Shown here: piece after piece, positions 1 through 45,054 of the stretch
How positions within the stretch are numbered: position 1 is the stretch's first letter
Layout of the letters: each line of letters starts with the position of its first letter
From: a phage
Direction: 5' to 3' (one strand)
Length of the DNA: 45,054 nucleotides
Sequence record: PZ445537.1
Position numbers and translations under genes: made by a program
The notes under the pieces: generated by a model
Told to the model about the DNA's origin: nothing
Databases searched by the model: none
Seen by the model: the letters and a program-made list of their open reading frames with translations, nothing else

Positions 1-21
1 AATCCAGCAGATATTCAAAAC

Positions 22-213
22 ATGATCGACCGCTACGCTGCAGCCGAGCTGTCTGTTCTGGAGGGGAAATCAATCACTTTCAACGGGCAGCAGATGACGC
101 TCGAAAACCTGTCGGAAATCAGAAAAGGCCGTCAGGAATGGGAGCGACGACTGGCTACGCTCAATAACAAACGCCGCGGGCGACCCGGCTATAGGCTGGC
201 GAGGTTTGGATGA
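22..213 (+). CDS. gpW-like head-tail joining (head completion) protein
   Basis: 63-aa ORF directly after the terminase large-subunit frame; its stop overlaps the portal start (ATGA at 210-213); basic C-terminal tail; position matches lambda W. Assigned by synteny and size. Confidence 0.55.
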   Translation: MIDRYAAAELSVLEGKSITFNGQQMTLENLSEIRKGRQEWERRLATLNNKRRGRPGYRLARFG

Positions 214-1709
214 GTTTTTTAGATGATGCGATAGGCCTGTTTTCACCAGGCTGGAAAGCCTCACGCCTGCGTGCCCGCGCAGTTATTAAGGCGTATGAGG
301 CGGTAAAGCAAACGCGTACCCACAAAGCCCAGAAGGAAAATCGTTCAGCCGATCAGCTCAGCCAGATGGGGGCGGTTTCACTGAGGCAGCAGGCGCGCTG
401 GCTGGACAACAACCACGATCTGGTGATTGGCGTTTTCGACAAGCTGGAAGAAAGGGTGGTGGGTGCGAAGGGCATCATAGTTGAACCGCATCCGATGCTG
501 ACTAACGGGAAGATAGCTAAAAAGCTGGCCACTGATATCCGCAGAAAGTGGGGCGAATGGTCCGTAAGACCCGATGTTACAACCCAGTTTACCCGCCCCA
601 TGCTGGAGCGGCTGATGCTGCGAACGTGGCTCCGGGACGGTGAGGTATTTGCTCAGCTGGTTCGCGGTACCGGAAATGGTCTTCAGCCGGTTGCTGGCGT
701 GCCGTTCTGGCTGGAAGCGCTGGAGCCGGACTTCGTGCCGATGAACAGCGATGCCGCCACCCAGCTCAATCAGGGCGTTTTTGTCGATAACTGGGGGCGC
801 CCGAAAAAATATCAGGTCTATAAAAGCCTGCCAGTATCCGGGCGTCAGTTCGATACCAAAGAGATAGATGCAGAAAACATGCTTCATCTCAAATTCACAC
901 GACGCCTGCACCAGACCCGCGGAACGTCTCTATTGTCAGGTGTTCTGATGCGTCTGAGCGCGCTGAAAGAGTACGAGGACTCGGAGCTTACCGCTGCCAG
1001 AATTGCTGCCGCACTCGGCATGTATATCAAAAAAGGCGACGGACAGAGCTTCGAGTCTGATTCCAGCAGCGATGACCGCGAGCTGATGATTCAGCCCGGT
1101 ATGCTCTATGACGAGCTGCAGGCCGGGGAAGAAATCGGGATGATTAAATCCGATCGCCCGAACCCTAACCTAGAGTCGTTTCGTAACGGACAGCTGCGTG
1201 CCGTGTCCGCCGGCAGTCGCCTCAGCTTTTCCAGCACATCCAGAAACTACAACGGAACGTACAGTGCCCAGCGGCAGGAGCTTGTCGAGTCAACCGACGG
1301 ATATCTGATTCTTCAGGACTGGTTCATCGGTTCAGTGACCCGGCCCATGTACCGGGCCTGGCTGAAGATGGCTATTGCTGCCGGAGAAATCAAGCTGCCG
1401 AGAGGCATCGATATGGACTCGCTTTATAACGCGGTTTATTCGGGGCCCGTTATGCCGTGGATTGATCCCGTTAAAGAAGCGAATGCCTGGAAAACGCAGA
1501 TCCGCGGCGGTGCTGCTACTGAATCCGACTGGATACGTGCCAGCGGTCGCAACCCGGATGATGTTAAGTCACGCCGTAAAGCGGAGGTTGACGAGAACCG
1601 TGAACAGGGCCTGGTGTTTGACACCGACCCCGCCAATGATAAAGGAGGCACCAGTGCCGAAGCCAAAGAACCGGGCGCGCCACCGTCCGAAAGCCAGCGC
1701 AAAAAGTAA
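210..1709 (+). CDS. portal protein (lambda gpB position)
   Basis: 499-aa ORF between the gpW-like gene and the protease/capsid gene, translationally coupled to the upstream gene. Assigned by synteny and size; no search run. Confidence 0.8.
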   Translation: MSFLDDAIGLFSPGWKASRLRARAVIKAYEAVKQTRTHKAQKENRSADQLSQMGAVSLRQQARWLDNNHDLVIGVFDKLEERVVGAKGIIVEPHPMLTNGKIAKKLATDIRRKWGEWSVRPDVTTQFTRPMLERLMLRTWLRDGEVFAQLVRGTGNGLQPVAGVPFWLEALEPDFVPMNSDAATQLNQGVFVDNWGRPKKYQVYKSLPVSGRQFDTKEIDAENMLHLKFTRRLHQTRGTSLLSGVLMRLSALKEYEDSELTAARIAAALGMYIKKGDGQSFESDSSSDDRELMIQPGMLYDELQAGEEIGMIKSDRPNPNLESFRNGQLRAVSAGSRLSFSSTSRNYNGTYSAQRQELVESTDGYLILQDWFIGSVTRPMYRAWLKMAIAAGEIKLPRGIDMDSLYNAVYSGPVMPWIDPVKEANAWKTQIRGGAATESDWIRASGRNPDDVKSRRKAEVDENREQGLVFDTDPANDKGGTSAEAKEPGAPPSESQRKK

Positions 1710-1722
1710 TTCGTGGTTCCGC

Positions 1723-3669
1723 ATGCAGGCCAGCAATAACAGCGAGGCCGACATTTTTATCTATGACGAAATCGGGTACTGGGGCGTAACGGCGAAACAG
1801 TTCGTCAATGATCTCCGGGCACTTGGGGACGTCACCCACATCAACCTTTATATCAACTCGCCAGGTGGTGATGTCTTCGACGGTATTGCTATTTATAACG
1901 CGCTGAAGCACCACGGCGCGGCGATTACCGTGCATATCGACGGTCTCGCGGCCTCCATGGCCTCGGTGATTGCGATGGTAGGCAATCCGGTCATCATGCC
2001 TGAAAACACGATGATGATGATCCATAAGCCCTGGGGGTTTGCTGGTGGTGACGCGAGCGATATGCGCGACTATGCGGATCTTCTCGACAAGGTTGAATCC
2101 GTTCTTATCCCTGCTTATGCGCAGAAAACCGGAAAATCCACCGAAGAAATTGCGGCAATGCTGGAGGACGAAACCTGGATGAACGGCAGCGAGTGCCTTG
2201 AACTGGGTTTTGCCGACCAGGTGACACCATCCCTTCAGGCTATGGCCTGTATTCATTCAAAACGTATTGAGGAATTTGAAAAAATGCCAAAAAGCATTCG
2301 CAACATGATCACCCCGCCGCGCAACACTACCCAGCGTGACCCGGTTATTACCCAGCCTCAGGCACCGCAGGCAAAAACAGACCCGGCACCGGATGAAAAT
2401 GTGATCCGCGCGCAGGTGTTGGCTGAGCAGAAAGCCCGTGTTAACGCTATCGGCGATCTCTTTGCCATGTTCGGCAATAAGCACATGGAACTGCAGAATC
2501 AGTGTGTGGCCGACCCTGATTGTTCCGTCGATAAGGCGAAAGATTTGCTGCTGGCAGAACTCGGTAAAACGGCCACGCCGTCCAATAAAACCACCCAGCC
2601 GCATATTCATGCGGGCAACGGTAACTTCGTCGCGGATGGTATTCGCCAGGCACTGATGGCGCGTGCCGGGTTCGAAGGTCAGGAGCGGGATAACGTTTAT
2701 AACGGTATGACGCTGCGCGAGTATGCGCGTATGGCCCTGACTGAAAAAGGTATCGGCGTGGCCAGCTACAACCCGATGCAGATGGTTGGTCTGGCGCTGA
2801 CCCACAGCACCTCTGACTTTGGCAACATTCTGCTTGATGTTGCGAACAAAGCGCTGATTCAGGGCTGGGACGAGGCGCAGGAAACCTTCGAGCAGTGGAC
2901 CAAAAAAGGCCAGCTGTCGGACTTCAAAACGGCGCATCGTGTCGGTATGGGTGGTTTCCCTTCTCTGCGACAGGTTCGCGAAGGGGCTGAGTACAAGTAC
3001 ATCACTACCAGTGACAAAGGCGAAACCATCGCGCTTGCCACGTATGGTGAAATCTTCTCAGTAACCCGCCAGGCGATCATCAACGACGATCTGAACCAGC
3101 TTACCGACGTACCGATGAAGATGGGGCGCGCGGCGAAAGCAACGATTGGCGATCTGGTTTACGCCATTCTGACCAAAAACCCGAAACTCTCAGACGGAAA
3201 GGCGCTGTTCCATGCCGATCACAAGAACCTGAGCTCGGGCGCAATTTCTGTGGCCAGCCTGGACGAATCGCGCAAGCTGATGCGTCTGCAGAAGGAGGGG
3301 GAGCGAACCCTGAATATCCGTCCGGCCTACATGCTGGTGCCCGTCGCCCTGGAAACTCTGGCAAATCAGACCATCAAGTCGGCCAGTGTTAAAGGTGCAG
3401 ACATCAATGCCGGGATCGTTAACCCTATCCAGAACTTTGCAGAAGTCATTGCCGAACCGCGCCTGGATGAAGCTGATGCGAAAGCCTGGTATCTGGCCGC
3501 CGCGAAGGGCACCGACACCATCGAGGTCGCTTATCTCAACGGCGTCGACACGCCATACATCGATCAGCAGGAAGGCTTCACCACTGATGGTATCGCCACG
3601 AAAGTGCGTATTGATGCAGGTGTGGCGCCGCTGGACTATCGCGGCATGACCAAATCCTCTGGTCAGTAA
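1723..3669 (+). CDS. prohead protease (ClpP/S14-like) fused to major capsid protein
   Basis: First ATG after the portal stop within a longer in-frame ORF from 1375. N-terminal part has ClpP-type serine protease motifs (SPGGDV, GLAASMAS, MIHKPWG); C-terminal ~330 aa is capsid-like. One continuous frame with no internal stop, followed by a strong terminator. Confidence 0.8.
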   Translation: MQASNNSEADIFIYDEIGYWGVTAKQFVNDLRALGDVTHINLYINSPGGDVFDGIAIYNALKHHGAAITVHIDGLAASMASVIAMVGNPVIMPENTMMMIHKPWGFAGGDASDMRDYADLLDKVESVLIPAYAQKTGKSTEEIAAMLEDETWMNGSECLELGFADQVTPSLQAMACIHSKRIEEFEKMPKSIRNMITPPRNTTQRDPVITQPQAPQAKTDPAPDENVIRAQVLAEQKARVNAIGDLFAMFGNKHMELQNQCVADPDCSVDKAKDLLLAELGKTATPSNKTTQPHIHAGNGNFVADGIRQALMARAGFEGQERDNVYNGMTLREYARMALTEKGIGVASYNPMQMVGLALTHSTSDFGNILLDVANKALIQGWDEAQETFEQWTKKGQLSDFKTAHRVGMGGFPSLRQVREGAEYKYITTSDKGETIALATYGEIFSVTRQAIINDDLNQLTDVPMKMGRAAKATIGDLVYAILTKNPKLSDGKALFHADHKNLSSGAISVASLDESRKLMRLQKEGERTLNIRPAYMLVPVALETLANQTIKSASVKGADINAGIVNPIQNFAEVIAEPRLDEADAKAWYLAAAKGTDTIEVAYLNGVDTPYIDQQEGFTTDGIATKVRIDAGVAPLDYRGMTKSSGQ

Positions 3670-3691
3670 AAAACAGTCCTGACAAACAGAT

Positions 3692-3710
3692 GCCCGTAAG
3701 GGCTTTTTTT
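3692..3710 (+). terminator. intrinsic terminator after capsid gene
   Basis: Hairpin GCCCGTAAGGGC (3692-3703) followed by TTTTTTT (3704-3710); a second hairpin CAGCCCCGCAAGGGGCTG at 3722-3739 lies just before the next RBS. Confidence 0.6.
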
Positions 3711-3751
3711 ATACCTGAAACCAGCCCCGCAAGGGGCTGAATGGAGAAGTT

Positions 3752-4078
3752 ATGGCTAAGAACTATGCGCAGGACGGGAAAACGATCCCTCTGGTAAACG
3801 GCGGTGCAACCGATGTTCACAGCGGCGACCCGGTTGTTGTTGGAAAACTTATCGCGGTGGCAATTACCGATATCCCGGCTGGCGATACCGGGGACGGTTT
3901 TACTGAGGGTGTTTTCCTTCTGCCAAAAGTAACCGCAGATGCGGTTACTGCCGGGGCGCAGGTGTATCTGAAGGACGGCAAAATCACGATCGAAGAAACG
4001 GACGCCGTTGCCGCGGGCATCGCCTGGGAAGATGCAGGGGCAAACACCACCGTTGTTGAAGTTAAGATCAATGCCTAA
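3752..4078 (+). CDS. DUF2190-like small head protein (putative decoration/cement protein)
   Basis: 108 aa starting MAKNYAQDGKTIPLVNGG, Gly/Ala/Thr-rich; lies immediately after the capsid gene where lambda has D/FI. Family name is from memory. Confidence 0.6.
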   Translation: MAKNYAQDGKTIPLVNGGATDVHSGDPVVVGKLIAVAITDIPAGDTGDGFTEGVFLLPKVTADAVTAGAQVYLKDGKITIEETDAVAAGIAWEDAGANTTVVEVKINA

Positions 4079-4346
4079 CCCCTTTGACCGGATGGCGGCG
4101 CGCATGGACGCGGCCACCATAAAAAAGATGGGAAAGACAGCGATCATCAATGGCAGCAGCTATGACGTTGTTCCAGCCGATCAACTCGAGGAAATGGGAC
4201 CATTGTCGGGAACAGGTACTTCGCTGGTGGTTTTCTCTGAGCTTTACCAGCCACGCCGAAACGACAGCGTCGACTACGACGGTAAGAACCTGACCGTTAC
4301 CCGCTATGACATGTTCAACGGAAAACCCCGCATCCATCTCGAATGA
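4071..4346 (+). CDS. head-tail joining protein (lambda FII position)
   Basis: 91 aa from ATG 4071 (overlaps upstream stop, ATGCCTAA); the ORF track start at 4008 is in the same frame but overlaps the previous gene. Sits between head and Z/U tail-completion genes. Confidence 0.45.
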   Translation: MPNPFDRMAARMDAATIKKMGKTAIINGSSYDVVPADQLEEMGPLSGTGTSLVVFSELYQPRRNDSVDYDGKNLTVTRYDMFNGKPRIHLE

Positions 4347-4355
4347 GGAGGCGCT

Positions 4356-4934
4356 ATGTCTGTGAAAGGACTGGAAAGGGCTATTCAGAACCTGAACAGC
4401 CTCAGCCGGTTAATCGTTCCTGAGGCAACCGCAAAAGCACTAAACCGGGTGGCCAGCAGAACGATAAGCCAGGGGAGCAAAGCTGTAGCGAAAGAAGCAA
4501 CAGTTGATGATAACCGGAAAAAGGGGCTTCCGGTTCGTCTGGTCCGCCAGCGTTCCCGTCTGCGCAAGGCCCGTCACGATCGCCCGGTCGCGTCGATAAA
4601 AATCAACCGCGGTAATCTTCCTGCGATAAAGCTTGGCACGGCGCGCGTCCGGCTCTCGCGTAAAAAAGGGGCCAGAAACGGAGCGGGCAGCGTCCTTAAA
4701 ATCGGGCCCTATACCTTTCGTAACGCTTTTATCCAACAGCTCTCGAACGGGCGCTGGCAGGTCATGCGGCGCGTAGGTCAGGCCCGTTATCCGATTGATG
4801 TGGTCAAAGTTCCTCTTGAGACACCGCTCACCGTGGCCTTCACCGCTATTTCAAAGCGCCTTATTGAAAGCGATATGCCCAAAGAACTTTCCGCAGCCCT
4901 GAAAAACCAACTGAGGATCCACCTGAAGCGATGA
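4356..4934 (+). CDS. minor tail protein Z-like (tail completion)
   Basis: 192 aa, same length as lambda gpZ, directly upstream of an unambiguous gpU homologue and coupled to it (ATGA at 4931-4934). Confidence 0.6.
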   Translation: MSVKGLERAIQNLNSLSRLIVPEATAKALNRVASRTISQGSKAVAKEATVDDNRKKGLPVRLVRQRSRLRKARHDRPVASIKINRGNLPAIKLGTARVRLSRKKGARNGAGSVLKIGPYTFRNAFIQQLSNGRWQVMRRVGQARYPIDVVKVPLETPLTVAFTAISKRLIESDMPKELSAALKNQLRIHLKR

Positions 4935-5332
4935 ACAGACACAGCGCAATTCGTGCAGCCATTCTGGCAAAACTGAAAGCCGAGATCACCGACACGGTCA
5001 CCTGGTTTGACGGGCGCCCTGTTTTTCTTGAAGAGCAGGATCTCCCTGCCGTGGCTGTATACCTTTCTGACGCGGAGTACACCGGCGATTCGCTTGACGA
5101 AGATTCGTGGCAGGCGGTTGTTCACATCGAGGTATTTCTTAAAGCCTCCAGCCCCGACAGCGCGCTTGATTCCTGGATGGAAGAGAAAGTGTATCCGGCA
5201 ATGGCCTTCATCCCGGGTCTGACCGAACTGGTCGAGACGTTCACCCCGCAGGGTTATGACTATCAGCGGGATGATGAAATGGCCACCTGGGGTTCAGTCG
5301 ATTTCACGTACTTAATCACCTATTCAATTTAA
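4931..5332 (+). CDS. U: tail terminator protein gpU
   Basis: 133 aa; clear collinear similarity to lambda gpU as recalled (FDGRP, FPAVAVYL, AEYTG, HIEVFL, GYDY-RDD, TY-ITY). Confidence 0.9.
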   Translation: MNRHSAIRAAILAKLKAEITDTVTWFDGRPVFLEEQDLPAVAVYLSDAEYTGDSLDEDSWQAVVHIEVFLKASSPDSALDSWMEEKVYPAMAFIPGLTELVETFTPQGYDYQRDDEMATWGSVDFTYLITYSI

Positions 5333-5341
5333 GAGGTACTT

Positions 5342-6085
5342 ATGCCTACTCCAAACCCGCTGGCCCCCGTGAAAGGTGCCGGTACCACCCTCTGGCTTTA
5401 CACCGGAACGGGCAACGCTTTCGCTAACCCACTCTCGGATATCGACTGGAACCGCCTGGCGAAAATTAAAGAGCTGACGCCGGGCGAAATGACCGCCGAA
5501 TCGTATGACGACACTTACCTCGACGACGAGGATGCCGACTGGAACGCGACGGCCCAGGGGGCAAAATCTGCTGGCGATACCTCGTTCACCCTCGCCTGGA
5601 AGCCGGGCGAAGAAGGGCAAAAAGACCTTGTCGCATGGTTTATTGATGGCTCAGTACGTTATTACAAAATCAAATACCCGAACGGTACCGTCGACGTTTT
5701 CCGCGGCTGGTGCAGCAGCCTGGGTAAAGCCATTCCGGCAAAAGAGGTCATTACCCGTACAGCGAAAATCACCAATACCGGCAAGCCGGAACTGGCAGAA
5801 GAAAGCGGGACCCCGAATATCCCCGTGACCGGCGTTACGCTCGATAAAGCCACGGCAAGCGTGGCCGTCGGCGCAACCACAACGCTCAATGTGGCGGTTA
5901 ACCCTGCCAGTGCCTCAGATACCTCGTTCCGCGTGGCAACCTCCGACGGGGCAAAAGCAACGGTCACCGTTAGCGGCAACGCGATCACCGTCACCGGCGT
6001 GGCGGCAGGCACCGCTGACGTTATTGTTATGACCAGCGACGGTAATTTCGTTGCGGTCTGCAAAGTCACCGTAACTGCAGCGTAA
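5342..6085 (+). CDS. V: major tail protein gpV with C-terminal Ig-like domain
   Basis: 247 aa; N-terminus [18 protein letters not shown] and the [33 protein letters not shown] blocks match lambda gpV almost residue for residue; strong RBS AAGAGG. Confidence 0.95.
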
Positions 6086-6095
6086 GGAAGGACGC

Positions 6096-6527
6096 ATGTT
6101 TCTGAAAAAAGAGAAGTTCACCTGGCAAACAGAATCCCTGACCATCTTCGAGCTGTCGGCGCTGCAGCGTATTGAGTACATCACGTTTATGGCCGCAGAG
6201 GAAAAGGCCGTCAGCGCTGACAGCGACGGCATCAGCGATCAGGAAATGACGGCCAGGCTGATAGGCTCAAATATTCGCTGCGGTGCGCGTTTGATCGCGA
6301 TGTCTTTGTGGCATAACGATCCGGCTGGCACGGATGTGGAAACGCTTTATCAGCAGGTGCTTAGCGGCTGGCCGCCAGAGGCGATCGGTAAAGCAGAAAT
6401 GGAAATAAAGCTGCTCTCCGGCATGCTCGTTCCGGTTGAGGGTGACAACGCTGCCGATCCGGATGCCTCAGCGGAGGCCGAAAGCGCTGAACCCGTTACG
6501 GCGGAAAAGCCCTTGCCAGCGAGCTGA
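6096..6527 (+). CDS. G: tail assembly chaperone gpG
   Basis: 143 aa; MFLK start, LSALQRIE and AMSLWHN blocks match lambda gpG; acidic C-terminus. Confidence 0.9.
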   Translation: MFLKKEKFTWQTESLTIFELSALQRIEYITFMAAEEKAVSADSDGISDQEMTARLIGSNIRCGARLIAMSLWHNDPAGTDVETLYQQVLSGWPPEAIGKAEMEIKLLSGMLVPVEGDNAADPDASAEAESAEPVTAEKPLPAS

Positions 6528-6850
6528 AGTTTGTCCTGAATCTGGCGCGCGAGTTCGGGCGACCCGACTGGCGCGCCATGCTGGCTGGAATGACTTCCAG
6601 TGAGCTGGGCGACTGGCACCAGTTCTATCGGGAGCATTATTTTCAGGACGCGCAGCTCGATGCGCATTTCTCAGAGCTGCTTTATTCCATCTCCACTCTT
6701 TTCTTCCGCGACCCAGAACTTACCCCCGCACATTTCAGCCTGCTTTCTCCTTCCGGTATCGTCATCAGCGATGACGAGCCGGATGATGATGCGCTGATGA
6801 CCGCAGCTGAGGGGATAACAGGAGGTATCCGATATGGCCCAGCAGATTAG
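6491..6850 (+). CDS. T: gpT frame, expressed as gpG-T fusion by -1 programmed frameshift
   Basis: The -1 frame relative to G is open from 6491 (after TGA 6488-6490) to the stop at 6848-6850, overlapping the last 12 codons of G; no good independent start or RBS. Arrangement matches the conserved lambdoid G/GT frameshift. Confidence 0.7.
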   Translation, partial: TRYGGKALASELKFVLNLAREFGRPDWRAMLAGMTSSELGDWHQFYREHYFQDAQLDAHFSELLYSISTLFFRDPELTPAHFSLLSPSGIVISDDEPDDDALMTAAEGITGGIRYGPAD

Positions 6851-9800
6851 CGATCTGGTCATCAACCTTGACGTCGACAGCGCCACGTTTAGTGAGCAGG
6901 TTGCCCGCATAAAGGGCCAGCTAACCGGGATGGCTGAGGACTCTGAAAAAGTCCAGACGCGAATGCAGCGCGCTTCCGAGCGGCAGGCGGCTGCGTTTAA
7001 AACCGTGGGCGACGCCGGCGCGGCGGCTGCCGCAGATATGAAATCCCGCCAGTCGGCCGCAACGGAAGGGCTGACCAAAGACTGGCAGAACGTTTCCAGG
7101 TCCGTTGATGAAACTCACCGCCGCGTGACCGAGCTTAATCAGCGCATGCGTGAGAATGACGGGCAGGCCGCAGCGCTTGCCCGTCGACAGGATGAACTGG
7201 CGGCATCATTTTTCCGCCAGATTGACGGCGTTCGCCAGCTCAATGGTGAGACACAGTCGCTTGCGAACGTGCAGGCGCGCTTTCGCGCAGCCAGGGCACA
7301 GGGCAACATAACCCAGCAGGATTATCTCGCCCTTATTTCCCGTACCACGGCCCGGCAAAAAGAACTGCAGATCGTGGAGGAAAAATCGGCCGCCGCGCGC
7401 ACGCGATTCCTCAGCCAGCTGAAGCAACAGGTTGCTGAGCAAAAGCTCTCCGGTACCGAGCTGCTGCGCATGAAGGCGGCGCAGGTCGGTGCCAGCGATG
7501 CGGCTGAGGTCTATATCCGCAAGCTTGAAGCTGCAAAAGTGGCCACGCACGGTCTGGGGCTGCAAAGCGCTGCTGCCCGGCAGGAGTTGGGGGTACTTAT
7601 CGGCGAGGTCATGCGCGGTAACTTCGGTGCGCTGCGCGGCTCCGGGATCACGCTGGCGAACCGGGCAGGATGGATAGACCAGCTGCTGTCGCTACGCGGC
7701 CTGGGGATCGCCGGCCTGGTTGGTGGGATTGCCGCGGCGGTATTCGGGCTGGGTAAGGCCTGGTATGACGGCAGCAAAGAGTCTGAGGAATTTAACAGGC
7801 AGCTGATCCTGACCGGGAACTACGCGGGGAAAACGTCAGGGCAGCTTCAGGCGCTGGCGCGCTCGCTGGCCGGTAATGGCATCACGCAGCATGCCGCTGC
7901 AGGCGTGCTGGCGCAGGTCGTTGGAAGCGGCGCGTTCAGCGGGAATGACGTCAGCATGGTCAGCAATGTTGCCGCCAGGCTGCAGCAGGCTACCGGGCAG
8001 GCCGTCGACGAAACCATAAATCAGTTTAAACGCCTGAAGGATGATCCGGTTAATGCGGTCGCGACGCTTAACGATTCCCTTCACTTTCTGACGGCCACCC
8101 AGTATGAACAGATTGCTTCTGCTCAGGCGCTGGGGGATTCGCAGAAAGCTGCCGAGCTGGCCATGCGGGCATATTCCGACGCGGTCATTCAGCGCGCCGG
8201 TGCGGTCGAGGATAATCTCGGAACCCTCGAAAAAGCCTGGAACTGGGTGAAGAATGCCGCCTCCGGCGCATGGGATGCGATGCTGGGCGTCGGGCGTAAT
8301 CCTGACACCGCGATGAAGCGCCAGGACTCTTTTGCTGAATGGCAGGCAGCAGAGAAAGAGTATCGCGCGCTGTCCAGCAATCTTAAAGTCGACCCGGATT
8401 ATGCCGGTAACAACGTTCTGCAGAAAGCGGATGCGGAAAGGCTCAGAAACGCGCGCCAGCAGGTGGAGCTGAAAAAGCAGGCTTACGATCTTGCCGATCA
8501 GCAATACGCCCAGGAAGGGCTGGCAGCCGCGCGGGAAAAAATGCGGACGGACCAGCAGGCTCAGGCAATCCGCAACCAGCAGCAGTTTAACCAGCTGGTG
8601 GAGTCCGGTGCGACGGCGGCAGAAAAGCGGGCTTCAGCAGAGAAAAAGCTCAGTCAGCTTATTGAGAAAAACCGCCAGGATGCGAAAGACGGTGTCGCCA
8701 CGCTGTGGACAGAAAAGGACATTGCCGCGGCCCGCGCCGGGATTGAAAAGCAGTGGAAGGATCCAAAAACGCCGAAAGGCAAAAGCTACGCAACGCCCGC
8801 CGGGGACAAAGCCGAGGAAAAGGCGCAGGCCGAACTTCTCACCCTTCAGGCCCAGCTTAAAACGCTTGAGCAGCATACCAGCGTGAACGACGTCATAAGT
8901 AAACAGCGTCAGGATCTCTGGCAGACTGAAAATCAGTTCACCGTTCTGCAGGAGGCGGCTGGGCGTCGTCAGCTTACGGCGCAGGAAAAATCCCTGCTGG
9001 CGCACAAGGAAGAAACGCTCGAGTACAAGCGGCAGCTGGCCGACCTGGGCGATAAGGTTGCCAGCCAGCAAAAGCTCAACCAGCTGGCCGATCAGGCCGT
9101 GAAGTTTGAGCAGCAGCAAAAAGCCGCCAGGGCGGGCCTGCAGGCTCAGTCTGAGGGGGTATCCACCCGGGAAGCCGGGCGACAAACTACGCTGCAGCGT
9201 CTCAGCGAAAGCTATTCGTACAACCCTCAGGCGCAGCAAAAGGTTCTGGAAGAGCAAAGGGCGACGTTCGAGGCTGAAGATGCCCTGCGCGCAAACTGGC
9301 TGGCCGGTGCGAAACAGGGCTGGGCCGAATATCAGGATTCAGCGACAAACGTTTTCAGCTCTGTTCAGCAGATTTCGCAGGCTACGTTCAGCGGGCTGGC
9401 GGGCCAGCTTACCAGCCTGACGACAACCGGGAAGGCGAGCTTCAGGGACTTCACCAGCTCGATCCTTAAAATGATTGTGTCCGTTATCAACCAGCTGCTG
9501 GTGGCTTATACCATCCAGAGCGCTATGGGCTGGGTGAGCGGCGGGGCGAAAACCTCCTCTGCAGGCCAGTCATTCGCGGTTCCGTCATTCCGGCCACAGG
9601 GCTATGACGTGGGCGGTTTTACCGGGCACGGCGGCAAATATGAGCCCGCAGGCGTGGTACATCGCGGGGAATTCGTATTCACCAAAGAATCGACCAGCCG
9701 CATCGGTGTGGCAAATCTCTATCGCCTCATGCGCGGGTATGCCTCGGGTGGTCTCGTCGGCAGCGGGAGCGCAGCCGGTGCTGGGATGGGTGGGATCAAT

Positions 9801-9971
9801 GTTTATGCCCCAGTCAGCATCAGCCAGCAGGGGGGAGACGGAAGCATAAATCAGGCGAACGCCACAGGGACGGCGAAACAGCTGCAGGCGATTGTTCAGC
9901 AGACAATCACCGAGCGACTGAAAAAAGAAATGTCCGCAGGCGGCGTGCTTTATTCGAGGAGGACACAGTGA
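6834..9971 (+). CDS. H: tail tape measure protein gpH
   Basis: 1045 aa; long collinear blocks match lambda gpH as recalled (LLTLQA-L-TLE-H, LW-E-QF-VL-EAA-RRQL-AQEKSLLAHK-ETLEYKRQLA-LGDKV, GGKYEPAG-VHRGEFVFTKE-TSRIGV-NLYRLMRGYA); RBS AGGAGG; start overlaps T stop. Confidence 0.95.
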   Translation: MAQQISDLVINLDVDSATFSEQVARIKGQLTGMAEDSEKVQTRMQRASERQAAAFKTVGDAGAAAAADMKSRQSAATEGLTKDWQNVSRSVDETHRRVTELNQRMRENDGQAAALARRQDELAASFFRQIDGVRQLNGETQSLANVQARFRAARAQGNITQQDYLALISRTTARQKELQIVEEKSAAARTRFLSQLKQQVAEQKLSGTELLRMKAAQVGASDAAEVYIRKLEAAKVATHGLGLQSAAARQELGVLIGEVMRGNFGALRGSGITLANRAGWIDQLLSLRGLGIAGLVGGIAAAVFGLGKAWYDGSKESEEFNRQLILTGNYAGKTSGQLQALARSLAGNGITQHAAAGVLAQVVGSGAFSGNDVSMVSNVAARLQQATGQAVDETINQFKRLKDDPVNAVATLNDSLHFLTATQYEQIASAQALGDSQKAAELAMRAYSDAVIQRAGAVEDNLGTLEKAWNWVKNAASGAWDAMLGVGRNPDTAMKRQDSFAEWQAAEKEYRALSSNLKVDPDYAGNNVLQKADAERLRNARQQVELKKQAYDLADQQYAQEGLAAAREKMRTDQQAQAIRNQQQFNQLVESGATAAEKRASAEKKLSQLIEKNRQDAKDGVATLWTEKDIAAARAGIEKQWKDPKTPKGKSYATPAGDKAEEKAQAELLTLQAQLKTLEQHTSVNDVISKQRQDLWQTENQFTVLQEAAGRRQLTAQEKSLLAHKEETLEYKRQLADLGDKVASQQKLNQLADQAVKFEQQQKAARAGLQAQSEGVSTREAGRQTTLQRLSESYSYNPQAQQKVLEEQRATFEAEDALRANWLAGAKQGWAEYQDSATNVFSSVQQISQATFSGLAGQLTSLTTTGKASFRDFTSSILKMIVSVINQLLVAYTIQSAMGWVSGGAKTSSAGQSFAVPSFRPQGYDVGGFTGHGGKYEPAGVVHRGEFVFTKESTSRIGVANLYRLMRGYASGGLVGSGSAAGAGMGGINVYAPVSISQQGGDGSINQANATGTAKQLQAIVQQTITERLKKEMSAGGVLYSRRTQ

Positions 9972-10306
9972 CGGATACGTTTACCTGGCGCACGAGAAAA
10001 ACAGCGCAGGGCACTGAAACTGCCCGAACGCTGCAGGCCCAGTTCGGGGATGGCTACAAACAGATAGCAGGGATGGGGATCAACGACAAACAGGAAACGT
10101 GGAACCTGGACTGGACGGGCACCAGACAGGAGGCGGCTGCGCTGCGCGCTTTTCTGATGTCTCACGTTACTAAATCGTTCTGGTGGACCACTCCATGGGG
10201 TGAAAAAAAGCTGTTCAGAATGAAGGCCGATTCGTTCAGCGTTTCTTTCCCTACCGGGAAAAAAGCCACTGTGGCCTTCACTTTTGAACAGGCGTTCGCA
10301 CCCTGA
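9968..10306 (+). CDS. M: minor tail protein gpM
   Basis: 112 aa, GTG start overlapping the H stop (GTGA); FGDGY-Q and SFWWTTPW blocks match lambda gpM. Confidence 0.85.
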   Translation: MTDTFTWRTRKTAQGTETARTLQAQFGDGYKQIAGMGINDKQETWNLDWTGTRQEAAALRAFLMSHVTKSFWWTTPWGEKKLFRMKADSFSVSFPTGKKATVAFTFEQAFAP

Positions 10307-10327
10307 TTTTCTCGACAAACACTGAAA

Positions 10328-10350
10328 GCTGCCTCCGGGCGGCTTTTTTT
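10328..10350 (+). terminator. terminator-like hairpin between M and L
   Basis: GCTGCC-TCCG-GGCGGC stem-loop (one G-U pair) 10328-10343 followed by TTTTTTT 10344-10350. Confidence 0.4.
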
Positions 10351-10361
10351 ATGGGGGGAGT

Positions 10362-11099
10362 ATGAGTTTTACGGCAGACATCCAACAGCTTGAGCCCGGC
10401 AGCGTTATTCAGCTGATTGAGATCGACGGCACTGAATACGGTATGGATCAGGTGCTGCGTTTTCATGCGCACAATATTCAGGAAGAGGGGTGGGCAGCCT
10501 TCGCTGCAGAAAATCTGCCCGCCATTATCTGGCAGGGAAACCAGTACGATCCCCATCCCTACGAACTGAAGGGGATGGAGTTGTCGAGTACAGGTTCCCA
10601 GCCAACGCCCACGCTGTCCGTCGGGAACGTCGGAAACTATGTCACCGCGCTGTGTCTTGAATATGACGATATGGTCAGGGCTAAGGTCAAAATCCATACC
10701 ACGCTTTCGAAGTATCTCGATGCCGCCAACTGGAAAAACGGTAATCCGGGTGCCAGCCCGGCCGATGAGCGCGTTCAGCTCTTTTACGTCAATGCTAAAA
10801 CCGCAGAGACGCGGGTACAGGTTGATTTCGAACTGTGTTCACCTTTCGATATTCAGAGCCTGCAGCTGCCTACACGGCAGATTACGCCTGTCTGCACCTG
10901 GTGTATGCGGGGCTGGTACCGAAGCGGGACCGGATGCGATTACAACGGCACGAAATACTTTACCAAAGACGGTATGCCGACCGATGACCCGTCGAAAGAC
11001 GTTTGTGGCGGCCGTCGGCTGGATTGTCAGGATCGTCACGGCCCGGACGCGCCGCTGCCGTTCGGTGGTTTTCCGGCCGCTAACCTGCAGGGAAAATAA
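10362..11099 (+). CDS. L: minor tail protein gpL (Cys-cluster tail tip protein)
   Basis: 245 aa; C-terminal cysteine cluster (CTWCMRGW-C-DVCGG-C) and overall layout match lambda gpL; RBS GGGGGAG. Confidence 0.9.
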   Translation: MSFTADIQQLEPGSVIQLIEIDGTEYGMDQVLRFHAHNIQEEGWAAFAAENLPAIIWQGNQYDPHPYELKGMELSSTGSQPTPTLSVGNVGNYVTALCLEYDDMVRAKVKIHTTLSKYLDAANWKNGNPGASPADERVQLFYVNAKTAETRVQVDFELCSPFDIQSLQLPTRQITPVCTWCMRGWYRSGTGCDYNGTKYFTKDGMPTDDPSKDVCGGRRLDCQDRHGPDAPLPFGGFPAANLQGK

Positions 11100-11101
11100 A
11101 G

Positions 11102-11821
11102 ATGCGTGAAAAATTGCTGGATGCTATCCGTCAGCACGTCGCTGCTGAATACCCCAAAGAAGCCTGCGGTCTGATTGTTCAGTCAGGCCAGCAGCAAATC
11201 TTTATTCCCTGCCGCAACATTGCAGATAAGCCTGAGGAGACATTCACGCTCTCCCCGGAAGATCAGCTCGCTGCCCGCGCGCGCGGTGAGATCATCATGC
11301 TCATTCATTCCCATCCGGATGTGGTTCGGCTGGTGCCCTCGGAGCTGGACCGGATCCAGTGCGACTGGTCGGGGATTGAGTGGGGGATCATGTCCTGGCC
11401 GGACGGGGATTTTTGTACGATTTCCCCGCGTGAAGACCGGGATTATGCCGGGCGGCAGTGGGTACTGGGTTACGCCGACTGCTGGTCGCTTATCCGTGAA
11501 TTTTATCTGCGCGAATACGGCATTGTTCTCGGGAACTATTCAGTACCTTACGAATGGTGGGAGAGCGGCAAGGAACGGCTCTACGACGACAACTGGGAGC
11601 GTGAGGGATTTGTTGAGATTGCCGCCGGTGCAATGCAGCCCGGGGACATCATCATGATGAGTGTGCAGGCATCGGTGACTAATCATGCCGCGGTATATGT
11701 GGGTGACAACATCATTCTCCATCATCTTTTCGGGCACCTTTCTTCGCGAACGCCTTATGGAAAATATTATCGCGACAGAACGGTCCGGGTGGTCAGGCAT
11801 AAGGACAGAATGCATGGTTAA
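11102..11821 (+). CDS. K: tail assembly protein gpK (JAB/MPN plus NlpC/P60-like)
   Basis: 239 aa; JAMM-type HSHP motif with upstream Cys/Glu, then a C-terminal Cys/His segment; position and content match lambda gpK. Confidence 0.85.
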   Translation: MREKLLDAIRQHVAAEYPKEACGLIVQSGQQQIFIPCRNIADKPEETFTLSPEDQLAARARGEIIMLIHSHPDVVRLVPSELDRIQCDWSGIEWGIMSWPDGDFCTISPREDRDYAGRQWVLGYADCWSLIREFYLREYGIVLGNYSVPYEWWESGKERLYDDNWEREGFVEIAAGAMQPGDIIMMSVQASVTNHAAVYVGDNIILHHLFGHLSSRTPYGKYYRDRTVRVVRHKDRMHG

Positions 11822-12431
11822 GACGCTTATTCTCGAAGGGAAAATGGCTAAAAAATTCGGTAAACGCGTTCAGTTTGACGTTGCCGACCTGCGCGAAATG
11901 CTCAGGGCCATGTGTTCACAGGTTCCCGGATTCAAAAAATACATGTCGGAAGCTCATATGAAGGGGATCCGTTTCGCCTTTTTTAACGGCGACAACAATA
12001 TCGGGCTAGAAGAGTTTGATATGACCCGCGGTGGAAGCGTGTATCGGATCGTGCCCGTTTATGAGGGGGCCAAAAGTTCGGGCGTCCTTCAGATAGTTGT
12101 CGGCGCTGTTGCGCTGGTCGCTGCATTCTTTACCGCTGGTGCGAGCATGGCAGCCTGGGGGGCGGCCATGAGTGCAACAGCCATCAGCGCCACGTCAATT
12201 CTGACCGGGGTTGGGGTGTCAATGATGCTGGGCGGCGTTGTCCAGATGCTCACACCCCAGCCATCCTTCGGCGCGGGTAAATCCTCCAGCACGGACAACA
12301 CGCCTAACTATGCCTTCGGGGCGCCGGTCAATACCGTCGCTATGGGGCATCCTGTCCCCCTGGCCTACGGTCTGATCGAGGCTGGGGGAGCGATAGTCAG
12401 CGCCGGTATGTACTCGAGCGATCAGCAATAG
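11814..12431 (+). CDS. I: tail assembly protein gpI
   Basis: 205 aa from ATG 11814 (overlaps the K stop); the hydrophobic Gly/Ala block AGAKSSGVLQIVVGAVALVAAFFTAGASMAAWGAA...LGGVVQML matches lambda gpI. Confidence 0.85.
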   Translation: MVKTLILEGKMAKKFGKRVQFDVADLREMLRAMCSQVPGFKKYMSEAHMKGIRFAFFNGDNNIGLEEFDMTRGGSVYRIVPVYEGAKSSGVLQIVVGAVALVAAFFTAGASMAAWGAAMSATAISATSILTGVGVSMMLGGVVQMLTPQPSFGAGKSSSTDNTPNYAFGAPVNTVAMGHPVPLAYGLIEAGGAIVSAGMYSSDQQ

Positions 12432-12510
12432 TGAAATGCAACCGAATAAGATGAACGTTACATTGCAATCTCCCTTGGTTATCATGTCCAAAACGATGTC
12501 GATCAAGGAG

Positions 12511-12993
12511 ATGAAAGTGAAAAAATACGGTTTGGTCTTATTTGGTGTGCTCTTTATTTCAGGTTGTGCCCCACAAAATCAGAATAACAATTTACAAAAG
12601 CAATACGCTGATTTAGCAAATTGTGAAGATAACATTACGATGCCAAAACAAATGCCGCATAGTAAAAAGGAGTTTGCGGACTTTTTATCTAAGGCTGCGC
12701 TTAATGCCTCGGCAGATCAGTTTGTTATTCAGAAGCGTATAGAGATTCTTCAATTAGTTGGATGGGATAATTCGGTAGCTGATGCAATAACAACATGTAG
12801 CGCCACCAGAAAGAGCAAGCTTAAAGAAATTGGGGCGAATGTGTTTGAAACCATGAAAGCCAATACTAAAGACACAGAGGAACGTCGTGCTCTTGTTGAG
12901 GCTTATAGTTCGTGGGAAGCTTATGTAACCAGTCAAACGCCACTCGCAAAACAGGACTTTGACTCAAAAGTTAGTTATTACAAAAACATGTAA
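12511..12993 (+). CDS. lipoprotein moron (function unknown)
   Basis: Signal peptide with lipobox (MKVKKYGLVLFGVLFISGC); RBS AAGGAG at 12504-12509 (GTG 12517 is an alternative start); the gene is visibly AT-rich compared with flanking tail genes; inserted between I and J where lambda has none; own terminator follows. Confidence 0.7.
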   Translation: MKVKKYGLVLFGVLFISGCAPQNQNNNLQKQYADLANCEDNITMPKQMPHSKKEFADFLSKAALNASADQFVIQKRIEILQLVGWDNSVADAITTCSATRKSKLKEIGANVFETMKANTKDTEERRALVEAYSSWEAYVTSQTPLAKQDFDSKVSYYKNM

Positions 12994-13023
12994 TAAGACG
13001 CCATCATTAATACTAACAAATAA

Positions 13024-13045
13024 CCCAGCTCAGGCTGGGTTTTTT
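13024..13045 (+). terminator. intrinsic terminator after lipoprotein moron
   Basis: Perfect hairpin CCCAGC-TCAG-GCTGGG (13024-13039) followed by TTTTTT (13040-13045), directly before the J start. Confidence 0.65.
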
Positions 13046-13057
13046 AATGGGGTAAAA

Positions 13058-16000
13058 ATGCAACTTCTCCATGGTGAAACCATCATACAGGGTGCAAAAG
13101 GGGGCGGTGGAAGCGCGCATACTCCGGTTGAGCAACCTGACGATCTGCTGTCGGTCGCAAAATTAAAAATGCTCATTGCCGTTTCTGAGGGGGAAATACA
13201 GGGCGACCTGACCGCTCAGAATATTTTTCTCAACGATACGCCGCTGGCAAACGACAGCGGGGATTACAACTTCAGCGGCGTGAAATGGGAGTTCCGGAAG
13301 GGCACACAGGACCAGACCTATATTGCCGGGATGCCCCAGGTCGATAACGAGCTGGCGGTTGGCACAACTGTCACCACCACCGCGCCATGGACACGCCAGT
13401 TTACCAATCTTTCCCTGGATGCCATCCGCATCAAGCTCAGCCTTCCGGTCCAGTATCTCTATAAAGATAACGGCGATATGGTGGGCACGGTCACCGAGTA
13501 TGCGATCGATTTATCAACGGATGGCGGCGCCTGGAAAACGGTTGTAAACGGCAAGTTTGACGGAAAGACCACGACGGAATATCAGCGTGACCACCGTATC
13601 GATCTGCCAAAATCCACGTCCGGCTGGTCTGTCAGGGTCAGGCGTATTACGGCTGATGCCAGCGGATCAAATTCGAAACTGGTTAACGCCTTCAAGGTGT
13701 TTTCGTATGCAGAAGTCATCGACAGCAAGCTTCGTTATCCTTTAACCGCGCTCCTGTATGTCGAAGTGGACAGCAGCCAGTTCAACGGCAGCGCGCCGAA
13801 AGTGACCTGTAAGATAAAAGGCAAGCTGATTAAGGTTCCGGATAATTACGATCCGACAACCCGAACCTATTCTGGCTCATGGTCCGGCGGGTTCAAAATG
13901 GCCTGGTCCAATAACCCCGCCTGGATATTTTACGATCTGGTTCTGGATGAAATTTACGGCATGGGCACGCGCGTGGATGCGTCCATGGTGGATAAGTGGG
14001 CGCTGTATTCAATCGCCCAGTACTGTGACGAAATGGTTTCCGACGGGGCCGGTGGCACCGAACCGCGTTTCACCTGCAACGTTTTCATTCAGAGCCAGGA
14101 GGACGCCTGGCAGGTACTTAACGATCTCGCCGCGGTATTCCGTGGAATAACGTTCTGGGGCAACGATCAGATTTATGTCCAGGCAGACGTCCCGCAGGAC
14201 GATGTTGACTGGGTTTATAACGTCTCAAACGTTATCGATGGGCTGTTTACTTATGCGGGCGGCTCATACAAGAATCGCTACAGCTCCTGCCTGGTGTCCT
14301 GGTCCGATCCGCAGAACCATTACAGCGATACCGTTGAGGGGGTTTACGATTCGGCGCTTGTAGAACGTTACGACGTCCGGCAGACGTCCCTGACCGCAAT
14401 CGGCTGCACCTCGCAAAGTGAAGCGCACCGACGCGGTCGCTGGGTATTGCTCTCCAATGCCAAAGACGGGACCGTATCGTTTGGCGTGGGGCTGGACGGT
14501 TATATCCCTTTGCCCGCTGAAATTATCGGTGTCGCCGATCCTTTCCGCTCTGGTAAGGAGAACGGGGGCCGCATAAGCGCGGTCAACGGCCGCCAGATTA
14601 CCCTCGATCGAGAAGTAGACTACGCGGCGAAAGACCGGCTGGTGGTTAACCTTCCCGACGGAAAAGCCCAGACGCGGACAATCAGCGCGGTGAGCGCCGA
14701 TAAAAAAACGGTGACGGTGGCTACGGCATTCAGTCAGGTTCCTGTGGCGGGCGCTGTCTGGGCGATAGACAGTGATAACCTCGCAATACAGTACTTCAGG
14801 GTCACCTCAATCGCGGCTAACGACGACAGCACAGGCGGTTTCACTATTACGGCCGTTCAGCACGATCCAAACAAATATCGTTACATCGATGACGGCGTTC
14901 GGGTCGAGTCTCCCCCGATCACCGTCACGCCGATAAGCGTCCTGTCTGCTCCGGAGAATATCGTGGTGACTGAGAGCGATCATGTGTCTCAGGGGCTGAC
15001 TGTAGCAAGCCTGGACGTGTCATGGGATAAGGTAGAGGGCGCAATTCGGTATGTTGCCCAGTGGCGTAAGGACAACGGGGACTGGATAAACGTTCCGGTT
15101 ACCAGCGCGCAGGGTTTCTCGGTTCAGGGCATTTATTCGGGCAGCTATGACGTGCGCGTACGGGCGCTGAATGCGCAGGATACGTCGTCACCATGGGGAT
15201 ACGGTGAAACAACTTATCTCTCCGGTAAAACGGGAAAACCGGGTACTCCGCTCAACTTCCTGGCGACCGAAGATGTGGTCTGGCATATCGACCTGACCTG
15301 GAAATTTCCGGATGGCTCAGGCGACACGGCCTATACAGAGATTCAGCGCGCCACAACTGCCGACTACGCCAATCCTGAACTGCTGGTCCTGGTGCCGTAC
15401 CCGGCTGCAGATTATCAGCATGGCCCCATGCCTGCCGGCGTTCGCCAGTGGTACCGCGCGCGCCTGATTGACCGTATCGGTAACGCCGGGGACTGGACCG
15501 ACTGGATCATGGGCACGTCCTCGATAGATGTCAGCGAAATAACCAATGACATTCTGGAGGATATGAAAGAGTCGGAAACGTTTAAAGACCTGATCGAGAA
15601 TGCAGTGGACAGCAATGAAAAAATTGCTGGCATGGCTAACGATATCAAACAGGCCAACGACGAACTGGAGCAGCAGGCGAAGGATATCGCCAAAAATGCC
15701 CAGGACGTCGGGAAGGTTCAGACCAGCGTTAATGAGCTTTCGAGCACGGTCGGGAATGTTTCGTCTTCACTCAGTCAGCTTGAGCAGACCGTTGCGACGG
15801 CTGATACCGCCCTGGGCCAGCGAATCGACAACATCAGCGTTTCTATGGACGGCATGACGGGCGGGGTGAAGAACTCAGCCATTGCCATTATCCAGAACGG
15901 GCTAGCGCAGGTGGCTGCGCGTAAAACCCTTTCTGCATCGGTCGCCGGCAACAGCGCGAATCTGGACCGTATTGATGAGGTGATTGTCAACGACAGGGAG

Positions 16001-16618
16001 GCAACGGCGCGCTCGCTGCTGAGCCTGCAGACGGACGTCAACGGCAACAAGGCATCCATCAACAGCCTGAACCAGACGTTCTCCGATTACCAGCAGGCTA
16101 TGGCCACGCAAGTAAACAGCATCACGGCGACGGTGAACGGGCATACCTCTGCCATCACAACTAACGCTCAGGCGATAGCTAACGTAAACGGCGACCTCAG
16201 CGCGATGTACAACATCAAGGTTGGTGTCTCCAGCAACGGGCAGTATTACGCCGCGGGAATGGGTATCGGAGTGGAGAATACGCCATCCGGCATGCAGTCG
16301 CAGGTTATCTTCCTGGCTGACCGCTTCGCCGTCACCACGGCAGCCGGAAACAGCGTGGCTCTGCCGTTCGTGATCCAGAACGGGCAGACATTCATTCGGG
16401 CCAGCTTCATTCAGGACGGCACCATTGAGAACGCCAAAATCGGCAACTATATCCAGTCGAATAACTATGTGGCTGGTTCTTCCGGCTGGAAGCTTGATAA
16501 GGGAGGGACGTTCGAAATTAACGGCGTGGCCGGGGGCGGGAGGATGCTGATATCCAGCACTCTCATTCGTATCTACGACAGCAACAACGTGCTGCGCGTC
16601 AGAATGGGGTTATGGTAA
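13058..16618 (+). CDS. J: tip attachment / host specificity protein gpJ
   Basis: 1186 aa from ATG 13058 (track ORF from 12959 would span the moron terminator). N-terminal two-thirds collinear with lambda gpJ (GGTEPRFTCN, WALYSIAQYCD, ITAVQHDP); C-terminal ~400 aa divergent and coiled-coil-rich. Confidence 0.9.
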   Translation: MQLLHGETIIQGAKGGGGSAHTPVEQPDDLLSVAKLKMLIAVSEGEIQGDLTAQNIFLNDTPLANDSGDYNFSGVKWEFRKGTQDQTYIAGMPQVDNELAVGTTVTTTAPWTRQFTNLSLDAIRIKLSLPVQYLYKDNGDMVGTVTEYAIDLSTDGGAWKTVVNGKFDGKTTTEYQRDHRIDLPKSTSGWSVRVRRITADASGSNSKLVNAFKVFSYAEVIDSKLRYPLTALLYVEVDSSQFNGSAPKVTCKIKGKLIKVPDNYDPTTRTYSGSWSGGFKMAWSNNPAWIFYDLVLDEIYGMGTRVDASMVDKWALYSIAQYCDEMVSDGAGGTEPRFTCNVFIQSQEDAWQVLNDLAAVFRGITFWGNDQIYVQADVPQDDVDWVYNVSNVIDGLFTYAGGSYKNRYSSCLVSWSDPQNHYSDTVEGVYDSALVERYDVRQTSLTAIGCTSQSEAHRRGRWVLLSNAKDGTVSFGVGLDGYIPLPAEIIGVADPFRSGKENGGRISAVNGRQITLDREVDYAAKDRLVVNLPDGKAQTRTISAVSADKKTVTVATAFSQVPVAGAVWAIDSDNLAIQYFRVTSIAANDDSTGGFTITAVQHDPNKYRYIDDGVRVESPPITVTPISVLSAPENIVVTESDHVSQGLTVASLDVSWDKVEGAIRYVAQWRKDNGDWINVPVTSAQGFSVQGIYSGSYDVRVRALNAQDTSSPWGYGETTYLSGKTGKPGTPLNFLATEDVVWHIDLTWKFPDGSGDTAYTEIQRATTADYANPELLVLVPYPAADYQHGPMPAGVRQWYRARLIDRIGNAGDWTDWIMGTSSIDVSEITNDILEDMKESETFKDLIENAVDSNEKIAGMANDIKQANDELEQQAKDIAKNAQDVGKVQTSVNELSSTVGNVSSSLSQLEQTVATADTALGQRIDNISVSMDGMTGGVKNSAIAIIQNGLAQVAARKTLSASVAGNSANLDRIDEVIVNDREATARSLLSLQTDVNGNKASINSLNQTFSDYQQAMATQVNSITATVNGHTSAITTNAQAIANVNGDLSAMYNIKVGVSSNGQYYAAGMGIGVENTPSGMQSQVIFLADRFAVTTAAGNSVALPFVIQNGQTFIRASFIQDGTIENAKIGNYIQSNNYVAGSSGWKLDKGGTFEINGVAGGGRMLISSTLIRIYDSNNVLRVRMGLW

Positions 16619-16914
16619 TGCCACAGGGTTTGCAATGTTGGGATAGTGCAGGGCGGGTTGCAGTGGATTTAAGCGATTACGCGGTCCGTTACATGGGCAG
16701 CGCAACTGTTTCGCTTGCTTCAGGAGAGTCGTCAAAAAATGTCGCCTTTTCTGGCGCAACGCAGGACGGGACGTTTGTCACCATCGTTTCAACTGGCGTG
16801 ACTGTAAACGAGTATTTTTGCCGCGCTTATAACGGCGGCTTTACTCTCTACTATCTCCCCACGGGTGGAAGTGCCGCAATCACTCTCAATGTTGAGGTTT
16901 ATAACTTTCAATGA
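16612..16914 (+). CDS. hypothetical protein, translationally coupled to J
   Basis: 100-aa ORF whose ATG overlaps the J stop (ATGGTAA); no recognisable motif. Confidence 0.45.
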   Translation: MVMPQGLQCWDSAGRVAVDLSDYAVRYMGSATVSLASGESSKNVAFSGATQDGTFVTIVSTGVTVNEYFCRAYNGGFTLYYLPTGGSAAITLNVEVYNFQ

Positions 16915-17552
16915 GCGGATTCGAAGTTTACAACAGCGACGGAAAACTGCTGGTGGATTCACAAAACAGATCGACCATGTTTTATGATCAACGCGCGCTG
17001 GGTGCCGTAACCAATAAAGGCTATTACCGTGTTGATAGCCCGTTTGGTGATGGCAGTACACTTGGCACCACTCCTCAGGCATTCTGGAATGACGGGCGCT
17101 TAAGGTGGCTGCAGCTGGGTACGAACAAATACGGTTTTCCGGGTGCTGATATGCTGGAAGATAATGCGGGTAGCATGATCCGAACTGCGCGAAATATTGG
17201 CATCCAGAGCGGCTATCTCGATGTGTTTGATAGTGCCGGAAACCTTATCTGGAGTGCGGCCTCAGCGTCTAAGATGCCGAGAGTATTCGGGTTCTTTGAT
17301 GTGCCAGCGAACTATGACCTGCAGAACAATACGTTCTCAGTAAGTCTCAGTTTCAACCCCTGGATTCTGGTAAATAACTGCCCAGGTAATCTCAGCGATG
17401 ATGGCACGGTTGTAGGGTATTCAGGTGTAGTGCTCAAATGGACTGGCTCGCAGCTGCAGGGCAGATATATATCTAAAAATCAGCGCAACTGGAGCCAGAC
17501 ATTTCAGGGTAGGGGATTACGAATCCCCATTGCTCAGTTTGTCGGTATTTGA
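16911..17552 (+). CDS. hypothetical protein, coupled to upstream ORF
   Basis: 213-aa ORF starting at an ATGA overlap (16911-16914); no recognisable motif; possible tail-tip accessory by position. Confidence 0.5.
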   Translation: MSGFEVYNSDGKLLVDSQNRSTMFYDQRALGAVTNKGYYRVDSPFGDGSTLGTTPQAFWNDGRLRWLQLGTNKYGFPGADMLEDNAGSMIRTARNIGIQSGYLDVFDSAGNLIWSAASASKMPRVFGFFDVPANYDLQNNTFSVSLSFNPWILVNNCPGNLSDDGTVVGYSGVVLKWTGSQLQGRYISKNQRNWSQTFQGRGLRIPIAQFVGI

Positions 17553-17879
17553 CTCAGGGGGAACGCGAGGATACTGCGTGGCAATCATGTTTTGTCTCAC
17601 GCCTTTCGCTGCGTTGAAGCGATAAACAACATCCAGTTTATCGGTTTTTTTATAGCAAATATTACTGAGCCGCTTATTTACATGGCGGCTAAATATTCCA
17701 TTGCTGCTGTCAGAAATAACCGTCATTTCTCGCGTGGCGCAGTCAATATTAACGTGAATATCACCGCCCAATGATAAACGGGCAGCGTCAACCGGATAAT
17801 CCATTCTGAATGCGTTGTCTGTGTGTTTACTGGAACAGCCAGCCAGCAGCAAAAATATTGCAGCAAATAATCGTTTCAT
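17517..17879 (-). CDS. lipoprotein (reverse-strand moron)
   Basis: 120 aa; signal peptide with lipobox (MKRLFAAIFLLLAGCSS); RBS AGGAA 8 nt upstream; opposite strand to the tail operon, 3' end converges on the previous gene by 36 nt. Confidence 0.6.
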   Translation of the reverse strand: MKRLFAAIFLLLAGCSSKHTDNAFRMDYPVDAARLSLGGDIHVNIDCATREMTVISDSSNGIFSRHVNKRLSNICYKKTDKLDVVYRFNAAKGVRQNMIATQYPRVPPESNTDKLSNGDS

Positions 17880-17949
17880 TTCTACATTCCTGTAAATGCG
17901 GGAATATCCATTTTATTAGAGTTTAAAAAATAGTCAGATTGATATGAGC

Positions 17950-17984
17950 GATCAATTTTACATGATTGATCGTTTCAAACGATC
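17950..17984. promoter_or_regulatory. compound palindrome in divergent intergenic region
   Basis: GATCAAT-N8-ATTGATC (17950-17971) overlapping GATCGTTT-C-AAACGATC (17968-17984), between the reverse lipoprotein start (17879) and the tail fibre start (18006); three GATC sites. Confidence 0.4.
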
Positions 17985-18005
17985 GTTATTATCGTGAGGT
18001 AGTTC

Positions 18006-19292
18006 ATGCTTTATAACACTGGCACTATCGCTATTAACGGAAATACCGCAACCGGCACTGGCACAAACTGGACGGCACCGGCCAGCCAGGTTCGCGCTGG
18101 ACAGACGATTATCGTCATGTCTAACCCGGTCCAGATGTTCCAGATTTCATCCGTGAACAGCGCCACATCGATGACGGTTACGCCAGCTGCTTCCCCGGCG
18201 CTGAGCGGCCAGAAGTACGGCATTCTGGTATCAGACAATATCTCGGTCGATGGTCTGGCGCAGGCGATGTCTCAGCTCATCAAAGAGTATGACGAGAATA
18301 TCGGTGCGTGGGAGACCTTCGCTACCACATCAGCAAATCAGAGCATTACCGTGACCATCAACGGCACCGCCGTAACCATCCCTGGCATCGGGAAACTGGC
18401 GCAGAAAGGGAGCAACGGTGCGCTTGCAATCGCTGACGGCGGGACCGGGGCAACGAAGGCAGAAGACGCTCGCACAAACCTCGGTTTAGGAAGTAGTGCG
18501 TTGAAGAATTTGCAAAGCACAACCGAGGACAAAACGTCTGGGGCTGTTTTGCAGGTTGGAGCCTTCGGATTAGGTGCGGAGGCTCCAACGATCCCTGCTA
18601 ATGATGCGAATCAGATTGTTGGCTATAACGGTTTTGTTTCCGGTGCAGGGGCTCCTGGAACGAACTGGGTAAACGTGTACGGTCCCATGCTCGTTATGAG
18701 GAGAATCAGCGCGGTTGCTCAGGTCCAGGTAAACTCTGTTGGTGGATTGGCATCACGCTACGGTCTGGTTACGGATATGACCGTTAACAATGGCGGTGCA
18801 TGGTGTGTTCACTGGCATGACAGAAACACAACGGTGGACTCAAGCGGGTTCATAAAACGGGCTTCGCCTATCGTTAAGTTGTTTTTTGATGGAAGCTACG
18901 AAACAAATGATGAATCTGAGGGGTGCACAGTACGCCGTATCGAAACAGGCCAATATCTTATAGAAGGATGTCATGGCCTGAATGCTGAGGCTATTTGGGG
19001 CGGGGTTGATGGCGGTTTTGAGATACCCTCAGACCGTAATAAACAGCCGCTGATATGGCTGGATTATGAGGTAAATGCTGACGGATCGGTGCTGGTAAAA
19101 ACCTATCACCGCACACACCCGCAAGCGCCAGCGTTCGCCAGGAACGAGCTGCAGGGCATCAACGATGGCGACCCGGTCGACATTCCCCGCGATCAGTTTG
19201 TGTCCGTGCGCGTCGAAATGCCTGGCGATTCTCTGTACAACCAGAAACTCAGAGCCGTAGAGCTGATCCTTGCTGCTGATGAAGGTGAATAA
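18006..19292 (+). CDS. side tail fibre protein (constant N-terminus plus currently expressed distal cassette A)
   Basis: 428 aa; tail-fibre motif GGTGATKAEDARTNLGLG at aa ~142-159; the constant/variable junction coincides with crossover site S1; C-terminal ~130 aa nearly identical to inverted cassette D. Confidence 0.85.
   Translation: MLYNTGTIAINGNTATGTGTNWTAPASQVRAGQTIIVMSNPVQMFQISSVNSATSMTVTPAASPALSGQKYGILVSDNISVDGLAQAMSQLIKEYDENIGAWETFATTSANQSITVTINGTAVTIPGIGKLAQKGSNGALAIADGGTGATKAEDARTNLGLGSSALKNLQSTTEDKTSGAVLQVGAFGLGAEAPTIPANDANQIVGYNGFVSGAGAPGTNWVNVYGPMLVMRRISAVAQVQVNSVGGLASRYGLVTDMTVNNGGAWCVHWHDRNTTVDSSGFIKRASPIVKLFFDGSYETNDESEGCTVRRIETGQYLIEGCHGLNAEAIWGGVDGGFEIPSDRNKQPLIWLDYEVNADGSVLVKTYHRTHPQAPAFARNELQGINDGDPVDIPRDQFVSVRVEMPGDSLYNQKLRAVELILAADEGE
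18469..18494 (+). other. invertase crossover site S1 (hix/gix-like)
   Basis: CTCGCACAAACC-TC-GGTTTAGGAAGT: 12+2+12 architecture with AAACC/GGTTT flanking the core as in gix as recalled; lies inside the fibre gene and encodes ARTNLGLGS. Confidence 0.75.
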
Positions 19293-19309
19293 AGGTCGGT
19301 TTGGGAGAC
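19284..19309 (+). other. invertase crossover site S4
   Basis: GGTGAATAAAGG-TC-GGTTTGGGAGAC; shares the right half-site with S1; spans the stop of cassette A and the start of cassette B. Confidence 0.65.
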
Positions 19310-20131
19310 AGCGCCACAGCCAACTTCGGAAGCCTCGAGATCGGAGCCAAAAAACCTTCTTCAGCAAGCTTTGTTGATTTCCATTTTCTTGGCACCAACG
19401 ACTATGACGCGCGCATCCTGTGTGGTGGTAATTCTAATGGTGCCATGGGGAAAGGGGACTTCACTTTTTACGCGGGGAAATACGTTTTTATCGGCGATAG
19501 CTTTGAGTTTCGCAACCCCATTACCTGTCAAAATAGCATCAGCGCATCTGCAAAAATAGCGACCACTGCTGATATGGAATGCAAAACTAAAATCGCTGTT
19601 TTGGCACCGGCTGACAATCAAAATGCCCATGTATGGTTCTATGGCACAGGTGGGGCATCCAGGGGGGTTATTTATTCCGGGCAAACAGGAATTATTCAGA
19701 TCCGTCCCGACAATAATGATAACGGCGGCTCCAACGGATACTCTTTTGCATTTGGGGCCGATGGTAAGTTTACCTGCGTCACGATGAACCAGACCTCAGA
19801 TGAGCGAGTAAAATTCGATAAAGAGCCCGTCAGTAACGCTCTGGAGAAGATTTGTTCCCTGACGGGTTATACGTTCGGCATTCAGCTCACAGAATCTGAG
19901 TCGGTACGTAGCGCAGGCATCATCGCACAGGAACTGGAGCAGGTTCTGCCGATCGCTGTGAGTTCTGGCGGCACCGGAACAACACCTGCAGGAGAGGAAA
20001 TTAACGATCTCAAAACCGTGGACTACAGCGCAATGAGCGCCCTCTACGTTGAGGCAATCAAGGAATTAACCAACCGGTTGAAAAGTGTTGAGAGCGAACT
20101 TACTGCAATACGTGACCGCTCAAACGCTTAG
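19301..20131 (+). CDS. silent tail fibre distal cassette B with C-terminal intramolecular chaperone (S74-like) domain
   Basis: 276 aa counted from TTG inside S4; no RBS or ATG; frame opens right at the crossover site; C-terminus has the self-cleaving chaperone signature (SDERVKFD...GIIAQELEQVLPIAV...VDYSAMSALYVEAIKEL). Confidence 0.7.
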   Translation: MGDSATANFGSLEIGAKKPSSASFVDFHFLGTNDYDARILCGGNSNGAMGKGDFTFYAGKYVFIGDSFEFRNPITCQNSISASAKIATTADMECKTKIAVLAPADNQNAHVWFYGTGGASRGVIYSGQTGIIQIRPDNNDNGGSNGYSFAFGADGKFTCVTMNQTSDERVKFDKEPVSNALEKICSLTGYTFGIQLTESESVRSAGIIAQELEQVLPIAVSSGGTGTTPAGEEINDLKTVDYSAMSALYVEAIKELTNRLKSVESELTAIRDRSNA

Positions 20132-20781
20132 TTTCTTGTCTTATCTTCTAAAGCCCCGACGCGGATTGCCAGGGCTTTTATCGCGGCCAGCGCATCGAGC
20201 AACATGGGGGTCTGGTCGAGATGCAGCAGGCCGCCAATATCTTTGACGTATTCAGGGTCGATAGTTTCAATCTGCTGAGATATCACCCCGCGCCGTGGGG
20301 TCTGCGTTTCATCATCCTTAAAAGTGAAGTGTTTGAACTCCATCCGTGAAATGTTGCCCAGCGCCTCTTCTGGATCGAGGTCGTCACCAATATTTTTCAT
20401 AATTCTGTCTGAAACTGCAGACGTCATTATCTCCTTCCATGGGCTCCATGTATCAGTGTTGTAACCCCTGAAAAAAAACCTTCCCGCATCAGTTTTGTTG
20501 GCATACGGCAAGCAGAACTGCGTCAAGGCTACATCAGGAATACGAACATAATTTTGAACATACCCATACCAGCTGGTGATAGGTCCTGAAGTTGATTTCG
20601 CCATATCTAACAGCAAACGATATGTACCAGGTTCAGTCAGGGCATTGAAATTTGTCCCGTCAGGAGCAACTGCCATATCTGTTTTAAAGGCTCTGGCATC
20701 ACCAGTTGGCAACCCGAATGCCCCCACCTGCATGACGTTCCCGGCTGCGCCGCCTGCATCCAGCGTGGCGCTACTTCCCAA
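20128..20781 (-). CDS. silent tail fibre distal cassette C (inverted) with chaperone-like C-terminus
   Basis: 217 aa on the minus strand beginning inside site S2 (GLGSSATLDAGGAAGNVMQVGAFGL); C-terminus resembles an S74-type chaperone domain (SDRIMKNI...GVISQQIE); stop codon overlaps cassette B's stop tail to tail. Confidence 0.7.
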   Translation of the reverse strand: MGSSATLDAGGAAGNVMQVGAFGLPTGDARAFKTDMAVAPDGTNFNALTEPGTYRLLLDMAKSTSGPITSWYGYVQNYVRIPDVALTQFCLPYANKTDAGRFFFRGYNTDTWSPWKEIMTSAVSDRIMKNIGDDLDPEEALGNISRMEFKHFTFKDDETQTPRRGVISQQIETIDPEYVKDIGGLLHLDQTPMLLDALAAIKALAIRVGALEDKTRN

Positions 20782-20798
20782 ACCGACCTTTATTCACC
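20773..20798 (-). other. invertase crossover site S2 (inverted relative to S1)
   Basis: Minus-strand sequence GGTGAATAAAGG-TC-GGTTTGGGAAGT; 23 of 26 nt identical to S4. Confidence 0.7.
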
Positions 20799-21527
20799 TT
20801 CATCCGTAGTCATTGCCAGTTCTGTGGCCCTGAGTTTTTGGTTGTACAAAGAATCGGCAGGCATCTCGACACGGACGGACAAAAACTGGTCATGGGGGAT
20901 ATCGACCGGATCGCCATTGTTGATACCCAGCAGTTCGTTCCTGGCGAACGCTGGCGCGTCAGGATACGTGCGGTGAAAGGTTTTCACCAGCACCGAGCCG
21001 TCAGCGTTAACCTCATAATCCAGCCAGATCAGCGGCTGCTTGTTACGGTCTGTAGGAATGTCAAAACCGCCATCGATTCCGCCCCAGGCTGCGTCAGAGT
21101 TCAACCCTTCACACCCTTCGATAAGATACTGCCCTACGTCCAGACGGATGACCTTTATGCCTTCGGATTCATCATTGGTTTGGTATGCACCATCCGAAAA
21201 TACTTTCACCACAGGCGATGCTGCTTTCAGTGTGCCATCGCTGGCCCTCGTGGTATTGCCCGTGGTGTAAGCCTCCTGATATGACCAGGACGTGCCACCG
21301 TAATACGAAAACCACGTCCGCCTTAGAATGTAGGCCTGATGAATACGGGTTGGTCGGCTGCCCCGATTGACGACTATAGACGTAATACCGGTATTTGCAG
21401 TTAACCCGAGCTGGGTCTGTCCGTCATTTTGATGGGAGGAGAAACAGGTCGGTGTAAATGCGTCCATAGCGTCCAACAGTGGGCCGTCTCCGTTGATAGT
21501 TCCAAGCCCAAATGCGCCCACTTGCAT
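20790..21527 (-). CDS. silent tail fibre distal cassette D (inverted)
   Basis: 245 aa from ATG 21527; the same frame stays open upstream to site S3 (…LGSSATKDVGTTAGNIMQVGAFGL); C-terminal ~130 aa (NDESEG…DEGE) nearly identical to cassette A, forming a long imperfect inverted repeat. Confidence 0.75.
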   Translation of the reverse strand: MQVGAFGLGTINGDGPLLDAMDAFTPTCFSSHQNDGQTQLGLTANTGITSIVVNRGSRPTRIHQAYILRRTWFSYYGGTSWSYQEAYTTGNTTRASDGTLKAASPVVKVFSDGAYQTNDESEGIKVIRLDVGQYLIEGCEGLNSDAAWGGIDGGFDIPTDRNKQPLIWLDYEVNADGSVLVKTFHRTYPDAPAFARNELLGINNGDPVDIPHDQFLSVRVEMPADSLYNQKLRATELAMTTDEGE

Positions 21528-21566
21528 GATGTTCCCGGCAGTCGTTCCGACGTCCTTTGTCGCGCT

Positions 21567-21592
21567 ACTTCCTAAACCGACGTTTTATAGAT
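21567..21592 (-). other. invertase crossover site S3 (inverted relative to S1)
   Basis: Minus-strand sequence ATCTATAAAACG-TC-GGTTTAGGAAGT; right half plus next 6 nt (GGTTTAGGAAGTAG.GCG) identical to S1; preceded by an in-frame TAA. Confidence 0.75.
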
Positions 21593-21657
21593 TGCCCTGG
21601 GGCAGCCTGGCCGATAACGTCACCTGATTTTTTCTTACAAAAAGGTGACTAAAAAAC

Positions 21658-22212
21658 ATGCAATATGGGTATGCAAGGGTATCAACTTTTGACCAAAATC
21701 TTGAATTACAGTTAGAGGCGCTAAATCGGTCAGAATGTGACCAGATATTTGAGGATAAAATATCCGGAGCGAAGTCAAAACGTCCTGGCCTGGATAAGAT
21801 GATGAAGTTATTGCGGCCAGGTGACACCGTCATCGTCTGGAAGCTAGACCGGCTCGGTCGATCACTCATACACCTCGTCGATTTACTGCGCTATTTCCGG
21901 GCTAATAATATTGAATTTGTCTCAATCACTGAGGGAATAAGGATCAGCACGTCAATCGGCAGATTCGCATACACAATGTTGAGTGCTGCGGCTGAGATGG
22001 AAAGAGAAAATATTATTGAAAGAACAAGGGCAGGTTTAGCCGTGGCAAGGGCAAAAGGGAGAATAGGTGGGAGGCGTCCAAAGTTAACACCAGAACAATG
22101 GGCGCAGGCTGGGAGATTAATATCAAACGGCGTGGATAGAAAACAGGTGGCAATAATTTATGATGTGGCTGTATGCACGCTTTATAAAAAATTTCCGGTG
22201 GGGCAGGCTTAA
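21658..22212 (+). CDS. serine recombinase, DNA invertase (Hin/Gin/Cin/Pin family)
   Basis: 184 aa; N-terminal catalytic motif YARVSTFDQ; RPGL…GDT-VVWKLDRLGRS block matches Hin as recalled; C-terminal HTH; sits just outside the invertible segment as gin/cin/pin do. Confidence 0.9.
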   Translation: MQYGYARVSTFDQNLELQLEALNRSECDQIFEDKISGAKSKRPGLDKMMKLLRPGDTVIVWKLDRLGRSLIHLVDLLRYFRANNIEFVSITEGIRISTSIGRFAYTMLSAAAEMERENIIERTRAGLAVARAKGRIGGRRPKLTPEQWAQAGRLISNGVDRKQVAIIYDVAVCTLYKKFPVGQA

Positions 22213-22254
22213 ATGATTAAAGGGCAGCTTCTGGATAGGCTGCCCGTCAAAGTA

Positions 22255-22518
22255 TTATCCATTTTGCCGGACAGTTGGGAATTCAGACGTCAGCCACATG
22301 TCGGATTCATCAAACATTTCCTCCAGCATACGGTTCAGCTTTTCCCGATCACTTTTGCTGGCATCACTATTTAAGCCGTTCGCCTGCATCGGCTTTACCT
22401 TCACTTCGGCATCAGGAAAAATCTGGTGCACCCGCTTCGTTAGTTCAGCCAGGATGATCTCTCTGGCCCCTTGGAGCCCTTCAACATTTCGCTTGTCATA
22501 AACCAGTTCAACAAACAT
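22255..22518 (-). CDS. dinI: DinI-like DNA-damage-inducible protein
   Basis: 87 aa from the ATG with RBS GAGAGGA (track ORF extends further upstream); acidic C-terminus and overall pattern fit the DinI family; promoter carries an SOS box. Confidence 0.7.
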   Translation of the reverse strand: MFVELVYDKRNVEGLQGAREIILAELTKRVHQIFPDAEVKVKPMQANGLNSDASKSDREKLNRMLEEMFDESDMWLTSEFPTVRQNG

Positions 22519-22576
22519 ACCGATCCTCTCATAAGTGAAAAATGCCTGTGCTTGATCTGATTTCATAAAAATACTA

Positions 22577-22592
22577 CTGTATATGTATACAG
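22577..22592. promoter_or_regulatory. LexA (SOS) box within divergent promoter
   Basis: CTGTATATGTATACAG (CTGT-N8-ACAG) embedded in the minus-strand promoter TTGACT-17 nt-TATTTT for the dinI-like gene; also directly upstream of the plus-strand ORF at 22618. Confidence 0.7.
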
Positions 22593-22617
22593 TCAATAAG
22601 CGAGTGAGGGTGCGTTC

Positions 22618-22857
22618 ATGCCTCGTCAACCGGATATTCGTGCTGCTTTTATTGCGGCCATACAGCAAAACCCGAAGGGCTATCTCTGCCTGCATACAGA
22701 CAGATTCATCACTGAACTGCAGGAGAGGCACTGGCATTTCAGCCAGGCGGATGCAAATTCATGGATCGAACGATACCAGCCAGACTTCGCCGATAAGACG
22801 ACAAACGGAAGTGAGAACCGATACTGGATCCTGCGTAACATGGGGAGGGTTTTCTAA
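22618..22857 (+). CDS. hypothetical protein
   Basis: 79-aa ORF with RBS GAGTGAGGG; divergent from the dinI-like gene across the SOS box. Confidence 0.45.
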   Translation: MPRQPDIRAAFIAAIQQNPKGYLCLHTDRFITELQERHWHFSQADANSWIERYQPDFADKTTNGSENRYWILRNMGRVF

Positions 22858-23177
22858 TGGGGTTTCCATCGCCAGCCATGGATTACCAGGAGCAGCGCAT
22901 GACGATAGATGTTATCTGCGGTGTAGATAACAACTGCCGGGTTATTGAAACTTCATGCGGCTGGGCCGTTATAAACGTCAGTCTTAAGCCAGAAGGAGGG
23001 GATACGTTGCTGGTTAGCATGGACGGGAGAAACCAGTTCGTGAAGCTAATGGGCCACGCCCTGATCACTCAAGATGGTGAAGCGATAGAAGGGGAAGCTT
23101 TGAATGACGTAATGGTACACGGCGTTCTTACACATACACTTAACCAAGTAAAAGACGATAAATCGCCTGTAATGTAG
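22857..23177 (+). CDS. hypothetical protein
   Basis: 106-aa ORF starting at an ATG that overlaps the upstream stop (TAATGG). Confidence 0.45.
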   Translation: MGFPSPAMDYQEQRMTIDVICGVDNNCRVIETSCGWAVINVSLKPEGGDTLLVSMDGRNQFVKLMGHALITQDGEAIEGEALNDVMVHGVLTHTLNQVKDDKSPVM

Positions 23178-23249
23178 CGTGTAAATGTCGGGGATTATTC
23201 CCCCATTTTTCCCCAATGATTCCCCGTACAAATTTCAAACATAAAAAAA

Positions 23250-23272
23250 CCAGCCATAAGTGGCTGGTTTTG
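23250..23272. terminator. bidirectional intrinsic terminator next to attP core
   Basis: A-run, hairpin CCAGCCATAAGTGGCTGG (23250-23267), then TTTTG; on the minus strand it lies just 3' of the tRNA fragment. Confidence 0.6.
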
Positions 23273-23282
23273 ATAATAATTT

Positions 23283-23328
23283 TGGTCGGCACGAGAGGAT
23301 TTGAACCTCCGACCCCCGACACCCCATG
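23283..23328 (-). other. attP core: 3' ~46 nt of a tRNA gene (tRNA-Pro-like)
   Basis: Minus strand reads CATGGGGTGTCGGGGGTCGGAGGTTCAAATCCTCTCGTGCCGACCA: anticodon-arm remnant, T-arm and acceptor 3' strand with CCA, but no 5' half. Identity to tRNA-Pro is from memory. Confidence 0.6.
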
Positions 23329-23384
23329 TCACTGCGTTAAAGCCGCTGCAACCCTTGTAAATACTGGTGCTACGGCATGTTTGA

Positions 23385-23400
23385 CTGTATATGCAAACAG
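23385..23400. promoter_or_regulatory. second SOS-box-like palindrome near attP
   Basis: CTGTATATGCAAACAG (CTGT-N8-ACAG) preceded by TTGACT and followed by ATTTTT, closely paralleling the dinI promoter; no obvious downstream ORF. Confidence 0.4.
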
Positions 23401-23464
23401 TGCATTTTTTGCAAAATCCGCACTATATACATCAATGAGTTACGGGTAGGTTTTTCCCCATACA

Positions 23465-24652
23465 TCACCCGGCTTTAAAGACAATTTCAGCATGAGGAAC
23501 TTCTACCCATTCAACATGATTCTGGGTATAAATTTTTGTCGATTTTGCATCACTATGGGCCATCCTTGCCTGCGGATCGATACCTTGTCTTTCGAAAATA
23601 TGAGCCGCCAGCGCTCTAATCTCGTGGAAAGTTGGCCTTTCTTTGATAGGTAATTCTGCCGCTACACCTATCCGGTCCCGCAGCTCTGAAAATGCTCTGC
23701 TCAAATAATCAGGGGCCACCTGTGTTGGGTGGTTAACTTCCTTGCTTATAGGATTGCTTCTCTTTTCCAGAAGCCGGTGAACAACATAAGGACTGGCCAC
23801 ATTGTCTCTGCTGTTGTCGATGATCTCTTTCAGGGCCCTGCCGATCGGAATGGCAACGTGTGAGGCCTCTTTGTGCTGCACTTTTTGCCGATGAATGTAA
23901 AGCGTTCCGAATATTCCAGCCTCTTCCTGATCTAACCATACACATCCGCAAACCCCTTCTTTAGGTTCCTTGATCGAGTACCGGATCCGGGAAACTTCCA
24001 GGCGCGCTTGCGTAGTTTGTATTGCAAGGTCCATTGCAGTCTTCAGCCAAGGTTCAGCAGCTGCATGTATGGCCAGGAACTGCTCCAAAGTAAGTCGCCG
24101 GCGGACCTTTTTATCGACACGCCGCATTTTTTTCCGTGTTGCAGGATTATCCATCATTAGCGATTCATCCACAGCATAAGAGAATAGCTTTTTCAGGAAG
24201 CTAACTTTTCGGTTCTGAACATTGGCCGACGATTCAGAATGGTAATTTCGTATGTAGGCATTTACGTGCTCAAGCTCAATGTCACACGCGGGTATGTTAT
24301 TAAAAAATTCTTTAACCCTGATGGCATCATTATTCCAATCGTCAAGTGTGCTTTTAGACGGCTGCTCATCTTTGATCGCTCTCTCCATAATGCGATCAAC
24401 ATGTTCAGAAAACGGGTGGGCTTCACCATTAAGCCCTCCCGATTCCCGAATTAATGAATCTATCGATGGTGTGTTTTCAGGGCGCATCCTCAGGTTATAT
24501 TCTCGGGCGATGGCGATAGCCATTACTCGATCCGAACCGAGAGTTTTCTTTTTCCCAGTTATAAGCGTGAACTTATACACGCCACGATCTTTATCAAAAA
24601 AAAGATAATCAGGAAGGTGGCGGTATTCTTTTTTTCGTGGCCTTGCTGCCAT
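23465..24652 (-). CDS. int: tyrosine integrase (lambda Int family)
   Basis: 395 aa from ATG 24652 (RBS GAGGG; track start 24658 is TTG); C-terminal catalytic region HEIRALAAH…RMAHSDAKSTKIYT fits the R-H-R-Y pattern; adjacent to the attP core. Confidence 0.95.
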   Translation of the reverse strand: MAARPRKKEYRHLPDYLFFDKDRGVYKFTLITGKKKTLGSDRVMAIAIAREYNLRMRPENTPSIDSLIRESGGLNGEAHPFSEHVDRIMERAIKDEQPSKSTLDDWNNDAIRVKEFFNNIPACDIELEHVNAYIRNYHSESSANVQNRKVSFLKKLFSYAVDESLMMDNPATRKKMRRVDKKVRRRLTLEQFLAIHAAAEPWLKTAMDLAIQTTQARLEVSRIRYSIKEPKEGVCGCVWLDQEEAGIFGTLYIHRQKVQHKEASHVAIPIGRALKEIIDNSRDNVASPYVVHRLLEKRSNPISKEVNHPTQVAPDYLSRAFSELRDRIGVAAELPIKERPTFHEIRALAAHIFERQGIDPQARMAHSDAKSTKIYTQNHVEWVEVPHAEIVFKAG

Positions 24653-24654
24653 GG

Positions 24655-24864
24655 TCAACCCTCAATTATTAACTGACGTACCGCCTGATTAACAATTGAG
24701 TCAACTCCCCACTTTTCGGTTTCATAGACAAAAACTGAACCATCTACAATCCTTCCCATGAGTAATCCGTTTTCGACCCAACGTTTAATTGTACGGTTGT
24801 CAGGAATGGAGTCTTTAGTAAACTCGCGCTTACTCCAGAGACTCGCTTTCATTAGCTTTGCCAT
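24655..24864 (-). CDS. xis: excisionase-like protein
   Basis: 69 aa from ATG 24864 (RBS GAAGGA); TIKRWVENG…GSVFVYETE resembles the Xis DNA-binding fold; stop abuts the int start. Confidence 0.65.
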   Translation of the reverse strand: MAKLMKASLWSKREFTKDSIPDNRTIKRWVENGLLMGRIVDGSVFVYETEKWGVDSIVNQAVRQLIIEG

Positions 24865-24908
24865 GGTTTCCTTCTCCATAAAGCCCGGCTGCACCCGGGC
24901 TGAGTGGT

Positions 24909-25481
24909 TTACTCGTTGGTGCTGGTGGCAGGGATAAGTTTCTGCCAAATTGCTGACACATATTTTGCCTGATGGCGCGCATCAGCTAGGGCATTATGCA
25001 CATCGCCAATGAAAGGCATGTCACGCTTCGGATCGAAACCAACACTGCGACCGAGGGTAACAATCGTGCGAACATCATGATCGTTCCAAAATTCCCACGG
25101 GCAAATGCGTCCGGCGCGTTCGTAAGCTCCGCGCAGAATCACATTGTCAAAGGTGGCACCGTTACCCCAGACCTTCATGTATTTTGGGTTATCTGCGTGC
25201 CGGTGAATGAAATGGCTCAGTTCCGACAAAGCATCAGTGATAGGCAGCGCATCATCAACACAAATAGCTGAGCGCGCTTCCGGGCTTTGTTTTAGCCACC
25301 AAAGAATCGTGTCTCCATCCGGTACCGCGCCTTGATCCATTGCGCTTTCAAGCGAGACGGCCGTATAGAATTCTTGGCCAAGTTCACCTGTGTGAGGGTT
25401 AAAAAAGACGGCACCAATTGAGACGATTGGCGCGTTTGGTTTTTTGCCCATTGATTCAAGGTCGATCATTAAATTGTTCAT
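24909..25481 (-). CDS. DEDDh-type 3'-5' exonuclease (DnaQ-like fold)
   Basis: 190 aa; N-terminal Exo I motif MIDLESMGK…PIVSIGAV and C-terminal H-x4-D (HNALADARH). Confidence 0.65.
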   Translation of the reverse strand: MNNLMIDLESMGKKPNAPIVSIGAVFFNPHTGELGQEFYTAVSLESAMDQGAVPDGDTILWWLKQSPEARSAICVDDALPITDALSELSHFIHRHADNPKYMKVWGNGATFDNVILRGAYERAGRICPWEFWNDHDVRTIVTLGRSVGFDPKRDMPFIGDVHNALADARHQAKYVSAIWQKLIPATSTNE

Positions 25482-25493
25482 TATAAATATCCC

Positions 25494-26246
25494 TTATATT
25501 TCAAATGCCATTTGAGGCATGAAACGATCACGATCTGCGTCGTACTGCAATGAGCTGGCACTGTTGTATGCCTCTATGCGCTCAACCAGAACCGCTGCTC
25601 GTGTTTCTTTGCTTGCAGGCGCGTAGGCTGATTTATCCCATGCCTTGTCGATGCCAATATTGCGCGCCACGTTTGTACTGTCAGCTGACGACAGCGGGAT
25701 GTGACGGAATATATCGGCGTTAAGCATGCGCAGGCCATGAAGCTTTGTTATGGGGTAACCATTATTGTCGACAACATGCCGTATAAGATCTCGCAATTTT
25801 GCCCTGCATGAGCGTGGACGTTTCGCGTCGTATTCACCCATGCTACCGATGCATACCCTGGGGAATTCATGGCATAAGCGGATGAAACGCTCGTCAGGCT
25901 CGTTGAAGTGGTAAACTGGCGCGCCGACAACCTTACCGTGCGGCCATTCAGCTATTAACGCATCATTCTCTTCACTGGTCCCGCCGATCACGTCAGGGAT
26001 AACAGCAAAAGCAAAGCGCGGGTGATTCAACCAGCGGCCCACAAACTCGTAGTAATCATTCCAGTTAACAACGCGCTTTTTTGTCCAGAAGCTGAATGCG
26101 CCGTTATCCAGCGCAAAAGACTGGGTGACTTCGCTTGCAAGAGCTAATTGACCTGGATTAGCGAAGGAAATAAAAGCGTGCCTGCCTTTCCACGCCTTCA
26201 GTGCGCATGTATCAGGGGTTATTGGCCCGCCGTGAAAATGTATCAT
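25494..26246 (-). CDS. conserved hypothetical phage protein
   Basis: 250 aa from the ATG in ATGA overlap with the upstream TraR-like gene (track ORF extends to 26303); no motif recognised. Confidence 0.55.
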   Translation of the reverse strand: MIHFHGGPITPDTCALKAWKGRHAFISFANPGQLALASEVTQSFALDNGAFSFWTKKRVVNWNDYYEFVGRWLNHPRFAFAVIPDVIGGTSEENDALIAEWPHGKVVGAPVYHFNEPDERFIRLCHEFPRVCIGSMGEYDAKRPRSCRAKLRDLIRHVVDNNGYPITKLHGLRMLNADIFRHIPLSSADSTNVARNIGIDKAWDKSAYAPASKETRAAVLVERIEAYNSASSLQYDADRDRFMPQMAFEI

Positions 26247-26470
26247 CCTCCACCCCTGCGCTGTCTCTGCATTATTTCTAAATATTCCTGGCAACTGGCG
26301 CACGTTTTGCAGCCAGGCATTGCAACCCGGCGCGCCTCAGGAATGTCCTCTCCGCATTCAGAACAGTGCTCTGCAGAGACTGCATTCTGATCAATACGGT
26401 GTTTTTGTATGGCCAACTGCAGGCGGTGCTCTAACAGCTCGTTTGCCTGATCGATGATGTCTGAACTCAT
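26243..26470 (-). CDS. TraR/DksA-family C4 zinc-finger protein
   Basis: 75 aa with CSECGEDIP…GCKTCASC (CxxC-N17-CxxC) typical of phage TraR-like proteins. Confidence 0.7.
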   Translation of the reverse strand: MSSDIIDQANELLEHRLQLAIQKHRIDQNAVSAEHCSECGEDIPEARRVAMPGCKTCASCQEYLEIMQRQRRGGG

Positions 26471-26970
26471 ACGGCACGCTCCTGGCGAAGTAACGCATCG
26501 TGCAGCGCCATAGCACCCGCTTCACGGAGTGCAGCATCTTCATAACTGATGCCGTTCGAATCCATGATGCAATCCCTATCGAGGCACTCCGAACAATCGT
26601 TGAGGGCAGATTTGATAGCGTGGGCACGCACTTCATCCAGTACAGCGACGGTAGCATTGCCTGAATGGTCTGGGTCGGTGAACTCGATAAGGACTTCATT
26701 TCCTCTCTGAAGAAGTTCTTCATCAGATGCATAGGGGAGTTCATCAGCAGTATTAAGGTGCCCATGATTATACCCAGCTGAATAAACCTGCCCGGCAGCC
26801 CATCGCACCGCCTGAACTTCCGCAGCCAGCGCAGCTACCTGCTTCTCAGCGTTTGACAGTTGAAGGAGGAGTTCTTCAACTAACGTCACACGCATCACTA
26901 CTTTCTGGCATTCGTTGCGTTTAGCTCTGGCGATTGTGCCGCGCAGAGTCGCGTATTTGTTGGTGATCAT
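26467..26970 (-). CDS. hypothetical protein
   Basis: 167-aa ORF coupled by 4-nt overlaps to both neighbours; no recognisable motif. Confidence 0.55.
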   Translation of the reverse strand: MITNKYATLRGTIARAKRNECQKVVMRVTLVEELLLQLSNAEKQVAALAAEVQAVRWAAGQVYSAGYNHGHLNTADELPYASDEELLQRGNEVLIEFTDPDHSGNATVAVLDEVRAHAIKSALNDCSECLDRDCIMDSNGISYEDAALREAGAMALHDALLRQERAV

Positions 26971-27164
26971 TGGACGGACTCCTGACGAAGATGGTTAATT
27001 TCGGCGTCAAGGCTCATTCTCTGGTCCATCGATTCCGTCAAGGCGGCAAATGTAACGTCCAGGCGAGTGGCTACCTCACGCATCAGAGAGGCTTCTGCTG
27101 GTGGCAGTTTCCCCGCCGCAGCATGGGCTGCGGCTACCAGTTCTTTTATCTTCATGCGAGGCAT
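26967..27164 (-). CDS. hypothetical protein
   Basis: 65-aa ORF in the same coupled leftward operon. Confidence 0.45.
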   Translation of the reverse strand: MPRMKIKELVAAAHAAAGKLPPAEASLMREVATRLDVTFAALTESMDQRMSLDAEINHLRQESVQ

Positions 27165-27691
27165 GTGCGTGATTCCATAAGCTCATTGAAACGGTTAATG
27201 AATAAGCCATATGCCTGGCCTGGGCGAAGAGGCACGATCTGGATAATGTCGCTGGCCGGAATACCTTCGAGGCAAGGCCAGAGTGAACCGTCTTCGATAT
27301 CCAGATCGCGGCGTTCAGTGGCTAGCATCACCAGATCGGCATATTTCACTACCGCTGACATATCAGGGGTGATGCTGAATTTGGCCCGGATCAGTTGTTC
27401 TACCTGCTCTTCAATGCGACGGTAATCTGGAAGCAATGCTTTCAGGGGGGCAGGGATGTCCTGGCAATACGCTTCTGCTGCGTCATGCATCAGGGCTTCA
27501 AAGGCGAACTCTGGCGGAACGAGCTGGCTGCACAGCACAGAGTGCTGGGCCACGCTGTAAAATTCCGGCAGATGACCAGTGAAGCGGCAGATGTGGGAAA
27601 GCGCGGTCGCGATATCCTCGATCTCCACATCGTCAGCAGTTGAATTGAGGTAATCGAATTTCTTTCCTGAAAGTGTCTGGATATAACTCAT
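27152..27691 (-). CDS. HD-domain phosphohydrolase (YfdR-like 5'-deoxynucleotidase)
   Basis: 179 aa; H…HD metal-binding motifs (AQHSVL…ALMHDAAEAY); size and content resemble CPS-53 YfdR as recalled. Confidence 0.7.
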   Translation of the reverse strand: MSYIQTLSGKKFDYLNSTADDVEIEDIATALSHICRFTGHLPEFYSVAQHSVLCSQLVPPEFAFEALMHDAAEAYCQDIPAPLKALLPDYRRIEEQVEQLIRAKFSITPDMSAVVKYADLVMLATERRDLDIEDGSLWPCLEGIPASDIIQIVPLRPGQAYGLFINRFNELMESRTCLA

Positions 27692-27826
27692 CGTCTTTTC
27701 TTCTCCATATTTGGCAGCTGCACCTGCGCCAGTTTTTGGTTGTACGAATCCCTCGCCATTGGCGATTAATAAAGGGAATTACGCTTCAATAAATCCCCGC
27801 GGCGCCGGGGATTTAATGCAGAGAAA

Positions 27827-28657
27827 TTACGCTTTAAAGTTACCGATAAAGGTTTCAACCGGCTTGTCGGTGAACTTCTCGATCAGCAGTTCACGGAACT
27901 CGTTGGCGATAGCTTCTTCCTGGGCTTCCAGTTGAACGATGCGGAGTACAAACACAGGCTCCCCGCTTTTAAGCAGGCTGTTGCGCAGGCTAAAGCGGCG
28001 TTCGCCCAGGCCTTCATATGGGACGCATTTGAACTCAAAGGCCACCGGCATGACGTCTTTACTGCTGGCTTCAACGCTCTGCATCAGGGACTTTCTGCCA
28101 CCAAAATCTTCGTCTTCATGAGCTGCTTCCGAGACTTGTTTGATATTGACGCGACGAACGGCACCAGCTGCCTGCGCGATGGACAACACTTTCCCTTCGG
28201 CATCAAATGCGGTCAGGAAGTCGGCCCAGTCCTCCAGCCATTCAGCAATTTCTTTCTGGCCCAGACGATCACCGTTCACCTGAAGCAGGGCTCGGAATGG
28301 TGCTGTCTTTTTGAGGGTGATTGAAGCGACGTTATCAGCATGGCCAGGGTTAGCCAGCGTACCGATGTTGAAGACAGACCGTGCGGTCATGTTTTCAGCA
28401 TCGATAAAGCAGCGCGCTGGTTCAGCTTCGTTGGCGTAGCCTACGGCGTAACGCACAAAATCAGGAATACTGGTTGTGGTCATGGCGCCACGGAAGCGAA
28501 AACGCTCCAGTCCGAAACGCTCGAGGCTTTCTACGTTAACACCTTGAGGAAGCAGGGCAGTCGGGCATGCCGTAACTTTTGCTGCTTCCAGGTGGTAACC
28601 GGAAAGAACCAGGTCTTTCACCTGCTGCAGGGCATTGCCGTCTAAAATCTGGGACAT
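27827..28657 (-). CDS. YfdQ-like (DUF2303-type) protein
   Basis: 276 aa; size and position upstream of the HD hydrolase match the yfdP-yfdQ-yfdR order recalled for CPS-53. Confidence 0.5.
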   Translation of the reverse strand: MSQILDGNALQQVKDLVLSGYHLEAAKVTACPTALLPQGVNVESLERFGLERFRFRGAMTTTSIPDFVRYAVGYANEAEPARCFIDAENMTARSVFNIGTLANPGHADNVASITLKKTAPFRALLQVNGDRLGQKEIAEWLEDWADFLTAFDAEGKVLSIAQAAGAVRRVNIKQVSEAAHEDEDFGGRKSLMQSVEASSKDVMPVAFEFKCVPYEGLGERRFSLRNSLLKSGEPVFVLRIVQLEAQEEAIANEFRELLIEKFTDKPVETFIGNFKA

Positions 28658-28710
28658 AAAATTTCCTTAATATGTGGTCAAAGGGATGTCAGTGATTTGT
28701 CTGCTGCGGA

Positions 28711-29082
28711 TCACTGTGCCGCTTTAAGCTTTCCGTCAACGCCGCCGTTGATCCCGAACAGCTGCCCCTGATCTTCCTGCAGGATGGTCAGCTTGCCGCC
28801 TTTGTTAACCCACATTGGTGTTTCGGTGGTGTCTTCTTCGGAGGCTTTACCGCGCGGGGTTGGAGTGACGTAGTTCAGCTTGTGCTTGATCTTGACGCGC
28901 TTCTCTTCGACGGAATTACCCATACGCTCAATATCAAAAGTGAGGACTACTTTGCCTTTGGTACCGTTGTTCAGAACGCCAAGCGCGGTAGTGTTTAAAG
29001 CTGCCGCGATCTTGTTCATGAACACGCCGGCATCCAGTTCGCCCAGGAAATCGGGCACTACGGTCATGCGGTCATTACTCAT
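28711..29082 (-). CDS. YfdP-like small protein
   Basis: 123 aa; first clear gene of the leftward early operon by position; family by recalled synteny only. Confidence 0.45.
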   Translation of the reverse strand: MSNDRMTVVPDFLGELDAGVFMNKIAAALNTTALGVLNNGTKGKVVLTFDIERMGNSVEEKRVKIKHKLNYVTPTPRGKASEEDTTETPMWVNKGGKLTILQEDQGQLFGINGGVDGKLKAAQ

Positions 29083-29711
29083 GGTTTAACCCTCTGTGAG
29101 GCGGCTGCCACCGCCAGTGGAACTTCTCCATACACAACAGAAAAGGGCACCTGCGTAGCACTGACGGCTGCAACCACCATTTCTGCGCCCGGGTGGATTG
29201 GGGAATGAGCCCGTCGCCCGGTGATGCCCTTGTCTCTTGTGTAAAAAAGGTGCCCACCGATGTGATGGGCAAAGACTACACACAGCAATGATTTTGTTGT
29301 GGCGGTGGTGCCTCCACCTGCCGGACCGGCCAGAACCGGCGACGCTACACCTCAAGAAACGTATTCATTCCAAATGTTGAAATAAAAACTTGTTGGCCTC
29401 GTCACGTGCGCAGAGCCGCATTACCACAACGGTGAGAGCACTGTTTACCTGCTTTACCGCGTCGCGTCTCACGCAGTCCGATAATCAGCAATGCTCTCGC
29501 CTGTTGTGCCCTTAAAAAGCTGGCTGTCACCCTCAAGGGGAAAGTGAGCAGCCAGAACAGGGATCACGTCTTATTGCTTTGGCCTGCTTTTAACCACATC
29601 AGGCGCGGTGGTAAGCCATTTGCGAATCATCCGGTCATTCATACGCCACCGGCGGCTACTTCGTGGGCTTCCTGCCTGTTCGCTGTTGATGAAAATGAAG
29701 ATAAAAGATAT

Positions 29712-29748
29712 TTGCGAAATGCGCAAGAAATAAAATGCGTAAAACGCA
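29712..29748. promoter_or_regulatory. OL-like operator dyads (left of cI)
   Basis: TTGCGAAATGCGCAA (29712-29726) and TGCGTAAAACGCA (29736-29748) share half-site TGCG/CGCA with the dyads between cI and cro. Confidence 0.5.
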
Positions 29749-29803
29749 ATTGAAAGGGCGTAAAAAAACCGCCGTGTAGGCGGTTATTTGTTCTTGGGGG
29801 ATG

Positions 29804-30499
29804 TTATCCGTGCCGTTTAACAGACTGCGACTGGCTGATCATTACCTTGCCGAAAACGTAAAATCTGTCTTCATTGGACTTATCCACTGACCACTCCCGA
29901 TATTTAGGGTTATCGGAAATGACAAGAATTTTATCTGGGATCATCTGTAATCTTTTGACATAAATTTTATCATCAAAACCAAATACATAAATCCCATCAC
30001 CATCAAACTCATTGATCGAAATATCAACGAATATCAAATCACCTGGTTCAATGGTATCAGCCATGCTGTCACCACGAACGTTAATCACTTTGACCGTATC
30101 TGGTGTTCTCCCACCAAATAATACGGCGGCTCTTTCGTTGTTGTACTCAATGGACCTGATGACATCGACGACATCACTACCTTGTATATGGCCCATGCCA
30201 GCACTGGCGCTGACATCGAGCAACTCGACTCTAAACACAGGGTCACCCTCTCCATAAGCTGGATTTTTACCACTGGATTTACATACAGTAGTTTCATTTG
30301 GAGACGGTGTAAAGAGTTCTGCCACGCTAACACCAAGTGCCTTAGCATATTTGCTAAGCGATTGTTCAGTAAATGACTTTTGTTTTCCAGTCTCAACCCG
30401 TGAGACGTTCGCACCGTCAATACCTACAGCTTCAGCAAGATCTGAAATTTTCATGCCCTTTTCGAGGCGTAATTCTCTAATGCGGTTTCCTATGTTCAT
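29804..30499 (-). CDS. cI: CI-like repressor (HTH plus S24 LexA-type autopeptidase)
   Basis: 231 aa; N-terminal HTH; Ala-Gly cleavage site (SASAGMGH); catalytic GDSM and downstream Lys (VKRL); divergent from cro. Confidence 0.9.
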   Translation of the reverse strand: MNIGNRIRELRLEKGMKISDLAEAVGIDGANVSRVETGKQKSFTEQSLSKYAKALGVSVAELFTPSPNETTVCKSSGKNPAYGEGDPVFRVELLDVSASAGMGHIQGSDVVDVIRSIEYNNERAAVLFGGRTPDTVKVINVRGDSMADTIEPGDLIFVDISINEFDGDGIYVFGFDDKIYVKRLQMIPDKILVISDNPKYREWSVDKSNEDRFYVFGKVMISQSQSVKRHG

Positions 30500-30517
30500 G
30501 CGTCCATTACAGGTTGT

Positions 30518-30581
30518 TTTTGCGTGATATGCAAAGCAACTTGCGCAAGTCGTAACTACACATTAATATGCGTAATACGCA
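30518..30581. promoter_or_regulatory. OR-like operator cluster between cI and cro
   Basis: Three dyads in the 97-bp intergenic region: TTTGCGTGATATGCAAA (30518-30534), ACTTGCGCAAGT (30537-30548, perfect palindrome), TGCGTAATACGCA (30569-30581). Confidence 0.6.
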
Positions 30582-30596
30582 ATTACAGGGGGCGTT

Positions 30597-30860
30597 ATGC
30601 AATCACCGTTAAGAAATTTGCGAAAATCGCAAGGGTTAACTCTCTCTCATGTGGCAAACGTGGTGGACATTGATCCAGCCAACCTAAGCCGAATTGAAAG
30701 AGGTCAACAAATCGCATCACTCGATGTAGCTGAAAGGCTCGTGAAGTTTTATTCGGGCCAAATTGATGAGCTCCAAATCTTGTACCCGCACCGTTATACG
30801 CAGGCTACAGAAACTGGGGCAGCATCGGTACCACAGGAAAAAGGGGAAAGCCGTGGGTAA
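30597..30860 (+). CDS. cro: Cro-like HTH repressor
   Basis: 87 aa with XRE-type HTH (QGLTLSHVANVVDIDPANLSRIERG); first gene rightward of the operator cluster. Confidence 0.8.
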   Translation: MQSPLRNLRKSQGLTLSHVANVVDIDPANLSRIERGQQIASLDVAERLVKFYSGQIDELQILYPHRYTQATETGAASVPQEKGESRG

Positions 30861-31401
30861 CGAACCGGAATGGAAAGTTGATAAGCAGCCAGCCTGGCTG
30901 GTGGCCGCAATCAAAAAAACGATCACCGAGCTGCCTGGCGGATATTCAGAAGCTGCTGAGTGGTTGGGTGTGACCGAGAACGCGCTGTTTAACCGGCTAC
31001 GAACCGACGGTGATCAGATCTTCCCGCTCGGTTGGGGGATGGTGCTTCAGCGTGCTGGTGGTTCAAACCACATAGCGAACGCTATTGCACGTCACTCGAA
31101 CGGTGTTTTTGTGCCATTGGCTGATGTTGAAGAGATTGAGAACGGCGATATCAACCAGCGTCTCATGGAGTCAGTTGAGTGGATCGGCAGGCATTCGCAA
31201 TACGTTCGTAAAGCCACCGCTGACGGCGTTATTGATGCTCAGGAACGCGCCCAGATCGAAGAGAACAGCTATCAGGTGATGGCTAAGTGGCAGGAACATT
31301 TGACGCTGCTTTTCCGTGTGTTTTGCGCGCCGGAAAAGAATGACGCCCGCGAGTGTGCAGCTCCGGGCGCCGTGGCAGACAAATCTTGTATGGAGAAGTA
31401 A
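30853..31401 (+). CDS. CII-like regulatory protein (CP76-type)
   Basis: 182 aa from GTG 30853 with RBS GGGGAA (the track ORF from 30763 overlaps cro); position after cro; family by recalled sequence. Confidence 0.55.
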   Translation: MGNEPEWKVDKQPAWLVAAIKKTITELPGGYSEAAEWLGVTENALFNRLRTDGDQIFPLGWGMVLQRAGGSNHIANAIARHSNGVFVPLADVEEIENGDINQRLMESVEWIGRHSQYVRKATADGVIDAQERAQIEENSYQVMAKWQEHLTLLFRVFCAPEKNDARECAAPGAVADKSCMEK

Positions 31402-31573
31402 TCCGCATGACCAGTTTAACGGCTTTTAACCGTTTACCGCAACTCAGGATGATCCCGGTACCGGGCGCTCCGTTGTTTCGGTATGAACGCAGAATAGCAA
31501 ACCGCTGGGTGCCATGTAACCACAGTCGGGCGGTCGCAATTGTGGGGGTTTACTACAGGAAGGCGAAACGCTT

Positions 31574-31753
31574 ATGCGCGAAGTTAACCGAAGGTTCAAA
31601 GACCACAGAGGGATCCCCGTTCGGGTTATCAGGTGGGAGCCAGAGACTCAACGAGTTATCTACCTGCGGGACGGTTATGACCACGAATGTTTCAGCCCGC
31701 TCGAACAATTCAAGCGCAAGTTTACAGAGTTAAAGGACGACCATGAGCACTAA
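31574..31753 (+). CDS. small conserved prophage protein (DUF4222-like)
   Basis: 59-aa ORF missing from the track (under the size cut-off); protein-like sequence MREVNRRFKDHRGIPVRVIRWEPETQRVIYLRDGYDHECFSPLEQF; stop overlaps the O-like start (ATGAGCACTAA). Confidence 0.45.
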   Translation: MREVNRRFKDHRGIPVRVIRWEPETQRVIYLRDGYDHECFSPLEQFKRKFTELKDDHEH

Positions 31754-32597
31754 ATTAACGGGTTACGTTTGGGACGCTTGTGCCGCTTCTGGCATGAAGC
31801 TGTCCAGCGTTGCCATCATGGCGCGTCTGGCTGACTTCAGCAGTGATGAAGGGGTTAGCTGGCCTTCCATTGCTACCATCGCGCGCCAGATTGGTGCTGG
31901 TGAGAGCACGGTTCGCACAGCCATATCACAGCTGGAAAAAGACGGTTGGTTAACCCGCCAGCAGCGCCGTAAAGGCAACCGAAATGCATCGAACGTTTAC
32001 CAGCTCAATGTTGCGAAATTGCAGGCTGCTGCCTTTTCTCACCTGTCAGATTCTGACGCATCAAAATCTGATGCCTCAAAAACCGACGCGTCAATATCTG
32101 AGGCATCAAAAAACGATGAGAAAGGCGGTTTTCACCCGTCAGAATCTGGGGGGGATCCGTCAGTAAATACAACTACTGATCCATCAGTTAAAAAACCTTC
32201 TTGTCCGGTTGCGCCGCAACCAGACCCTGAAGTGACGATCACCGATAACGCCATCCTGGTTCTGAATCATTTGAACCTGGTTAGCGGCTCACGATACCAA
32301 AAATCAAAAACTTCTCTGGAAAACATCCGTGCTCGTTTGCGTGAAGGTTACACCGTTGGCGACTTACAGCTGGTGATTGACCTTAAGCATGAGCACTGGA
32401 ATGGCAATGACGTGCAGTACCAGTACATGCGCCCTGAAACGCTATTTGGCCCGAAAAAGTTTGAGGGTTATCTGCAAAGCGGGATCCGTTGGGACAAGAA
32501 GGGGCGTCCACCGCGCGAAAGCTGGGGTGAAAAGAAACACGATCCGATGAAGTTCGGTCCGGTTGATACCAAGATTCCAGAGGGGTTCAGAGGATGA
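31743..32597 (+). CDS. replication initiation protein (O-like; N-terminal HTH, conserved phage C-terminal domain)
   Basis: 284 aa; N-terminal winged-HTH segment; serine/aspartate-rich linker encoded by tandem repeats; conserved C-terminal block (GYTVGDLQLVIDLKHEHWNGN). Confidence 0.7.
   Translation: MSTKLTGYVWDACAASGMKLSSVAIMARLADFSSDEGVSWPSIATIARQIGAGESTVRTAISQLEKDGWLTRQQRRKGNRNASNVYQLNVAKLQAAAFSHLSDSDASKSDASKTDASISEASKNDEKGGFHPSESGGDPSVNTTTDPSVKKPSCPVAPQPDPEVTITDNAILVLNHLNLVSGSRYQKSKTSLENIRARLREGYTVGDLQLVIDLKHEHWNGNDVQYQYMRPETLFGPKKFEGYLQSGIRWDKKGRPPRESWGEKKHDPMKFGPVDTKIPEGFRG
32052..32111 (+). repeat. four tandem 15-bp iteron-like repeats (putative origin) inside the initiator gene
   Basis: TCTGACGCATCAAAA / TCTGATGCCTCAAAA / CCGACGCGTCAATAT / TCTGAGGCATCAAAA, each with internal dyad TGA-GC-TCA; encode the SDASK-repeat linker, as lambda ori iterons do within O. 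Confidence 0.55.
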
Positions 32598-33928
32598 ATG
32601 AAAATAAATACTGCCGCGCGCTGGCTGAACTGCGTTCAAGACCAGCCCACGAGTTGAAAGAGGTCGGCGATCAATGGCGCACTCCGGATCTGTTGTTTTG
32701 GGGTATCAATGCGATGTTCGGCCCTCTGGTGTTGGACCTTTTTGCCGACGACAGCAACGCGAAGTGCCCAGCATGGTATACGGCTGAAGATAATGCCCTG
32801 ACGCAGGATTGGTCAGAGCGTCTGGCAGAACTCGGTGGTGCCGGGTTTGGCAACCCGCCTTACAGCCGCTCTCAGTACCACGACAAGCAGGCCGTCACCG
32901 GAATGACCCACATCATTAACCACGCTATGGCAATGCGAGAAAAGGGTGGTCGGTACGTTTTTCTCATTAAGTCTGCGACGAGTGAAACGTGGTGGCCGGA
33001 AGAGGCAGATCACGTCACATTCATCCGTGGCCGAATTGGTTTCGATCTTCCTACATGGTTCGTGCCGAAAGACGAAAAGCAGCAGCCCACCAGCGCATTT
33101 TTTGCTGGCGCTATCGTGGTCTTCGACAAAACATGGCGGGGTGAGCGTTTCAGTTACATCAACCGTACCGACCTGGAGGCCAAAGGCCGTGCTTCGATGT
33201 TGCTGGCCCAGTTTGCAGTGGGAAGAACGCAAACTGATGCGGCGCCGGAGCTTGATGCTGAGGTAGTGCCGGAGAAATTAGAGGCAGAACTGCCATTAAC
33301 CCAAAAAGCCATTCTGGAAACCAGTGGTGTTGAGGCTTGGGCCTGTGTTGTCGCGGCGTTCGGCGAGAAAGATGAGTACACCTTCAGCGAGTCAAAGTTT
33401 GGTCATACCTGGGCTGCCGACTCTTTGGAAGACCCTGAATTTACCAATGTTTCACCGCTGACGATCGACAGAGCGAAAAAGCTGATCAGCGAGAGCATCC
33501 TGGTGGGTGTTAATGCATGGCTGGAAACATTGCGCTTTGATAGCGATGACGTGAAACAAGACATATCAGAGCGGTTACGCACGGTTGCCGTTGAGTCTGC
33601 GAAAGAATACGGCATTAACCACAGTGAATTCATCGCGACCATGGAAAGCCTGGATAAAGCCAAATGGTCAAATATTCGGGGGATCCGCGCCCATGTCCGT
33701 GAGACGCAGGAATCAAAGGACAAGGCGTTAAACGAATCGCGCGTTTGGCCTCTTGAGGTTGGACTGGTGTTTAACCAGATTGAAGGGGCTGACGCTCTAC
33801 CTGTTTCACAGCAGAACAAGCTGAAAGCCAATATCAACCAGCTGTGGCTCGAACGTATGCCGACGAGTGAAATTATCACGACCGCTGGTGGTCTCTTCAA
33901 CAGCATGCAGGGGGCCGTCAATGCGTGA
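32594..33928 (+). CDS. DNA N6-adenine methyltransferase (phage Dam-type) with C-terminal extension
   Basis: 444 aa; catalytic motif GNPPYS (DPPY-type) in the N-terminal half; C-terminal ~230 aa of unknown function. Confidence 0.8.
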   Translation: MNENKYCRALAELRSRPAHELKEVGDQWRTPDLLFWGINAMFGPLVLDLFADDSNAKCPAWYTAEDNALTQDWSERLAELGGAGFGNPPYSRSQYHDKQAVTGMTHIINHAMAMREKGGRYVFLIKSATSETWWPEEADHVTFIRGRIGFDLPTWFVPKDEKQQPTSAFFAGAIVVFDKTWRGERFSYINRTDLEAKGRASMLLAQFAVGRTQTDAAPELDAEVVPEKLEAELPLTQKAILETSGVEAWACVVAAFGEKDEYTFSESKFGHTWAADSLEDPEFTNVSPLTIDRAKKLISESILVGVNAWLETLRFDSDDVKQDISERLRTVAVESAKEYGINHSEFIATMESLDKAKWSNIRGIRAHVRETQESKDKALNESRVWPLEVGLVFNQIEGADALPVSQQNKLKANINQLWLERMPTSEIITTAGGLFNSMQGAVNA

Positions 33929-35858
33929 AATTATCGTTGATAACTTTGCTGGTGGCGGCGGCGCGAGTACCGGCATTGAACTGGCGATCGGGCGTAGCGT
34001 GGATATCGCTATCAACCACGACGAAAACGCTATTGCTATGCATAAGACGAATCACCCTGACACGCTGCATTATTGCGAGTCGGTGTTTGACGTTGACCCA
34101 AGCGCAGCCACCAGCGGTAAACCTGTCGGCCTGGCCTGGTTTAGCCCTGACTGCCGCCACTTTTCCAAAGCGAAGGGCGCTAAGCCAGTTAAGAAAGAGA
34201 TCCGCGGGCTGGCGTGGATTGTCCTGCGCTGGGCGCTGGCAGTACGTCCCCGAGTCATGATGCTGGAGAACGTCGAAGAATTTAAGACATGGGGCCCGCT
34301 GCTCGATGAAGAATTACGCCCGGATCCTGAGCGTGCTGGTGAAACATTCGAGGCATTTGTCGGCATGCTGTCGACTGGTATCGCGGCGAATCACCCAGCA
34401 CTGGCTGAGGTTTGCGAATTTCTTGCCATTGAGCCGCACGGCCTGCAGGCGCAACAGCTGACCGCCGGGCTTGGCTATGAGGTCGATTATCGTGAGCTGC
34501 GCGCTTGTGACTACGGCGCGCCGACGATCAGAAAGCGTTTCTTCATGGTCATGCGCTGTGACGGCCGCAAGATTCATTGGCCTGAAGCGACTCATGGGGA
34601 TCCAAAATCACTGGAAGTACAAAGCGGCAAGCTGGCGCCATGGCGTACCGCGGCGGAGTGCATTGACTGGAATATCCCGGCCCGGTCCATCTTCGATCGC
34701 AAAAAGCCGCTGGCGGAAAATACGCTCAAACGTATCGCGCGCGGCATCCAGCGCTTTGTTATCGAAAGCGCATCACCTTTCATCGTGAAGTGTAACCACA
34801 CCACGACGAAAGGAGGTTATGACTGTTTCCGCGGGCAATCGTTGTTAGAGCCATTGCAGACCATCACTAAAAAGCATGGCTACGCGCTGGCGGTACCGCA
34901 TCTTACTAAATTCCGCACTGGGGCCACCGGGCAGCCAGTGACCGAGCCGGTTCCAACTGTCACCGCTGGTACGTCGGCGCGCCCTGGCGGGAATGGGCAT
35001 GCGCTTGGCGTAGTTGAGGCCGCCCTGACACCGTTCCTGGCTGGCAATGGCGGCAGTGAGTACCAGGCAAAGCCGCGCCCACTGGATAAACCCGCTCATA
35101 CAGTCCTCAAGCAGTCCCGCGCGTGCGTGGTTGCGCCGGTCATCGCCCGCCAGTTTGGTGCCAGTGTTGGGCACAGGGCTGACGAACCGAGCGCGACGAT
35201 TACTGCAGGTGGTGGCGGTAAGTCGCAGCTGGTAACTCCAACACTCATCCAGATGGGGTACGGCGAACGCCCAGGGCAAGAACCGCGTGTTCTTCAACTG
35301 AATAACCCGCTCGGCACGGTCACTGCTGGTGGTAATAAGTTTGCAACGGTGAGCGCGTTCCTGGCGAAGCACTATGGTGGGAATTACACGGGGCCGGGTG
35401 TTGGTATGGATGAGCCTGCCCACTCAGTCACTACTGTTGATCACCACGCGGTAGTTGCGTCGCACCTGGTGAAGCTGCGCGGAACCTGCCGCGACGGTCA
35501 GACCATGGACACACCTATGCCGACGATTACCGCTGGTGGCCAGCACGTTGGCGAGGTCCGGACATTCCTCGAAACCTACTGCGGTGATAGCGAGGATGAA
35601 TGGCTGGTGACGATCGAGGGGGTTAAGTACCAGATCGTCGATATCGGAATGCGCATGCTTCAACCGCATGAGCTTTATAAGGCGCAGGGCTTCCCTGACG
35701 GCTACGTTATCGATCAGGACTATCGCGGCAATCGTTACGCCAAAGACAAGCAGGTAGCGCGCTGCGGTAACGCAGTACCGCCGCCGTTCGCTCGTGCGCT
35801 GGTAGAAGCAAATCTTCCTGAATTATGTGTAAATCAAAAGGCGGGTGCAGCCGCCTGA
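33921..35858 (+). CDS. DNA cytosine-5 methyltransferase with long C-terminal domain
   Basis: 645 aa from ATG 33921 (overlaps the Dam stop); motif I FAGGGG, catalytic PC (SPDCRHFS), ENV (MLENVEEF); C-terminal half has repeated T(I/V)TAGG-like segments. Confidence 0.85.
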   Translation: MREIIVDNFAGGGGASTGIELAIGRSVDIAINHDENAIAMHKTNHPDTLHYCESVFDVDPSAATSGKPVGLAWFSPDCRHFSKAKGAKPVKKEIRGLAWIVLRWALAVRPRVMMLENVEEFKTWGPLLDEELRPDPERAGETFEAFVGMLSTGIAANHPALAEVCEFLAIEPHGLQAQQLTAGLGYEVDYRELRACDYGAPTIRKRFFMVMRCDGRKIHWPEATHGDPKSLEVQSGKLAPWRTAAECIDWNIPARSIFDRKKPLAENTLKRIARGIQRFVIESASPFIVKCNHTTTKGGYDCFRGQSLLEPLQTITKKHGYALAVPHLTKFRTGATGQPVTEPVPTVTAGTSARPGGNGHALGVVEAALTPFLAGNGGSEYQAKPRPLDKPAHTVLKQSRACVVAPVIARQFGASVGHRADEPSATITAGGGGKSQLVTPTLIQMGYGERPGQEPRVLQLNNPLGTVTAGGNKFATVSAFLAKHYGGNYTGPGVGMDEPAHSVTTVDHHAVVASHLVKLRGTCRDGQTMDTPMPTITAGGQHVGEVRTFLETYCGDSEDEWLVTIEGVKYQIVDIGMRMLQPHELYKAQGFPDGYVIDQDYRGNRYAKDKQVARCGNAVPPPFARALVEANLPELCVNQKAGAAA

Positions 35859-35872
35859 TATGGAGAAATAGC

Positions 35873-36565
35873 ATGAATCAGTTAACCGCAAAGGGTGTTG
35901 TGACAATGTCCAGCCGTGAAATTGCCAGGCTGGTGAAGAGCAAACATGGTGATGTGAAGCGCTCAGCTGAGCGCCTTGCATCTGCTGGTATTTTAACCGC
36001 GCCGTTGGCGCACACCCCCTACACACACCCGCAAAACGGGCAAACCTACGAGGAGTATTGGTTCAACAAACGTGATTCTCTGGTGATCGTCGCCAGGCTG
36101 TCGCCAGAATTTACCGCCGCTGTTGTCGATCGCTGGCAAGAGCTGGAGAACAGTCAGGCCGTAAGTGTCCCGCAAACATTGCCGGAGGCATTACGCCTCG
36201 CCGCGGATCTGGCCGAGCAGAGAGAACAACTGGCCCAGCAGTTAGCCGCTGCCGCGCCGAAAGTTGAGTTTGTCGATCGGTATTGTACTGCTAAAGGCTC
36301 AATGTCTTTCCGCCAGGTGGCAAAGCTGTTGCAGGCCAAAGAGACCGATTTCCGCTTGTTCCTCATTGAGAGCGGCATTTTGTATCGGCTCAGTGGAGTG
36401 CTGACACCGCGGCACCAGCACATTGCTGCCGGGCGGTTTGAAGTGAAAACTGGCACCACGAGCGAAACAAACTACGCCTTTAGCCAGGCACGTTTTACAC
36501 CCAAAGGCATCGAGTGGATCGGCGGCCTGTGGACGGCACACATCGCTAAGGGGCATGCCGCGTGA
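35873..36565 (+). CDS. Rha-family regulator / antirepressor with KilA-C domain
   Basis: 230 aa from ATG 35873 (RBS GGAG); N-terminal Rha-like segment (MSSREIARLV…KRSAERL); C-terminal KilAC-like segment (FRQVAKLL…FLIESGILYR). Confidence 0.7.
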   Translation: MNQLTAKGVVTMSSREIARLVKSKHGDVKRSAERLASAGILTAPLAHTPYTHPQNGQTYEEYWFNKRDSLVIVARLSPEFTAAVVDRWQELENSQAVSVPQTLPEALRLAADLAEQREQLAQQLAAAAPKVEFVDRYCTAKGSMSFRQVAKLLQAKETDFRLFLIESGILYRLSGVLTPRHQHIAAGRFEVKTGTTSETNYAFSQARFTPKGIEWIGGLWTAHIAKGHAA

Positions 36566-37623
36566 GAGGACTGTTTACAGCCGAGACTGTTCCGCGCCTT
36601 GGCCTGGTGGTGTTAAAGCCGGGCAGCGAACTGATGTTTCTGTTTCAACAGGGGCGTGTGCTGGTGGAGCCTCAGCCAAAAAGCATGGCTGGGCTTCCGT
36701 CGGGGCTCGTCCCTGATGCCAGGCAGCCGCTGGCAGAAGATAAGTCCCTCGAGGAATTCTTCACTGACGAGAGAGTAATCCGTGCAGCAGGCGGTTTGAC
36801 CGCGTTGGAATCCTGGTTAGAACGTAACGTGAAGGAATGCCAGTACCCGCACACTGATTATCACCATCATGAACTGGTAACGATGCGACATCCCCCCGGA
36901 TCAATGTTGCTCTGTTGGCATTGCGATAACCAGCTGCGCGAGCAAACCACCGCGGCGCTGGCAGAACTGGCCCGGCGTAATCTCATTAATTGGCTGATCA
37001 GCTCCATCCTGTCATCGCTTGGCTATAACAACGAGCGTGAATTATCCCTCGGTGAATTGTGCTGGTGGGCCGTTTATTCAGGCATTGCTGATGCAATCAC
37101 GGAAAGGATGGCCCAGCTTGCGCTTCGATTACCGGATGAGCCGTTTTTATCCGTATATCGAGAAAGTGACATTGTGCCGATGCCCCCGGCAAAAAGCATT
37201 TTGCAGAAGAAGGTCACCCCTGCGGTCACGGCTGCGAAATTAAAGCATGGAGCAAATCAGGAAGTAGCCTATGAACAGCCAAAGGTTCTGGCTCTGCATG
37301 CGGATCCTGAATCCCCTGAATCATTCATGTTGCGCCCAAAACACCGCAGGTGGGTGAATGAGGACTATACCCGGTGGGTTAAAACCCAGCCCTGCGAAGG
37401 TTGCCGGCGGCCAGCGGATGATCCACACCATGTCATTGGTCACGGCATGGGCGGTACCGCCACTAAAGCCCACGATTTGTTTGTGATCCCTCTGTGCAGA
37501 GAGTGTCACGACAAATTACATGCTGATGTTGCAGCGTTCGAGAGAAAACACGGTACCCAGCTGGAGCTGCTATTCCGGTTTATGAATCGAGCACTGGCGA
37601 TCGGCGTAATAACAAAAGCGTAA
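36562..37623 (+). CDS. hypothetical protein with C-terminal Cys/His (DUF968-like) motif
   Basis: 353 aa from GTG 36562 (GTGA overlap; later ATG possible); C-terminal CEGC…HHVIGHGMGG…CRECH cluster suggests a Zn-binding or HNH-like module. Confidence 0.55.
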   Translation: MRGLFTAETVPRLGLVVLKPGSELMFLFQQGRVLVEPQPKSMAGLPSGLVPDARQPLAEDKSLEEFFTDERVIRAAGGLTALESWLERNVKECQYPHTDYHHHELVTMRHPPGSMLLCWHCDNQLREQTTAALAELARRNLINWLISSILSSLGYNNERELSLGELCWWAVYSGIADAITERMAQLALRLPDEPFLSVYRESDIVPMPPAKSILQKKVTPAVTAAKLKHGANQEVAYEQPKVLALHADPESPESFMLRPKHRRWVNEDYTRWVKTQPCEGCRRPADDPHHVIGHGMGGTATKAHDLFVIPLCRECHDKLHADVAAFERKHGTQLELLFRFMNRALAIGVITKA

Positions 37624-37644
37624 TTGTATGGAGCGCTGAGCATA

Positions 37645-38337
37645 ATGAATTTACAAGAACTGGAATATACGCGGATTGAACTGCGCCGCGCGCTGGTGGA
37701 TTTATCAGGATCGACAAAAGGACAGCTGCAGGCGTTCAGTGAGCATCCACCAGCAGATAAGAATAAATACCCTCGGCACCATCCTGAAATCGTCATGGAG
37801 GGTGGGGAAGGTTGTGGATCAAAGGTGGTAAAAACTCTGGCCACTCCGCTTTATGTTCTTGAGACAAGGAGCCGTCGCCGACCTTTACCGCCTATTAAGG
37901 ATACGGAGTTCGCTTGTTCAGCATGGCGTCGATCGGTCAATGGTTTGGGGGAGCATTTGCAGGCATGGGTGCGGTACTGCTATGGGCATGACCTTGCTTT
38001 CCGGTACCAGAGGTTAATGTGCCAGCACGTATGGGAAGAGTTTCAGCGTCAGCATAGCGGCAAAAAAATCCAGGACCGTGTCACTAAAAAACTGGTAGGG
38101 CTTGTCTGGCTGGCGGCGCAAGAAGTTGCTGCCTCGCGTAATAACGATACCTATCAGGAGTATGCTGGTGCAGCTCTGGCGCGCATGGTCAGCGTTGAGC
38201 GTTCCACCTGGCTCAGAGTGTATTCAGGCCACTGGGCGGCTTTCAAAGCGTCGTTTGCTGAAATGGACAGCCAGGCACTAAGCGAAATTTTGTCACGGTA
38301 CGAAGAGTACCAAGAACTGAAAGTGGCGGAAATGTGA
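37645..38337 (+). CDS. putative late-gene antiterminator (Q-like)
   Basis: 230 aa from ATG 37645 (track start 37624 is TTG); called by position only: last early gene, followed by a short promoter-terminator unit and the late region. Confidence 0.4.
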   Translation: MNLQELEYTRIELRRALVDLSGSTKGQLQAFSEHPPADKNKYPRHHPEIVMEGGEGCGSKVVKTLATPLYVLETRSRRRPLPPIKDTEFACSAWRRSVNGLGEHLQAWVRYCYGHDLAFRYQRLMCQHVWEEFQRQHSGKKIQDRVTKKLVGLVWLAAQEVAASRNNDTYQEYAGAALARMVSVERSTWLRVYSGHWAAFKASFAEMDSQALSEILSRYEEYQELKVAEM

Positions 38338-38432
38338 GGTAACTTTCACTAACTCCCTCAAATGGGCTTGCAAAATGCAACAAAATGAGTCATATTTGAA
38401 CCTAATTTGATATGTTGCTAAAAGTATATCAG

Positions 38433-38455
38433 CCCGCCAGTGAGCGGGTTTTTTC
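38433..38455 (+). terminator. intrinsic terminator (tR'-like) ~100 nt after the Q-like gene
   Basis: Hairpin CCCGC-CAGTGA-GCGGG (38433-38448) followed by TTTTTTC. Confidence 0.6.
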
Positions 38456-38553
38456 TTGGGAGTAATCTGAAAAAACATCCCATCCTTCAGTGTTTTTAAC
38501 ATTTGTTAATGGTATTCTTTTTCAACCCTTAAACTCCTGTTTTGGCCTACATT

Positions 38554-39099
38554 ATGCTTTCTCTGGAAGAAGTAGCTCAACAAACCTATAACACCCTCCA
38601 GGCATACATGGATCATCGTGAGATAGATCTAGCAGTCGGTCCGCTTTCTTTTAATGATACTAGTTCCCTCATAAGAGCTTATGGTGAACTTAACTGGGAA
38701 TACTATGTAACCTCAGTAGGTAATGACCCGGATTGTTTCAGTTTATGTATTAAACTAATAACTTCTAAAGAGCATAAACTTGTTGATGATTACCCAGCGG
38801 GTGTGGCATTGTGCACCTACCATCACGGTAGCAGTAGGTTTGATATACATGCAGTTGAGAACTTCGTGAAGGATAGTGAAGATCATCCATTGCGTCGTAA
38901 GATGATTTTGTATACATTATACGCCGCCGTTATCTTCATGAAGCAAGTTGATGGTACTGAGGTTCGTATCATTGAACCAGTGGAAGAAAAGATTGATTAC
39001 TATCGGACCTTTGGGTTTGAAATGTCAGATAGTTGCTCTTATGTTATGACTTGTAGTCTTGATAGGCTGATGAGATACATGGCTGAAAGAGATGCTTAA
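38554..39099 (+). CDS. AT-rich cargo gene, hypothetical (possible GNAT-like fold)
   Basis: 181 aa from ATG 38554 (track start 38542 is TTG); the gene is visibly AT-rich compared with the rest of the genome; weak GNAT-like C-terminal pattern (HPLRRKMIL…IDYYRTFGFE); between Q-like gene and lysis cassette. Confidence 0.55.
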   Translation: MLSLEEVAQQTYNTLQAYMDHREIDLAVGPLSFNDTSSLIRAYGELNWEYYVTSVGNDPDCFSLCIKLITSKEHKLVDDYPAGVALCTYHHGSSRFDIHAVENFVKDSEDHPLRRKMILYTLYAAVIFMKQVDGTEVRIIEPVEEKIDYYRTFGFEMSDSCSYVMTCSLDRLMRYMAERDA

Positions 39100-39347
39100 T
39101 CATCATCCCATAAGTTAGCGGGTACATTGTAATTGTGTTATAGTGTACTCAAGTTTAAGCACTAGATACCGAAGAACTAGATGGCAGCTACCATCTATGT
39201 CAATCGCTCAAAGCTATGGCAATGAGTGGCTCAAGTATCGAGATGCTTCTTGCATGTAGTAGTAACATGAACATGTGAACTTCAGCACGCATGTTGTTAC
39301 ACGAAATGCATGTTCACTCTGGAACAATGCTTCCGAAGAGGTGATGT

Positions 39348-39509
39348 ATGGAAATGAAAAAAGAACGCTTGTTTGATACTATCCAAACTTACAGAAAAGC
39401 TGGCGAAGCTCTGGACTTTCTTATGAAGGTTGGTCCAGCTCTTGAAGAGAGTGCACAGGCACCTTCTCAAGAGCGTCAAGGTCGCCGTCGTGTTAGAGAA
39501 GCCGCATGA
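39348..39509 (+). CDS. small hypothetical protein (53 aa)
   Basis: ORF below the track cut-off; RBS GAGGTGA 5 nt upstream; charged C-terminus; followed within 30 nt by a strong terminator. Confidence 0.4.
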   Translation: MEMKKERLFDTIQTYRKAGEALDFLMKVGPALEESAQAPSQERQGRRRVREAA

Positions 39510-39537
39510 ATCTTGCCGCTTAAAAAATAGAAAAAAA

Positions 39538-39561
39538 CCCGCTTAATAGCGGGTTTTTTTT
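39538..39561. terminator. bidirectional intrinsic terminator
   Basis: AAAAAAA-CCCGC-TTAATA-GCGGG-TTTTTTTT. Confidence 0.7.
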
Positions 39562-39760
39562 CGTCGACAGAAAATTAAAGCCAGTTATCTAATCTACGCT
39601 CCTCCTATCTGGAGGAATTTTCGCTTGAGAAATGGGCGGCTGGAGGGTGTTGTAGCACCCGGCCAGCCATCAGCTCATGCTTTCAGGTCACAAGCTAACC
39701 AAGGCCCACTGCTTTAGCGCAAAAGCATAGTGAGCCTATCAGAGTTACGCTTACGGATCT

Positions 39761-40813
39761 ATGAAAAATACTGTAAATATAAACAGTGTTGAGCTTGTCA
39801 ACGCTGACTGCCTGCTATACCTCGCAACCCTCCCAGATAACACCATTGACCTTATTGTTACGGATCCGCCGTACTTCAAAGTGAAACCCAACGGCTGGGA
39901 CAATCAATGGAAAGGGGATGAGGATTATCTTCGCTGGCTTGATATGTGCCTCGCACAATTCTGGCGAGTGCTAAAACCTGCTGGCAGTCTTTATCTTTTC
40001 TCCGGTCACCGCCTGGCGGCAGACATTGAGATCATGATGCGTGAGCGGTTCAACGTCCTGAACCACATCATCTGGGCTAAACCGTCGGGCCGCTGGAATG
40101 GCTGTAATAAAGAGAGCCTGCGCTCTTACTTCCCTGCAACAGAGCGCATCCTCTTCGCTGAGCATTACCAGGGGCCGTATAAACCAAAGAGCGACGGTTA
40201 CGCGGAGAAGGGAAGCGAGCTGAAGCAGCATGTAATGACTCCCCTAATTTCTTATTTTCGGGATGCACGTGAAGCGCTTGGCATATCCTCAAAACAAATA
40301 GCCGATGCGACTGGAAAGAAGAACATGGTGTCTCACTGGTTCAGCGGTAGCCAGTGGCAATTACCGAATGAATCAGATTACCGGAAGCTTCAGTCCCTTT
40401 TCACGCAGGTAGCCATCGAAAAGCACCAGAACGGCGAACTGGCAACACCACACCACCAGCTGGTGGCTATGTGGCATTCGTTGAATCGCAAGTATTCAGA
40501 GCTGCTCGAAGAGTACAAATCACTTCGGCGGCATTTCTCTGTTTCCGTATCCGTTCCTTATACCGACGTCTGGACACATAAACCCGTTCAGTTTTATCCA
40601 GGTAAACACCCATGCGAAAAACCCGCTGACATGTTGCGGCAGATCATCAACGCCAGCAGTAAGCCTGGTGATGTGGTGGCTGATTTCTTTATGGGGTCCG
40701 GTTCGACCGTGAAAGTCGCGCTGGAACTTGGCCGCCAGGCTATTGGCGTTGAACTCGAAGAGGAAAGGTTTAATCAGACGATGGGGGAAATACGGGCGTT
40801 GGCAGGGGAATAA
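39761..40813 (+). CDS. DNA methyltransferase (N6-adenine/N4-cytosine, beta class)
   Basis: 350 aa; catalytic motif VTDPPYF near the N-terminus and AdoMet motif FFMGSGST near the C-terminus. Confidence 0.85.
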   Translation: MKNTVNINSVELVNADCLLYLATLPDNTIDLIVTDPPYFKVKPNGWDNQWKGDEDYLRWLDMCLAQFWRVLKPAGSLYLFSGHRLAADIEIMMRERFNVLNHIIWAKPSGRWNGCNKESLRSYFPATERILFAEHYQGPYKPKSDGYAEKGSELKQHVMTPLISYFRDAREALGISSKQIADATGKKNMVSHWFSGSQWQLPNESDYRKLQSLFTQVAIEKHQNGELATPHHQLVAMWHSLNRKYSELLEEYKSLRRHFSVSVSVPYTDVWTHKPVQFYPGKHPCEKPADMLRQIINASSKPGDVVADFFMGSGSTVKVALELGRQAIGVELEEERFNQTMGEIRALAGE

Positions 40814-40819
40814 ACGTGA

Positions 40820-40841
40820 GGTCGCGATAGCGGCCTTTTTT
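40820..40841 (+). terminator. intrinsic terminator after methyltransferase
   Basis: GGTCGC-GATA-GCGGCC hairpin (one G-U pair) followed by TTTTTT. Confidence 0.5.
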
Positions 40842-40881
40842 ATTACCTCAATAACACCCGCACAGAGCGAGGTGAGAGACC

Positions 40882-41184
40882 ATGAAAATGAATGATTCAG
40901 GGAACATCTTCACGCAGTTCTTTGCGTGGGTAGCAGCTCTGGCTTCTGCCATAGGATTTACCACTCAGGATCTGGTGTTCATGTTCTTTGGCGCTGCTGG
41001 TTTGCTTATCTCGCTTGCCTCCTACATCAACGGGCGTGTAGATGCACACCGCAGGCGTAAAGAGGATGAGAAGCGAACCAAAATGGTCAATGACTACCTG
41101 AAAGGCGTTGGTGACAAACCTCTTCACGAACGTCCCGCAGCTGCAAGCGTGGTCGTTGAGGCATTACAAAAGGAAAGTGACTGA
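40882..41184 (+). CDS. holin (two TMDs, dual-start MKM motif)
   Basis: 100 aa; RBS GAGGTGAGAG; starts Met-Lys-Met (ATG 40882 and 40888) as in lambda S; two hydrophobic segments and a charged C-terminus. Confidence 0.7.
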   Translation: MKMNDSGNIFTQFFAWVAALASAIGFTTQDLVFMFFGAAGLLISLASYINGRVDAHRRRKEDEKRTKMVNDYLKGVGDKPLHERPAAASVVVEALQKESD

Positions 41185-41720
41185 TGGGGACCAGAGCAAA
41201 ATTGAGTGCTGCTGTTCTGGGGCTAGTACTCGCTGGTGCGCCAGCATCCGTCATTCTCGATCAGTTTCTGAATGAGAAAGAGGGTAACAGCCTCACGGCG
41301 TACAAAGATGGCGGTGGTATCTGGACGATTTGCCGCGGCGCCACGATGGTTGATGGTAAACCGGTTGTGCAGGGCATGAAATTGACACAGGCCAAATGCA
41401 ATCAGGTGAACGCCATCGAACGAAATAAGGCTCTGGCGTGGGTAGACCGCAATATTACGGTACCGCTTACCGAACCGCAGAAAGCCGGGATCGCATCTTT
41501 CTGCCCGTACAACATTGGGCCGGGTAAATGCTTCCCGTCCACGTTCTATAAGCGCATCAATGCTGGTGACCGGAAAGGGGCCTGTGAAGCTATTCGCTGG
41601 TGGATTAAAGACGGTGGGCGTGACTGCCGTCTGACCAAAGGCCAGAAGAATGGCTGCTATGGGCAGGTCGAGCGACGGGACCAGGAAAGCGCGCTGGCGT
41701 GCTGGGGGTTAGACCAATGA
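41184..41720 (+). CDS. SAR endolysin (T4-lysozyme-type muramidase)
   Basis: 178 aa; N-terminal Gly/Ala-rich weakly hydrophobic SAR-like segment; catalytic E-x8-D-x5-T ([16 protein letters not shown]); start overlaps holin stop. Confidence 0.85.
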
Positions 41721-42253
41721 TCAGCGAGTCTGTTAAGACCTGGTGGAAAGCCGCCACGGTTTCAGCGCTTCTCATTGCCTCATTCGCCGCAGGTAGTGTG
41801 TGGACGGAACGAGCATGGGAAAAGAAATGGGCAGATCGTAATAGTGAGGAGTCTTCTCAGGCAGAGAACGCTCAAACGGCTGCCCGTATGATTGAACAAG
41901 GGCGAGTGATCGCTCGAGATGAGGCTGTTAAAAATGCACAAGAACAGGCTGCAAAAGCGGCTGCGAATGCTGCTGGCCTGTCTGCCAATGTTAGCCAGCT
42001 GCGCACAGAAGCAACAAAACTTGCCGCCCGCCTGGACGCCGCAAAGCACACCTCAGGTCTTGCCGCTGCCGTCGGAAGCAAAACAACCAGCGCTAACGCC
42101 GCAATGCTCGCCGACATGCTCGGAAGCATTGCAGAAGAAGCTAAATACTATGCTGGGCGATCTGATGAAAGTTACCGGGCAGGAATGACCTGTGAAAGAA
42201 TTTACGACTCGGTCAGAGACTCAAGCCGGTCAGCTATCCCCGGAAAGGGATAA
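41717..42253 (+). CDS. i-spanin (Rz-like)
   Basis: 178 aa from ATG 41717 (ATGA overlap with endolysin stop); N-terminal TMD followed by an Ala/Gln-rich helical region. Confidence 0.7.
41919..42188 (+). CDS. o-spanin (Rz1-like lipoprotein) embedded in the +1 frame of Rz
   Basis: 89-aa ORF wholly inside Rz; lipobox LPMLASC; proline-rich mature part ([29 protein letters not shown]); exact start uncertain. Confidence 0.6.
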
Positions 42254-42337
42254 TGCAGCATTCATCGAAAAAGCACATCAAATGCTATCGGTAATCATTA
42301 TCATTTGATGGGTCCTCCCGGCGGGGTGGCCTACCAC

Positions 42338-42353
42338 GGGGCGGCGCCGCGGG
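42338..42353. other. candidate cos (cohesive-end) site
   Basis: GGGGCGGCGCCGCGGG then AAACGGCTAGTTTTTCG, resembling the lambda left end as recalled; contains the 10-bp palindrome GCGGCGCCGC; ~110 bp upstream of the small terminase gene. Confidence 0.35.
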
Positions 42354-42452
42354 AAACGGCTAGTTTTTCGAATCCAGGGTCATCATCATCATGTGCGCAG
42401 GTCTTTGATTTAATTAGAGGCCATTTTCGCAAGATGTCGAATCGTTCAAAAA

Positions 42453-42953
42453 GTGTTCACCATCATGGACCAGGAAATTGCCACTTTAAAACTCAATATC
42501 AACCAGCTGGCAGGGATAACCGGCGTACACCGTCAGACGGTTGCCGCGAGACTGAAAAATGTTGAACCTGCTCCAGGCAGCAACAGCAAGTTAAAGCTCT
42601 ATCTTGTGACCGAAATTCTGACCGAACTGATGATCCCTACCGTTTCGGCCAACATCGATGATATGCCCCCCTCTGACAGGCTGTCCCACTGGAAAGCAGA
42701 GAATGAGAGGCTGAAGTTCGAACAGGATACGGGGCAGTTAATACCCGCAGATGAAGTGGCGCGAGAATTCTCATTGATGGCGAAAGCCGTCGTCATGGTA
42801 CTTGAAACCCTCCCGGATGTGCTCGAGCGCGACTGTGCTTTAACGCCTGCTGCGGTAGTTCGTGTGCAAAGCGTTATTGATGATCTGCGCGACCAGATGG
42901 CGGAGAGGGTGCAGGACGCTGAAAAAGAGGAGGAAGAGCCTGAGGAGGACTGA
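42453..42953 (+). CDS. terminase small subunit (Nu1-like, N-terminal HTH)
   Basis: 166 aa (ATG 42465 is an alternative start); N-terminus MDQEIATLKLNINQLAGITGVHRQTVAARL resembles the Nu1 winged-HTH; acidic C-terminus; stop overlaps the large-subunit start (TGATG). Confidence 0.7.
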   Translation: MFTIMDQEIATLKLNINQLAGITGVHRQTVAARLKNVEPAPGSNSKLKLYLVTEILTELMIPTVSANIDDMPPSDRLSHWKAENERLKFEQDTGQLIPADEVAREFSLMAKAVVMVLETLPDVLERDCALTPAAVVRVQSVIDDLRDQMAERVQDAEKEEEEPEED

Positions 42954-45054
42954 TGGCAAAGCGGGCATCCGCCAGGGACATCCGCCGCGATGTCTCCGGT
43001 ATTTTACGAGCCCCGCGTCGTATGCCGGTGGCCGATGCGGTCAGTACTTATATGCGCGTGCCAATGGGGGCGGGAAACTCAGTTCCATGGGATCCGGATC
43101 TGGCACCCTATGTGATTGAGCCGATGAACTGCCTGGCATCGCGTGAATACGATGCGGTGGTGTTTGTGGGCCCAGCGCGAACGGGTAAAACCATCGGGCT
43201 GATTGACGGCTGGATTGTTTATAACATTGTCTGCGATCCGGCAGATATGCTTGTGATTCAGGTATCTGAGGAAAAAGCTCGCGAGCATTCCAAAAAACGC
43301 CTGGACCGTACTTTTCGCTGTAGCCCTGAAGTTAAAACCCGGCTAAGCCCAAGACGTAACGATAACAACGTCTACGACCGTACATTCCGCGCCGGTAACT
43401 ATCTGAAGCTTGGCTGGCCATCCGTCAATATCATGTCGTCCTCGGACTATAAGAGTGTGGCGCTGACGGATTATGACCGCTTTCCGGAAGATATCGACGG
43501 GGAGGGGGATGCTTTTTCACTGGCATCGAAGCGTACCACGACATTCATGTCCTCCGGGATGACGCTGGTTGAAAGCTCGCCCGGGAGGGATATCAGAGAC
43601 ACAAAATGGCGGCGTTCCACGCCCCATGAAGCCCCTCCGACCACCGGAATTTTATCGCTCTATAACCGTGGTGACCGCCGTCGTCTTTACTGGCCATGCC
43701 CGCATTGCGGCGAATATTTCCAGCCGGAAATGGACAATATGACCGGGTACCGCGACAGCAGCGATCCTGTGCTTGCCAGCGAAGCGGCTTTTCTACAGTG
43801 CCCGGCCTGTAAAGGCAGGATCACACCGGACATGAAGCGTGCGCTTAACATGAAATGTGTCTGGCTCCGGGACGGGCAAACCATCGACAGGAAAGGCCAG
43901 GTTAGCGGTGATGGCCGTCGTTCCCGTATTGCCTCCTTCTGGATGGAAGGTCCGGCAGCTGCTTACCAGACCTGGGCGCAGCTTATTTATAAGTTCCTGA
44001 CCGCCGAGCAGGAATATGAATCCACGCGCAGCGAAGAAACCCTGAAGACGGTGATCAACACCGATTTCGGCAGGCCCTATTTGCCGCGGGCCAGCATGGA
44101 GCAGCGTAAAAGTGAATTGCTCGAGCAGCGTGCCGAAGAAGTCCCAAAACGTTCGGTACCCGATGGCGTGCAGTTTCTCACTGCGACCGTGGACGTGCAG
44201 GCCGGGCGCAACCGGCGCTTTGTTGTGCAGATTACGGGTTATGGAAGTATGGGTGAGCGCTGGATAGTTGACCGTTACAACATCCGGCATTCGCTGCGCT
44301 GCGACGGCAACGGGGAAAGCATTCAGGTGGATCCGGCGAGCTATCCGGAGGACTGGGATCTTTTACTCACCGACGTCTTTGATAAAACGTGGCCACTCGC
44401 AACTGACCCGTCAAAGGGCATGCGGCTGATGTCGATGGCCGTGGACTCAGGGGGTGAAGATGGCGTGACGGATAATGCCTACAAATTCTGGCGCAGATGT
44501 CGCCGTGAGGGGCTGGGTAAGCGTATCTATCTCTTCAAGGGGGACAGCGTCAGGCGCAGCAAACTTATCCAGCGAACGTTTCCCGACAACACGGGCAGAT
44601 CAACGCGCCGCGCACAGGCGACGGGTGATGTGCCTCTTTATCTTCTCCAGACCGATGCCCTTAAAGACCGGGTGAATAATGCGCTGTGGCGTGATTCACC
44701 CGGCCCTGGCTATGTGCATTTCCCCGCCTGGCTGGGCAGCTGGTTCTATGACGAACTGACGTATGAGGAACGCTCGAATGAAGGGAAATGGAGTAAGCCC
44801 GGCCGGGGCGCAAACGAAGCATTTGACCTGCTCGTTTATGCCGACGCGCTCGCCATCCTTAGTGGTTACGAAAAAATCAAATGGCCGTCAGCTCCTGAGT
44901 GGGCACGGCGGGAAACGTGGATCGAGGACACGCAGACGGAAACTGGCGAAATGCCATCCCCGCCGCCTGCGCCGAAATCTAAATCAAAACCAAAACGTGA
45001 GAAGCCCGTAACCGAGCAGGCTAATCCGTGGTCTTCGTCAGGAGGTTGGGTGTG
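42953..45054 (+). CDS. terminase large subunit (lambda gpA family), open at window end
   Basis: Frame open for 700 codons from ATG 42953 to the last base; absent from the ORF track because it has no stop in the window; Walker A VFVGPARTGKT; the final TG plus window base 1 (A) would give TGA. Confidence 0.9.
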   Translation, partial: MAKRASARDIRRDVSGILRAPRRMPVADAVSTYMRVPMGAGNSVPWDPDLAPYVIEPMNCLASREYDAVVFVGPARTGKTIGLIDGWIVYNIVCDPADMLVIQVSEEKAREHSKKRLDRTFRCSPEVKTRLSPRRNDNNVYDRTFRAGNYLKLGWPSVNIMSSSDYKSVALTDYDRFPEDIDGEGDAFSLASKRTTTFMSSGMTLVESSPGRDIRDTKWRRSTPHEAPPTTGILSLYNRGDRRRLYWPCPHCGEYFQPEMDNMTGYRDSSDPVLASEAAFLQCPACKGRITPDMKRALNMKCVWLRDGQTIDRKGQVSGDGRRSRIASFWMEGPAAAYQTWAQLIYKFLTAEQEYESTRSEETLKTVINTDFGRPYLPRASMEQRKSELLEQRAEEVPKRSVPDGVQFLTATVDVQAGRNRRFVVQITGYGSMGERWIVDRYNIRHSLRCDGNGESIQVDPASYPEDWDLLLTDVFDKTWPLATDPSKGMRLMSMAVDSGGEDGVTDNAYKFWRRCRREGLGKRIYLFKGDSVRRSKLIQRTFPDNTGRSTRRAQATGDVPLYLLQTDALKDRVNNALWRDSPGPGYVHFPAWLGSWFYDELTYEERSNEGKWSKPGRGANEAFDLLVYADALAILSGYEKIKWPSAPEWARRETWIEDTQTETGEMPSPPPAPKSKSKPKREKPVTEQANPWSSSGGWV

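What the first reader, a model, noticed from the sequence alone, without database searches (positions are those of the whole stretch)
1723..3669. Prohead protease and major capsid protein encoded as one 648-aa polypeptide
ClpP/S14-type protease motifs occupy the N-terminal ~200 aa and a capsid-like domain the C-terminal ~330 aa, with a linker between and no stop or second RBS. This differs from lambda (separate C, Nu3, E) and implies the capsid protein is released by autoproteolysis. The gene is followed by a DUF2190-like decoration candidate and a strong terminator.
Basis: partly seen in the sequence, partly recalled or inferred. Interest (0 to 1): 0.45.

Follow-up and report, generated by a model that had tools for sequence, protein, structure and literature searches.

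The report
Fused protease–scaffold–capsid gene, already known
This phage makes its head-maturation protease, scaffold and major capsid protein from one long gene, an arrangement already described for Salmonella phage Gifsy-2 and already named in NCBI annotation. The sequence also suggests an earlier start codon and a second start inside the gene, which I did not find described in the papers I could read.

Summary
The window is Escherichia phage Eeyore, a relative of mEp213.

**What is confirmed**
- The ORF 1723-3669 exists and has no internal stop.
- It carries a ClpP-like protease domain (aa 8-168) and a capsid domain (aa 338-645).
- It matches NCBIfam NF045540, [quoted passage not shown], over its full length: 996 bits against a cut-off of 475.
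- It is 62% identical and colinear with the Gifsy-2 "tripartite capsid gene".
- All 82 homologues examined, from Enterobacterales, Pseudomonas, Shewanella and Pasteurellaceae, keep one uninterrupted ORF. The fusion is therefore real, and it is already known.

**Three details need correcting**
1. The start is probably GTG 1654, which follows the Shine-Dalgarno sequence AAGGAGG. That gives 671 aa. ATG 1723 is a non-start codon at the same position in 30 of 82 homologues.
2. "No second RBS" is doubtful. An invariant in-frame ATG at 2284 lies at the protease/scaffold boundary. AGGA sits 10 nt upstream and is conserved at wobble positions in 51 of 52 representatives. The site lies in the least structured part of the mRNA. 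This suggests a nested 461-aa scaffold-capsid product, as with lambda C/Nu3.
3. The terminator-like hairpin lies between the capsid gene and the decoration gene. Its stem has only 4 bp, although a hairpin at this position is conserved.

Structure prediction failed, so the HK97 fold rests on profile homology. Interest is low for the fusion and moderate for the nested start.

The parts
210..1709 (+). Portal gene (lambda-family portal). Its last 56 nt overlap the proposed start of the fusion gene in another frame.
   Evidence: Pfam Phage_portal_2 E=4e-82 and NCBIfam TIGR01539 at 455 bits.
1641..1647 (+). Shine-Dalgarno sequence AAGGAGG, 5 nt ahead of GTG 1654.
   Evidence: Duplex dG with the 16S rRNA 3' end is -11.6 kcal/mol, as strong as the best late-gene starts in the window. 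An SD plus start codon aligns at this place in 7 of 8 phages.
1654..3669 (+). Proposed full-length CDS of 671 aa (73.2 kDa): N-terminal extension, ClpP-like protease, linker, helical scaffold-like region, major capsid protein.
   Evidence: The 671-aa form is the cluster representative P0001, with 1124 member sequences.
1723..3669 (+).
   Evidence: NF045540 scores 996 bits against a cut-off of 475, covering aa 9-647.
1744..2226 (+). ClpP-like (MEROPS S14-type) protease domain, aa 8-168 in 648-aa numbering.
   Evidence: Pfam CLP_protease E=7e-40, NCBIfam NF045542 'head maturation protease, ClpP-related' at 228 bits, and PDB ClpP chains down to E=7e-20.
1954..1956 (+). Codon of the putative catalytic Ser78 (motif AASMA).
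   Evidence: Aligns with the ClpP catalytic Ser. Ser in 82 of 82 homologues.
2023..2025 (+). Codon of the putative catalytic His101 (motif MIHKP).
   Evidence: Aligns with the ClpP His. His in 82 of 82 homologues.
2170..2172 (+). Codon of Glu150, at the position of the ClpP catalytic Asp (49 residues after the His, as in E. coli ClpP).
   Evidence: Alignment to ClpP chain 6hwm. Glu in 82 of 82 homologues. The E. coli ClpP numbering is from memory.
2270..2273 (+). Internal Shine-Dalgarno-like AGGA, 10 nt upstream of ATG 2284.
   Evidence: Present at exactly this spacing in 51 of 52 representatives. The third base of the first codon is G in 51 of 52 although the residue varies (E, Q, K), while gene-wide G-ending use is 0.38, 0.29 and 0.62.
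2284..3669 (+). Candidate nested in-frame CDS of 461 aa (50.1 kDa): scaffold-like region plus capsid protein, without the protease.
   Evidence: ATG in 82 of 82 homologues. SD dG is at most -5 in 52 of 52 representatives, against 10% of 1179 other internal ATGs. Excess synonymous-codon conservation peaks gene-wide at aa 180-188 (z=4.4). The surrounding 60 nt are among the 10% least structured windows of the gene in 50 of 52 representatives. No protein-level evidence.
2323..2394 (+). Variable Pro/Gln/Ala-rich linker, aa 201-224.
   Evidence: Only 22-54% identity to the 7 comparison phages, with length variation, against 62-89% in the flanking domains.
2395..2565 (+). Helical scaffold-like (delta-domain-like) segment, aa 225-281.
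   Evidence: The only part of either AlphaFold model with pLDDT 74-82; three helices. No Pfam family. The scaffolding role is inferred from its position and from what is written about Gifsy-2 and MD8.
2734..3657 (+). Major capsid protein domain, aa 338-645.
   Evidence: Pfam Phage_capsid_4 E=6e-60 and Mu-like_gpT E=2e-9. A profile of this part hits solved capsid chains 8rkx/8rkc (E=3e-8) and 9jod (7e-6).
3692..3710 (+). Terminator-like hairpin GCCC-GTAA-GGGC followed by T7, 23 nt after the stop codon.
   Evidence: The stem and T-run are invariant in 7 phages. A hairpin with a T-run in this position occurs in 45 of 52 representatives, with clade-specific sequences. Not flagged by the consensus scan, which needs a stem of at least 5 bp.
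3722..3739 (+). Second hairpin CAGCCCC-GCAA-GGGGCTG, just upstream of the decoration gene's SD (GGAG, 3743-3746).
   Evidence: Folded. RNAalifold finds 5 pairs kept through changes on both sides among 7 phages. Function unknown.
3752..4078 (+). Head decoration (cement) protein gene, 108 aa, 10.9 kDa.
   Evidence: Pfam Phage_cement_2 E=1.8e-22 and PHROG 122 'head decoration' E=5e-39. Same position in Gifsy-2, F10 and cdtI.

Best explanation
This is the Gifsy-2-type 'tripartite' capsid gene of a lambdoid siphophage (Escherichia phage Eeyore, mEp213 group). One reading frame encodes a ClpP-like serine protease, a flexible linker with a helical scaffold-like segment, and a Mu-gpT-like major capsid protein. 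That capsid protein is presumed to have the HK97 fold.

**Shown here**
- The domain content.
- Membership of the curated fusion family.
- Orthology and synteny with Gifsy-2.
- Conservation of the uninterrupted frame.

**Inferred pathway**
1. Translation starts at GTG 1654 and gives a 73-kDa precursor.
2. Precursors assemble on the portal into a procapsid, with the protease and scaffold parts inside.
3. The protease (Ser78/His101, with Glu150) removes everything upstream of the capsid domain. This would leave a shell protein of roughly 34-39 kDa.
4. The shell expands on DNA packaging.
5. The product of 3752-4078 then decorates the shell.

**Further inference (my estimate: about 0.55)**
A second, in-frame initiation at ATG 2284 makes a 50-kDa scaffold-capsid protein that lacks the protease. 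Most shell subunits would then carry no protease, and the full-length form would deliver a limited number of protease copies. Lambda achieves this with the nested C and Nu3 genes.
For: **Family and domains**
- NF045540 full length at 996 bits against a cut-off of 475; PHROG 133 full length.
- CLP_protease and Phage_capsid_4 domains.
- PDB ClpP hits and PDB capsid-protein hits with a profile.
- RefSeq annotates the same gene as the fusion in 33 E. coli genomes.

**Orthology and literature**
- Gifsy-2 is 62% identical over aa 1-646 in one piece, with the same order TerL, small head-tail protein, portal, fusion, decoration, Z, U, V.
- PMC12315714 links the mEp213 head proteins to the fused Gifsy-2 genes.
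- PMC8508860 describes protease, scaffold and capsid protein in one gene for MD8/F10-like phages.
- Gifsy-2 capsids are listed as T=7 and as carrying a trimeric cement protein at the 3-fold axes.

**Conservation**
- All 82 homologues have a single ORF, with Ser78, His101 and Glu150 invariant.

**Start at 1654:**

**Nested start at 2284:**

**No other candidate:** no other capsid-protein or scaffold candidate lies between the portal and tail genes.
Against: - Nothing here shows processing, the cleavage site or the products. These are inferred from homology and from what other papers say about Gifsy-2; the primary paper (Effantin et al. 2010) is not in the held library.
- Both AlphaFold runs failed (mean pLDDT 38), so the HK97 fold was not tested structurally.
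- The residue at the ClpP Asp position is Glu, so the catalytic mechanism may differ.
- RefSeq and the mEp213 record place the start at ATG 1723.
- For the nested start, the AGGA-to-ATG spacing of 10 nt is at the long end. Met188-Pro189 could be conserved for protein reasons. The 52 representatives are related to each other, so the counts overstate independence.
Confidence: 0.88

Rival explanations
1. There is a single product only. The gene makes just the full-length protease-scaffold-capsid polypeptide, and every shell subunit brings its own protease. The conserved AGGA-N10-ATG would then reflect something else, such as a translational pause at the domain boundary, an RNA-level signal, or a protein-level need for Met-Pro.
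For: - No protein evidence for a second product was obtained here.
- RefSeq and GenBank annotate one product.
- The MD8 paper discusses one gene without an internal start.
- Another conserved Met (aa 114) also has SD-like sequence upstream, produced simply by Gly-Gly-Asp codons. SD-like strings can therefore arise from coding constraints.
Against: - At aa 183 the residue varies (E, Q, K) yet the nucleotide G at the third codon position is kept in 51 of 52 representatives. Coding constraint does not explain this.
- The gene-wide peak of synonymous conservation lies exactly there.
- The mRNA there is the least structured part of the gene.
- The site coincides with the protease/scaffold boundary.
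- Nested in-frame scaffold genes exist in lambda.
Confidence: 0.4
2. The fusion is artificial. A sequencing or assembly error removed a stop codon or a frameshift between a separate protease gene and a separate capsid gene.
For: None was found. In many other phages the ClpP-like protease is a separate gene.
Against: - The same 1947-nt frame is intact in 10 phage records and 33 complete E. coli genomes.
- It is intact in all 82 homologues, down to 50% identity, from four bacterial orders or families.
- Curated full-length HMMs exist for the fusion.
Confidence: 0.01
3. The C-terminal domain is not the shell protein. It would be another virion or scaffold component, and the true major capsid protein would be encoded elsewhere.
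For: Structure prediction failed, so the fold is not shown directly.
Against: - Phage_capsid_4 at 6e-60 and Mu-like gpT hits.
- Profile hits to solved capsid chains.
- No other capsid-like gene lies in the head module.
- The orthologue in Gifsy-2 is treated in the literature as its coat protein.
Confidence: 0.02

Closest known systems
Gifsy-2 'tripartite capsid gene' (record NC_010393, locus tag STM1034.3n.Gifsy2; Effantin et al. 2010, Virology 402:355)
   Same: 62% identical and colinear over aa 1-646. Same protease-middle-capsid order. Same neighbours: portal upstream and a PF09956-type decoration gene downstream. The same two intergenic hairpins. The same internal AGGA-N10-ATG.
   Different: A different host and a different phage. 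Gifsy-2 has ATC where the window has ATG 1723, so its annotated start is 33 codons upstream. The experimental data (cryo-EM, T=7) exist for Gifsy-2 only, and the primary paper could not be read here.
NCBIfam NF045540, 'ClpP-like prohead protease/major capsid protein fusion protein', as annotated in RefSeq and in phages mEp213, mEp043 and LLS
   Same: The window protein scores 996 bits against a cut-off of 475 over the whole model. The mEp213, mEp043 and LLS proteins are 99.7% identical, and Flotzy is 100% identical.
   Different: Nothing of substance. RefSeq starts the gene at the ATG equivalent to 1723, whereas the evidence here favours the upstream GTG.
Pseudomonas phage MD8 gp5 and F10 gp5 (PMC8508860)
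   Same: Protease, scaffold and capsid protein are in one gene of 693 aa. F10 is 58% identical over the full length, with the same synteny.
   Different: One strong 8-bp terminator hairpin instead of the two enterobacterial hairpins. The paper does not discuss an internal start.
Lambda head genes C, Nu3, D and E
   Same: The same functions in the same part of a lambdoid late operon. Lambda nests Nu3 in frame inside C (C 4418-5737, nu3 5132-5737). This is the precedent for the proposed nested start at 2284.
   Different: - Lambda has separate genes from different families: gpC is peptidase S49, E is PF03864 and D is PF02924.
- There is no significant pairwise similarity between gpC and the window protein (E=0.04).
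- The decoration gene precedes the capsid gene in lambda and follows it here.
- The Nu3 start lies inside the protease fold, not at a domain boundary.
HK97 gp4 protease and gp5 capsid protein with its N-terminal delta domain
   Same: The scaffold function is fused to the N-terminus of the capsid protein and removed by the phage protease (as summarised in PMC8508860). The proposed 461-aa nested product would be the direct analogue of HK97 gp5.
   Different: The HK97 protease is a separate gene and, from memory, belongs to another family. From memory, HK97 uses covalent crosslinks rather than a decoration protein. No HK97 sequence was compared here.
NCBIfam NF045541, 'prohead protease/major capsid protein fusion protein' (second fusion family); PHROG 4523
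   Same: Window aa 199-648 (linker, scaffold-like region and capsid domain) align to model positions 174-634.
   Different: The score of 428 bits is below the cut-off of 525, and the N-terminal protease part does not align. That family joins a related scaffold-capsid module to a different N-terminal domain.

Membership tests
NCBIfam NF045540 (ClpP-like prohead protease/major capsid protein fusion protein) | Whole-protein HMM score above the curated cut-off, with end-to-end coverage | tested here: met
   996 bits against 475; protein aa 9-647 to model positions 2-652 of 652.
NCBIfam NF045540 (ClpP-like prohead protease/major capsid protein fusion protein) | ClpP-like domain and capsid domain in one uninterrupted reading frame | tested here: met
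   The frame is intact in 82 of 82 homologues.
Gifsy-2-type tripartite capsid gene | Colinear full-length similarity to the Gifsy-2 gene, and the same gene neighbourhood | tested here: met
   62% identity over aa 1-646 in one piece, with portal upstream and decoration gene downstream.
Gifsy-2-type tripartite capsid gene | Proteolytic release of a mature capsid protein that forms a T=7 shell with decoration trimers | not testable with these tools
   Needs virion proteomics or cryo-EM. For Gifsy-2 it is stated in secondary sources only.
ClpP / peptidase S14 | Catalytic Ser and His in the conserved motifs at canonical spacing | tested here: met
   Ser78 (AASMA) and His101 (IHKP) align with the ClpP residues and are invariant in 82 of 82 homologues.
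ClpP / peptidase S14 | Catalytic Asp completing the triad | tested here: not met
   The aligned position is Glu150, and it is Glu in 82 of 82 homologues. A Ser-His-Glu arrangement is plausible but untested. This is why the domain is called ClpP-like rather than ClpP; cellular ClpP models score far below their cut-offs.
ClpP / peptidase S14 | Tetradecameric barrel working with a Clp ATPase | not testable with these tools
   No test was possible. It is not expected for a prohead protease.
HK97-fold major capsid proteins | Sequence membership of a capsid-protein family with solved relatives | tested here: met
   PF25209 at 6e-60 and PF10124 Mu-like gpT at 2e-9. The profile hits PDB capsid chains 8rkx/8rkc at 3e-8 and 9jod at 7e-6.
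HK97-fold major capsid proteins | A three-dimensional HK97 fold (A and P domains, E-loop, N-arm) | tested here: inconclusive
   Two AlphaFold2 runs gave mean pLDDT 38.1 and 37.9. No fold search was run, because the models are unusable.
Nested in-frame scaffold gene (lambda C/Nu3 type) | Internal in-frame start codon with a ribosome-binding site, sharing the stop codon of the longer gene | tested here: met
   ATG 2284 is present in 82 of 82 homologues. AGGA lies 10 nt upstream in 51 of 52 representatives with wobble-level conservation. mRNA structure is low there. The lambda arrangement was checked in NC_001416.
Nested in-frame scaffold gene (lambda C/Nu3 type) | The shorter protein is actually made and takes part in assembly | not testable with these tools
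   Needs mapping of translation starts or protein analysis.
Intrinsic (Rho-independent) terminator | GC-rich stem-loop directly followed by a T-run | tested here: inconclusive
   GCCC-GTAA-GGGC plus T7 at 3692-3710. The stem has only 4 bp and falls below the scan threshold. The position is conserved in 45 of 52 representatives, with longer stems in other clades. Termination itself was not tested.
Phage cement/decoration protein PF09956 (from memory, formerly DUF2190) | Pfam score above the gathering threshold, and a position next to the capsid gene | tested here: met
   80.1 bits against 24, and PHROG 122 'head decoration'.

The most novel reading that the evidence does not exclude
The 'single' capsid gene would be two nested genes. 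Besides the full-length protease-scaffold-capsid precursor, ribosomes would start at the invariant ATG 2284 behind a conserved AGGA. They would make a 461-aa scaffold-capsid protein, which would be the main building block of the procapsid. The full-length form would then serve mainly to bring a limited number of protease domains inside. The ratio of the two starts would set the protease dose. This would bring the Gifsy-2-type gene into line with lambda C/Nu3 and, from memory, Mu I/Z, and would answer how a T=7 procapsid copes with a protease on every subunit. I found no mention of this internal start in the papers I could read, but the primary Gifsy-2 paper was not available.
Probability: 0.55. 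Interest if true: 0.45.

Novelty: already known. Interest (0 to 1): 0.28.

Why it matters
The fusion itself adds nothing new. It has been described for Gifsy-2 and for MD8/F10-like phages. It has its own NCBI family name. It is widespread in prophages of Enterobacterales, Pseudomonas, Shewanella and Pasteurellaceae.

Two points have practical value.

1. **Annotation.** Public records disagree on the start of this gene: window positions 1483, 1654 and 1723 are all in use. The comparative evidence favours 1654. The GenBank record of this phage also misses the decoration gene.
2. **Assembly.** If the nested start is real, this widespread head module sets its protease-to-shell-subunit ratio by alternative initiation within one reading frame. 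That is directly testable in easy genetic systems such as mEp213, LLS and Gifsy-2. It would change how the 'tripartite gene' assembly pathway is drawn.

Tried and rejected
1. **Structure prediction, full length.** The 671-aa protein was run with 35 homologues at 81-94% identity. Mean pLDDT was 38.1.
2. **Structure prediction, nested product.** The 461-aa product was run with 72 sequences from two clades, after a second homologue search seeded with a Haemophilus relative. Mean pLDDT was 37.9. Both searches list only their 120 best hits, which were too similar to one another. No fold search was run on these models.
4. **The primary Gifsy-2 paper** (PMID 20427067) is not held. Searches for STM1033 and for descriptions of an internal start found nothing.
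5. **Consensus scan.** It found no promoter in 1-7000, and none of its terminator-like sites lies next to the gene's end. The hairpins were found by reading and folding the spacer.
6. **Other internal ATGs with SD-like sequence upstream** (aa 92, 114, 153) were set aside. Met153 is not conserved. The SD-like strings before Met92 and Met114 follow from conserved residues such as Gly-Gly-Asp.
7. **ATG 1636 and ATG 1483** (the GenBank Eeyore start) were rejected as starts. ATG 1636 has no SD (dG +0.4), and ATG 1483 would overlap the portal gene by 227 nt.
8. **The middle region** (aa 188-337) has no Pfam family.
9. **Pairwise comparison with lambda gpC** shows no significant similarity.
Full report
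**Identity of the window.** The 1947-nt stretch is 100% identical to Escherichia phage Eeyore (PP925821.1, 45,057 bp). It is 98.6-99.4% identical to the lambdoid phages mEp213, mEp043, Flotzy and LLS. Copies at 95-99.5% identity sit in the chromosomes of 33 of 5426 complete E. coli genomes, including Nissle 1917. The 15 records listed are all annotated in RefSeq as [quoted passage not shown].

**Checking the observation.** An ORF runs from ATG 1723 to TAA 3669, 648 aa, in a frame that is open back to 1375.
- Pfam places CLP_protease at aa 8-168 (E=7e-40) and Phage_capsid_4 at aa 338-645 (E=6e-60), with a weaker Mu-like gpT match.
- NCBIfam NF045540, the curated model for exactly this fusion, matches end to end at 996 bits against a cut-off of 475. 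The ClpP-related head-maturation-protease domain model NF045542 scores 228 bits.
- PHROG 133 also matches over the full length.
- The upstream gene is a lambda-family portal gene. The downstream gene (3752-4078) is a PF09956 Phage_cement_2 / PHROG 122 head decoration protein.

I translated the gene from 7 other phages: Klebsiella Kp4865-4, an Stx2d phage, cdtI, Fels-1, Providencia PSTCR8lys, Gifsy-2 and Pseudomonas F10. They are 60-86% identical to the window protein, and all are uninterrupted. A scan of one genome per bacterial species gave 79 more loci in Enterobacterales, Pseudomonas, Shewanella and Pasteurellaceae, at 48-100% identity. All 82 full-length genes analysed have one ORF from the protease to the capsid domain, 629-674 aa long. 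In the phage collection, 80 records cover at least 80% of the protein. An artefact is excluded.

**What is already known.** Gifsy-2 (NC_010393) matches aa 1-646 in a single piece at 62% identity. Its gene order is the same: large terminase, small head-tail protein, portal, fusion gene, decoration gene, then Z, U and V homologues.
[quoted passage not shown] 2010)".
[quoted passage not shown] The F10 gene is about the same length and is 58% identical to the window protein.
- Secondary sources list Gifsy-2 as a T=7 capsid with a trimeric cement protein at the 3-fold axes.
- The primary Gifsy-2 paper is not in the held library. What I say about its content beyond these citations is from memory.

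The finding is therefore a correct rediscovery of a known arrangement.

**The protease.** The best solved relatives are ClpP subunits, with E-values down to 7e-20.
- Ser78 (AASMA) and His101 (IHKP) align with the ClpP catalytic Ser and His.
- The residue 49 positions after the His, where E. coli ClpP has its catalytic Asp (numbering from memory), is Glu150.
- All three residues are invariant in 82 of 82 homologues.
- Cellular ClpP models score far below their cut-offs.

This is a ClpP-like prohead protease, not a ClpP.

**The capsid domain.**
- A single-sequence search of the PDB with the C-terminal part gave only weak hits.
- A profile of eight C-terminal parts hits the chains 8rkx/8rkc, "Bacteriophage Mu GpT domain-containing protein" (one entry set holds 436 chains, which is evidently a capsid), at E=3e-8. 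It also hits 9jod, "Major capsid protein", at 7e-6.
- Two AlphaFold2 runs failed, with mean pLDDT 38.1 and 37.9. The homologue searches return only their 120 best hits, all too close to the query.

The HK97 fold is therefore supported by family membership and homology. It is not supported by a model. The only moderately confident modelled part (pLDDT 74-82) is a three-helix segment at aa 225-281, as expected of a scaffold or delta-like region.

**Domain map (648-aa numbering).** The percentages are identity to the 7 comparison phages. The middle region, aa 188-337, has no Pfam family.

| Region | Residues | Identity |
|---|---|---|
| Protease | 1-170 | 62-89% |
| Boundary helix | 171-187 | part of 171-200: 40-90% |
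| Pro/Gln-rich variable linker | 201-224 | 22-54%, with indels |
| Helical region | 225-285 | 39-75% |
| Spacer and conserved HIYAGNGN...DNxYNGMTLRE block | 286-337 | 50-88% |
| Capsid domain | 338-648 | 68-89% |

**Correction 1: the start codon.**
- ATG 1723 lies 13 nt after the portal stop codon and has no Shine-Dalgarno sequence (dG -2.2).
- GTG 1654 is preceded by AAGGAGG with a 5-nt spacer (dG -11.6), as good as the best late-gene starts in the window.
- In Gifsy-2, Fels-1 and F10 the codon aligned with ATG 1723 is ATC or ATT. Their annotated starts lie 32-33 codons upstream, behind their own SD sequences.
- Across 82 genes this codon is ATG in only 52. Among the 52 representatives (below 90% identity to one another) it is ATG in 32, and the SD there is weak (median dG -2.8).
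- The best start lies mostly 22-27 codons upstream (median dG -8.2). A W[FY] motif three residues before position 1 is invariant. In the 8 phages checked this motif lies beyond the portal stop, so it is not conserved because of the portal frame.
- PHROG profiles extend into the 23-aa extension and score higher with it. PHROG 13984 rises from 167 to 198 bits and is then covered at positions 2-123 of 123. PHROG 133 rises from 1111 to 1126 bits.
- The 671-aa form is what most gene callers produce (P0001, 1124 member sequences).

The gene is probably 1654-3669, encoding 671 aa (73.2 kDa) and overlapping the portal gene by 56 nt. The GenBank Eeyore record starts it at window position 1483 instead, which is implausible.

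**Correction 2: a second ribosome-binding site.** A scan of in-frame internal start codons with SD-like sequence upstream gave four candidates. One of them, ATG 2284 (Met188), lies exactly at the end of the protease domain.
- Met188-Pro189 is invariant, and the ATG is present in 82 of 82 genes.
- AGGA lies exactly 10 nt upstream in 51 of 52 representatives.
- The codon supplying its first bases encodes Glu, Gln or Lys in different clades but ends in G in 51 of 52. G-ending codons make up only 38%, 29% and 62% of Glu, Lys and Gln codons in these genes.
- SD duplex energy is at most -5 kcal/mol in 52 of 52 representatives, against 10% of 1179 other internal ATGs.
- Synonymous-site conservation has its gene-wide maximum at aa 176-188. 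With 8 phages it is the top of about 520 windows. With 52 representatives it gives z=4.4 and is the top of 438 windows.
- The 60 nt around the ATG fold at -5.0 kcal/mol on average, against -13.7 for the rest of the gene. They are among the 10% least structured windows in 50 of 52 representatives, with GC 0.37 against 0.52.

These are the marks of a translation initiation region. The product would be a 461-aa (50.1 kDa) scaffold-capsid protein without protease. Lambda does the equivalent with nu3 (5132-5737) nested in frame in C (4418-5737), although with unrelated proteins.

The caveats are these. The sequences are phylogenetically related. The spacing is on the long side. There is no protein evidence. 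I put the probability at about 0.55.

**Correction 3: the 'terminator'.** The 82-nt spacer after the stop codon holds two hairpins.
- Hairpin 1 is GCCC-GTAA-GGGC followed by seven T (3692-3710). It is too short for the consensus scan. Its stem and T-run are invariant in seven enterobacterial phages whose proteins are only 64-86% identical to the window's.
- Hairpin 2 is CAGCCCC-GCAA-GGGGCTG (3722-3739), which abuts the decoration gene's SD. It keeps its structure through compensatory changes; 5 pairs change on both sides.
- A hairpin followed by a T-run lies 5-31 nt after the stop codon in 45 of 52 representatives. In Pseudomonas and Pasteurellaceae the stems are different and longer (7-10 bp).
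- There is no terminator after the decoration gene. The next gene's ATG at 4071 overlaps its stop codon.

A conserved terminator-like or stabilising element therefore follows the capsid gene, but in this phage it is not 'strong' by stem energy.

**Likely mechanism.** Shown here: the domain content, family membership, orthology and conservation. Inferred:
1. Precursors assemble on the portal with the protease and scaffold parts inside.
2. The protease removes everything N-terminal to the capsid domain. The expected mature protein is 34-39 kDa if cleavage falls between aa 286 and 338.
3. The shell expands, and the 10.9-kDa decoration protein binds.

**Verdict.** The fusion is real, correctly interpreted and already known, so interest in it is low. 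The start-codon correction and the candidate nested gene are the only parts that might be new, and they are cheap to test.

Noticed in passing
window 1483-4150 (PP925821.1 27096-29760): The GenBank record of phage Eeyore annotates this region poorly. The fusion CDS starts 240 nt too far upstream. The portal is called 'hypothetical protein'. The decoration gene 3752-4078 is missing, and an antisense 'hypothetical protein' is annotated in its place.
   Followed up: partly
window 3692-3739: A two-hairpin element lies between the capsid and decoration genes. Hairpin 1 with its T7 run is invariant in 7 phages. Hairpin 2 covaries and abuts the decoration gene's SD. A hairpin with a T-run at this position occurs in 45 of 52 representatives, with clade-specific sequences. 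Its role is unknown; it could be an attenuator, an mRNA 3' stabiliser or a processing site. The decoration protein would be expected in numbers similar to the capsid protein, so attenuation at this point is puzzling.
   Followed up: partly
AP000400.1 (VT1-Sakai) 23248-26507; KJ959591.1 (PAN70) 4426-6404: In the Stx1 prophage VT1-Sakai the homologous fusion gene is split in two by an IS629 insertion. The Pseudomonas PAN70 record notes its copy as disrupted. These are probably defective or mis-sequenced copies.
   Followed up: no
L009 (DAINBV010000046.1), L031, L079: A 100% identical copy sits on a 44.5-kb contig binned as a 'Geobacteraceae' MAG. Other copies sit in MAGs labelled 'Bacillota' and 'Saccharibacteria'. 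These are most likely mis-binned phage or prophage contigs from Enterobacterales or Pasteurellaceae.
   Followed up: no
window 2317-3669 (aa 199-648): A second curated fusion family (NF045541; PHROG 4523, 'major head and protease protein') aligns only with the linker, scaffold-like and capsid part, not with the protease. A related scaffold-capsid module has apparently been joined to different N-terminal domains.
   Followed up: no
window 4008-4346: The mechanical ORF starts at TTG 4008, but the Pfam Gifsy-2 (PF13856) / PHROG 153 match begins at residue 22. The real start is therefore probably ATG 4071, overlapping the decoration gene's stop codon by 8 nt. GenBank starts this gene later still, at window position 4104.
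   Followed up: partly
window 12001-13000, 17001-18000, 22001-25000, 38001-40000: GC content drops to 0.44-0.48 in these blocks, against 0.54-0.63 in the head and tail genes. This is the usual mosaic pattern of lambdoid genomes.
   Followed up: no

What the first reader, a model, noticed from the sequence alone, without database searches (positions are those of the whole stretch)
6491..6527. G/T programmed -1 frameshift window with a non-canonical slippery heptamer
The T frame is open in the -1 frame only from 6491 and has no start signal, so it must be reached from G by a frameshift within the 37-nt overlap. The only heptamer with a lysine A-site codon there is G-GAA-AAG (6503-6509), one substitution away from lambda's G-GGA-AAG, so P-site re-pairing would need a G-U pair at the middle position.
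Basis: partly seen in the sequence, partly recalled or inferred. Interest (0 to 1): 0.5.

Follow-up and report, generated by a model that had tools for sequence, protein, structure and literature searches.

The report
Known phi80/N15-type tail chaperone frameshift site
This is the ordinary ribosomal frameshift site that lets a lambda-like phage make a small amount of a fused tail-assembly protein (G-T); its slightly unusual slippery sequence GGAAAAG is real and conserved, but curated records of the close relatives phi80, LLS and N15 already mark it.

Summary
Gene G (6096-6527) overlaps a -1 frame that opens at 6491, after TGA 6488-6490, and runs to 6850. That frame has no start codon before ATG 6578. 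G_GAA_AAG (6503-6509) is the only in-register lysine slippery motif in the 37-nt overlap. The window is Escherichia phage Eeyore, a phi80-like phage. The same heptamer at the same position is already annotated as the -1 slippery sequence in phi80 (FN582354), phage LLS (PQ299149) and N15 (AF064539). Among 64 distinct homologous junctions, 58 have GGAAAAG, 3 GGGAAAG, 2 GGGAAAA and 1 AGAAAAG. Two Stx phages have A_AAA_AAG there. Third-codon-position variability switches from the G frame to the T frame exactly at the heptamer. The heptamer's first G is kept as the third base of six different codons. I found no convincing conserved stimulatory RNA element. Best explanation: low-level -1 programmed frameshifting by tRNA-Glu and tRNA-Lys, with a G·U pair in the middle of the P-site codon, giving a 251-aa G-T fusion. 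In-vitro work treats G_GAA_AAG as poorly slippery, which is mildly curious. Verdict: real, correctly read, already known, low interest. The practical gain is a fix to Eeyore's annotation, which starts T at the internal ATG.

The parts
6096..6527 (+). Gene G, tail assembly chaperone (143 aa), zero frame
   Evidence: ORF list, translation, Pfam PF06894 Phage_TAC_2 at E=2e-28
6488..6490 (+). TGA stop in the -1 (T) frame that sets the 5' limit of the frameshift window
6491..6527 (+). 37-nt G/T overlap, within which the shift must occur
6503..6509 (+). Slippery heptamer G_GAA_AAG (P-site GAA Glu, A-site AAG Lys)
   Evidence: Sequence. The same heptamer is annotated as the -1 slippery sequence in phi80, LLS and N15. 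It is present in 58 of 64 distinct homologous junctions, with column entropies of 0-0.4 bit.
6509..6850 (+). T part of the G-T fusion in the -1 frame: first -1 codon GCC 6509-6511, 113 codons, stop 6848-6850. Predicted product is join(6096..6509,6509..6850), 251 aa.
   Evidence: Translations, Pfam PF06223 Phage_tail_T, and T-frame codon periodicity from the heptamer onward
6578..6580 (+). Internal ATG (Met of the conserved RAML motif) that Eeyore's record and PGAP use as the start of a separate 90-aa T; probably not a real start
   Evidence: The 5' stretch 6528-6577 is under T-frame coding constraint.
6543..6578 (+). Predicted GC-rich hairpin, 34 nt 3' of the heptamer. It is built from the conserved LAREFGRPDWRAM codons and is not supported as a stimulator.
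5342..6085 (+). Major tail protein V (context)
   Evidence: Pfam PF16461 and Big_2
6834..9971 (+). Tape measure protein H (context); its start overlaps the end of T by 17 nt

Best explanation
A small fraction of ribosomes translating gene G slip back one nucleotide on G_GAA_AAG (6503-6509). At that point peptidyl-tRNA-Glu sits on GAA and tRNA-Lys(UUU) on AAG. tRNA-Lys re-pairs perfectly from AAG to AAA. tRNA-Glu re-pairs from GAA to GGA with a G·U pair at the middle position. Translation then continues in the -1 frame from GCC 6509 to the stop at 6848-6850. The product is a 251-aa G-T fusion (...EPVTAEK|ALASELKF...) alongside abundant 143-aa G, as in phage lambda. There, the G part binds the tape measure protein and the T part recruits the major tail protein. 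Shown here: the ORF geometry, the homology, the conservation of the heptamer, and the frame switch at the heptamer. Inferred: that both tRNAs slip together rather than the A-site tRNA alone, the frameshift efficiency, and the protein's role (taken from lambda).
For: The geometry fits, and no start codon exists in the T frame before 6578. G, T, U, V and H match the lambda tail-module Pfam families in lambda's gene order. The window is 100% identical to phage Eeyore and 95% identical to phi80. Curated records mark this very heptamer as the -1 slippery sequence, with a joined G-T CDS in phi80 and LLS and the downstream half of the frameshift product annotated in N15. In 64 distinct junctions down to about 40% protein identity, the heptamer is GGAAAAG in 58, GGGAAAG in 3, GGGAAAA in 2 and AGAAAAG in 1. 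VT1-Sakai and Stx2_14040 have A_AAA_AAG there, and Fels-1 has G_GAA_AAG. All of these are -1 slippery or near-slippery motifs at one homologous position. The overlaps narrow to 16 nt in L133 and still hold the heptamer. Upstream of the heptamer the variable columns are G-frame third positions (1.6, 1.2 and 1.8 bits). Downstream they are T-frame third positions, including the stretch between G's stop and ATG 6578 (0.79 against 0.22 and 0.18 bit). The first G of the heptamer is the third base of GCG, CTG, GTG, CCG, TTG or ATG in 63 of 64 sequences. That is nucleotide-level selection consistent with P-site re-pairing. The AAG-to-AAA re-pairing of tRNA-Lys is energetically favourable, and A_AAG is the most shift-prone tetramer in E. 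coli.
Against: There is no direct protein or reporter evidence for this phage, and I could find none for phi80 or N15. In a reconstituted E. coli system G_GAA_AAG served as the 'unfavourable, less slippery' comparison to G_GGA_AAG and gave mainly zero-frame product (Peng et al. 2019, PMC6924986). A_AAG alone is at background level without a stimulator (Sharma et al. 2014, PMC4066793). I found no convincing conserved stimulator. The same heptamer occurs in the same register at 6200-6206 in G and at 8816-8822 in H, where there is no -1 ORF to reach. The motif alone is therefore weak and not diagnostic. One homologue (L087) has A_GAA_AAG, which would lose P-site first-position pairing as well.
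Confidence: 0.9

Rival explanations
1. Single-tRNA slippage. Only the A-site tRNA-Lys slips on A_AAG, as in the hexanucleotide NNA_AAG motifs of IS1222 and B. subtilis cdd. The P-site tRNA-Glu does not re-pair meaningfully. This yields the same site and the same product by a different micro-mechanism.
For: NNA_AAG motifs are documented -1 sites (review PMC5009743). Homologue L087 has A_GAA_AAG, which leaves two P-site mismatches. [quoted passage not shown]
Against: The P-site codon is only ever GAA or GGA. The preceding base is G in 63 of 64 junctions despite six different codons. That conservation is unnecessary if only A_AAG mattered. According to the review's summary of the NNA_AAG work, NNA codons read by tRNAs with broad wobble would serve better than GAA.
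Confidence: 0.25
2. T is made as an independent 90-aa protein from ATG 6578, as annotated in Eeyore's GenBank record and by PGAP in E. coli prophages, and no frameshift occurs.
For: An ATG exists at 6578, and automated annotations use it.
Against: No Shine-Dalgarno motif precedes it. The ATG encodes the Met of the conserved RAML motif. The 70 nt 5' of it show T-frame codon periodicity and encode the conserved KALASELKF..LAREFGRPDWRA sequence shared with lambda and N15. The T-frame upstream stop lies at different distances in different relatives but always 5' of the heptamer.
Confidence: 0.03
3. The weak heptamer is boosted by a downstream RNA structure. The candidate is a stem 6515-6520/6580-6585 starting 5 nt after the heptamer and enclosing the GC-rich hairpin 6543-6578. 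That would make this a stimulated frameshift of the dnaX or IS type.
For: The fold of 6503-6600 is more stable than shuffled sequence (-43.7 kcal/mol, z = -2.84). The outer stem begins at a typical 5-nt spacing.
Against: The outer stem has one pair broken in 30 of 64 homologues and shows almost no compensatory change. The inner hairpin lies 34 nt downstream and consists of codons for an invariant peptide, so its conservation is explained by the protein. The consensus fold is only -7.6 kcal/mol, with a covariation term of -0.5. Distant homologues that keep GGAAAAG (Providencia, Sodalis) lose the pairing.
Confidence: 0.1
4. RNA polymerase slippage on the A run produces an mRNA with one base added or lost, and G-T is translated from that edited mRNA.
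For: None specific; the heptamer contains AAAA.
Against: From established knowledge, four A residues are well below the length at which transcriptional slippage is seen. The conserved flanking G residues mean nothing for RNA polymerase slippage but do fit tRNA re-pairing.
Confidence: 0.01

Closest known systems
Phage phi80 G / G-T (FN582354), phage LLS genes 11/12 (PQ299149) and phage N15 gp14/gp15 (AF064539)
   Same: Homologous genes: the segment is 95% identical in DNA to phi80 and LLS, and about 75% identical to N15 over the part that aligns. The heptamer GGAAAAG is identical and sits at the same position. It is already annotated as the '-1 slippery sequence' or '-1 programmed translational frameshift site GGAAAAG', with a joined G-T CDS in phi80 and LLS and the downstream half of the frameshift product in N15.
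   Different: Nothing of substance. In the window a TGA at 6488 shortens the overlap to 37 nt, against 82-85 nt in LLS and phi80. Eeyore's own record lacks the slippage annotation.
Phage lambda G / GT -1 programmed frameshift at G_GGA_AAG (Levin, Hendrix & Casjens 1993; Xu, Hendrix & Duda 2004, 2013, 2014; cited from review PMC5009743 and from memory)
   Same: The same protein families (PF06894, PF06223), the same gene order U-V-G-T-H, the same shift position in the alignment, and the same A-site codon AAG.
   Different: The P-site codon is GAA (Glu) rather than GGA (Gly). P-site re-pairing is therefore near-cognate, with G·U at position 2, rather than cognate. The efficiency here is unmeasured.
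Hexanucleotide NNA_AAG -1 sites (IS1222 G_CGA_AAG, B. subtilis cdd A_CGA_AAG; Licznar et al. 2003 as summarised in PMC5009743)
   Same: Slippage driven by tRNA-Lys on A_AAG, with a P-site tRNA that cannot re-pair perfectly.
   Different: Here the base before the P-site codon is conserved as G, which gives two of three P-site pairs plus a G·U. The site is thus intermediate between a hexamer and a true heptamer.
Non-canonical G_GA-type heptamers of eukaryotic RNA viruses (insect-specific flaviviruses, umbraviruses, dianthoviruses, mesoniviruses; PMC5009743)
   Same: The X_XX part is G_GA, with the same middle-position mismatch after the shift.
   Different: These involve eukaryotic ribosomes, different A-site codons, and usually strong downstream stimulators.
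E. coli dnaX A_AAA_AAG
   Same: -1 frameshifting that relies on tRNA-Lys(UUU) preferring AAA over AAG.
   Different: dnaX has an upstream Shine-Dalgarno-like element and a downstream hairpin and shifts at about 50-80%. No such conserved elements were found here. In the window the nearest GGAGG lies 25 nt upstream.

Membership tests
Lambda-type tail assembly chaperone G/GT programmed -1 frameshift | Two overlapping ORFs located between the major tail protein gene and the tape measure gene | tested here: met
   U 4931-5332, V 5342-6085, G 6096-6527, T frame to 6850, H 6834-9971
Lambda-type tail assembly chaperone G/GT programmed -1 frameshift | The downstream ORF is in the -1 frame relative to the upstream ORF and has no start signal of its own | tested here: met
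   G codons start at positions with remainder 0 modulo 3 and T codons at remainder 2. There is no ATG/GTG/TTG in the T frame from 6491 to 6577, and no Shine-Dalgarno motif before ATG 6578.
Lambda-type tail assembly chaperone G/GT programmed -1 frameshift | Sequence homology of both parts to lambda gpG and gpT | tested here: met
   PF06894 at E=2e-28 and PF06223 at E=1e-13. The T part is 57% identical to lambda T.
Lambda-type tail assembly chaperone G/GT programmed -1 frameshift | A slippery sequence in the overlap, conserved in position among relatives | tested here: met
   Columns 10-16 of the 64-sequence alignment are invariant or nearly so. The variants seen are all slippery-type (GGGAAAG, GGGAAAA, AAAAAAG).
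Lambda-type tail assembly chaperone G/GT programmed -1 frameshift | Coding constraint switches from the zero frame to the -1 frame at the slippery site | tested here: met
   The third-position entropy pattern switches at the heptamer.
Lambda-type tail assembly chaperone G/GT programmed -1 frameshift | A trans-frame G-T protein is actually produced at a low ratio to G | not testable with these tools
   This needs a Western blot, mass spectrometry or a reporter assay. The exact fusion sequences are absent from the protein collection, which holds gene calls made without slippage.
Canonical X_XXY_YYZ slippery heptamer (strict definition, XXX identical) | The first three bases are identical, so the P-site tRNA re-pairs at positions 1 and 2 by Watson-Crick pairs | tested here: not met
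   The first three bases are G_GA, not G_GG, so the -1 P-site codon GGA faces the tRNA-Glu anticodon with G·U at position 2 (Peng et al.). The site fits the relaxed 'G_GA' class listed in PMC5009743.
Stimulated bacterial -1 PRF (dnaX / IS3 / IS911 type) | A conserved downstream hairpin or pseudoknot 5-9 nt after the motif, and/or a Shine-Dalgarno-like element 10-14 nt upstream | tested here: not met
   The outer stem is broken in 30 of 64 sequences. The hairpin lies 34 nt downstream and is explained by an invariant peptide. The consensus fold is -7.6 kcal/mol. GGAGG lies 25 nt upstream in the window; its conservation in relatives was not tested.
Hexanucleotide NNA_AAG -1 motif | An A_AAG A-site tetramer preceded by an NNA codon whose tRNA cannot re-pair cognately | tested here: met
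   GAA_AAG is present. However, the preceding G is conserved, which argues that the functional unit is the heptamer.

The most novel reading that the evidence does not exclude
G_GAA_AAG, which ribosome biochemists used as the poorly slippery comparison to G_GGA_AAG, is the predominant and strongly conserved shift site of the whole phi80/N15/Fels-1 branch of lambda-type tail chaperone genes (58 of 64 distinct junctions sampled). It appears to work without a recognisable stimulator. If so, one of three things follows. In vivo ribosomes may tolerate a second-position G·U in the P site far better than the in-vitro data suggest. These phages may assemble tails with a much lower GT:G ratio than lambda's roughly 1:30. 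Or an unrecognised stimulator exists, such as the nascent peptide, the nearby stop codon or a long-range RNA contact.
Probability: 0.25. Interest if true: 0.4.

Novelty: already known. Interest (0 to 1): 0.15.

Why it matters
There are two practical points. First, Eeyore's GenBank record and NCBI's automated PGAP annotation of the same module in E. coli prophages call T as a separate 90-aa gene from an internal ATG. They miss the fusion join(6096..6509,6509..6850). Pattern searches restricted to strict X_XXY_YYZ motifs would also miss this branch. Second, the site offers a natural, strongly conserved test case for P-site second-position G·U tolerance in bacterial -1 frameshifting. Neither point changes what is known about how tail assembly chaperones are expressed.

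Tried and rejected
1. Downstream stimulator. I folded 6503-6600 and 6510-6560, then tested the resulting stems on a 64-sequence alignment. The hairpin at 6543-6578 is real as a prediction. However, it lies 34 nt from the heptamer, is made of codons for an invariant peptide and shows almost no compensatory change. The stem that would sit 5 nt after the heptamer is broken in nearly half the homologues. I rejected it as an established stimulator.

2. Upstream Shine-Dalgarno-like stimulator. In the window, GGAGG at 6473-6477 is 25 nt upstream, outside the 10-14 nt range known to be effective. Its conservation in relatives was not checked. Rejected on spacing.

3. Other shift sites in the overlap. 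Reading every G-frame codon from 6492 to 6524 gives no other Z_ZZN tetramer.

4. Promoter and terminator scan of 5900-7000: nothing relevant.

5. Literature. Searches for GGAAAAG or 'G GAA AAG' with frameshift, phage or tail terms found no paper on this heptamer in phage tail genes; the only relevant hit was Peng et al. 2019. Rotman et al. 2012, Xu et al. 2004 and Xu et al. 2013 are not held in the library. I therefore could not check whether Xu et al. list this heptamer, and any statement about their survey is from memory.

6. Exact look-up of the predicted G-T fusions of Eeyore, phi80 and N15 in the protein collection: absent. This is uninformative, because that collection holds gene calls made without slippage.

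7. Rarity of the bare heptamer: it is not rarer or commoner than chance, so it carries no weight alone.

Full report
**Observation.** The coordinates and the geometry are correct. Gene G runs from ATG 6096 to TGA 6525-6527. The frame one nucleotide behind it carries TGA at 6488-6490 and is then open from 6491 to the stop at 6848-6850. The two frames therefore overlap by 37 nt.

The ORF list shows that the first ATG/GTG/TTG in the T frame is ATG 6578. The bases just before it (CGACCCGACTGGCGCGCC) contain no Shine-Dalgarno motif.

In the G frame the site reads GCG GAA AAG. Positions 6503-6509 are thus G_GAA_AAG in the X_XXY_YYZ register. No other G-frame codon in the overlap forms a Z_ZZN tetramer.

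After a -1 shift, tRNA-Lys would move from AAG to AAA. tRNA-Glu would move from GAA to GGA, which gives a G·U pair at the middle position.

**What the window is.** The segment is 100% identical to Escherichia phage Eeyore (PP925821). It is about 95% identical to phi80 and phage LLS, and 88% identical to mEp213 and mEp043. Pfam places the neighbouring genes in the lambda tail module in lambda's order:
- U: PF06141
- V: PF16461 plus Big_2
- G: PF06894
- T: PF06223
- H: PF06791 and PF09718

**Prior annotation.** The phi80 record FN582354 has a joined 'gpG-T' CDS and a misc_feature 'slippery sequence for -1 translational frameshift' at the position equivalent to 6503-6509. The N15 record AF064539 marks the same heptamer as the slippery sequence and calls gene 15 the 'downstream half of translational frameshift product'. 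The site is therefore already known in close relatives.

By contrast, Eeyore's own record, the other phi80 record (JX871397) and PGAP's annotation of E. coli prophages call T as a separate 90-aa CDS from the internal ATG.

**Comparative test.** I collected T homologues from IMG/VR (80 loci) and from GTDB genomes (45 loci), plus curated phage records.
- Among 64 distinct 112-nt junction sequences, which align without gaps, the heptamer is GGAAAAG in 58, GGGAAAG in 3, GGGAAAA in 2 and AGAAAAG in 1.
- VT1-Sakai and Stx2_14040 carry A_AAA_AAG at the same place, and Fels-1 carries G_GAA_AAG. One homologous position thus holds a small set of interchangeable -1 slippery motifs. GGAAAAG is the commonest form in this sample, although the sample is biased towards relatives of the query.
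- The T-frame upstream stop and the G stop move about among relatives, giving overlaps of 16 to 85 nt. The heptamer is always inside the overlap. In Providencia heimbachae (L133) the overlap is only 16 nt and consists of little more than the heptamer followed by TAG.

**Frame switch.** Column entropies show where the coding constraint changes.
- Upstream of the heptamer, the variable columns are G-frame third positions: columns 1, 4 and 7, at 1.6, 1.2 and 1.8 bits.
- Column 10 is also a G-frame third position, but it has 0.12 bit. It is G in 63 of 64 sequences although the codon is variously GCG, CTG, GTG, CCG, TTG or ATG.
- Downstream of the heptamer, the variable columns are T-frame third positions.
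- This includes the stretch between G's stop and ATG 6578, where position 3 has 0.79 bit against 0.22 and 0.18 for positions 1 and 2.

The region 5' of ATG 6578 is therefore translated in the T frame, starting at the heptamer. This rules out independent initiation of T for practical purposes. The conserved synonymous G argues that the first base of the heptamer matters, which favours re-pairing of the P-site tRNA. Related sequences are not independent observations, so these counts are descriptive rather than a formal test.

**Stimulators.** The RNA from 6503 to 6600 folds more stably than shuffled sequence (-43.7 kcal/mol, z = -2.84). The fold has a GC-rich hairpin at 6543-6578 and an outer stem 6515-6520/6580-6585 that would begin 5 nt after the heptamer.

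On the 64-sequence alignment one pair of the outer stem is broken in 30 sequences. The hairpin varies almost only by G·U wobble. It is built from the codons of the invariant LAREFGRPDWRAM peptide. The consensus fold is weak: -7.6 kcal/mol with a covariation term of -0.5. Distant homologues that keep GGAAAAG lose the pairing. The nearest Shine-Dalgarno-like GGAGG lies 25 nt upstream in the window, outside the 10-14 nt range known to be effective. I conclude that no conserved stimulator is demonstrable.

**How the heptamer compares with what is known.** Peng et al. 2019 (PMC6924986) used AUG GAA AAG as the comparison in which 'only one tRNA can slip'. They called it unfavourable because of the second-position mismatch, and saw mainly zero-frame product, in contrast to G GGA AAG.

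Sharma et al. 2014 (PMC4066793) found Z_ZZN tetramers at about background without a stimulator, and A_AAG at 5.6% with the IS3 pseudoknot. Bock et al. 2019 (PMC6787027) showed that the AAG-to-AAA change for tRNA-Lys is favourable (-2.9 kJ/mol). They also showed that a single G·U mismatch at a first codon position costs about 5 kJ/mol yet still allows substantial frameshifting.

The review by Atkins et al. 2016 (PMC5009743) lists NNA_AAG hexamer sites and 'G_GA' heptamers as recognised intermediates. It also notes that lambda needs only a 30:1 G:GT ratio. A weak motif is therefore compatible with the biology.

The window is consistent with low intrinsic slipperiness. It holds 11 copies of GGAAAAG against 7.6 +/- 2.7 expected. 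Two further copies are in the same register, at 6200-6206 inside G and at 8816-8822 inside H, where a shift would only truncate the protein.

**Mechanism.** The best-supported model is low-level -1 programmed frameshifting at 6503-6509, producing a 251-aa G-T fusion, join(6096..6509,6509..6850). I put confidence at about 0.9 for the site and the product.

It is not settled whether both tRNAs slip together with a P-site G·U, or whether only tRNA-Lys slips. The conserved first G and the restriction of the P-site codon to GAA or GGA favour slippage of both tRNAs. The single A_GAA_AAG homologue and the in-vitro data leave room for slippage of tRNA-Lys alone. Transcriptional slippage is implausible on four A residues.

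**Verdict.** The finding is real and was correctly interpreted. It is already known, because curated records of phi80, LLS and N15 carry the identical annotation. The residual interest is modest. A heptamer treated as nearly non-slippery in vitro is the conserved natural shift site of a large phage lineage, and automated annotation systematically misses it.

Noticed in passing
window 6200-6206: A second G_GAA_AAG sits in the same reading register inside gene G (GAG GAA AAG GCC). A -1 shift there would stop after 4 codons at 6218. The same 7-mer lies at the same offset in 34 of the fetched loci, but it is absent from phi80 and mEp213.
   Followed up: partly
window 8816-8822: A third in-register G_GAA_AAG lies inside the tape measure gene H; the -1 frame stops after 12 codons. 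Overall there are 11 copies in the window against 7.6 +/- 2.7 expected, so the motif is not avoided.
   Followed up: partly
window 6104-6110: G_AAA_AAA lies in register at codons 3-5 of gene G (CTG AAA AAA) and is conserved in phi80 and mEp213. A -1 shift there would end after 21 codons.
   Followed up: no
window 6543-6578: A predicted GC-rich hairpin, GGCGCGC...GCGCGCC with inner TCGGG/CCCGA, lies within the T coding sequence. It overlaps the invariant LAREFGRPDWRAM codons and is largely retained in lambda through G·U wobbles.
   Followed up: yes
window 6578-6850; L003 1983-2255; L140 679-951: Eeyore's GenBank record and NCBI PGAP (E. coli CUWW10 prophage) annotate T as an independent 90-aa CDS from the internal ATG and have no ribosomal-slippage join.
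   Followed up: yes
L040 1198-1204; L132 1198-1204; L087 1198-1204: There are rare heptamer variants at the homologous site. GGGAAAA occurs in an otherwise phi80-like contig and in Providencia rustigianii. AGAAAAG occurs in one IMG/VR contig.
   Followed up: partly
L129, L132, L133 (Providencia), around 1198-1207: The zero-frame stop codon TAG follows the heptamer directly (G_GAA_AAG_TAG or G_GGA_AAA_TAG). From memory, an adjacent stop codon is a known enhancer of frameshifting. In the L055-type loci the stop is one codon further on.
   Followed up: no
L108-L121, L124, L125: Lambda-type G/T sequences, all with the same 56% identity to the query, turn up in assemblies of unrelated organisms (Kitasatospora, Neobacillus, Oceanobacillus, Pseudomonas, Shewanella, Enterococcus, Leeuwenhoekiella). 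Many are on short or very low-coverage contigs. Most are probably lambda control-DNA contamination.
   Followed up: no
window 6760-6776: An inverted repeat, CGTCATC-AGC-GATGACG, lies inside the T coding region. The phi80 record JX871397 marks an 'IR2' repeat pair at the corresponding place.
   Followed up: no

What the first reader, a model, noticed from the sequence alone, without database searches (positions are those of the whole stretch)
12436..13045. AT-rich lipoprotein moron inserted between tail assembly gene I and J
A low-GC gene encoding a lipoprotein precursor (lipobox FISGC) with its own RBS and a perfect terminator (13024-13045) is wedged into an otherwise tightly coupled tail operon, a position that is empty in lambda. 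Phage-encoded lipoproteins acquired as morons often mediate superinfection exclusion or receptor masking (Cor and Llp are examples); the function here is unknown.
Basis: partly seen in the sequence, partly recalled or inferred. Interest (0 to 1): 0.6.

Follow-up and report, generated by a model that had tools for sequence, protein, structure and literature searches.

The report
phi80 MorF lipoprotein moron, function unknown
This is the counterpart of phage phi80's morF, a small self-transcribed lipoprotein gene inserted between two tail genes; it was already annotated as such in GenBank, and nobody has yet shown what it does.

Summary
A 0.39-GC block of about 610 bp (12432-13045) lies between tail genes I and J. 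It carries a promoter-like site, a Shine-Dalgarno sequence, a lipoprotein ORF and an intrinsic terminator. The true start is probably GTG 12517, not ATG 12436. The window is Escherichia phage Eeyore. The gene is the 94%-identical orthologue of phi80 morF, which GenBank FN582354 already annotates as "MorF lipoprotein precursor; moron gene product". Phages mEp213, mEp043 and LLS have ~95%-identical I and J but lack the block, so it is a true insertion. The family is tiny: 27 representatives among 1.84 billion proteins, with no Pfam family and no informative fold match. It is under purifying selection (dN/dS 0.05-0.16). Its phage-borne members sit at five different junctions, all inside the tape-measure-to-J tail-tip block of lambdoid prophages. 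The promoter block is conserved between two of these sites. MorF is not a Cor/Llp, Bor or LprI relative. It persists while the receptor-binding module and its cognate lipoprotein are swapped, which argues against receptor-specific masking. Function is untested. My best guess is an outer-membrane-anchored periplasmic exclusion factor acting after adsorption. Already known; modest interest.

The parts
11814..12431 (+). Tail assembly gene I (left flank of the insertion). Its stop codon TAG ends at 12431.
   Evidence: PF06805 Lambda_tail_I and phrog_32. About 95% identical to gene I of mEp213, which lacks the insert.
12432..13045 (+). The whole morF moron cassette: extra DNA relative to mEp213, mEp043 and LLS. 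It replaces a 34-nt spacer and hairpin and ends in the shared T-run.
   Evidence: Empty-site alignment. GC 0.393 against 0.55-0.56 in the flanks.
12457..12485 (+). Sigma-70 promoter-like site, GTTACA-17 nt-TATCAT. phi80 record FN582354 annotates the same site as -35/-10, with a TSS at about 12492.
   Evidence: Scan match 9/12, not above chance on its own. The same architecture occurs at the homologous place in H|M-inserted homologues. Identity from -35 to the start codon is 67-70%, against 37-45% at third codon positions. Annotation.
12505..12510 (+). Shine-Dalgarno AAGGAG, 6 nt upstream of GTG 12517.
   Evidence: Sequence. An equivalent AGGGGA lies 5 nt before the ATG in clade B.
12517..12993 (+). 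morF coding sequence: 158 aa plus stop. An alternative start is ATG 12511; the longest ORF starts at ATG 12436.
   Evidence: phrog_8179, E = 3.6e-73. 94% identical to phi80 MorF. dN/dS 0.05-0.16.
12517..12564 (+). Lipoprotein signal peptide (MKKYGLVLFGVLFISG). Cleavage is predicted before Cys17.
   Evidence: Lipobox I-S-G-C. The Cys is invariant in 27/27 aligned family members. phi80 annotates it as an SPase II signal.
12565..12990 (+). Mature MorF, about 142 aa. It has an N-terminal lipidated Cys with Ala at +2 (no Asp, so outer-membrane sorting is predicted), a low-complexity tether, then an all-alpha bundle. Two further invariant Cys (C36, C94) are present.
   Evidence: AF2 model with pLDDT 80 and pTM 0.71; helices 22-34, 50-81, 85-115, 120-139 and 142-156. 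Alignments.
13022..13045 (+). Intrinsic terminator, AACCCAGC-TCAG-GCTGGGTT followed by a T-run, 12 nt before the J start codon.
   Evidence: Conserved in clade A with a loop change, TCAG to TCAT.
13058..16618 (+). Central tail fibre / tip attachment gene J (right flank).
   Evidence: PF24801, PF13550 and PF09327; phrog_31. 89% identical to phi80 J.
37624..38337 (+). Q antiterminator. It is the likely reason the moron's terminator does not block late expression of J (inference).
   Evidence: PF06323 Phage_antiter_Q, E = 4e-40. Read-through is inferred from the lambda paradigm.

Best explanation
The feature is the Eeyore allele of phage phi80's morF. It is a self-contained moron cassette of about 610 bp (promoter, SD, lipoprotein gene, intrinsic terminator) inserted into the I-J spacer of a phi80-type tail operon.

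Shown here: it is an insertion, it is compositionally foreign, it encodes a conserved protein under purifying selection, and that protein has a canonical lipoprotein signal.

Inferred for the protein:
- The precursor is exported by Sec.
- Lgt, LspA and Lnt lipidate and process it at Cys17.
- Lol sorts it to the inner leaflet of the outer membrane, because there is no Asp at +2.
- A helical bundle of about 125 residues, probably disulphide-stabilised (C36-C94), hangs in the periplasm on a short flexible tether.

Inferred for expression:
- In a lysogen it is transcribed from its own promoter and stopped by its own terminator.
- In lytic growth, Q-antiterminated late transcription reads through it.

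Most likely role, which is inferred and not shown (my probability about 0.35-0.4): an envelope-level phage-exclusion factor tied to the lambdoid tail-tip module. It would act after receptor binding, for example on tail-tip opening or on transit of the tape-measure protein and DNA across the periplasm, or on a conserved host envelope partner. It would not mask one particular receptor.

The stated confidence covers the identity, the moron nature and the lipoprotein nature, not the specific function.
For: Identity:
- 100% to phage Eeyore and 95% nt / 94% aa to phi80 morF. FN582354 annotates that gene with -35, -10, TSS, SPase II signal and terminator.

Insertion:
- mEp213, mEp043 and LLS have ~95%-identical I and J but lack 12432-~13039.
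- GC 0.39 against 0.55; GC3 0.35 against 0.65.

Real gene:
- dN/dS 0.05-0.16.
- Lipobox Cys and two further Cys invariant across three clades and also present in the 18 remote homologues read.

Own transcription unit:
- GTTACA-17-TATYAT is conserved between I|J- and H|M-inserted copies, although synonymous sites are saturated.
- Terminator at 13022-13045.
- A Q antiterminator is present.
- These match the published definition of a moron: GC differs from neighbours, own promoter and terminator (PMC3594210).

Accessory, not essential:
- morF-less relatives were deposited as complete phage genomes.
- The phi80 records carry a premature stop.

Tail-tip linkage:
- All 50 loci from the collection scans, and every further phage-borne locus inspected, lie inside the TMP-to-J block, at five junctions: I|J, H|M, K|I, M|L and tail protein|DUF6950-J.

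Defence neighbourhood:
- At H|M, MorF heads a hypervariable cargo island. In at least 10 loci that island carries PD-Lambda-1, E = 6e-201.

Not receptor-specific:
- Between Eeyore and phi80, the genes after J are unrelated and cor is replaced by an unrelated lipoprotein, while morF is retained.
- LLS has that lipoprotein but no morF.
- morF-positive phages have J proteins of 1159-1320 aa.
Against: - No experiment or transcript data were available. The promoter match alone is no better than chance (3 found against 2.0 expected).
- No literature on MorF was found.
- Tail-operon junctions are general moron hotspots, so the tail-tip association could reflect permissive sites and module-wise recombination rather than function.
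- The adjacency to defence genes is guilt by association.
- The most remote homologues (E about 1e-7 to 1e-9) lie in apparently non-phage contexts next to PEMT, BamE and MFS genes. This is compatible with a general envelope function.
- The nonsense allele in the phi80 records shows that the full-length protein is dispensable to the phage.
Confidence: 0.75

Rival explanations
1. Receptor masking of the Cor/Llp type. MorF would bind the periplasmic face of the phage's own outer-membrane receptor (FhuA for phi80) and allosterically close it. This would exclude phages that use the same receptor and protect progeny from inactivation on debris.
For: - It is an outer-membrane lipoprotein predicted to face the periplasm and has an invariant Cys pair, as Llp does.
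- It is phage-borne and lies in the tail region.
- Llp's mechanism is established (PMC9586334).
Against: - No homology. The phrog_1119 (Cor) hit covers only the signal peptide, residues 1-29, E = 0.007.
- Mature MorF is about 142 aa and all-alpha, whereas Llp is 61 aa.
- phi80 already has Cor, and Eeyore has a different lipoprotein next to its post-J genes. That module is swapped between the two phages while MorF stays 94% identical.
- MorF-positive phages carry diverse J C-termini and downstream genes.
- MorF is never adjacent to the receptor-binding locus in the loci inspected.
Confidence: 0.1
2. A lysogenic-conversion fitness or virulence factor unrelated to phages (Bor/Iss- or Lom-like). 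It would be an envelope lipoprotein that improves host survival, for example serum or antimicrobial resistance, envelope stress tolerance or adhesion.
For: - It has moron architecture with predicted prophage expression.
- It is predicted to be an outer-membrane lipoprotein, like Bor.
- Remote homologues occur in apparently chromosomal contexts next to envelope genes such as BamE and PEMT.
Against: - There is no hit to Lambda_Bor or any other Pfam family.
- It is rare in E. coli: 3 of 5426 complete genomes, two of them laboratory strains.
- The hosts named in the hit lists are Citrobacter, Enterobacter, Kluyvera, Leclercia and similar genera, with one Salmonella cluster. Nothing in them points to a virulence role.
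- Every phage-borne copy lies inside the tail-tip block, a restriction a general fitness gene would not need.
Confidence: 0.2
3. An immunity or inhibitor protein against a periplasm-acting toxin or enzyme. Candidates are T6SS amidase or lipase effectors, bacteriocins, lysozyme-like enzymes, or the peptidoglycan hydrolase of incoming tails.
For: - It is a small all-alpha periplasmic lipoprotein with a probable disulphide, a common format for such immunity proteins (my own knowledge).
- Four members gave weak, recurrent sub-threshold hits to the lysozyme inhibitor family LprI, E = 0.15-0.22.
Against: - Profile-profile comparison with the YecT/LprI family gave probability 0.15%, aligning only the signal peptide.
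- None of the inspected loci showed a toxin-like gene consistently next to MorF; the genes beside it vary from locus to locus.
- There are no PADLOC hits and no fold match to known immunity proteins among the listed matches.
Confidence: 0.1
4. A decaying or non-functional passenger: an ORF carried along with the tail module that has no current function.
For: - All three phi80 records carry a TCA-to-TAA nonsense codon that removes the conserved last 9 residues.
- Viable relatives lack the gene.
Against: - dN/dS is 0.05-0.16 across the family.
- Cys residues, motifs and the C-terminus are invariant down to about 40% identity.
- The promoter block is conserved.
- The window allele is full length.
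Confidence: 0.03

Closest known systems
phi80 MorF (GenBank FN582354 CBH95072, 'MorF lipoprotein precursor; moron gene product'; JX871397 PHI80_20 morF; PHROG phrog_8179)
   Same: Orthologue: 94% aa and 95% nt identity. It has the same I|J position, promoter-like site, SD, signal peptide and terminator.
   Different: The window allele is full length (158 aa). The phi80 records have a nonsense codon 9 codons early and one extra Gln. No function is recorded for either.
Cor (phi80, N15, T1) and Llp (T5) superinfection-exclusion lipoproteins
   Same: They are phage-encoded outer-membrane lipoproteins that face the periplasm and have an intramolecular disulphide. They are expressed to change the cell envelope (PMC9586334).
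   Different: There is no sequence relationship; only the signal peptide matches. Mature MorF is 2-2.5 times larger and all-helical. It is not encoded next to the receptor-binding locus and does not co-vary with it.
HK97 gp15 moron
   Same: It is a moron inside the tail operon of a lambdoid phage, with its own promoter and terminator. It is expressed from the prophage and blocks DNA entry depending on the incoming phage's tail region rather than on adsorption (PMC3594210). This is the closest functional analogy for what I propose.
   Different: gp15 is a small inner-membrane protein located between the tail chaperone gene and the tape-measure gene. MorF is a predicted outer-membrane lipoprotein. 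The two sequences were not compared here.
Ltp of Streptococcus thermophilus phage TP-J34
   Same: It is a prophage-encoded lipoprotein that mediates superinfection exclusion (abstract of PMC3952083, shown). From my own knowledge, it blocks DNA injection and is genetically linked to the tape-measure protein of the excluded phage.
   Different: It comes from a Gram-positive host, is surface-exposed on the cytoplasmic membrane and belongs to a different protein family. No PDB chain matched the MorF model significantly.
Lambda Bor / Iss lipoprotein
   Same: It is a prophage moron encoding an outer-membrane lipoprotein expressed in lysogens (reference listed in PMC3594210).
   Different: There is no Pfam Lambda_Bor hit. 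The genomic location differs, since bor lies near the lysis genes. Bor's role is serum resistance.

Membership tests
Moron (definition as given in PMC3594210) | Extra DNA that is absent from closely related phage genomes. | tested here: met
   mEp213, mEp043 and LLS have I and J ~95% identical, but about 573-610 bp are missing between them.
Moron (definition as given in PMC3594210) | [quoted passage not shown] | tested here: met
   GC 0.393 against 0.56 and 0.553. GC3 0.35 against 0.64 and 0.67. About 3 sd below the window mean.
Moron (definition as given in PMC3594210) | Own promoter. | tested here: inconclusive
   GTTACA-17-TATCAT scores 9/12, no better than chance alone. However, it is conserved in position and sequence with copies inserted at H|M. 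No transcript data were available.
Moron (definition as given in PMC3594210) | Own terminator. | tested here: met
   An 8-bp perfect stem plus T6 at 13022-13045; -19.8 kcal/mol, z = -3.8.
Moron (definition as given in PMC3594210) | Expression from the repressed prophage. | not testable with these tools
   This needs RNA-seq or 5' RACE on a lysogen.
phi80 MorF family (phrog_8179) | Full-length sequence similarity to the family profile. | tested here: met
   phrog_8179, E = 3.6e-73, residues 1-158 against profile 1-159. 94% identical to phi80 MorF.
Bacterial lipoproteins (SPase II substrates) | N-terminal signal peptide with a positively charged n-region, a hydrophobic h-region and a lipobox [LVI][ASTVI][GAS]C. 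| tested here: met
   MKK-YGLVLFGVLF-ISG-C. The Cys is invariant in 27/27 aligned members and present in all 18 remote homologues read. 23 of 27 members gave weak, mostly sub-threshold matches to Pfam LPAM_1 (best E = 0.0004).
Bacterial lipoproteins (SPase II substrates) | Actual lipidation, LspA cleavage and outer-membrane localisation. | not testable with these tools
   Outer-membrane sorting is inferred from the absence of Asp at +2 (residues seen there are A, S, T or V).
Cor / Llp exclusion lipoproteins | Sequence similarity of the mature protein. | tested here: not met
   The phrog_1119 hit has E = 0.007 and is confined to signal-peptide residues 1-29.
Cor / Llp exclusion lipoproteins | Encoded next to the receptor-binding protein locus and co-varying with it. 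| tested here: not met
   MorF lies upstream of J. The post-J genes and the adjacent lipoprotein are swapped between phi80 and Eeyore, while MorF is retained.
Lambda Bor / Iss | Match to Pfam Lambda_Bor. | tested here: not met
   No Pfam hit at E <= 0.1 for the window protein, and none among the 27 members scanned at E <= 10.
LprI / DUF1311 lysozyme inhibitors (PF07007) | Profile-level similarity to the LprI domain. | tested here: not met
   Hits were sub-threshold only, E = 0.15-0.22 and 12-13 bits against a cutoff of 22. hhalign against the YecT family gave probability 0.15%.
Known anti-phage defence systems (PADLOC-DB 2.0) | Match to any defence-protein model. | tested here: not met
   0 families at E <= 0.1.

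The most novel reading that the evidence does not exclude
MorF may define a previously uncharacterised family of outer-membrane-anchored periplasmic exclusion lipoproteins that is genetically tied to the lambdoid tail-tip module. Phage-borne members occur at five different junctions between the tape-measure gene and J. The family would block a post-adsorption step of siphovirus entry, such as tail-tip opening or passage of the tape-measure protein and DNA through the periplasm, independently of which receptor is used. That would be a Gram-negative, outer-membrane counterpart of HK97 gp15 or Ltp.
Probability: 0.25. Interest if true: 0.6.

Novelty: already known. Interest (0 to 1): 0.3.

Why it matters
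As a feature it is ordinary. It is a textbook moron in a phi80-type phage, and public phi80 records already annotate it as such. Two things remain open.

- The function of MorF is unknown, even though it sits in one of the classical coliphages.
- The family-wide picture assembled here appears to be undescribed: a tiny lipoprotein family whose phage-borne members are confined to the tail-tip gene block at five different junctions, with a conserved private promoter, sometimes heading a defence-gene island.

If MorF proves to block entry after adsorption, it would add an outer-membrane/periplasmic layer to prophage-encoded exclusion. It could also help explain phenotypes of phi80 lysogens, which have been reported as contaminants of laboratory strains (PMC2885432). 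A natural control exists, because the phi80 records carry a truncated allele and the Eeyore allele is full length.

Tried and rejected
Sequence-family searches:
- Pfam, NCBIfam and PADLOC on MorF gave nothing beyond signal-peptide or low-score noise. DUF6491, DUF4223 and LPAM_1 cover residues 1-40 only; phasin scored 18 bits against a cutoff of 99.7.
- The LprI lead was followed up by fetching E. coli YecT, confirming it is PF07007 and building a profile. hhalign rejected it at probability 0.15%.
- A sequence-profile search of the PDB gave 0 hits at E <= 1.

Structure searches on the AF2 model:
- Foldseek against BFVD and the PDB gave no hit better than E = 0.17.
- afdb50 was not available.

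Other searches:
- Rfam on the whole window gave 0 hits.
- Plasmid collection: no MorF homologue.
- Literature: no paper on morF/MorF of phi80. Rotman et al. 2012 (PMC3510586) is not held. The Tai paper concerns a different phi80 locus, upstream of the packaging genes. No paper mentions Eeyore or Flotzy.

Ideas rejected:
- An obligate partner gene in clade B. The genes after MorF at H|M are many unrelated cargo ORFs without an evident N-terminal signal peptide in the examples read.
- ATG 12436 as the start codon.
- Cor identity for the second lipoprotein at 17517-17879.
Full report
**1. The observation**

ORF 12436..12993 (+) exists. It encodes a protein whose conserved N-terminus is MKKYGLVLFGVLFISG|C, a canonical lipoprotein signal with lipobox I-S-G-C. 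The Cys codon is at 12565-12567. AAGGAG lies at 12505-12510, 6 nt before GTG 12517.

A perfect 8-bp, 4-nt-loop hairpin at 13022-13041 runs into T6 and ends 12 nt before the J start codon at 13058. RNA folding gives -19.8 kcal/mol, z = -3.8.

The block is compositionally distinct:
- GC 0.393 for 12432-13039, against 0.56 for I and 0.553 for J.
- GC3 0.35, against 0.64 and 0.67.
- The window as a whole has mean 0.527 and sd 0.046 for 608-bp stretches. Only one other region, about 38.2-39.6 kb, is as low.

The neighbouring tail genes are tightly packed or overlapping. In lambda the I-J gap is 60 nt and holds no gene.

The one correction concerns the start codon. ATG 12436 is only the longest-ORF start. 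The conserved start is GTG 12517; FN582354 uses ATG 12511. Three reasons support this:
- The 27-codon extension is missing from all diverged homologues.
- The extension would bury the signal peptide.
- The extension overlaps the promoter-like site.

**2. Identity**

The window is Escherichia phage Eeyore (PP925821, 100% identity; isolated from river water). The block is 99.4% identical in phage Flotzy and 95% identical in phi80.

In phi80 the gene is named morF. GenBank FN582354 annotates it as [quoted passage not shown]. That record lists -35 and -10 signals, a transcription start, an SPase II signal peptide, the acylated Cys and a rho-independent terminator. JX871397 calls it morF, hypothetical protein. 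I found no paper describing a function, and Rotman et al. 2012 is not held in the library.

**3. It is a true insertion**

Phages mEp213, mEp043 and LLS have I and J about 95% identical to the window but lack the block. The junction alignment shows the I stop codon followed by a 41-nt spacer. That spacer has its own small hairpin and T7, and then J begins. In the window, 34 nt of that spacer are replaced by about 608 nt, and the right junction falls in the shared T-run. These morF-less phages were deposited as complete phage genomes, so morF is an accessory gene.

**4. It is a real, constrained gene**

The word-index homologue search found 43 clusters, all in genera related to E. coli and none with a functional name. 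A profile search added relatives at 41-46% identity in Serratia and Kluyvera.

An exhaustive HMMER scan of 1.84 billion representatives found only 27 proteins at E <= 1e-3. Every full-length one (about 155-172 aa) matches the profile from end to end, and a few are fragments. The 18 remote members I read share the lipobox, the same Cys pair, an A[YF]S[AS]WE motif and a C-terminal YKN[IM].

dN/dS is 0.05-0.16 for unsaturated pairs.

All three phi80 records carry a TCA-to-TAA nonsense codon that removes the conserved last nine residues. The window allele is full length.

The gene is rare in E. coli: 3 of 5426 complete genomes, two of which are laboratory strains (XL10-Gold and JCL301) carrying the phi80-like 95% allele. 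It is absent from the plasmid collection.

**5. Own transcription signals**

The consensus scan finds GTTACA-17-TATCAT at 12457-12485. At 9/12 matches this is not above chance by itself. Comparative evidence is stronger:
- The same architecture appears at the homologous position upstream of homologues inserted at a different junction, H|M.
- The -35, the -10 region, the start region and the SD are conserved, while the spacer varies.
- Identity from -35 to the start codon is 67-70%. Third codon positions show 37-45%, and unrelated flanks forced into alignment show 46-54%.

The cassette therefore travels with its promoter. Terminators, by contrast, depend on context:
- Clade A keeps the 13022 hairpin, with a loop change.
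- Some clade-B copies share a hairpin with a convergent gene.
- Clade C has its own terminator.

A Q antiterminator gene is present at 37624-38337. By inference from the lambda paradigm, late transcription should read through into J. All of this matches the published moron definition (PMC3594210). Expression in lysogens could not be tested.

**6. The protein**

There is no Pfam, NCBIfam or PADLOC family. The only family hit is PHROG phrog_8179, of unknown function.

The AF2 model (pLDDT 80, pTM 0.71) shows a disordered N-terminal tether followed by an all-alpha bundle, with helices at 50-81, 85-115, 120-139 and 142-156. Structure searches gave no lead:
- Foldseek against the PDB and against BFVD gave nothing better than E = 0.17.

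A weak recurrent LprI signal (E about 0.2) was tested against a YecT-family profile and rejected, at hhalign probability 0.15%.

From the sequence I infer outer-membrane sorting, because the +2 residue is never Asp. I also infer a periplasmic C36-C94 disulphide, because both Cys are invariant. Neither inference could be tested.

**7. Genomic distribution**

This is the informative part. Across the loci inspected, phage-borne members occupy five different junctions, all inside the tape-measure-to-J tail-tip block:
- **I|J.** Clade A, >= 74% identity, in phi80-type modules with J of 1159-1320 aa and differing downstream genes.
- **H|M.** Clade B, 52-65% identity, in Citrobacter, Salmonella, Enterobacter and related prophages. 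One remote member, P0092, is also here.
- **K|I.** Clade C, in Serratia and Kluyvera.
- **M|L.** Remote member P0089.
- **Tail protein | DUF6950 + J-like gene.** Remote member P0098, in a different type of tail-tip cluster.

Among 50 further loci from IMG/VR and GTDB, 17 are at I|J and 33 at H|M.

At H|M, MorF always lies 80-139 nt after the tape-measure gene. The distance to M ranges from 90 to 4846 nt and is filled by many unrelated cargo genes. In at least 10 loci that cargo includes PD-Lambda-1 (PADLOC E = 6e-201). Other cargo includes antirepressor-like, Arc-like, HEPN-like and Panacea-domain ORFs.

Only the two most remote homologues (E = 4e-9 and 2e-7) lie in apparently non-phage contigs, next to PEMT, BamE and MFS genes.

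**8. Bearing on mechanism**

MorF is not related to them. The Cor PHROG matches only the signal peptide. Mature MorF is about 142 aa and helical, whereas Llp is a 61-residue protein that jams the FhuA plug from the periplasm (PMC9586334).

A natural comparison is more telling. Between phi80 and Eeyore:
- J is 89% identical.
- The two genes after J are unrelated.
- cor is replaced by an unrelated 120-aa lipoprotein on the opposite strand.
- Homologues of that lipoprotein lie right after J in Drexlerviridae. That is the arrangement described as a receptor-binding locus with a cognate exclusion protein (PMC8594841).
- MorF stays 94% identical across this swap.
- LLS has the 120-aa lipoprotein but no morF.

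MorF therefore does not track the receptor module. What it does track, across deep divergence and five junctions, is the tail-tip assembly block.

My best explanation, with about 0.35-0.4 probability for the functional part, is an outer-membrane-anchored periplasmic exclusion factor acting after adsorption on lambdoid entry. This is analogous in logic to HK97 gp15 (PMC3594210) or to Ltp.

The rivals are:
- a Bor-like host-fitness factor;
- a Cor/Llp-like receptor jammer;
- a periplasmic immunity or inhibitor protein;
- a decaying passenger gene.

Caveats apply. Tail-operon junctions are general moron hotspots. Module-wise recombination can by itself keep a gene in one block. The adjacency to defence genes is only association.

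**9. Verdict**

The item is already known: it is the phi80 morF orthologue, annotated as a lipoprotein moron. Its function remains open and is directly testable, with the truncated phi80 allele as a natural control.

Interest is modest. It would rise if the post-adsorption exclusion role tied to the tail tip were demonstrated.

Noticed in passing
window 16612-17879 (ORFs 16612-16914 +, 16911-17552 +, 17517-17879 -): A second lipoprotein ORF (120 aa, MKRLFAAIFLLLAGC; phrog_25729) lies on the minus strand where phi80 has cor. It is unrelated to Cor. The two small genes after J are also unrelated to phi80 gp22 and gp23. Homologues of the lipoprotein are 78-83% identical in Flotzy, LLS, HK639, LMessi and CharmingMan, and 35-41% identical in Drexlerviridae, where the NBD2 copy lies directly after J. 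It looks like a swapped receptor-binding module with its own cognate exclusion lipoprotein. The receptor is unknown.
   Followed up: partly
window 18006-22212: Apparent invertible tail-fibre (host-range) segment. stf (18006-19292 +) and an alternative fibre C-terminus (20790-21527 -) each carry PF25670, and each is followed by an S74-chaperone ORF (19301-20131 +, 20128-20781 -). 457-nt inverted arms lie at 18861-19317 and 20765-21221 (78% complementary). A Hin/Gin-type resolvase-invertase is at 21658-22212.
   Followed up: partly
window about 38200-39630 (ORF 38542-39099 +): The only other stretch as AT-rich as morF (GC about 0.39) lies just downstream of the Q antiterminator gene and upstream of a DNA methylase gene. 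Its 185-aa ORF has no Pfam family and matches phrog_4350, of unknown function. It may be another moron at the late-promoter position.
   Followed up: partly
L002 (phi80 JX871397) 6118-6600; also FN582354 and NC_021190: The phi80 records carry a TCA-to-TAA nonsense codon in morF that removes the family's highly conserved last nine residues (SKVSYYKNM). The phi80 allele may be crippled, which matters for any experiment done with phi80 rather than Eeyore.
   Followed up: yes
L003-L007, L044, L046-L048, L063 (about 8544-10157 in L003, minus strand): In Citrobacter-type prophages, the H|M junction downstream of the MorF homologue is a hypervariable cargo island. In at least 10 loci it carries the validated defence gene PD-Lambda-1 (SNIPE/T5orf172; PADLOC E = 6e-201). 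Elsewhere it carries antirepressor-like, Arc-like, HEPN-like, Panacea/SocA and Hok/Gef genes.
   Followed up: partly
L020 (mEp213) 916-965: The empty I-J spacer of morF-less relatives already contains a small GC hairpin followed by T7 (-16.2 kcal/mol). The moron's right junction falls in this T-run. The insertion therefore replaced a resident terminator-like hairpin with its own.
   Followed up: partly
L079 and L082 (metagenome contigs SRR24146912 and SRR24146910): The most remote MorF-family members (E = 4e-9 and 2e-7) lie next to a PEMT-family gene in both contigs, and near BamE, YmdA and MFS genes in one. No phage genes are visible. This may be a chromosomal branch or ancestor of the family.
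   Followed up: no

What the first reader, a model, noticed from the sequence alone, without database searches (positions are those of the whole stretch)
17517..18005. Reverse-strand lipoprotein downstream of the J cluster with a compound GATC palindrome in its divergent promoter region
A second lipoprotein gene (lipobox LLAGC) lies on the opposite strand to the whole structural operon, in the post-J position where FhuA-dependent lambdoid phages carry the cor exclusion gene. The 126-bp region between it and the tail fibre gene contains two overlapping perfect palindromes built around GATC (17950-17984), which could be an operator or a Dam-sensitive switch.
Basis: partly seen in the sequence, partly recalled or inferred. 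Interest (0 to 1): 0.5.

Follow-up and report, generated by a model that had tools for sequence, protein, structure and literature searches.

The report
TonB-like exclusion lipoprotein with GATC switch
A temperate E. coli phage carries, next to its receptor-binding genes, a backwards-facing gene for a membrane-anchored copy of the TonB end domain that most likely blocks the phage's own receptor (YncD) from inside the cell. Upstream of the gene lies a strongly conserved three-GATC element built like the known methylation-sensitive OxyR switches of phage Mu mom and E. coli agn43.

Summary
The window is phage Eeyore (PP925821). ORF 17517-17879(-) is a conserved 120-aa lipoprotein gene. The 126-bp spacer before the tail-fibre gene holds three GATCs (17950, 17968, 17981) in overlapping inverted repeats.

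The cor idea is right in spirit but wrong in family. The protein shares only its signal peptide with Cor and Rtp45. It is the third gene of a YncD-type receptor-binding module: the 100-aa, 213-aa and lipoprotein genes match the three genes downstream of J in the YncD-dependent phages IsaakIselin and IME347.

The spacer is 91-94% identical across relatives (one near-identical copy is 100%), while synonymous sites of the gene are mostly 55-71% identical. The GATC spacing of 18/13 equals that of Mu mom; agn43 has 19/13.

The exact motif recurs in at least 120 viral contigs, including a com-mom operon and P2-like phages. In several unrelated contexts a small envelope-protein gene starts 62-78 bp to its left. 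Control spacings gave zero hits.

Function and OxyR/Dam control are inferred, not shown.

The parts
17517..17879 (-). Gene for a 120-aa outer-membrane lipoprotein whose mature domain (about residues 26-90) has a TonB C-terminal-domain-like fold. It has two invariant Cys besides the lipobox Cys (C47, C75) and a conserved, low-confidence C-terminal tail (QNMIATQYPRVPP). It is the candidate superinfection-exclusion factor for a YncD-type receptor module.
   Evidence: (phrog_25729, E 4e-67)
17835..17879 (-). Signal peptide plus lipobox (MKRLFAAIFLLLAG|C). Ser at +2 predicts sorting to the outer membrane.
   Evidence: the lipobox rule [LVI][ASTVI][GAS]C and the +2 Asp retention rule are established knowledge
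17880..18005 (.). 126-bp intergenic regulatory region. It is 91-94% identical in 12 of 13 relatives (100% in the near-identical Enterobacter RIT637 copy), while third-codon positions of the adjacent lipoprotein gene are mostly 55-71% identical.
17947..17983 (.). 37-bp candidate OxyR-type site holding the three GATCs (17950, 17968, 17981; spacing 18 and 13). The second half-site, ATCGTTTCAAACGAT, matches the OxyR half-site consensus at 8/10 positions.
   Evidence: same spacing as Mu mom; agn43 is 19/13; spacing controls
17949..17972 (.). IR1: CGATCAAT-N8-ATTGATCG, invariant in all 14 aligned sequences.
17968..17987 (.). IR2 (GATCGTTTcAAACGATC) overlapping the 10-bp palindrome AACGATCGTT. The inner arms are not conserved and the changes are not compensated.
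17910..17937 (-). Candidate sigma-70 promoter for the lipoprotein gene: -35 CTGACT (17937-17932), 16-bp spacer, -10 TAAAAT (17915-17910). Both hexamers are invariant. A -35-like TTGA box sits at the same distance from GATC-I in unrelated cassettes.
17886..17905 (.). Hairpin-forming sequence ATTCCTGTAAATGCGGGAAT overlapping the lipoprotein 5'UTR and Shine-Dalgarno sequence. The stem is conserved and the loop varies. It looks terminator-like on the + strand. Its role is unresolved.
16911..17552 (+). 213-aa candidate receptor-binding protein of the YncD type. It is 48% identical over its full length to the proteins of IsaakIselin (Bas10) and IME347. Its last 36 nt overlap the 3' end of the lipoprotein gene in convergent orientation.
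   Evidence: PMC8594841, PMC6499177, bioRxiv 10.64898/2026.04.02.716166
16612..16914 (+). 100-aa first gene of the three-gene receptor module, 33% identical to Bas10_0026.
12959..16618 (+). J-like central tail fibre gene (the GenBank start corresponds to window 13058). The module sits directly downstream of it.
18006..19292 (+). Side tail fibre gene. Its ATG lies 21 bp after GATC-III. Similarity to HK97-type phages starts only at about 17999.

Best explanation
What it is. The minus-strand gene is the third member of a three-gene receptor module of the YncD type: a 100-aa protein, a 213-aa receptor-binding protein and an exported accessory protein. The module sits directly downstream of J.

The protein. 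In this temperate lineage the accessory protein is an outer-membrane lipoprotein facing the periplasm. Its mature domain is a disulfide-stapled homologue of the TonB C-terminal domain.

Inferred mechanism. The protein docks on the periplasmic face of the TonB-dependent transporter YncD. The most plausible mode is beta-strand pairing with the TonB box or plug, as TonB itself does. Docking would lock the receptor in a state the phage's receptor-binding protein cannot use. That would give superinfection exclusion in lysogens and protect progeny from debris at lysis.

Expression. The gene faces away from the late operon, so it needs its own promoter (candidate -35 at 17937-32, -10 at 17915-10). 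Immediately upstream of that promoter lies a three-GATC element with the architecture of the Mu mom and agn43 OxyR/Dam sites.

Inferred regulation. A host protein, most likely OxyR, binds the element when it is unmethylated, and Dam methylation prevents binding. Expression of the exclusion gene would then depend on methylation state and could be bistable. Whether binding activates or represses cannot be told from sequence.

Shown: gene, lipobox, homology and synteny, fold prediction, non-coding conservation, GATC spacing and recurrence. Inferred: YncD as target, exclusion, the TonB-box binding mode, and OxyR/Dam control.
For: Module membership.
- All three genes are homologous to the three genes downstream of J in IsaakIselin: 33%, 48% (full length) and 30% identity.
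- The RBP is 48% identical over its full length to those of IsaakIselin and IME347. Both phages are experimentally YncD-dependent (PMC8594841, PMC6499177).
- Published work assigns this locus to RBPs plus exclusion factors (PMC8594841, PMC11990801). The 2026 preprint defines a YncD RBP family with accessory proteins.
- An accessory lipoprotein of the LptD allele, Rtp45, is a proven periplasmic-face exclusion factor (PMC12685063).

Export.
- Lipobox in the lambdoid clade; Sec signal peptide or TM anchor in other members.
- Two invariant Cys in the mature domain.

Fold.
- The AF2 model has pLDDT 80-93 for residues 31-90.
- A profile search of PDB sequences returns only TonB C-terminal domains (best E 0.05), aligning the YP..A...G signature.

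Regulatory element.
- The spacer is 91-94% identical in 12 of 13 relatives, against mostly 55-71% at third-codon positions.
- The GATCs are invariant. A divergent copy keeps the 18/13 spacing although the filler bases differ.
- Mu mom has 18/13 and agn43 has 19/13. The gtr P22 GATC pairs are 13 bp apart inside OxyR half-sites.
- The OxyR consensus score is 13/20, in the same register and with the same score as Mu mom.
- The exact pattern finds at least 120 viral contigs. These include a com-mom operon (Com 63% identical to Mu Com), P2-like phages and others.
- Spacings 17/13 and 18/14 give 0 hits; 19/13 gives 14.
- In several unrelated contexts (a 40-aa TM peptide in P2-likes, a 103-aa TM protein, a 36-aa peptide, 58-60-aa Zn-ribbon proteins, 33-43-aa peptides), a small gene with an SD starts 62-78 bp to the left of the motif, as the lipoprotein does at 70 bp.
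Against: - No experiment bears on this protein or its homologues; 'accessory protein' is all the literature says for the YncD allele.
- IME347 infection is TonB-independent (PMC6499177). Simple competition with TonB therefore cannot be the exclusion mechanism; an allosteric or plug-locking effect has to be assumed.
- Pfam TonB_C does not hit the protein. hhalign against E. coli TonB gives only 6% probability. Homology rests mainly on the predicted fold.
- The OxyR consensus match is weak statistically. AT-rich random 70-mers reach 13/20 or more in 4-10% of trials. The first half-site scores only 5/10.
- In Mu mom, the com-mom contig and agn43 the regulated gene lies on the other side of the motif (towards GATC-III), which here is the tail-fibre gene.
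- The promoter is a consensus match (9/12), not mapped.
Confidence: 0.55

Rival explanations
1. The three-GATC element controls the rightward tail-fibre gene rather than the lipoprotein gene. A host repressor bound to unmethylated GATCs would block a promoter overlapping GATC-I/II, as at agn43, or act from upstream, as at Mu mom.
For: - In Mu mom, the com-mom contig L061 and agn43, the regulated gene lies on the GATC-III side, which here is stf.
- A + strand promoter-like match, TTGATA-16-CATGAT, lies at 17939-17966.
Against: - The stf ATG is only 21 bp from the motif.
- The + strand -10 varies among relatives (CATGAT, CACGAT, CATTAT) and is not recognisable in the divergent copy L021.
- stf sits in the late operon and can be read through.
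- Several unrelated contexts have a small gene 62-78 bp to the LEFT, with a conserved -35-like TTGA box.
- In P2-like phages the motif lies about 100 bp upstream of where the pF start would be, outside the activator site annotated in P2.
Confidence: 0.15
2. The GATC element is a Dam-sensitive site for a host factor other than OxyR (for example Fur as at sci1, Lrp or SeqA), or for an unknown protein that recognises the ATTGATCG half-sites.
For: - IR1 (CGATCAAT-N8-ATTGATCG) is invariant, but the canonical OxyR model does not explain its symmetry.
- The first OxyR half-site is weak, 2-6/10 across contexts.
- P2-like copies have a near Fur box (14/19) next to the motif.
- The OxyR score is not significant on its own.
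Against: - Fur-box scores are inconsistent across contexts, and Eeyore reaches only 12/19.
- The 13-bp GATC pair inside an ATCG-N7-CGAT dyad is the hallmark of the OxyR/Dam sites of mom, agn43 and gtr.
- Only the two spacings known from OxyR/Dam sites occur in viral contigs.
- The pattern retrieves a com-mom operon.
Confidence: 0.2
3. The lipoprotein is not a receptor-specific exclusion factor. It would be a general TonB-system modulator: a decoy for many TonB boxes that changes iron, colicin or phage uptake as a lysogenic-conversion trait. Alternatively it has some other envelope role.
For: - The TonB-CTD fold in principle recognises conserved TonB boxes.
- The lipoprotein and the RBP gene have different divergence histories. 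RIT637 is 96% identical in the lipoprotein gene but 80% in the RBP gene; HK639 shows the reverse.
Against: - The family is found only together with the YncD-type RBP genes, in lambdoid and in Drexlerviridae phages.
- The family is very rare: 21 clusters among 1.84 billion representative proteins.
- Virulent phages carry it too, which fits receptor masking at lysis.
Confidence: 0.15
4. The palindromes are operators for a phage-encoded repressor (CI or Cro), tying the gene to the lysogenic state. Alternatively they are just hairpin terminators or recombination linkers between mosaic modules.
For: - Inverted repeats are typical operators.
- IR2 and the 17886-17905 hairpin are flagged as terminator-like.
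- The region lies at a mosaic boundary; HK97-type similarity starts at about 17999.
Against: - Eeyore's operators flanking cI are TGCG-N5-CGCA (29713, 29736, 30569, 30619), and none occurs in the spacer.
- The same motif occurs in P2-like, Mu-like and other unrelated phages with different repressors.
- IR2 inner-arm changes are not compensated.
- There is no Rfam match.
- The spacer is more conserved than both flanks in every comparison.
Confidence: 0.05

Closest known systems
Accessory protein of the YncD allele of the 'bona fide RBP locus' of small siphoviruses (IsaakIselin bas10_0024, IME347, NBD2_48; phrog_25729)
   Same: - Homologous mature domain: 30-41% identity, with the invariant YP..A.R.S..G, two Cys, F..H and C(Y/H) positions.
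- Same three-gene module directly downstream of J.
- Same RBP family.
   Different: - Drexlerviridae members have a cleavable Sec signal peptide (..NAMA|L) and no lipobox.
- There they lie on the same strand as the two RBP genes, and the whole locus is convergent with J.
- There they have no three-GATC spacer.
- In Eeyore the protein is lipidated, the gene is inverted relative to its partners, and it has its own conserved regulatory region.
Cor (phi80, N15, HK022, T1) and Llp (T5) outer-membrane exclusion lipoproteins
   Same: - Small lipoprotein encoded next to J or the RBP genes.
- Intramolecular disulfide.
- Target is a TonB-dependent transporter, contacted from the periplasm (Llp-FhuA structure, PMC9586334).
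- Moron-like expression in lysogens.
   Different: - No sequence similarity beyond the signal peptide.
- Different predicted fold (TonB-CTD-like).
- Larger: about 105 mature residues against about 60.
- Predicted target is YncD, not FhuA.
Rtp45, exclusion lipoprotein for LptD (PDB 9RPS; PMC12685063)
   Same: - Accessory gene of an RBP locus downstream of J.
- Binds the periplasmic face of the receptor and changes its extracellular loops.
   Different: - Unrelated sequence.
- About 6 kDa.
- The target is not a TonB-dependent transporter.
TonB C-terminal domain (E. coli TonB 150-239; FusB; PDB 2GRX, 1XX3, 7ZC8)
   Same: - YP..A...G signature.
- Edge strand beta3 is present.
   Different: - No inner-membrane anchor and no Pro-rich rod; anchored instead to the outer membrane by lipid.
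- A disulfide links beta1 and alpha2.
- Extra conserved C-terminal tail.
- Below Pfam TonB_C detection.
Mu mom regulatory region (OxyR binds three unmethylated GATCs upstream of Pmom)
   Same: - Three GATCs with identical spacing, 18 and 13.
- OxyR consensus score 13/20 in the same register.
- Site lies upstream of the promoter: -56 to -87 in Mu by my count, about -44 to -80 here.
- Phage-borne.
   Different: - The orientation relative to the regulated gene is inverted if the lipoprotein is the target.
- No Com- or C-type activator is evident.
- OxyR binding is not tested here.
agn43 (flu) and gtr(P22) Dam/OxyR phase-variation switches
   Same: - agn43 has three GATCs at 19/13, with an identical CGATCAAT at GATC-I and GATCGTTT at GATC-II.
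- gtr has GATC pairs 13 bp apart inside OxyR half-sites.
- Both control surface or receptor-modifying traits carried by prophages.
   Different: - At agn43 the site lies downstream of the transcription start.
- gtr has four GATCs and three half-sites.
- Phase variation has not been shown for this element.
P2 fun(Z)
   Same: - A lysogenic-conversion gene that blocks another phage (T5).
- Transcribed divergently from the tail operon, at the G/FI site where P2-like relatives carry the GATC cassette.
   Different: - Unrelated 529-aa protein.
- The P2 spacer has no three-GATC motif.

Membership tests
Cor/Llp exclusion lipoprotein family | Small exported protein with a lipobox, sorted to the outer membrane | tested here: met
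   LLAG|C with Ser at +2
Cor/Llp exclusion lipoprotein family | Sequence homology of the mature domain to Cor or Llp | tested here: not met
   hhalign against HK022 Cor aligns only 20 signal-peptide residues. PHROGs returns only phrog_25729 (unknown function) and Pfam returns nothing.
Cor/Llp exclusion lipoprotein family | Inactivation of FhuA | not testable with these tools
   The adjacent RBP genes belong to the YncD family, not the FhuA family.
YncD-type RBP-locus accessory protein (phrog_25729) | Homology to the third gene of the locus in YncD-dependent phages | tested here: met
   phrog_25729 E 4e-67. 30% identity, E 1e-14, to bas10_0024. 36-41% identity to the IME347, NBD2 and KL3 proteins.
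YncD-type RBP-locus accessory protein (phrog_25729) | Synteny: directly downstream of J, together with the 100-aa and about 215-aa RBP-family genes | tested here: met
   The RBP is 48% identical over 100% of its length, which exceeds the >30% identity and >99% coverage criterion of the 2026 preprint.
YncD-type RBP-locus accessory protein (phrog_25729) | The phage uses YncD, and the protein blocks YncD-dependent infection | not testable with these tools
   Receptor data exist only for IsaakIselin and IME347 (PMC8594841, PMC6499177). No data exist for the accessory protein.
TonB C-terminal domain superfamily | alpha-beta-beta-alpha-beta fold superposable on solved TonB CTDs | tested here: met
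   [not shown]
TonB C-terminal domain superfamily | Sequence signature YP..A...G and a significant profile match | tested here: inconclusive
   The only three PDB profile hits are TonB CTDs, but with E 0.05-1.5. hhalign against E. coli TonB aligns 159-211 at 6% probability. Pfam TonB_C gives no hit. NCBIfam TonB gives E 0.17.
TonB C-terminal domain superfamily | Binds a TonB box by beta-augmentation | not testable with these tools
   No complex prediction or binding assay was available.
OxyR/Dam methylation-sensitive switch (mom / agn43 / gtr type) | GATCs placed inside OxyR half-sites: a 13-bp pair plus a third GATC 18-19 bp away | tested here: met
   The GATCs at 17950, 17968 and 17981 give spacing 18/13. 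Mu mom has 18/13 and agn43 has 19/13. gtr pairs are 13 bp apart. In IMG/VR only 18/13 (at least 120 hits) and 19/13 (14 hits) occur; 17/13 and 18/14 give 0.
OxyR/Dam methylation-sensitive switch (mom / agn43 / gtr type) | Match to the OxyR consensus ATAGnTnnnAnCTAT-N7-ATAGnTnnnAnCTAT | tested here: inconclusive
   13/20, in the same register and with the same score as Mu mom; only 7 of 45,018 window positions reach 13 or more. But 4-10% of AT-rich random 70-mers reach 13, and the first half-site scores only 5/10.
OxyR/Dam methylation-sensitive switch (mom / agn43 / gtr type) | Evolutionary conservation of the GATCs and their spacing | tested here: met
   Invariant in 14 sequences. Spacing is kept in the divergent L021 copy and in 59 IMG/VR homologues whose filler bases vary.
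OxyR/Dam methylation-sensitive switch (mom / agn43 / gtr type) | OxyR binding blocked by Dam methylation; protected GATCs in vivo; heritable ON/OFF states | not testable with these tools
   Needs EMSA, methylome and reporter experiments.

The most novel reading that the evidence does not exclude
Two linked novelties.

(1) A phage exclusion factor that is an outer-membrane-tethered decoy of the TonB C-terminal domain. It would grip the TonB box or plug of the TonB-dependent receptor YncD from the periplasm. That mechanism is structurally unrelated to Cor/Llp and Rtp45.

(2) Its expression in lysogens would be set by a heritable Dam/OxyR-type epigenetic switch. The switch would be a portable cassette: three GATCs at 18-19/13 spacing, a promoter and a small envelope protein gene. 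Many unrelated temperate phages (lambdoid, P2-like, Mu-like) would insert this cassette next to their tail-fibre genes. Prophage-conferred receptor masking would then phase-vary within a clonal lysogen population.
Probability: 0.3. Interest if true: 0.85.

Novelty: new variant of a known kind. Interest (0 to 1): 0.65.

Why it matters
Exclusion lipoproteins that disable phage receptors from the periplasm are known for FhuA (Cor, Llp) and LptD (Rtp45). Nothing has been described for YncD.

A TonB-domain decoy would be a third, structurally distinct solution. It would also be a natural ligand for the TonB-box and plug region of a TonB-dependent transporter, which is a target of interest for inhibitors.

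The gene family additionally allows YncD to be predicted as the receptor of HK639-like temperate phages and of Enterobacter prophages.

The GATC cassette suggests that methylation-dependent control, so far known in phages for Mu mom and the gtr operons, is a widespread way of regulating prophage 'moron' genes for envelope proteins. This would bear on heterogeneity in phage susceptibility among lysogens.

Both ideas can be tested directly with simple genetics.

Tried and rejected
- Pfam and NCBIfam scans of the lipoprotein gave nothing significant.
- A single-sequence phmmer search against PDB sequences gave no hits.
- Cor and Rtp45 homology is rejected: only the signal peptides align.
- The CI-operator idea is rejected. 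Eeyore's operators are TGCG-N5-CGCA and are absent from the spacer. The ATCG-N7-CGAT match at 30711 lies inside the cro-like gene.
- The idea of a known RNA element in the spacer is rejected: no Rfam match at E <= 1.
- IR2 as a conserved hairpin or terminator is rejected: the substitutions are uncompensated.
- A Fur box as a general explanation is weak and inconsistent across contexts.
- The GATC cluster as a statistical oddity by itself is rejected: about two such clusters are expected by chance.
- The OxyR consensus score as stand-alone evidence is rejected because of a 4-10% false-positive rate in AT-rich DNA.
- P2 itself was checked for the motif at the G/FI site and has none; it carries fun(Z) instead.
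- A fetch of P22 coordinates 1-4500 missed the gtr region and was not repeated.
- A paper search for Eeyore and its sister phages found nothing.
- Searches for TonB-like exclusion factors, or for unmethylated GATCs at prophage tail-fibre loci, found nothing relevant.
- The profile search of 1.84 billion representative proteins did not reach TonB proteins. It only showed that the family is rare, with 21 clusters.
- ARAGORN found no tRNA in the window.
Full report
IDENTITY OF THE WINDOW. The window is a circular permutation of Escherichia phage Eeyore (PP925821.1, 45,057 bp, 100% identity). Eeyore is a lambdoid temperate siphovirus with a CI repressor, a Q-like antiterminator, an integrase and an invertible tail-fibre segment. 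Its closest sequenced relatives at this locus are HK639, LMessi, CharmingMan, Flotzy and LLS (80-90% DNA identity). Prophages in E. coli UMNK88, ETEC1749 and 210205630, and in several Enterobacter and Pseudescherichia genomes, carry the same locus.

THE OBSERVATION. ORF 17517..17879(-) encodes 120 aa beginning MKRLFAAIFLLLAGC, a canonical lipobox with Ser at +2. It is intact at 120 codons in 13 relatives. Codon-position identity to Eeyore is 91-100% at position 2, 83-99% at position 1 and 55-89% at position 3. This is the signature of a real, constrained coding sequence. Its 3' end overlaps the convergent 213-aa gene by 36 nt.

The spacer to the tail-fibre ATG is 126 bp. It contains GATC at 17950, 17968 and 17981, arranged as three repeats:
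- IR1: CGATCAAT-N8-ATTGATCG.
- IR2: GATCGTTTcAAACGATC.
- The palindrome AACGATCGTT.

The description is therefore correct, with two qualifications. IR1 is a spaced inverted repeat rather than a palindrome. A cluster of three GATCs in 35 bp is not improbable on its own: about two are expected in 45 kb with 212 GATCs (my estimate).

WHAT THE GENE BELONGS TO. Pfam and NCBIfam give nothing significant, and PHROGs gives only phrog_25729, of unknown function. tblastn finds distant homologues (30-41% identity) in virulent Drexlerviridae of E. coli and Klebsiella. In IsaakIselin (Bas10), NBD2 and KL3 the homologue is the last of three small genes immediately downstream of the J-like gene.

All three Eeyore genes between J and the tail-fibre gene match those three genes:
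- The 100-aa protein is 33% identical.
- The 213-aa protein is 48% identical over its full length.
- The lipoprotein is 30% identical.

This is the 'bona fide RBP locus' of Maffei et al. 2021. Its alleles predict the terminal receptor, and it also encodes cognate exclusion factors (PMC8594841; PMC11990801). IsaakIselin was shown to need YncD (PMC8594841). IME347 needs YncD but not TonB (PMC6499177). The Eeyore RBP is 48.4% identical over 100% of its length to both. That is well above the criterion used to define the YncD RBP family in a 2026 preprint, which also notes one or two co-localised accessory proteins.

For the LptD allele, the accessory lipoprotein Rtp45 is a proven exclusion factor that binds the periplasmic face of the receptor (PMC12685063). 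For FhuA the same holds for Llp (PMC9586334). By position, export and analogy, the Eeyore lipoprotein is therefore the candidate exclusion factor for YncD. No experiment exists for this family.

IT IS NOT COR. hhalign of the family alignment against HK022 Cor and against Rtp45 aligns only the 20-21 residues of the signal peptides.

THE FOLD. An alignment of 24 family members shows these invariant positions: the lipobox Cys, D27 Y28 P29, A32, R34, S36, G39, C47, S56 D57, S59, G61, R65 H66, R70, I74 C75, K78, Y86, F88 and R105. Ten of them (Y28, P29, A32, R34, S36, G39, C47, F63, H66, C75) remain invariant when the Drexlerviridae homologues are added.

A profile of the family searched against all PDB sequences returns only three hits, all TonB C-terminal domains (E 0.05-1.5). 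These align the YP..A...G signature. NCBIfam had already given a sub-threshold TonB hit over the same residues. Sequence evidence alone is weak: hhalign probability is 6% and Pfam gives no hit. I therefore call this a TonB-CTD-like fold, with probable remote homology.

Anchoring varies across the family. The lambdoid and prophage clade has a lipobox. Drexlerviridae have a Sec signal peptide (..NAMA|L). A few members have an N-terminal extension plus a TM segment. The family is rare: 21 clusters among 1.84 billion representatives. In BFVD the only structural relatives are three unnamed proteins that are 30-38% identical to the query.

MECHANISM (INFERRED). YncD is a TonB-dependent transporter. 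A periplasmic, outer-membrane-tethered TonB-CTD look-alike is well suited to bind its TonB box or plug. IME347 infects without TonB, so exclusion cannot be mere competition with TonB. I propose that binding locks the plug or alters the extracellular loops, as Llp does with FhuA and Rtp45 does with LptD.

THE SPACER IS UNDER STRONG CONSTRAINT. Across the 13 relatives, the 126-bp spacer is 91-94% identical to Eeyore in 12 and 100% in the near-identical Enterobacter RIT637 copy. Over the same comparisons the lipoprotein gene is 75-96% identical, its third-codon positions are 55-89% identical, and the tail-fibre 5' region is 69-95% identical. All three GATCs, IR1 and the AACGATC core are invariant. 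Variation falls in the IR1 spacer and in the inner arms of IR2, without compensation. IR2 is therefore not conserved as a hairpin.

A more divergent copy comes from E. coli F467, next to an unannotated 103-aa lipoprotein. It keeps the three GATCs with the same 18/13 spacing, although the bases between them differ.

RELATION TO KNOWN DAM SWITCHES. I fetched the two classical OxyR/Dam sites.
- The Mu mom upstream region has GATCs spaced 18 and 13.
- agn43 has 19 and 13, with the same CGATCAAT at the first site and GATCGTTT at the second.
- In gtr(P22), GATC pairs 13 bp apart lie inside OxyR half-sites (PMC2909390).

Scoring the OxyR consensus gives 13/20 for 17947-17983. This is the same register relative to GATC-I, and the same score, as Mu mom. 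agn43 scores 14. Only 7 of 45,018 window positions reach 13 or more, and three of those are in this spacer.

The score alone is weak, because 4-10% of AT-rich random 70-mers reach 13. The second half-site is good (8/10) and the first is poor (5/10).

RECURRENCE AND CONTROLS.
- 59 hits are homologues of the Eeyore spacer. All have the TonB-like lipoprotein on one side and the tail-fibre gene on the other.
- 48 hits are P2-like phages, where the motif lies between the tail-fibre assembly gene and FI.
- The other 14 hits are mostly further contexts. They include a com-mom operon (Com 63% identical to Mu Com; Mom Pfam E 9e-77) and a D12 Dam-type methylase operon.

Shifting either spacing by one base gives 0 hits (17/13 and 18/14). 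The agn43 spacing of 19/13 gives 14 hits. Only the two spacings known from OxyR/Dam sites exist in this collection.

In several unrelated contexts a small gene with a Shine-Dalgarno sequence starts 62-78 bp to the left of GATC-I:
- A 39-40-aa TM peptide in P2-likes.
- A 103-aa TM protein.
- A 36-aa peptide.
- 58-60-aa zinc-ribbon proteins.
- 33-43-aa TM peptides.

The Eeyore lipoprotein starts 70 bp to the left. A -35-like TTGA box lies about 12 bp from GATC-I in these contexts. In Eeyore this box is the -35 (CTGACT, 17937-32) of the only good minus-strand promoter match, whose -10 is TAAAAT at 17915-10. Both hexamers are invariant. The candidate OxyR-type site then spans about -44 to -80, abutting the -35. 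From my own knowledge, this is the usual place for OxyR at promoters it activates, and it is comparable to Mu mom.

P2 itself carries a different divergent conversion gene at the same site: fun(Z), which blocks T5. It has no GATC motif there.

WHAT WAS EXCLUDED. The phage's own operators are TGCG-N5-CGCA on both sides of cI, and none occurs in the spacer. No Rfam family matches. Fur-box similarity is inconsistent across contexts.

VERDICT.
- The gene is real, and it is very likely an exported accessory or exclusion factor of a YncD-type receptor module (about 0.75).
- It is not a Cor family member.
- Its TonB-CTD-like fold is well supported at the level of prediction (about 0.85) and suggests a new structural solution for receptor masking.
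- The spacer is a strongly constrained regulatory region. Its three-GATC core has the architecture of the mom/agn43 sites and is part of a recurrent cassette. I put Dam sensitivity at about 0.6 and OxyR as the binding protein at about 0.45.
- The sign of regulation, bistability, and which promoter responds remain open.

I found no description of either feature in the searchable literature. That library is incomplete.

Noticed in passing
IMG/VR loci L028-L147 (e.g. L031 4735-4770, L061 9173-9208, L132, L138, L041 5587-5622 and 8694-8729) and L149-L162: The three-GATC motif (spacing 18/13 or 19/13) is a recurrent cassette in unrelated temperate phages. It occurs in P2-like phages between gene G and FI, next to a conserved divergent 39-40-aa TM peptide (MTILLWIVGGLAAWWLFGFCWLRLFVGDETEKDYEECPYD). 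It also occurs upstream of a com-mom operon, upstream of a D12 Dam-type methylase operon, and next to small Zn-ribbon or TM peptide genes. Shifted spacings give no hits.
   Followed up: partly
It matches phrog_8179 (unknown function) and has no Pfam hit. It is another possible envelope or exclusion moron.
   Followed up: no
window 17517-17552: The lipoprotein gene and the 213-aa RBP gene overlap convergently by 36 nt, in all relatives. Late transcription towards the tail-fibre gene must read antisense through the whole lipoprotein gene, so transcriptional interference between the lytic and lysogenic programmes is likely.
   Followed up: no
window 32594-33928 (+), 33867-35858 (+), 39761-40813 (+), 25494-26303 (-): The phage encodes three DNA methyltransferase-type proteins. 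One is a 444-aa protein with an N-terminal phage Dam domain (PF05869, E 2e-43), annotated as PAPS reductase. The second is a C5 cytosine methylase. The third is a late N6_N4 methylase just before the holin gene. A gene annotated as queuine tRNA-ribosyltransferase (DpdA-like?) has no Pfam hit. A phage-borne Dam could itself reset the GATC switch during lytic growth.
   Followed up: partly
window 19301-22212: There is an invertible tail-fibre segment. A Hin/Gin-type invertase lies at 21658-22212 (+). Alternative tail-fibre C-terminal and assembly genes lie on the minus strand (20128-20781, 20790-21527), opposite 19301-20131 (+). The related phage LLS has an annotated IR-L inside its tail-fibre gene.
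   Followed up: no
L005 (HK639) 2822-2980; L021 (E. coli F467) 2673-2984: There are annotation errors in relatives. HK639 lacks the lipoprotein gene and instead annotates a 52-aa ORF (HK639_26) on the opposite strand across its start. The F467 prophage leaves a divergent 103-aa lipoprotein homologue unannotated.
   Followed up: yes
proteins P0059, P0062, P0063, P0065: Some family members are 196-271 aa long. They have an N-terminal extension and a hydrophobic segment (..IGLAFAGAALLFSGMTRAEV) before the TonB-like domain. This would give a TonB-like inner-membrane-anchored topology, unless the gene starts are miscalled.
   Followed up: no
window 29713, 29736, 30520, 30569, 30619: Candidate OL/OR operators of the Eeyore CI repressor (TGCG-N5-CGCA or TTGCG..GCAA dyads) flank the cI gene (29804-30499, minus strand).
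   Followed up: partly
L010 (E. coli UMNK88) 8405-8767; window 23200-23460: The UMNK88 relative is integrated next to ssrA (tmRNA). The window has a tRNA/tmRNA-3'-end-like stretch next to the integrase gene (23465-24658), but ARAGORN finds no complete gene. This is consistent with an attP that carries a partial ssrA end.
   Followed up: no

Follow-up and report, generated by a model that had tools for sequence, protein, structure and literature searches.

The tail-fibre locus of Escherichia phage Eeyore (PP925821.1), a temperate phage of E. coli, raises the question whether one constant fibre stem can be joined to any of four alternative C-termini by DNA inversion, as a first-pass annotation had proposed. 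In the window, i.e., the whole 45-kb stretch of DNA analysed here, the presence of a four-cassette invertible tail-fibre arrangement was confirmed. The analysis established (i) the anatomy of the locus, (ii) the family assignments of its genes, and (iii) natural isomers exchanged at the site cores. Sequence comparison, with the natural isomers among its grounds, supports a reading of the locus as a multi-site tail-fibre inversion system, and we consider it very probable that it is a working shufflon-like host-range switch, based on multiple inversion, by which a lambda/HK97-like temperate coliphage varies its side tail fibre.

Crossover sites, fibre stem and cassettes

The stem, the cassettes and the crossover sites are arranged as follows:

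18006..18482, + strand: Sc, constant N-terminal part of the side tail fibre, HK97 stf-like, codons 1-159
18469..18494, + strand: site S1, CTCGCACAAACC TC GGTTTAGGAAGT, within the fibre gene now expressed
18483..19292, + strand: cassette A, the C-terminus now expressed; Phage_tail_C_2 (Pfam PF25670, E=1.9e-60); phrog_1591
19284..19309, + strand: site S4, GGTGAATAAAGG TC GGTTTGGGAGAC
19298..20131, + strand: cassette B, silent C-terminus; Peptidase_S74 intramolecular chaperone (PF13884, E=5.6e-11)
20128..20784, - strand: cassette C, silent C-terminus; Peptidase_S74 (PF13884, E=3.5e-8), with SDRIMK
20773..20798, - strand: site S2, GGTGAATAAAGG TC GGTTTGGGAAGT (reverse complement), with the stop codon of D in its left half
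20790..21578, - strand: cassette D, silent C-terminus; Phage_tail_C_2 (PF25670, E=1e-57)
21567..21592, - strand: site S3, ATCTATAAAACG TC GGTTTAGGAAGT (reverse complement), adjoining the invertase gene

The pattern AAASSTCGGTTTRGGA has exactly four occurrences in the window, at 18476(+), 19291(+), 20776(-), and 21570(-), which agrees with the two plus and two minus sites annotated before and gives the order ++--. The chance expectation for this pattern was 0.00 using dinucleotide-preserving shuffles, and no further site was found in the 45-kb window when 3 mismatches were tolerated. Every site consists of 12 bp, a central TC, and another 12 bp, and the 26-bp coordinates first assigned to S1-S4 were correct according to both the pattern search and the sequence. 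Comparison of the four sites confirmed that their right half-sites are near-identical; the left half-sites have little in common past AAA, and the left core previously given as AAAC(G) for S4 and S2 was wrong and is AAAGG. Left and right half-sites match each other poorly (4-6/12 positions), and some site pairs may therefore recombine rarely. The Eeyore sites resemble gix and cix of Mu and P1 DNA in their AAAnn/GGTTT core, and the core dinucleotide is identical in all four. The 16-nt core pattern of S3 begins 88 nt ahead of the invertase ATG, and most related loci have a site upstream of the invertase gene at a similar offset (-86 to -89).

Phase analysis showed that S1-S4 all encode (L/V)-G-L-G in one codon phase, as had been claimed. 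The crossover point at S1 is codon 159, so that the constant fibre part comprises residues 1-159, the stem length originally proposed. The expressed fibre ORF extends from 18006 to 19292, and nucleotide homology to stf of HK97, mEpX2, HK106, and others stops at 18492-18496, inside S1. Sc aligns to phrog_1980 positions 4-209 and also to phrog_1591, from position 2; within phrog_1980, cassette B matches positions 209-435, which make up the C-terminal half of full-length fibres, and cassette C matches positions 276-429. The homology partners of the cassettes are the C-terminal halves of fibre families whose N-terminal halves match Sc, and the profile search identified all four cassettes as tail-fibre C-termini and not as genes unrelated to fibres. 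Cassette B contains SDERVK with the Ser/Lys spacing of the S74 chaperone, and the membership of both B and C in Peptidase_S74 fits their initial description as S74-type and chaperone-like. The common tail of A and D, first put at the last ~130 aa, measures ~155 aa at about 80% identity (54% overall), and the ends of A and D, together with S4/S2, form a 457-nt inverted repeat (78% identity). No separate assembly-chaperone gene (tfa) is present within the Eeyore invertible region.

As anticipated, the three silent frames begin at the sites, within the left half-sites (19289 for B, 20793 for C, and 21584 for D), and all three stay open across 218-277 codons. The four fibre C-termini are all in phase and lack promoters. 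That of D opens just past TAA 21587-21585, and the stop TAA of cassette A (19290-19292) sits in the left half of S4. B and C are convergent with a 4-nt overlap. The earlier statement that the silent cassettes have no RBS or ATG does not strictly hold for B and C: in S4 and S2 the Leu of GLG is encoded by a TTG that has AAAGG 5 nt before it, and this TTG is where gene callers start B.

Proposed inversions and the invertase

In the proposed mechanism the invertase would bind the four 26-bp sites, pair two of opposite orientation and make 2-nt staggered cuts in both strands at the central TC, whereupon the half-sites would rotate and religate, leaving the intervening DNA inverted. The left half of S1 would stay joined to the constant 159 codons throughout and, because all sites share the same L/V-G-L-G phase, each inversion at S1 would put another cassette start after codon 159. 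The possible fibres would be Sc-A (428 aa, present now), Sc-B (436 aa), Sc-C (377 aa), and Sc-D (421 aa). Enumeration yielded 12 reachable isomers and showed that all four cassettes can be fused to Sc by inversions alone; together with the phase analysis it bears out the claim that Sc can join any of them in frame. From the present state C and D each need one inversion and B needs two in succession, and B may therefore be a rare state. Inversions without S1 would reorder the silent cassettes. Cassettes B and C have their own predicted self-cleaving S74 chaperone domain, and A and D end in Phage_tail_C_2, their stop codon forming part of the neighbouring site's left half. Any cassette of the A/D type thus comes with a 3' site of its own, which explains an array of more than two sites.

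Two features lie beyond S3:

21658..22212, + strand: Gin/Cin-family serine DNA invertase, 184 aa; Resolvase (PF00239, E=3.4e-45) and HTH_7 (PF02796, E=8.4e-13)
21658..21767, + strand: candidate intragenic recombinational enhancer, the first ~110 nt of the invertase gene

The domain matches agree with the serine invertase gene that the first-pass annotation had placed just outside S3; the gene starts 66 bp past this site. The best solved relative of the protein is Gin (3UJ3, 4M6F; E about 1e-64, residues 2-182), with 107/182 identical residues (59%) when the Gin sequence is taken from the solved-structure alignment, and identity to P1 Cin is 60%. The catalytic serine of YARVSTFDQ, whose mutation would have pointed to an inactive enzyme, is intact: Ser9 of YARVST aligns to Gin S9, R7, R65, and R68 are present, and the DRLGRS arginines are kept. 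Q150, R153, and L154 are likewise present and align to the Fis-contact residues Q151, R154, and L155 of Hin. Hin, Gin, and Cin share three basic residues of helix B (47, 48, and 51 in Hin); the Eeyore enzyme has two of them, as K47 and K50, and Asp (D46) in place of the other.

Among 75 non-redundant homologues, third codon positions had a conservation of 0.76 in codons 1-33 and of 0.59 in codons 67-180; a permutation test of codons 1-33 versus all other codons gave p<1e-4. Nucleotide conservation is likewise in excess over gene nt 1-110. Loose Fis-like G-N13-C 15-mers occur at gene positions 22-36, 71-85, and 94-108, and Mu gin also scores at the positions of the latter two. The candidates at 22-36 and 71-85 have a spacing of 49 bp; the Fis sites of the hin enhancer are 48 bp apart. 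This synonymous-site conservation and the loose Fis-like motifs only suggest a putative enhancer in the 5' part of the invertase gene, and inversion in Eeyore would presumably depend on Fis and such an enhancer.

Natural isomers and alternative explanations

Prophage GCA_012072505.1 (L179) is 99.0-99.6% identical to Eeyore and encodes an identical invertase protein. Its cassette order is A, D, B/C' vs. A, B/C', D' in Eeyore, with D inverted and ahead of B. Two of its sites are hybrids, one joining the D-end left half to the B right half and the other the invertase-side left half to the C right half; the flanks equal those of Eeyore up to the TCGGTTT core, which places the exchange points inside the cores. 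The same D-B junction was found in a Logan contig (run SRR8095523), both ends of which lie at site cores. Predicted 35-nt junctions occur verbatim in IMG/VR contigs (14 for Sc-D, 2 for Sc-C, and 6 for Sc-B), and the full fusion ORFs are intact in other viral contigs at 91-98% amino acid identity, namely Sc-B in L175 (91.5%), Sc-C in L168 (97.6%), and Sc-D in L155 (92.9%). A homologue with three sites is present in five near-identical sibling E. coli CX isolates, where it occurs in two orientations that differ by exchange at the core; the core dinucleotides segregate as expected from a 2-nt staggered cut. The IMG/VR isomer pairs L094/L095 and L136/L111 are 99.7-99.9% identical. Such natural isomers, i.e., the 99%-identical prophage and the homologues that differ at the cores, point indirectly to catalysis of inversion, and we infer that the Eeyore invertase is active and that switching occurs within Eeyore itself.

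Improbable as it appears to us, the locus might instead be a frozen relic, with sites and cassettes inherited, the invertase unexpressed or inactive, and Sc-A the only fibre made by Eeyore. The deposited Eeyore genome contains one arrangement only (Sc-A), the D46 substitution falls within the basic patch of invertase helix B, and some relatives look decayed, having a fixed 419-aa fibre and a 72-80-aa inverted-cassette fragment without an invertase. However, the invertase gene has an uninterrupted reading frame and lacks none of the catalytic residues, the four sites retain identical cores and near-identical right halves, the three silent frames are open, and L179 occurs in another isomeric state with the very same invertase.

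It is very improbable that B, C, and D are independent genes with their own starts and that the short repeats are only a conserved coding motif. In GenBank they are indeed annotated as CDS of their own that begin at internal ATGs and bear the names "tail fiber protein" and "long tail fiber protein distal subunit", gene callers use the TTG after AAAGG in S4 and S2, and the ARTNLGLG motif and a site-like sequence also occur in stf of HK97, a phage without an invertase. Yet B, C, and D match only C-terminal halves of fibre families, without the virion-attachment part, two of the three silent cassettes point away from the tail operon, homologues are fused to Sc as single ORFs, an invertase adjoins, and the natural isomers differ precisely at the motif.

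Rearrangement by general homologous recombination (RecA or phage Red-type) across the inverted repeat of the A and D ends and S4/S2 is just as hard to sustain, given that 78% identity makes this repeat a poor substrate for homologous recombination. The partners in the hybrid sites of L179 (e.g., the invertase-side flank and the start of C) have only the ~20-nt site in common and change over inside TCGGTTT, the CX dinucleotides fit a staggered cut, and switching of the Enterobacter prophage FRφ is abolished by deletion of gin (PMC13418256).

Relation to known systems and meaning for phage biology

The Eeyore system is not new in kind, since Gin-driven multi-cassette fibre switches of lambda-like phages have already been published. 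FRφ, a related prophage of Enterobacter sp. BIDMC93, has a homologous three-cassette "shufflon" (Nat Microbiol 2026, PMC13418256; bioRxiv 10.1101/2025.07.22.666180). Long reads revealed all of its isoforms in prophage and virion DNA, gin deletion fixes the state, isoforms differ in infectivity, and loci with up to six paralogs are on record, the 26-bp sites being left undefined in the main text (PMC13418256). Eeyore and FRφ are both temperate and lambda-like, and in each of them the fibre has one constant N-terminus and several alternative C-termini, followed directly downstream by a gin-type recombinase. FRφ has three C-termini and Eeyore four, their invertases are about 67% identical, and Eeyore differs in its host (E. 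coli) and in its downstream cargo, which consists of DinI/UmuD-like genes without fliC-tldR. An FRφ-type locus (L136) comprises three cassettes, gin, and then flagellin and a TnpB-like gene. Its Sc is 85% identical to that of Eeyore at the amino acid level, and its sites, one of them at -88, are of the CCTC/GGTC/CGTC types seen in Eeyore, but its cassettes are all Phage_tail_C_2, whereas Eeyore has two of these and two S74-chaperone cassettes, the latter as a convergent pair. Multi-cassette Gin-driven fibre switches are common among Eeyore relatives: two sites are present in 33/52 related loci, three in 15/52, and four in 4/52.

The Min system of p15B, a P1-type plasmid prophage with myovirus fibres, has six mix sites, 240 isomers, and segments that include separate tail-fibre-assembly genes; Eeyore differs in its four sites, 12 isomers, and lambdoid siphovirus side fibre without tfa genes. 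In both, a Din-family serine invertase is combined with more than two sites in both orientations, and the fibre 3' segments can follow a constant 5' part in frame. The Min multiple-inversion system is the subject of work by Sandmeier, Iida, and Arber (1990-1992). The two-site systems Mu G/Gin, P1 C/Cin, e14 P/Pin, and the EC958 prophages Phi1, Phi2, and Phi4 have two states, whereas Eeyore is multi-site; they have in common with Eeyore the homologous invertase (59-60% to Gin and Cin), 26-bp sites with an AAACC-NN-GGTTT core, and one site directly upstream of the invertase gene. For EC958, crossover sites of 26 bp have been documented, and PacBio data showed mixed orientation at about 50%. According to its annotation, Mu has its own chaperone gene after each variable part, inside the segment, whereas the Eeyore cassettes are single ORFs. 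In a P2-like E. coli prophage three inverted repeats produce four genomic variants and three C-termini, all coexisting in clonal culture (Goldberg et al., 2014; PMC4272514). This fibre switch belongs to a myovirus prophage with three sites. The R64/IncI shufflon targets a conjugative pilus adhesin (PilV), and its recombinase Rci is a tyrosine recombinase acting at sfx sites. It is functionally analogous, not homologous, to the Eeyore switch. The logic is shared: invertible C-terminal segments, several in number, are available to one constant N-terminus, and recipient or host specificity is thereby selected (Komano, 1999).

A doubtful but conceivable extension is that the crossover site has a second role as a portable joint for docking, which would make the array an integron-like collector of cassettes. 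Cassettes of the Phage_tail_C_2 type each carry their own 3' half-site including the stop codon, which fits this idea. The ARTNLGLG site is an orphan in stf of invertase-less phages such as HK97, and homology among many phages breaks exactly at the crossover site. From these three observations the invertase might also capture new tips from co-resident prophages, recombining intermolecularly at such sites. If this were true, arrays would expand stepwise from two cassettes to three and then four (reportedly up to six), and tips would pass between lineages of phages.

For the multiple-inversion switch itself, an effect of fibre switching on the host range of Eeyore may be expected. A lysogen population should release virions with differing fibre tips, which would amount to hedging over receptors or hosts.

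Crossover sites and cassettes of the fibre gene

The locus is set in a lambda/HK97-like tail module. The gene of the tip protein is followed on its 3' side by a pair of small HK022-type ORFs and by a lipoprotein gene on the reverse strand; then come, in order, the fibre gene (18006), the invertible region, the invertase gene, DinI-like and UmuD-like genes, and a lambda-type integrase. Codons 1-159 of the fibre gene form the constant N-terminus (Sc), which is fused to the expressed cassette A; B, C and D are the silent C-terminal alternatives.

Features of the fibre region (window coordinates, strand)
Ends at 16618: J-type tip protein, domains FNIII-A_GpJ and Phage_Tail_Tip
17517-17879, minus: predicted lipoprotein, 120 aa (MKRLFAAIFLLLAGCSS...), phrog_25729 (function unknown)
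18469-18494, plus: crossover site S1
19284-19309, plus: crossover site S4
20773-20798, minus: crossover site S2
21567-21592, minus: crossover site S3
21658-22212, plus: serine invertase, 184 aa, domains Resolvase and HTH_7

The core pattern AAASSTCGGTTTRGGA was found four times in the 45 kb, at 18476 (+), 19291 (+), 20776 (-) and 21570 (-) (expected count from shuffled sequences, 0.00), and no fifth site was present in the window even at three mismatches. Every site consists of 12 bp, TC and 12 bp, which bears out the 26-bp coordinates proposed for all four in the first-pass annotation. The right half-sites are almost alike (GGTTTRGGARRY) and the left half-sites are weaker. The proposed common codon phase also held, (L/V)-G-L-G being read in a single phase at four of four sites. 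The core TC supplies bases 2-3 of codon 159, and therefore every fusion reads ...ARTN-L-GLG.... The silent frames of B, C and D do open at the sites as claimed, starting within the left half-sites; the stop codon of A lies in the left half of S4 and that of D in the left half of S2 (GGT GAA TAA AGG).

S4 and S2 (window 19291-19303 and 20779-20791) use TTG for the Leu of G-L-G; AAAGG lies 5 nt upstream of it, right after the stop codon of the preceding cassette, and gene callers take the S4 TTG as the start of B (276 aa). With A and B on one strand and B the downstream of the two, a stem-less free B fragment might arise by translational coupling in the present isomer.

The relationship of the cassettes to tail fibres, asserted previously without database searches, was upheld by profile matches to Phage_tail_C_2 (A and D) and Peptidase_S74 (B and C), the latter two having a Ser and a Lys spaced five residues apart (SDERVK, SDRIMK). 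In PHROGs, Sc matches the N-terminal ~209 positions of phrog_1980 and both B and C match its C-terminal part, while D matches positions 199-467 of phrog_1591, the family matched by the whole of Sc-A; on these alignment positions the silent cassettes are therefore C-terminal fibre halves and not entire genes. With domain, family and locus evidence combined, we regard the predicted identity of the cassettes as settled. Overall identity between A and D is 54%, rising to ~80% across the final 155 aa; what B and C have in common is limited to the S74 fold and the ~20 residues at their start. A promoter and terminator scan of 17400-22800 returned counts no higher than those of shuffled sequences and gave no guide to which cassettes are transcribed.

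The isomers were enumerated by breadth-first search, allowing inversions between oppositely oriented sites only, over the segments A (right half to left half), B/C' (B and the convergent C as one segment, right half to right half) and D. Twelve isomers are reachable, of which four express A, four D, two B and two C. From the present state C and D are each one inversion away, and B is reached only via two inversions because the B/C pair is convergent. Both the observation of a four-site, four-cassette array and its interpretation as a fibre inversion system are correct.

The invertase and a candidate enhancer

Assignment of the enzyme to the Hin/Gin family was corroborated by its Resolvase and HTH_7 domains, by Gin as its closest solved relative (E about 1e-64, 107/182 residues identical) and by an intact catalytic S9, which is present together with R7, R65 and R68; identity with P1 Cin is 60%. 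Q150, R153 and L154 are the counterparts of Fis/enhancer-linked Hin residues that have been reported as specific to Fis/enhancer-dependent invertases, and one of the three helix-B basic residues is Asp. We infer that the invertase is active in Eeyore itself and that inversion there depends on Fis.

A scan with a Fis consensus pattern gave several loose matches but no decisive pair with 48-bp spacing, and synonymous-site conservation was therefore used instead. In a set of 75 non-redundant homologues, conservation is unusually high over the initial ~110 nt of the invertase gene (21658-21767). This extends to third codon positions, where it is 0.76 in codons 1-33 versus 0.59 in codons 67-180, and the contrast of codons 1-33 with the rest gave a permutation p<1e-4. 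The gene start is almost invariant, synonymous positions too, among homologues (loci L007-L151) at just 65% protein identity. This conservation suggests an overlapping cis element, most likely a recombinational enhancer. Fis-like G-N13-C 15-mers, all loose matches, occur at gene positions 22-36, 71-85 and 94-108, and in Mu gin such 15-mers scored at the same positions 71-85 and 94-108. The centre of S3 is ~107 bp away from the first of these; for comparison, ~100 bp separate hixL from the proximal Fis site of hin. The Eeyore candidate fits, short of proof, an enhancer located inside the gene like those of gin, cin and hin.

Natural isomers and related loci

An exact-sequence look-up of the invertase retrieved contig AAROGK010000053.1 of assembly GCA_012072505.1 (L179), which is 99.0-99.6% identical to Eeyore over D, the invertase and the DinI/UmuD side; its B and C lie inside a 1,846-nt alignment at 96.4%, a value that also covers the divergent A-tail/D-tail repeat. 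This contig runs D(+), B(+), C(-), invertase. Of its two hybrid sites, the first joins the D-end flank (left) to the B start (right), the second the invertase-side flank (left) to the C start (right), and the flanks of both match those of Eeyore exactly as far as the common TCGGTTT. We deduce that the contig holds the isomer (A, D, B/C'), two inversions from Eeyore; the Sc junction lies off the contig, and its state in the assembly is deduced because a lipoprotein look-up for the partner contig returned other prophages only. A Logan contig of run SRR8095523 (L191) has the same D-B junction, both ends falling at site cores, and another contig of that run (L188) equals window 16429-18165 at 100% identity.

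The predicted fusions were also found in IMG/VR contigs, where verbatim 35-nt junctions occur for Sc-D (n=14), Sc-C (n=2) and Sc-B (n=6). Full-length ORFs match predicted Sc-D at 92.9% over 1-421 (L155) and Sc-C at 97.6% over 1-377 (L168), and an ORF in L175 matches Sc-B at 91.5% over 22-434. By exact look-up the Sc-A protein was absent from the records.

The invertase query returned 65 genome loci and 80 viral loci. Fifty-two loci combine homologues of Sc and of the invertase in the same layout; two-site arrays make up 33 of them and three-site arrays 15, and the remaining four (L013, L074, L114 and L142) have four sites. The orientation patterns of the four-site loci (++--, +---, +++-) are the three predicted by the enumeration. 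The invertase-proximal site lies 86-89 nt 5' of the invertase ATG in most loci where it is detectable. Two pairs of loci (L094/L095 and L136/L111) are 99.7-99.9% identical and differ by inverted segments. In L114 a block of A-tail, site and B, 84.6% identical to that of Eeyore, adjoins the invertase in mirror orientation, a layout that would be expected from inversion of the whole Eeyore segment.

Three-site homologues beside yciI/tonB in five near-identical complete E. coli genomes
L003, isolate CX15: one fibre tip joined to Sc; cores at both exchanged sites TC/TC
L178, isolate CX04: the same tip joined to Sc; cores at both exchanged sites TT/TT
L004, isolate CX07: B-like tip joined; cores Sc[TT]X and inv[TC]Z
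L177, isolate CX05: B-like tip joined; cores Sc[TT]X and inv[TC]Z
L176, isolate CX21: B-like tip joined; cores Sc[TT]X and inv[TC]Z

The exchange between the CX orientations falls at the core. By our own derivation, CX04 and CX15 would be the two segregants expected when a parent with unlike cores undergoes one inversion with 2-nt staggered cuts and the heteroduplex is replicated. The core pattern matches the phenomenon of 'localized conversion' reported for P1 Cin, and supports strand exchange at the central dinucleotide in this site family.

About 25 HK97-like phages share nucleotide homology with Eeyore that stops exactly at the site (window 18492-18496). HK97 (NC_002167.1) is without an invertase and has an orphan site at 2970-2995 in stf (CTCGCACAAACC TT GGTTTGGGAGAA), at the same ARTNLGLG junction as in Eeyore. 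Phage mEpX1 (JQ182727.1; 3418, 4913) has a two-site version of the layout on the same fibre stem, with an Sc site whose right half is deviant (GGTTTAGACAAA) and a second site located 88 nt ahead of the invertase gene, whose product is termed 'Pin-like' and shares 49% identity with the Eeyore enzyme. Five contigs with a lipoprotein identical to that of Eeyore (L180-L184) have a fixed 419-aa Sc and Phage_tail_C_2 fibre, then on the opposite strand a 72-80-aa Phage_tail_C_2 fragment, with no invertase nearby, an arrangement that resembles what a decayed invertible system would leave behind.

The Eeyore record and its place among fibre switches

GenBank record PP925821.1 (Escherichia phage Eeyore, 45,057 bp; river water, USA) is the window at 100% identity, but rotated: its first base falls at window 19445, within cassette B. 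Its CDS0001-0004 correspond to window 19445-20131, 20128-20733, 20790-21527 and 21529-21627; the silent cassettes are labelled as free-standing genes with internal ATG starts, a 33-codon 'hypothetical protein' runs across S3, and the inversion system is unannotated save for 'DNA invertase'. A literature search found no paper on phage Eeyore by name and none in which at least two of the phages Eeyore, LMessi, CharmingMan and Flotzy occur together; Eeyore is also absent from the Phage DisCo paper. The whole region was in no E. coli complete genome (top coverage 24%).

The lipoprotein gene opposes the direction of the tail operon immediately before the fibre gene, a position occupied in mEpX1 by the Cor exclusion gene; the protein had zero Pfam matches, and an identical 120-aa copy occurs in 24+ contigs. 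Scans of the window for tRNAs and Rfam families gave zero matches. Window 23283-23330 (minus-strand sense), which adjoins the integrase (23465-24658) and whose reverse complement is ...GGGGTGTCGGGGGTCGGAGGTTCAAATCCTCTCGTGCCGACCA, resembles the 3' end (~48 nt) of a tRNA-Pro gene, which makes it the likely attP core; ARAGORN found no complete tRNA. The L179 prophage abuts genes with Pfam domains resembling E. coli yejM, yejL, yejK and rplY, a neighbourhood that would be consistent with integration at proL.

Mu, P1 and e14 carry the classical two-site fibre switches with 26-bp sites. Two-site switches of this site length have also been seen by PacBio sequencing in prophages of E. coli EC958, three sites with three C-termini have been reported for a P2-like E. 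coli prophage (PMC4272514), and p15B Min is the classical multi-site case. The account of FRφ, a lambda-like Enterobacter prophage, describes a three-isoform tail-fibre 'shufflon' with gin downstream, isoforms verified by long reads in prophage and virions, a state locked by gin deletion, infection via FhuA by one isoform only, and related loci with up to six paralogs (PMC13418256). In locus L136 three Phage_tail_C_2 cassettes and the invertase precede genes for a flagellin and a TnpB-like protein; this gene order is the FRφ signature and links Eeyore to the FRφ system. Sc of this FRφ-type locus is 85% identical (aa) to that of Eeyore, and the site types are the same.

With its four sites and four cassettes, the Eeyore locus belongs to a widespread, experimentally characterised family of Gin-type fibre switches. 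Modestly new are the four cassettes of two domain types on a single stem, the convergent B/C pair in the array, the explicit 26-bp sites with TC core, and the rule that A/D-type cassettes hold the left half of the next site, their own stop codon included. Neither the explicit sites nor this rule, by which an array would grow through cassettes that end in a half-site, appears in the available part of the FRφ account. No new question is opened; the principle goes back to Mu, P1 and p15B. Twelve forms of the genome are possible, and the deposited sequence represents one of them; three of the genes annotated in it as 'tail fiber' are alternative, silent tips belonging to a single gene rather than genes in their own right. 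The fibre tips presumably have receptor specificities; mixed virion populations are to be expected in host-range or receptor work on Eeyore or its many related prophages, and receptor assignment requires locked (invertase-deleted) isolates. Eeyore provides a clean four-cassette, mixed-domain example in a family for which Enterobacter recently yielded proof of switching.
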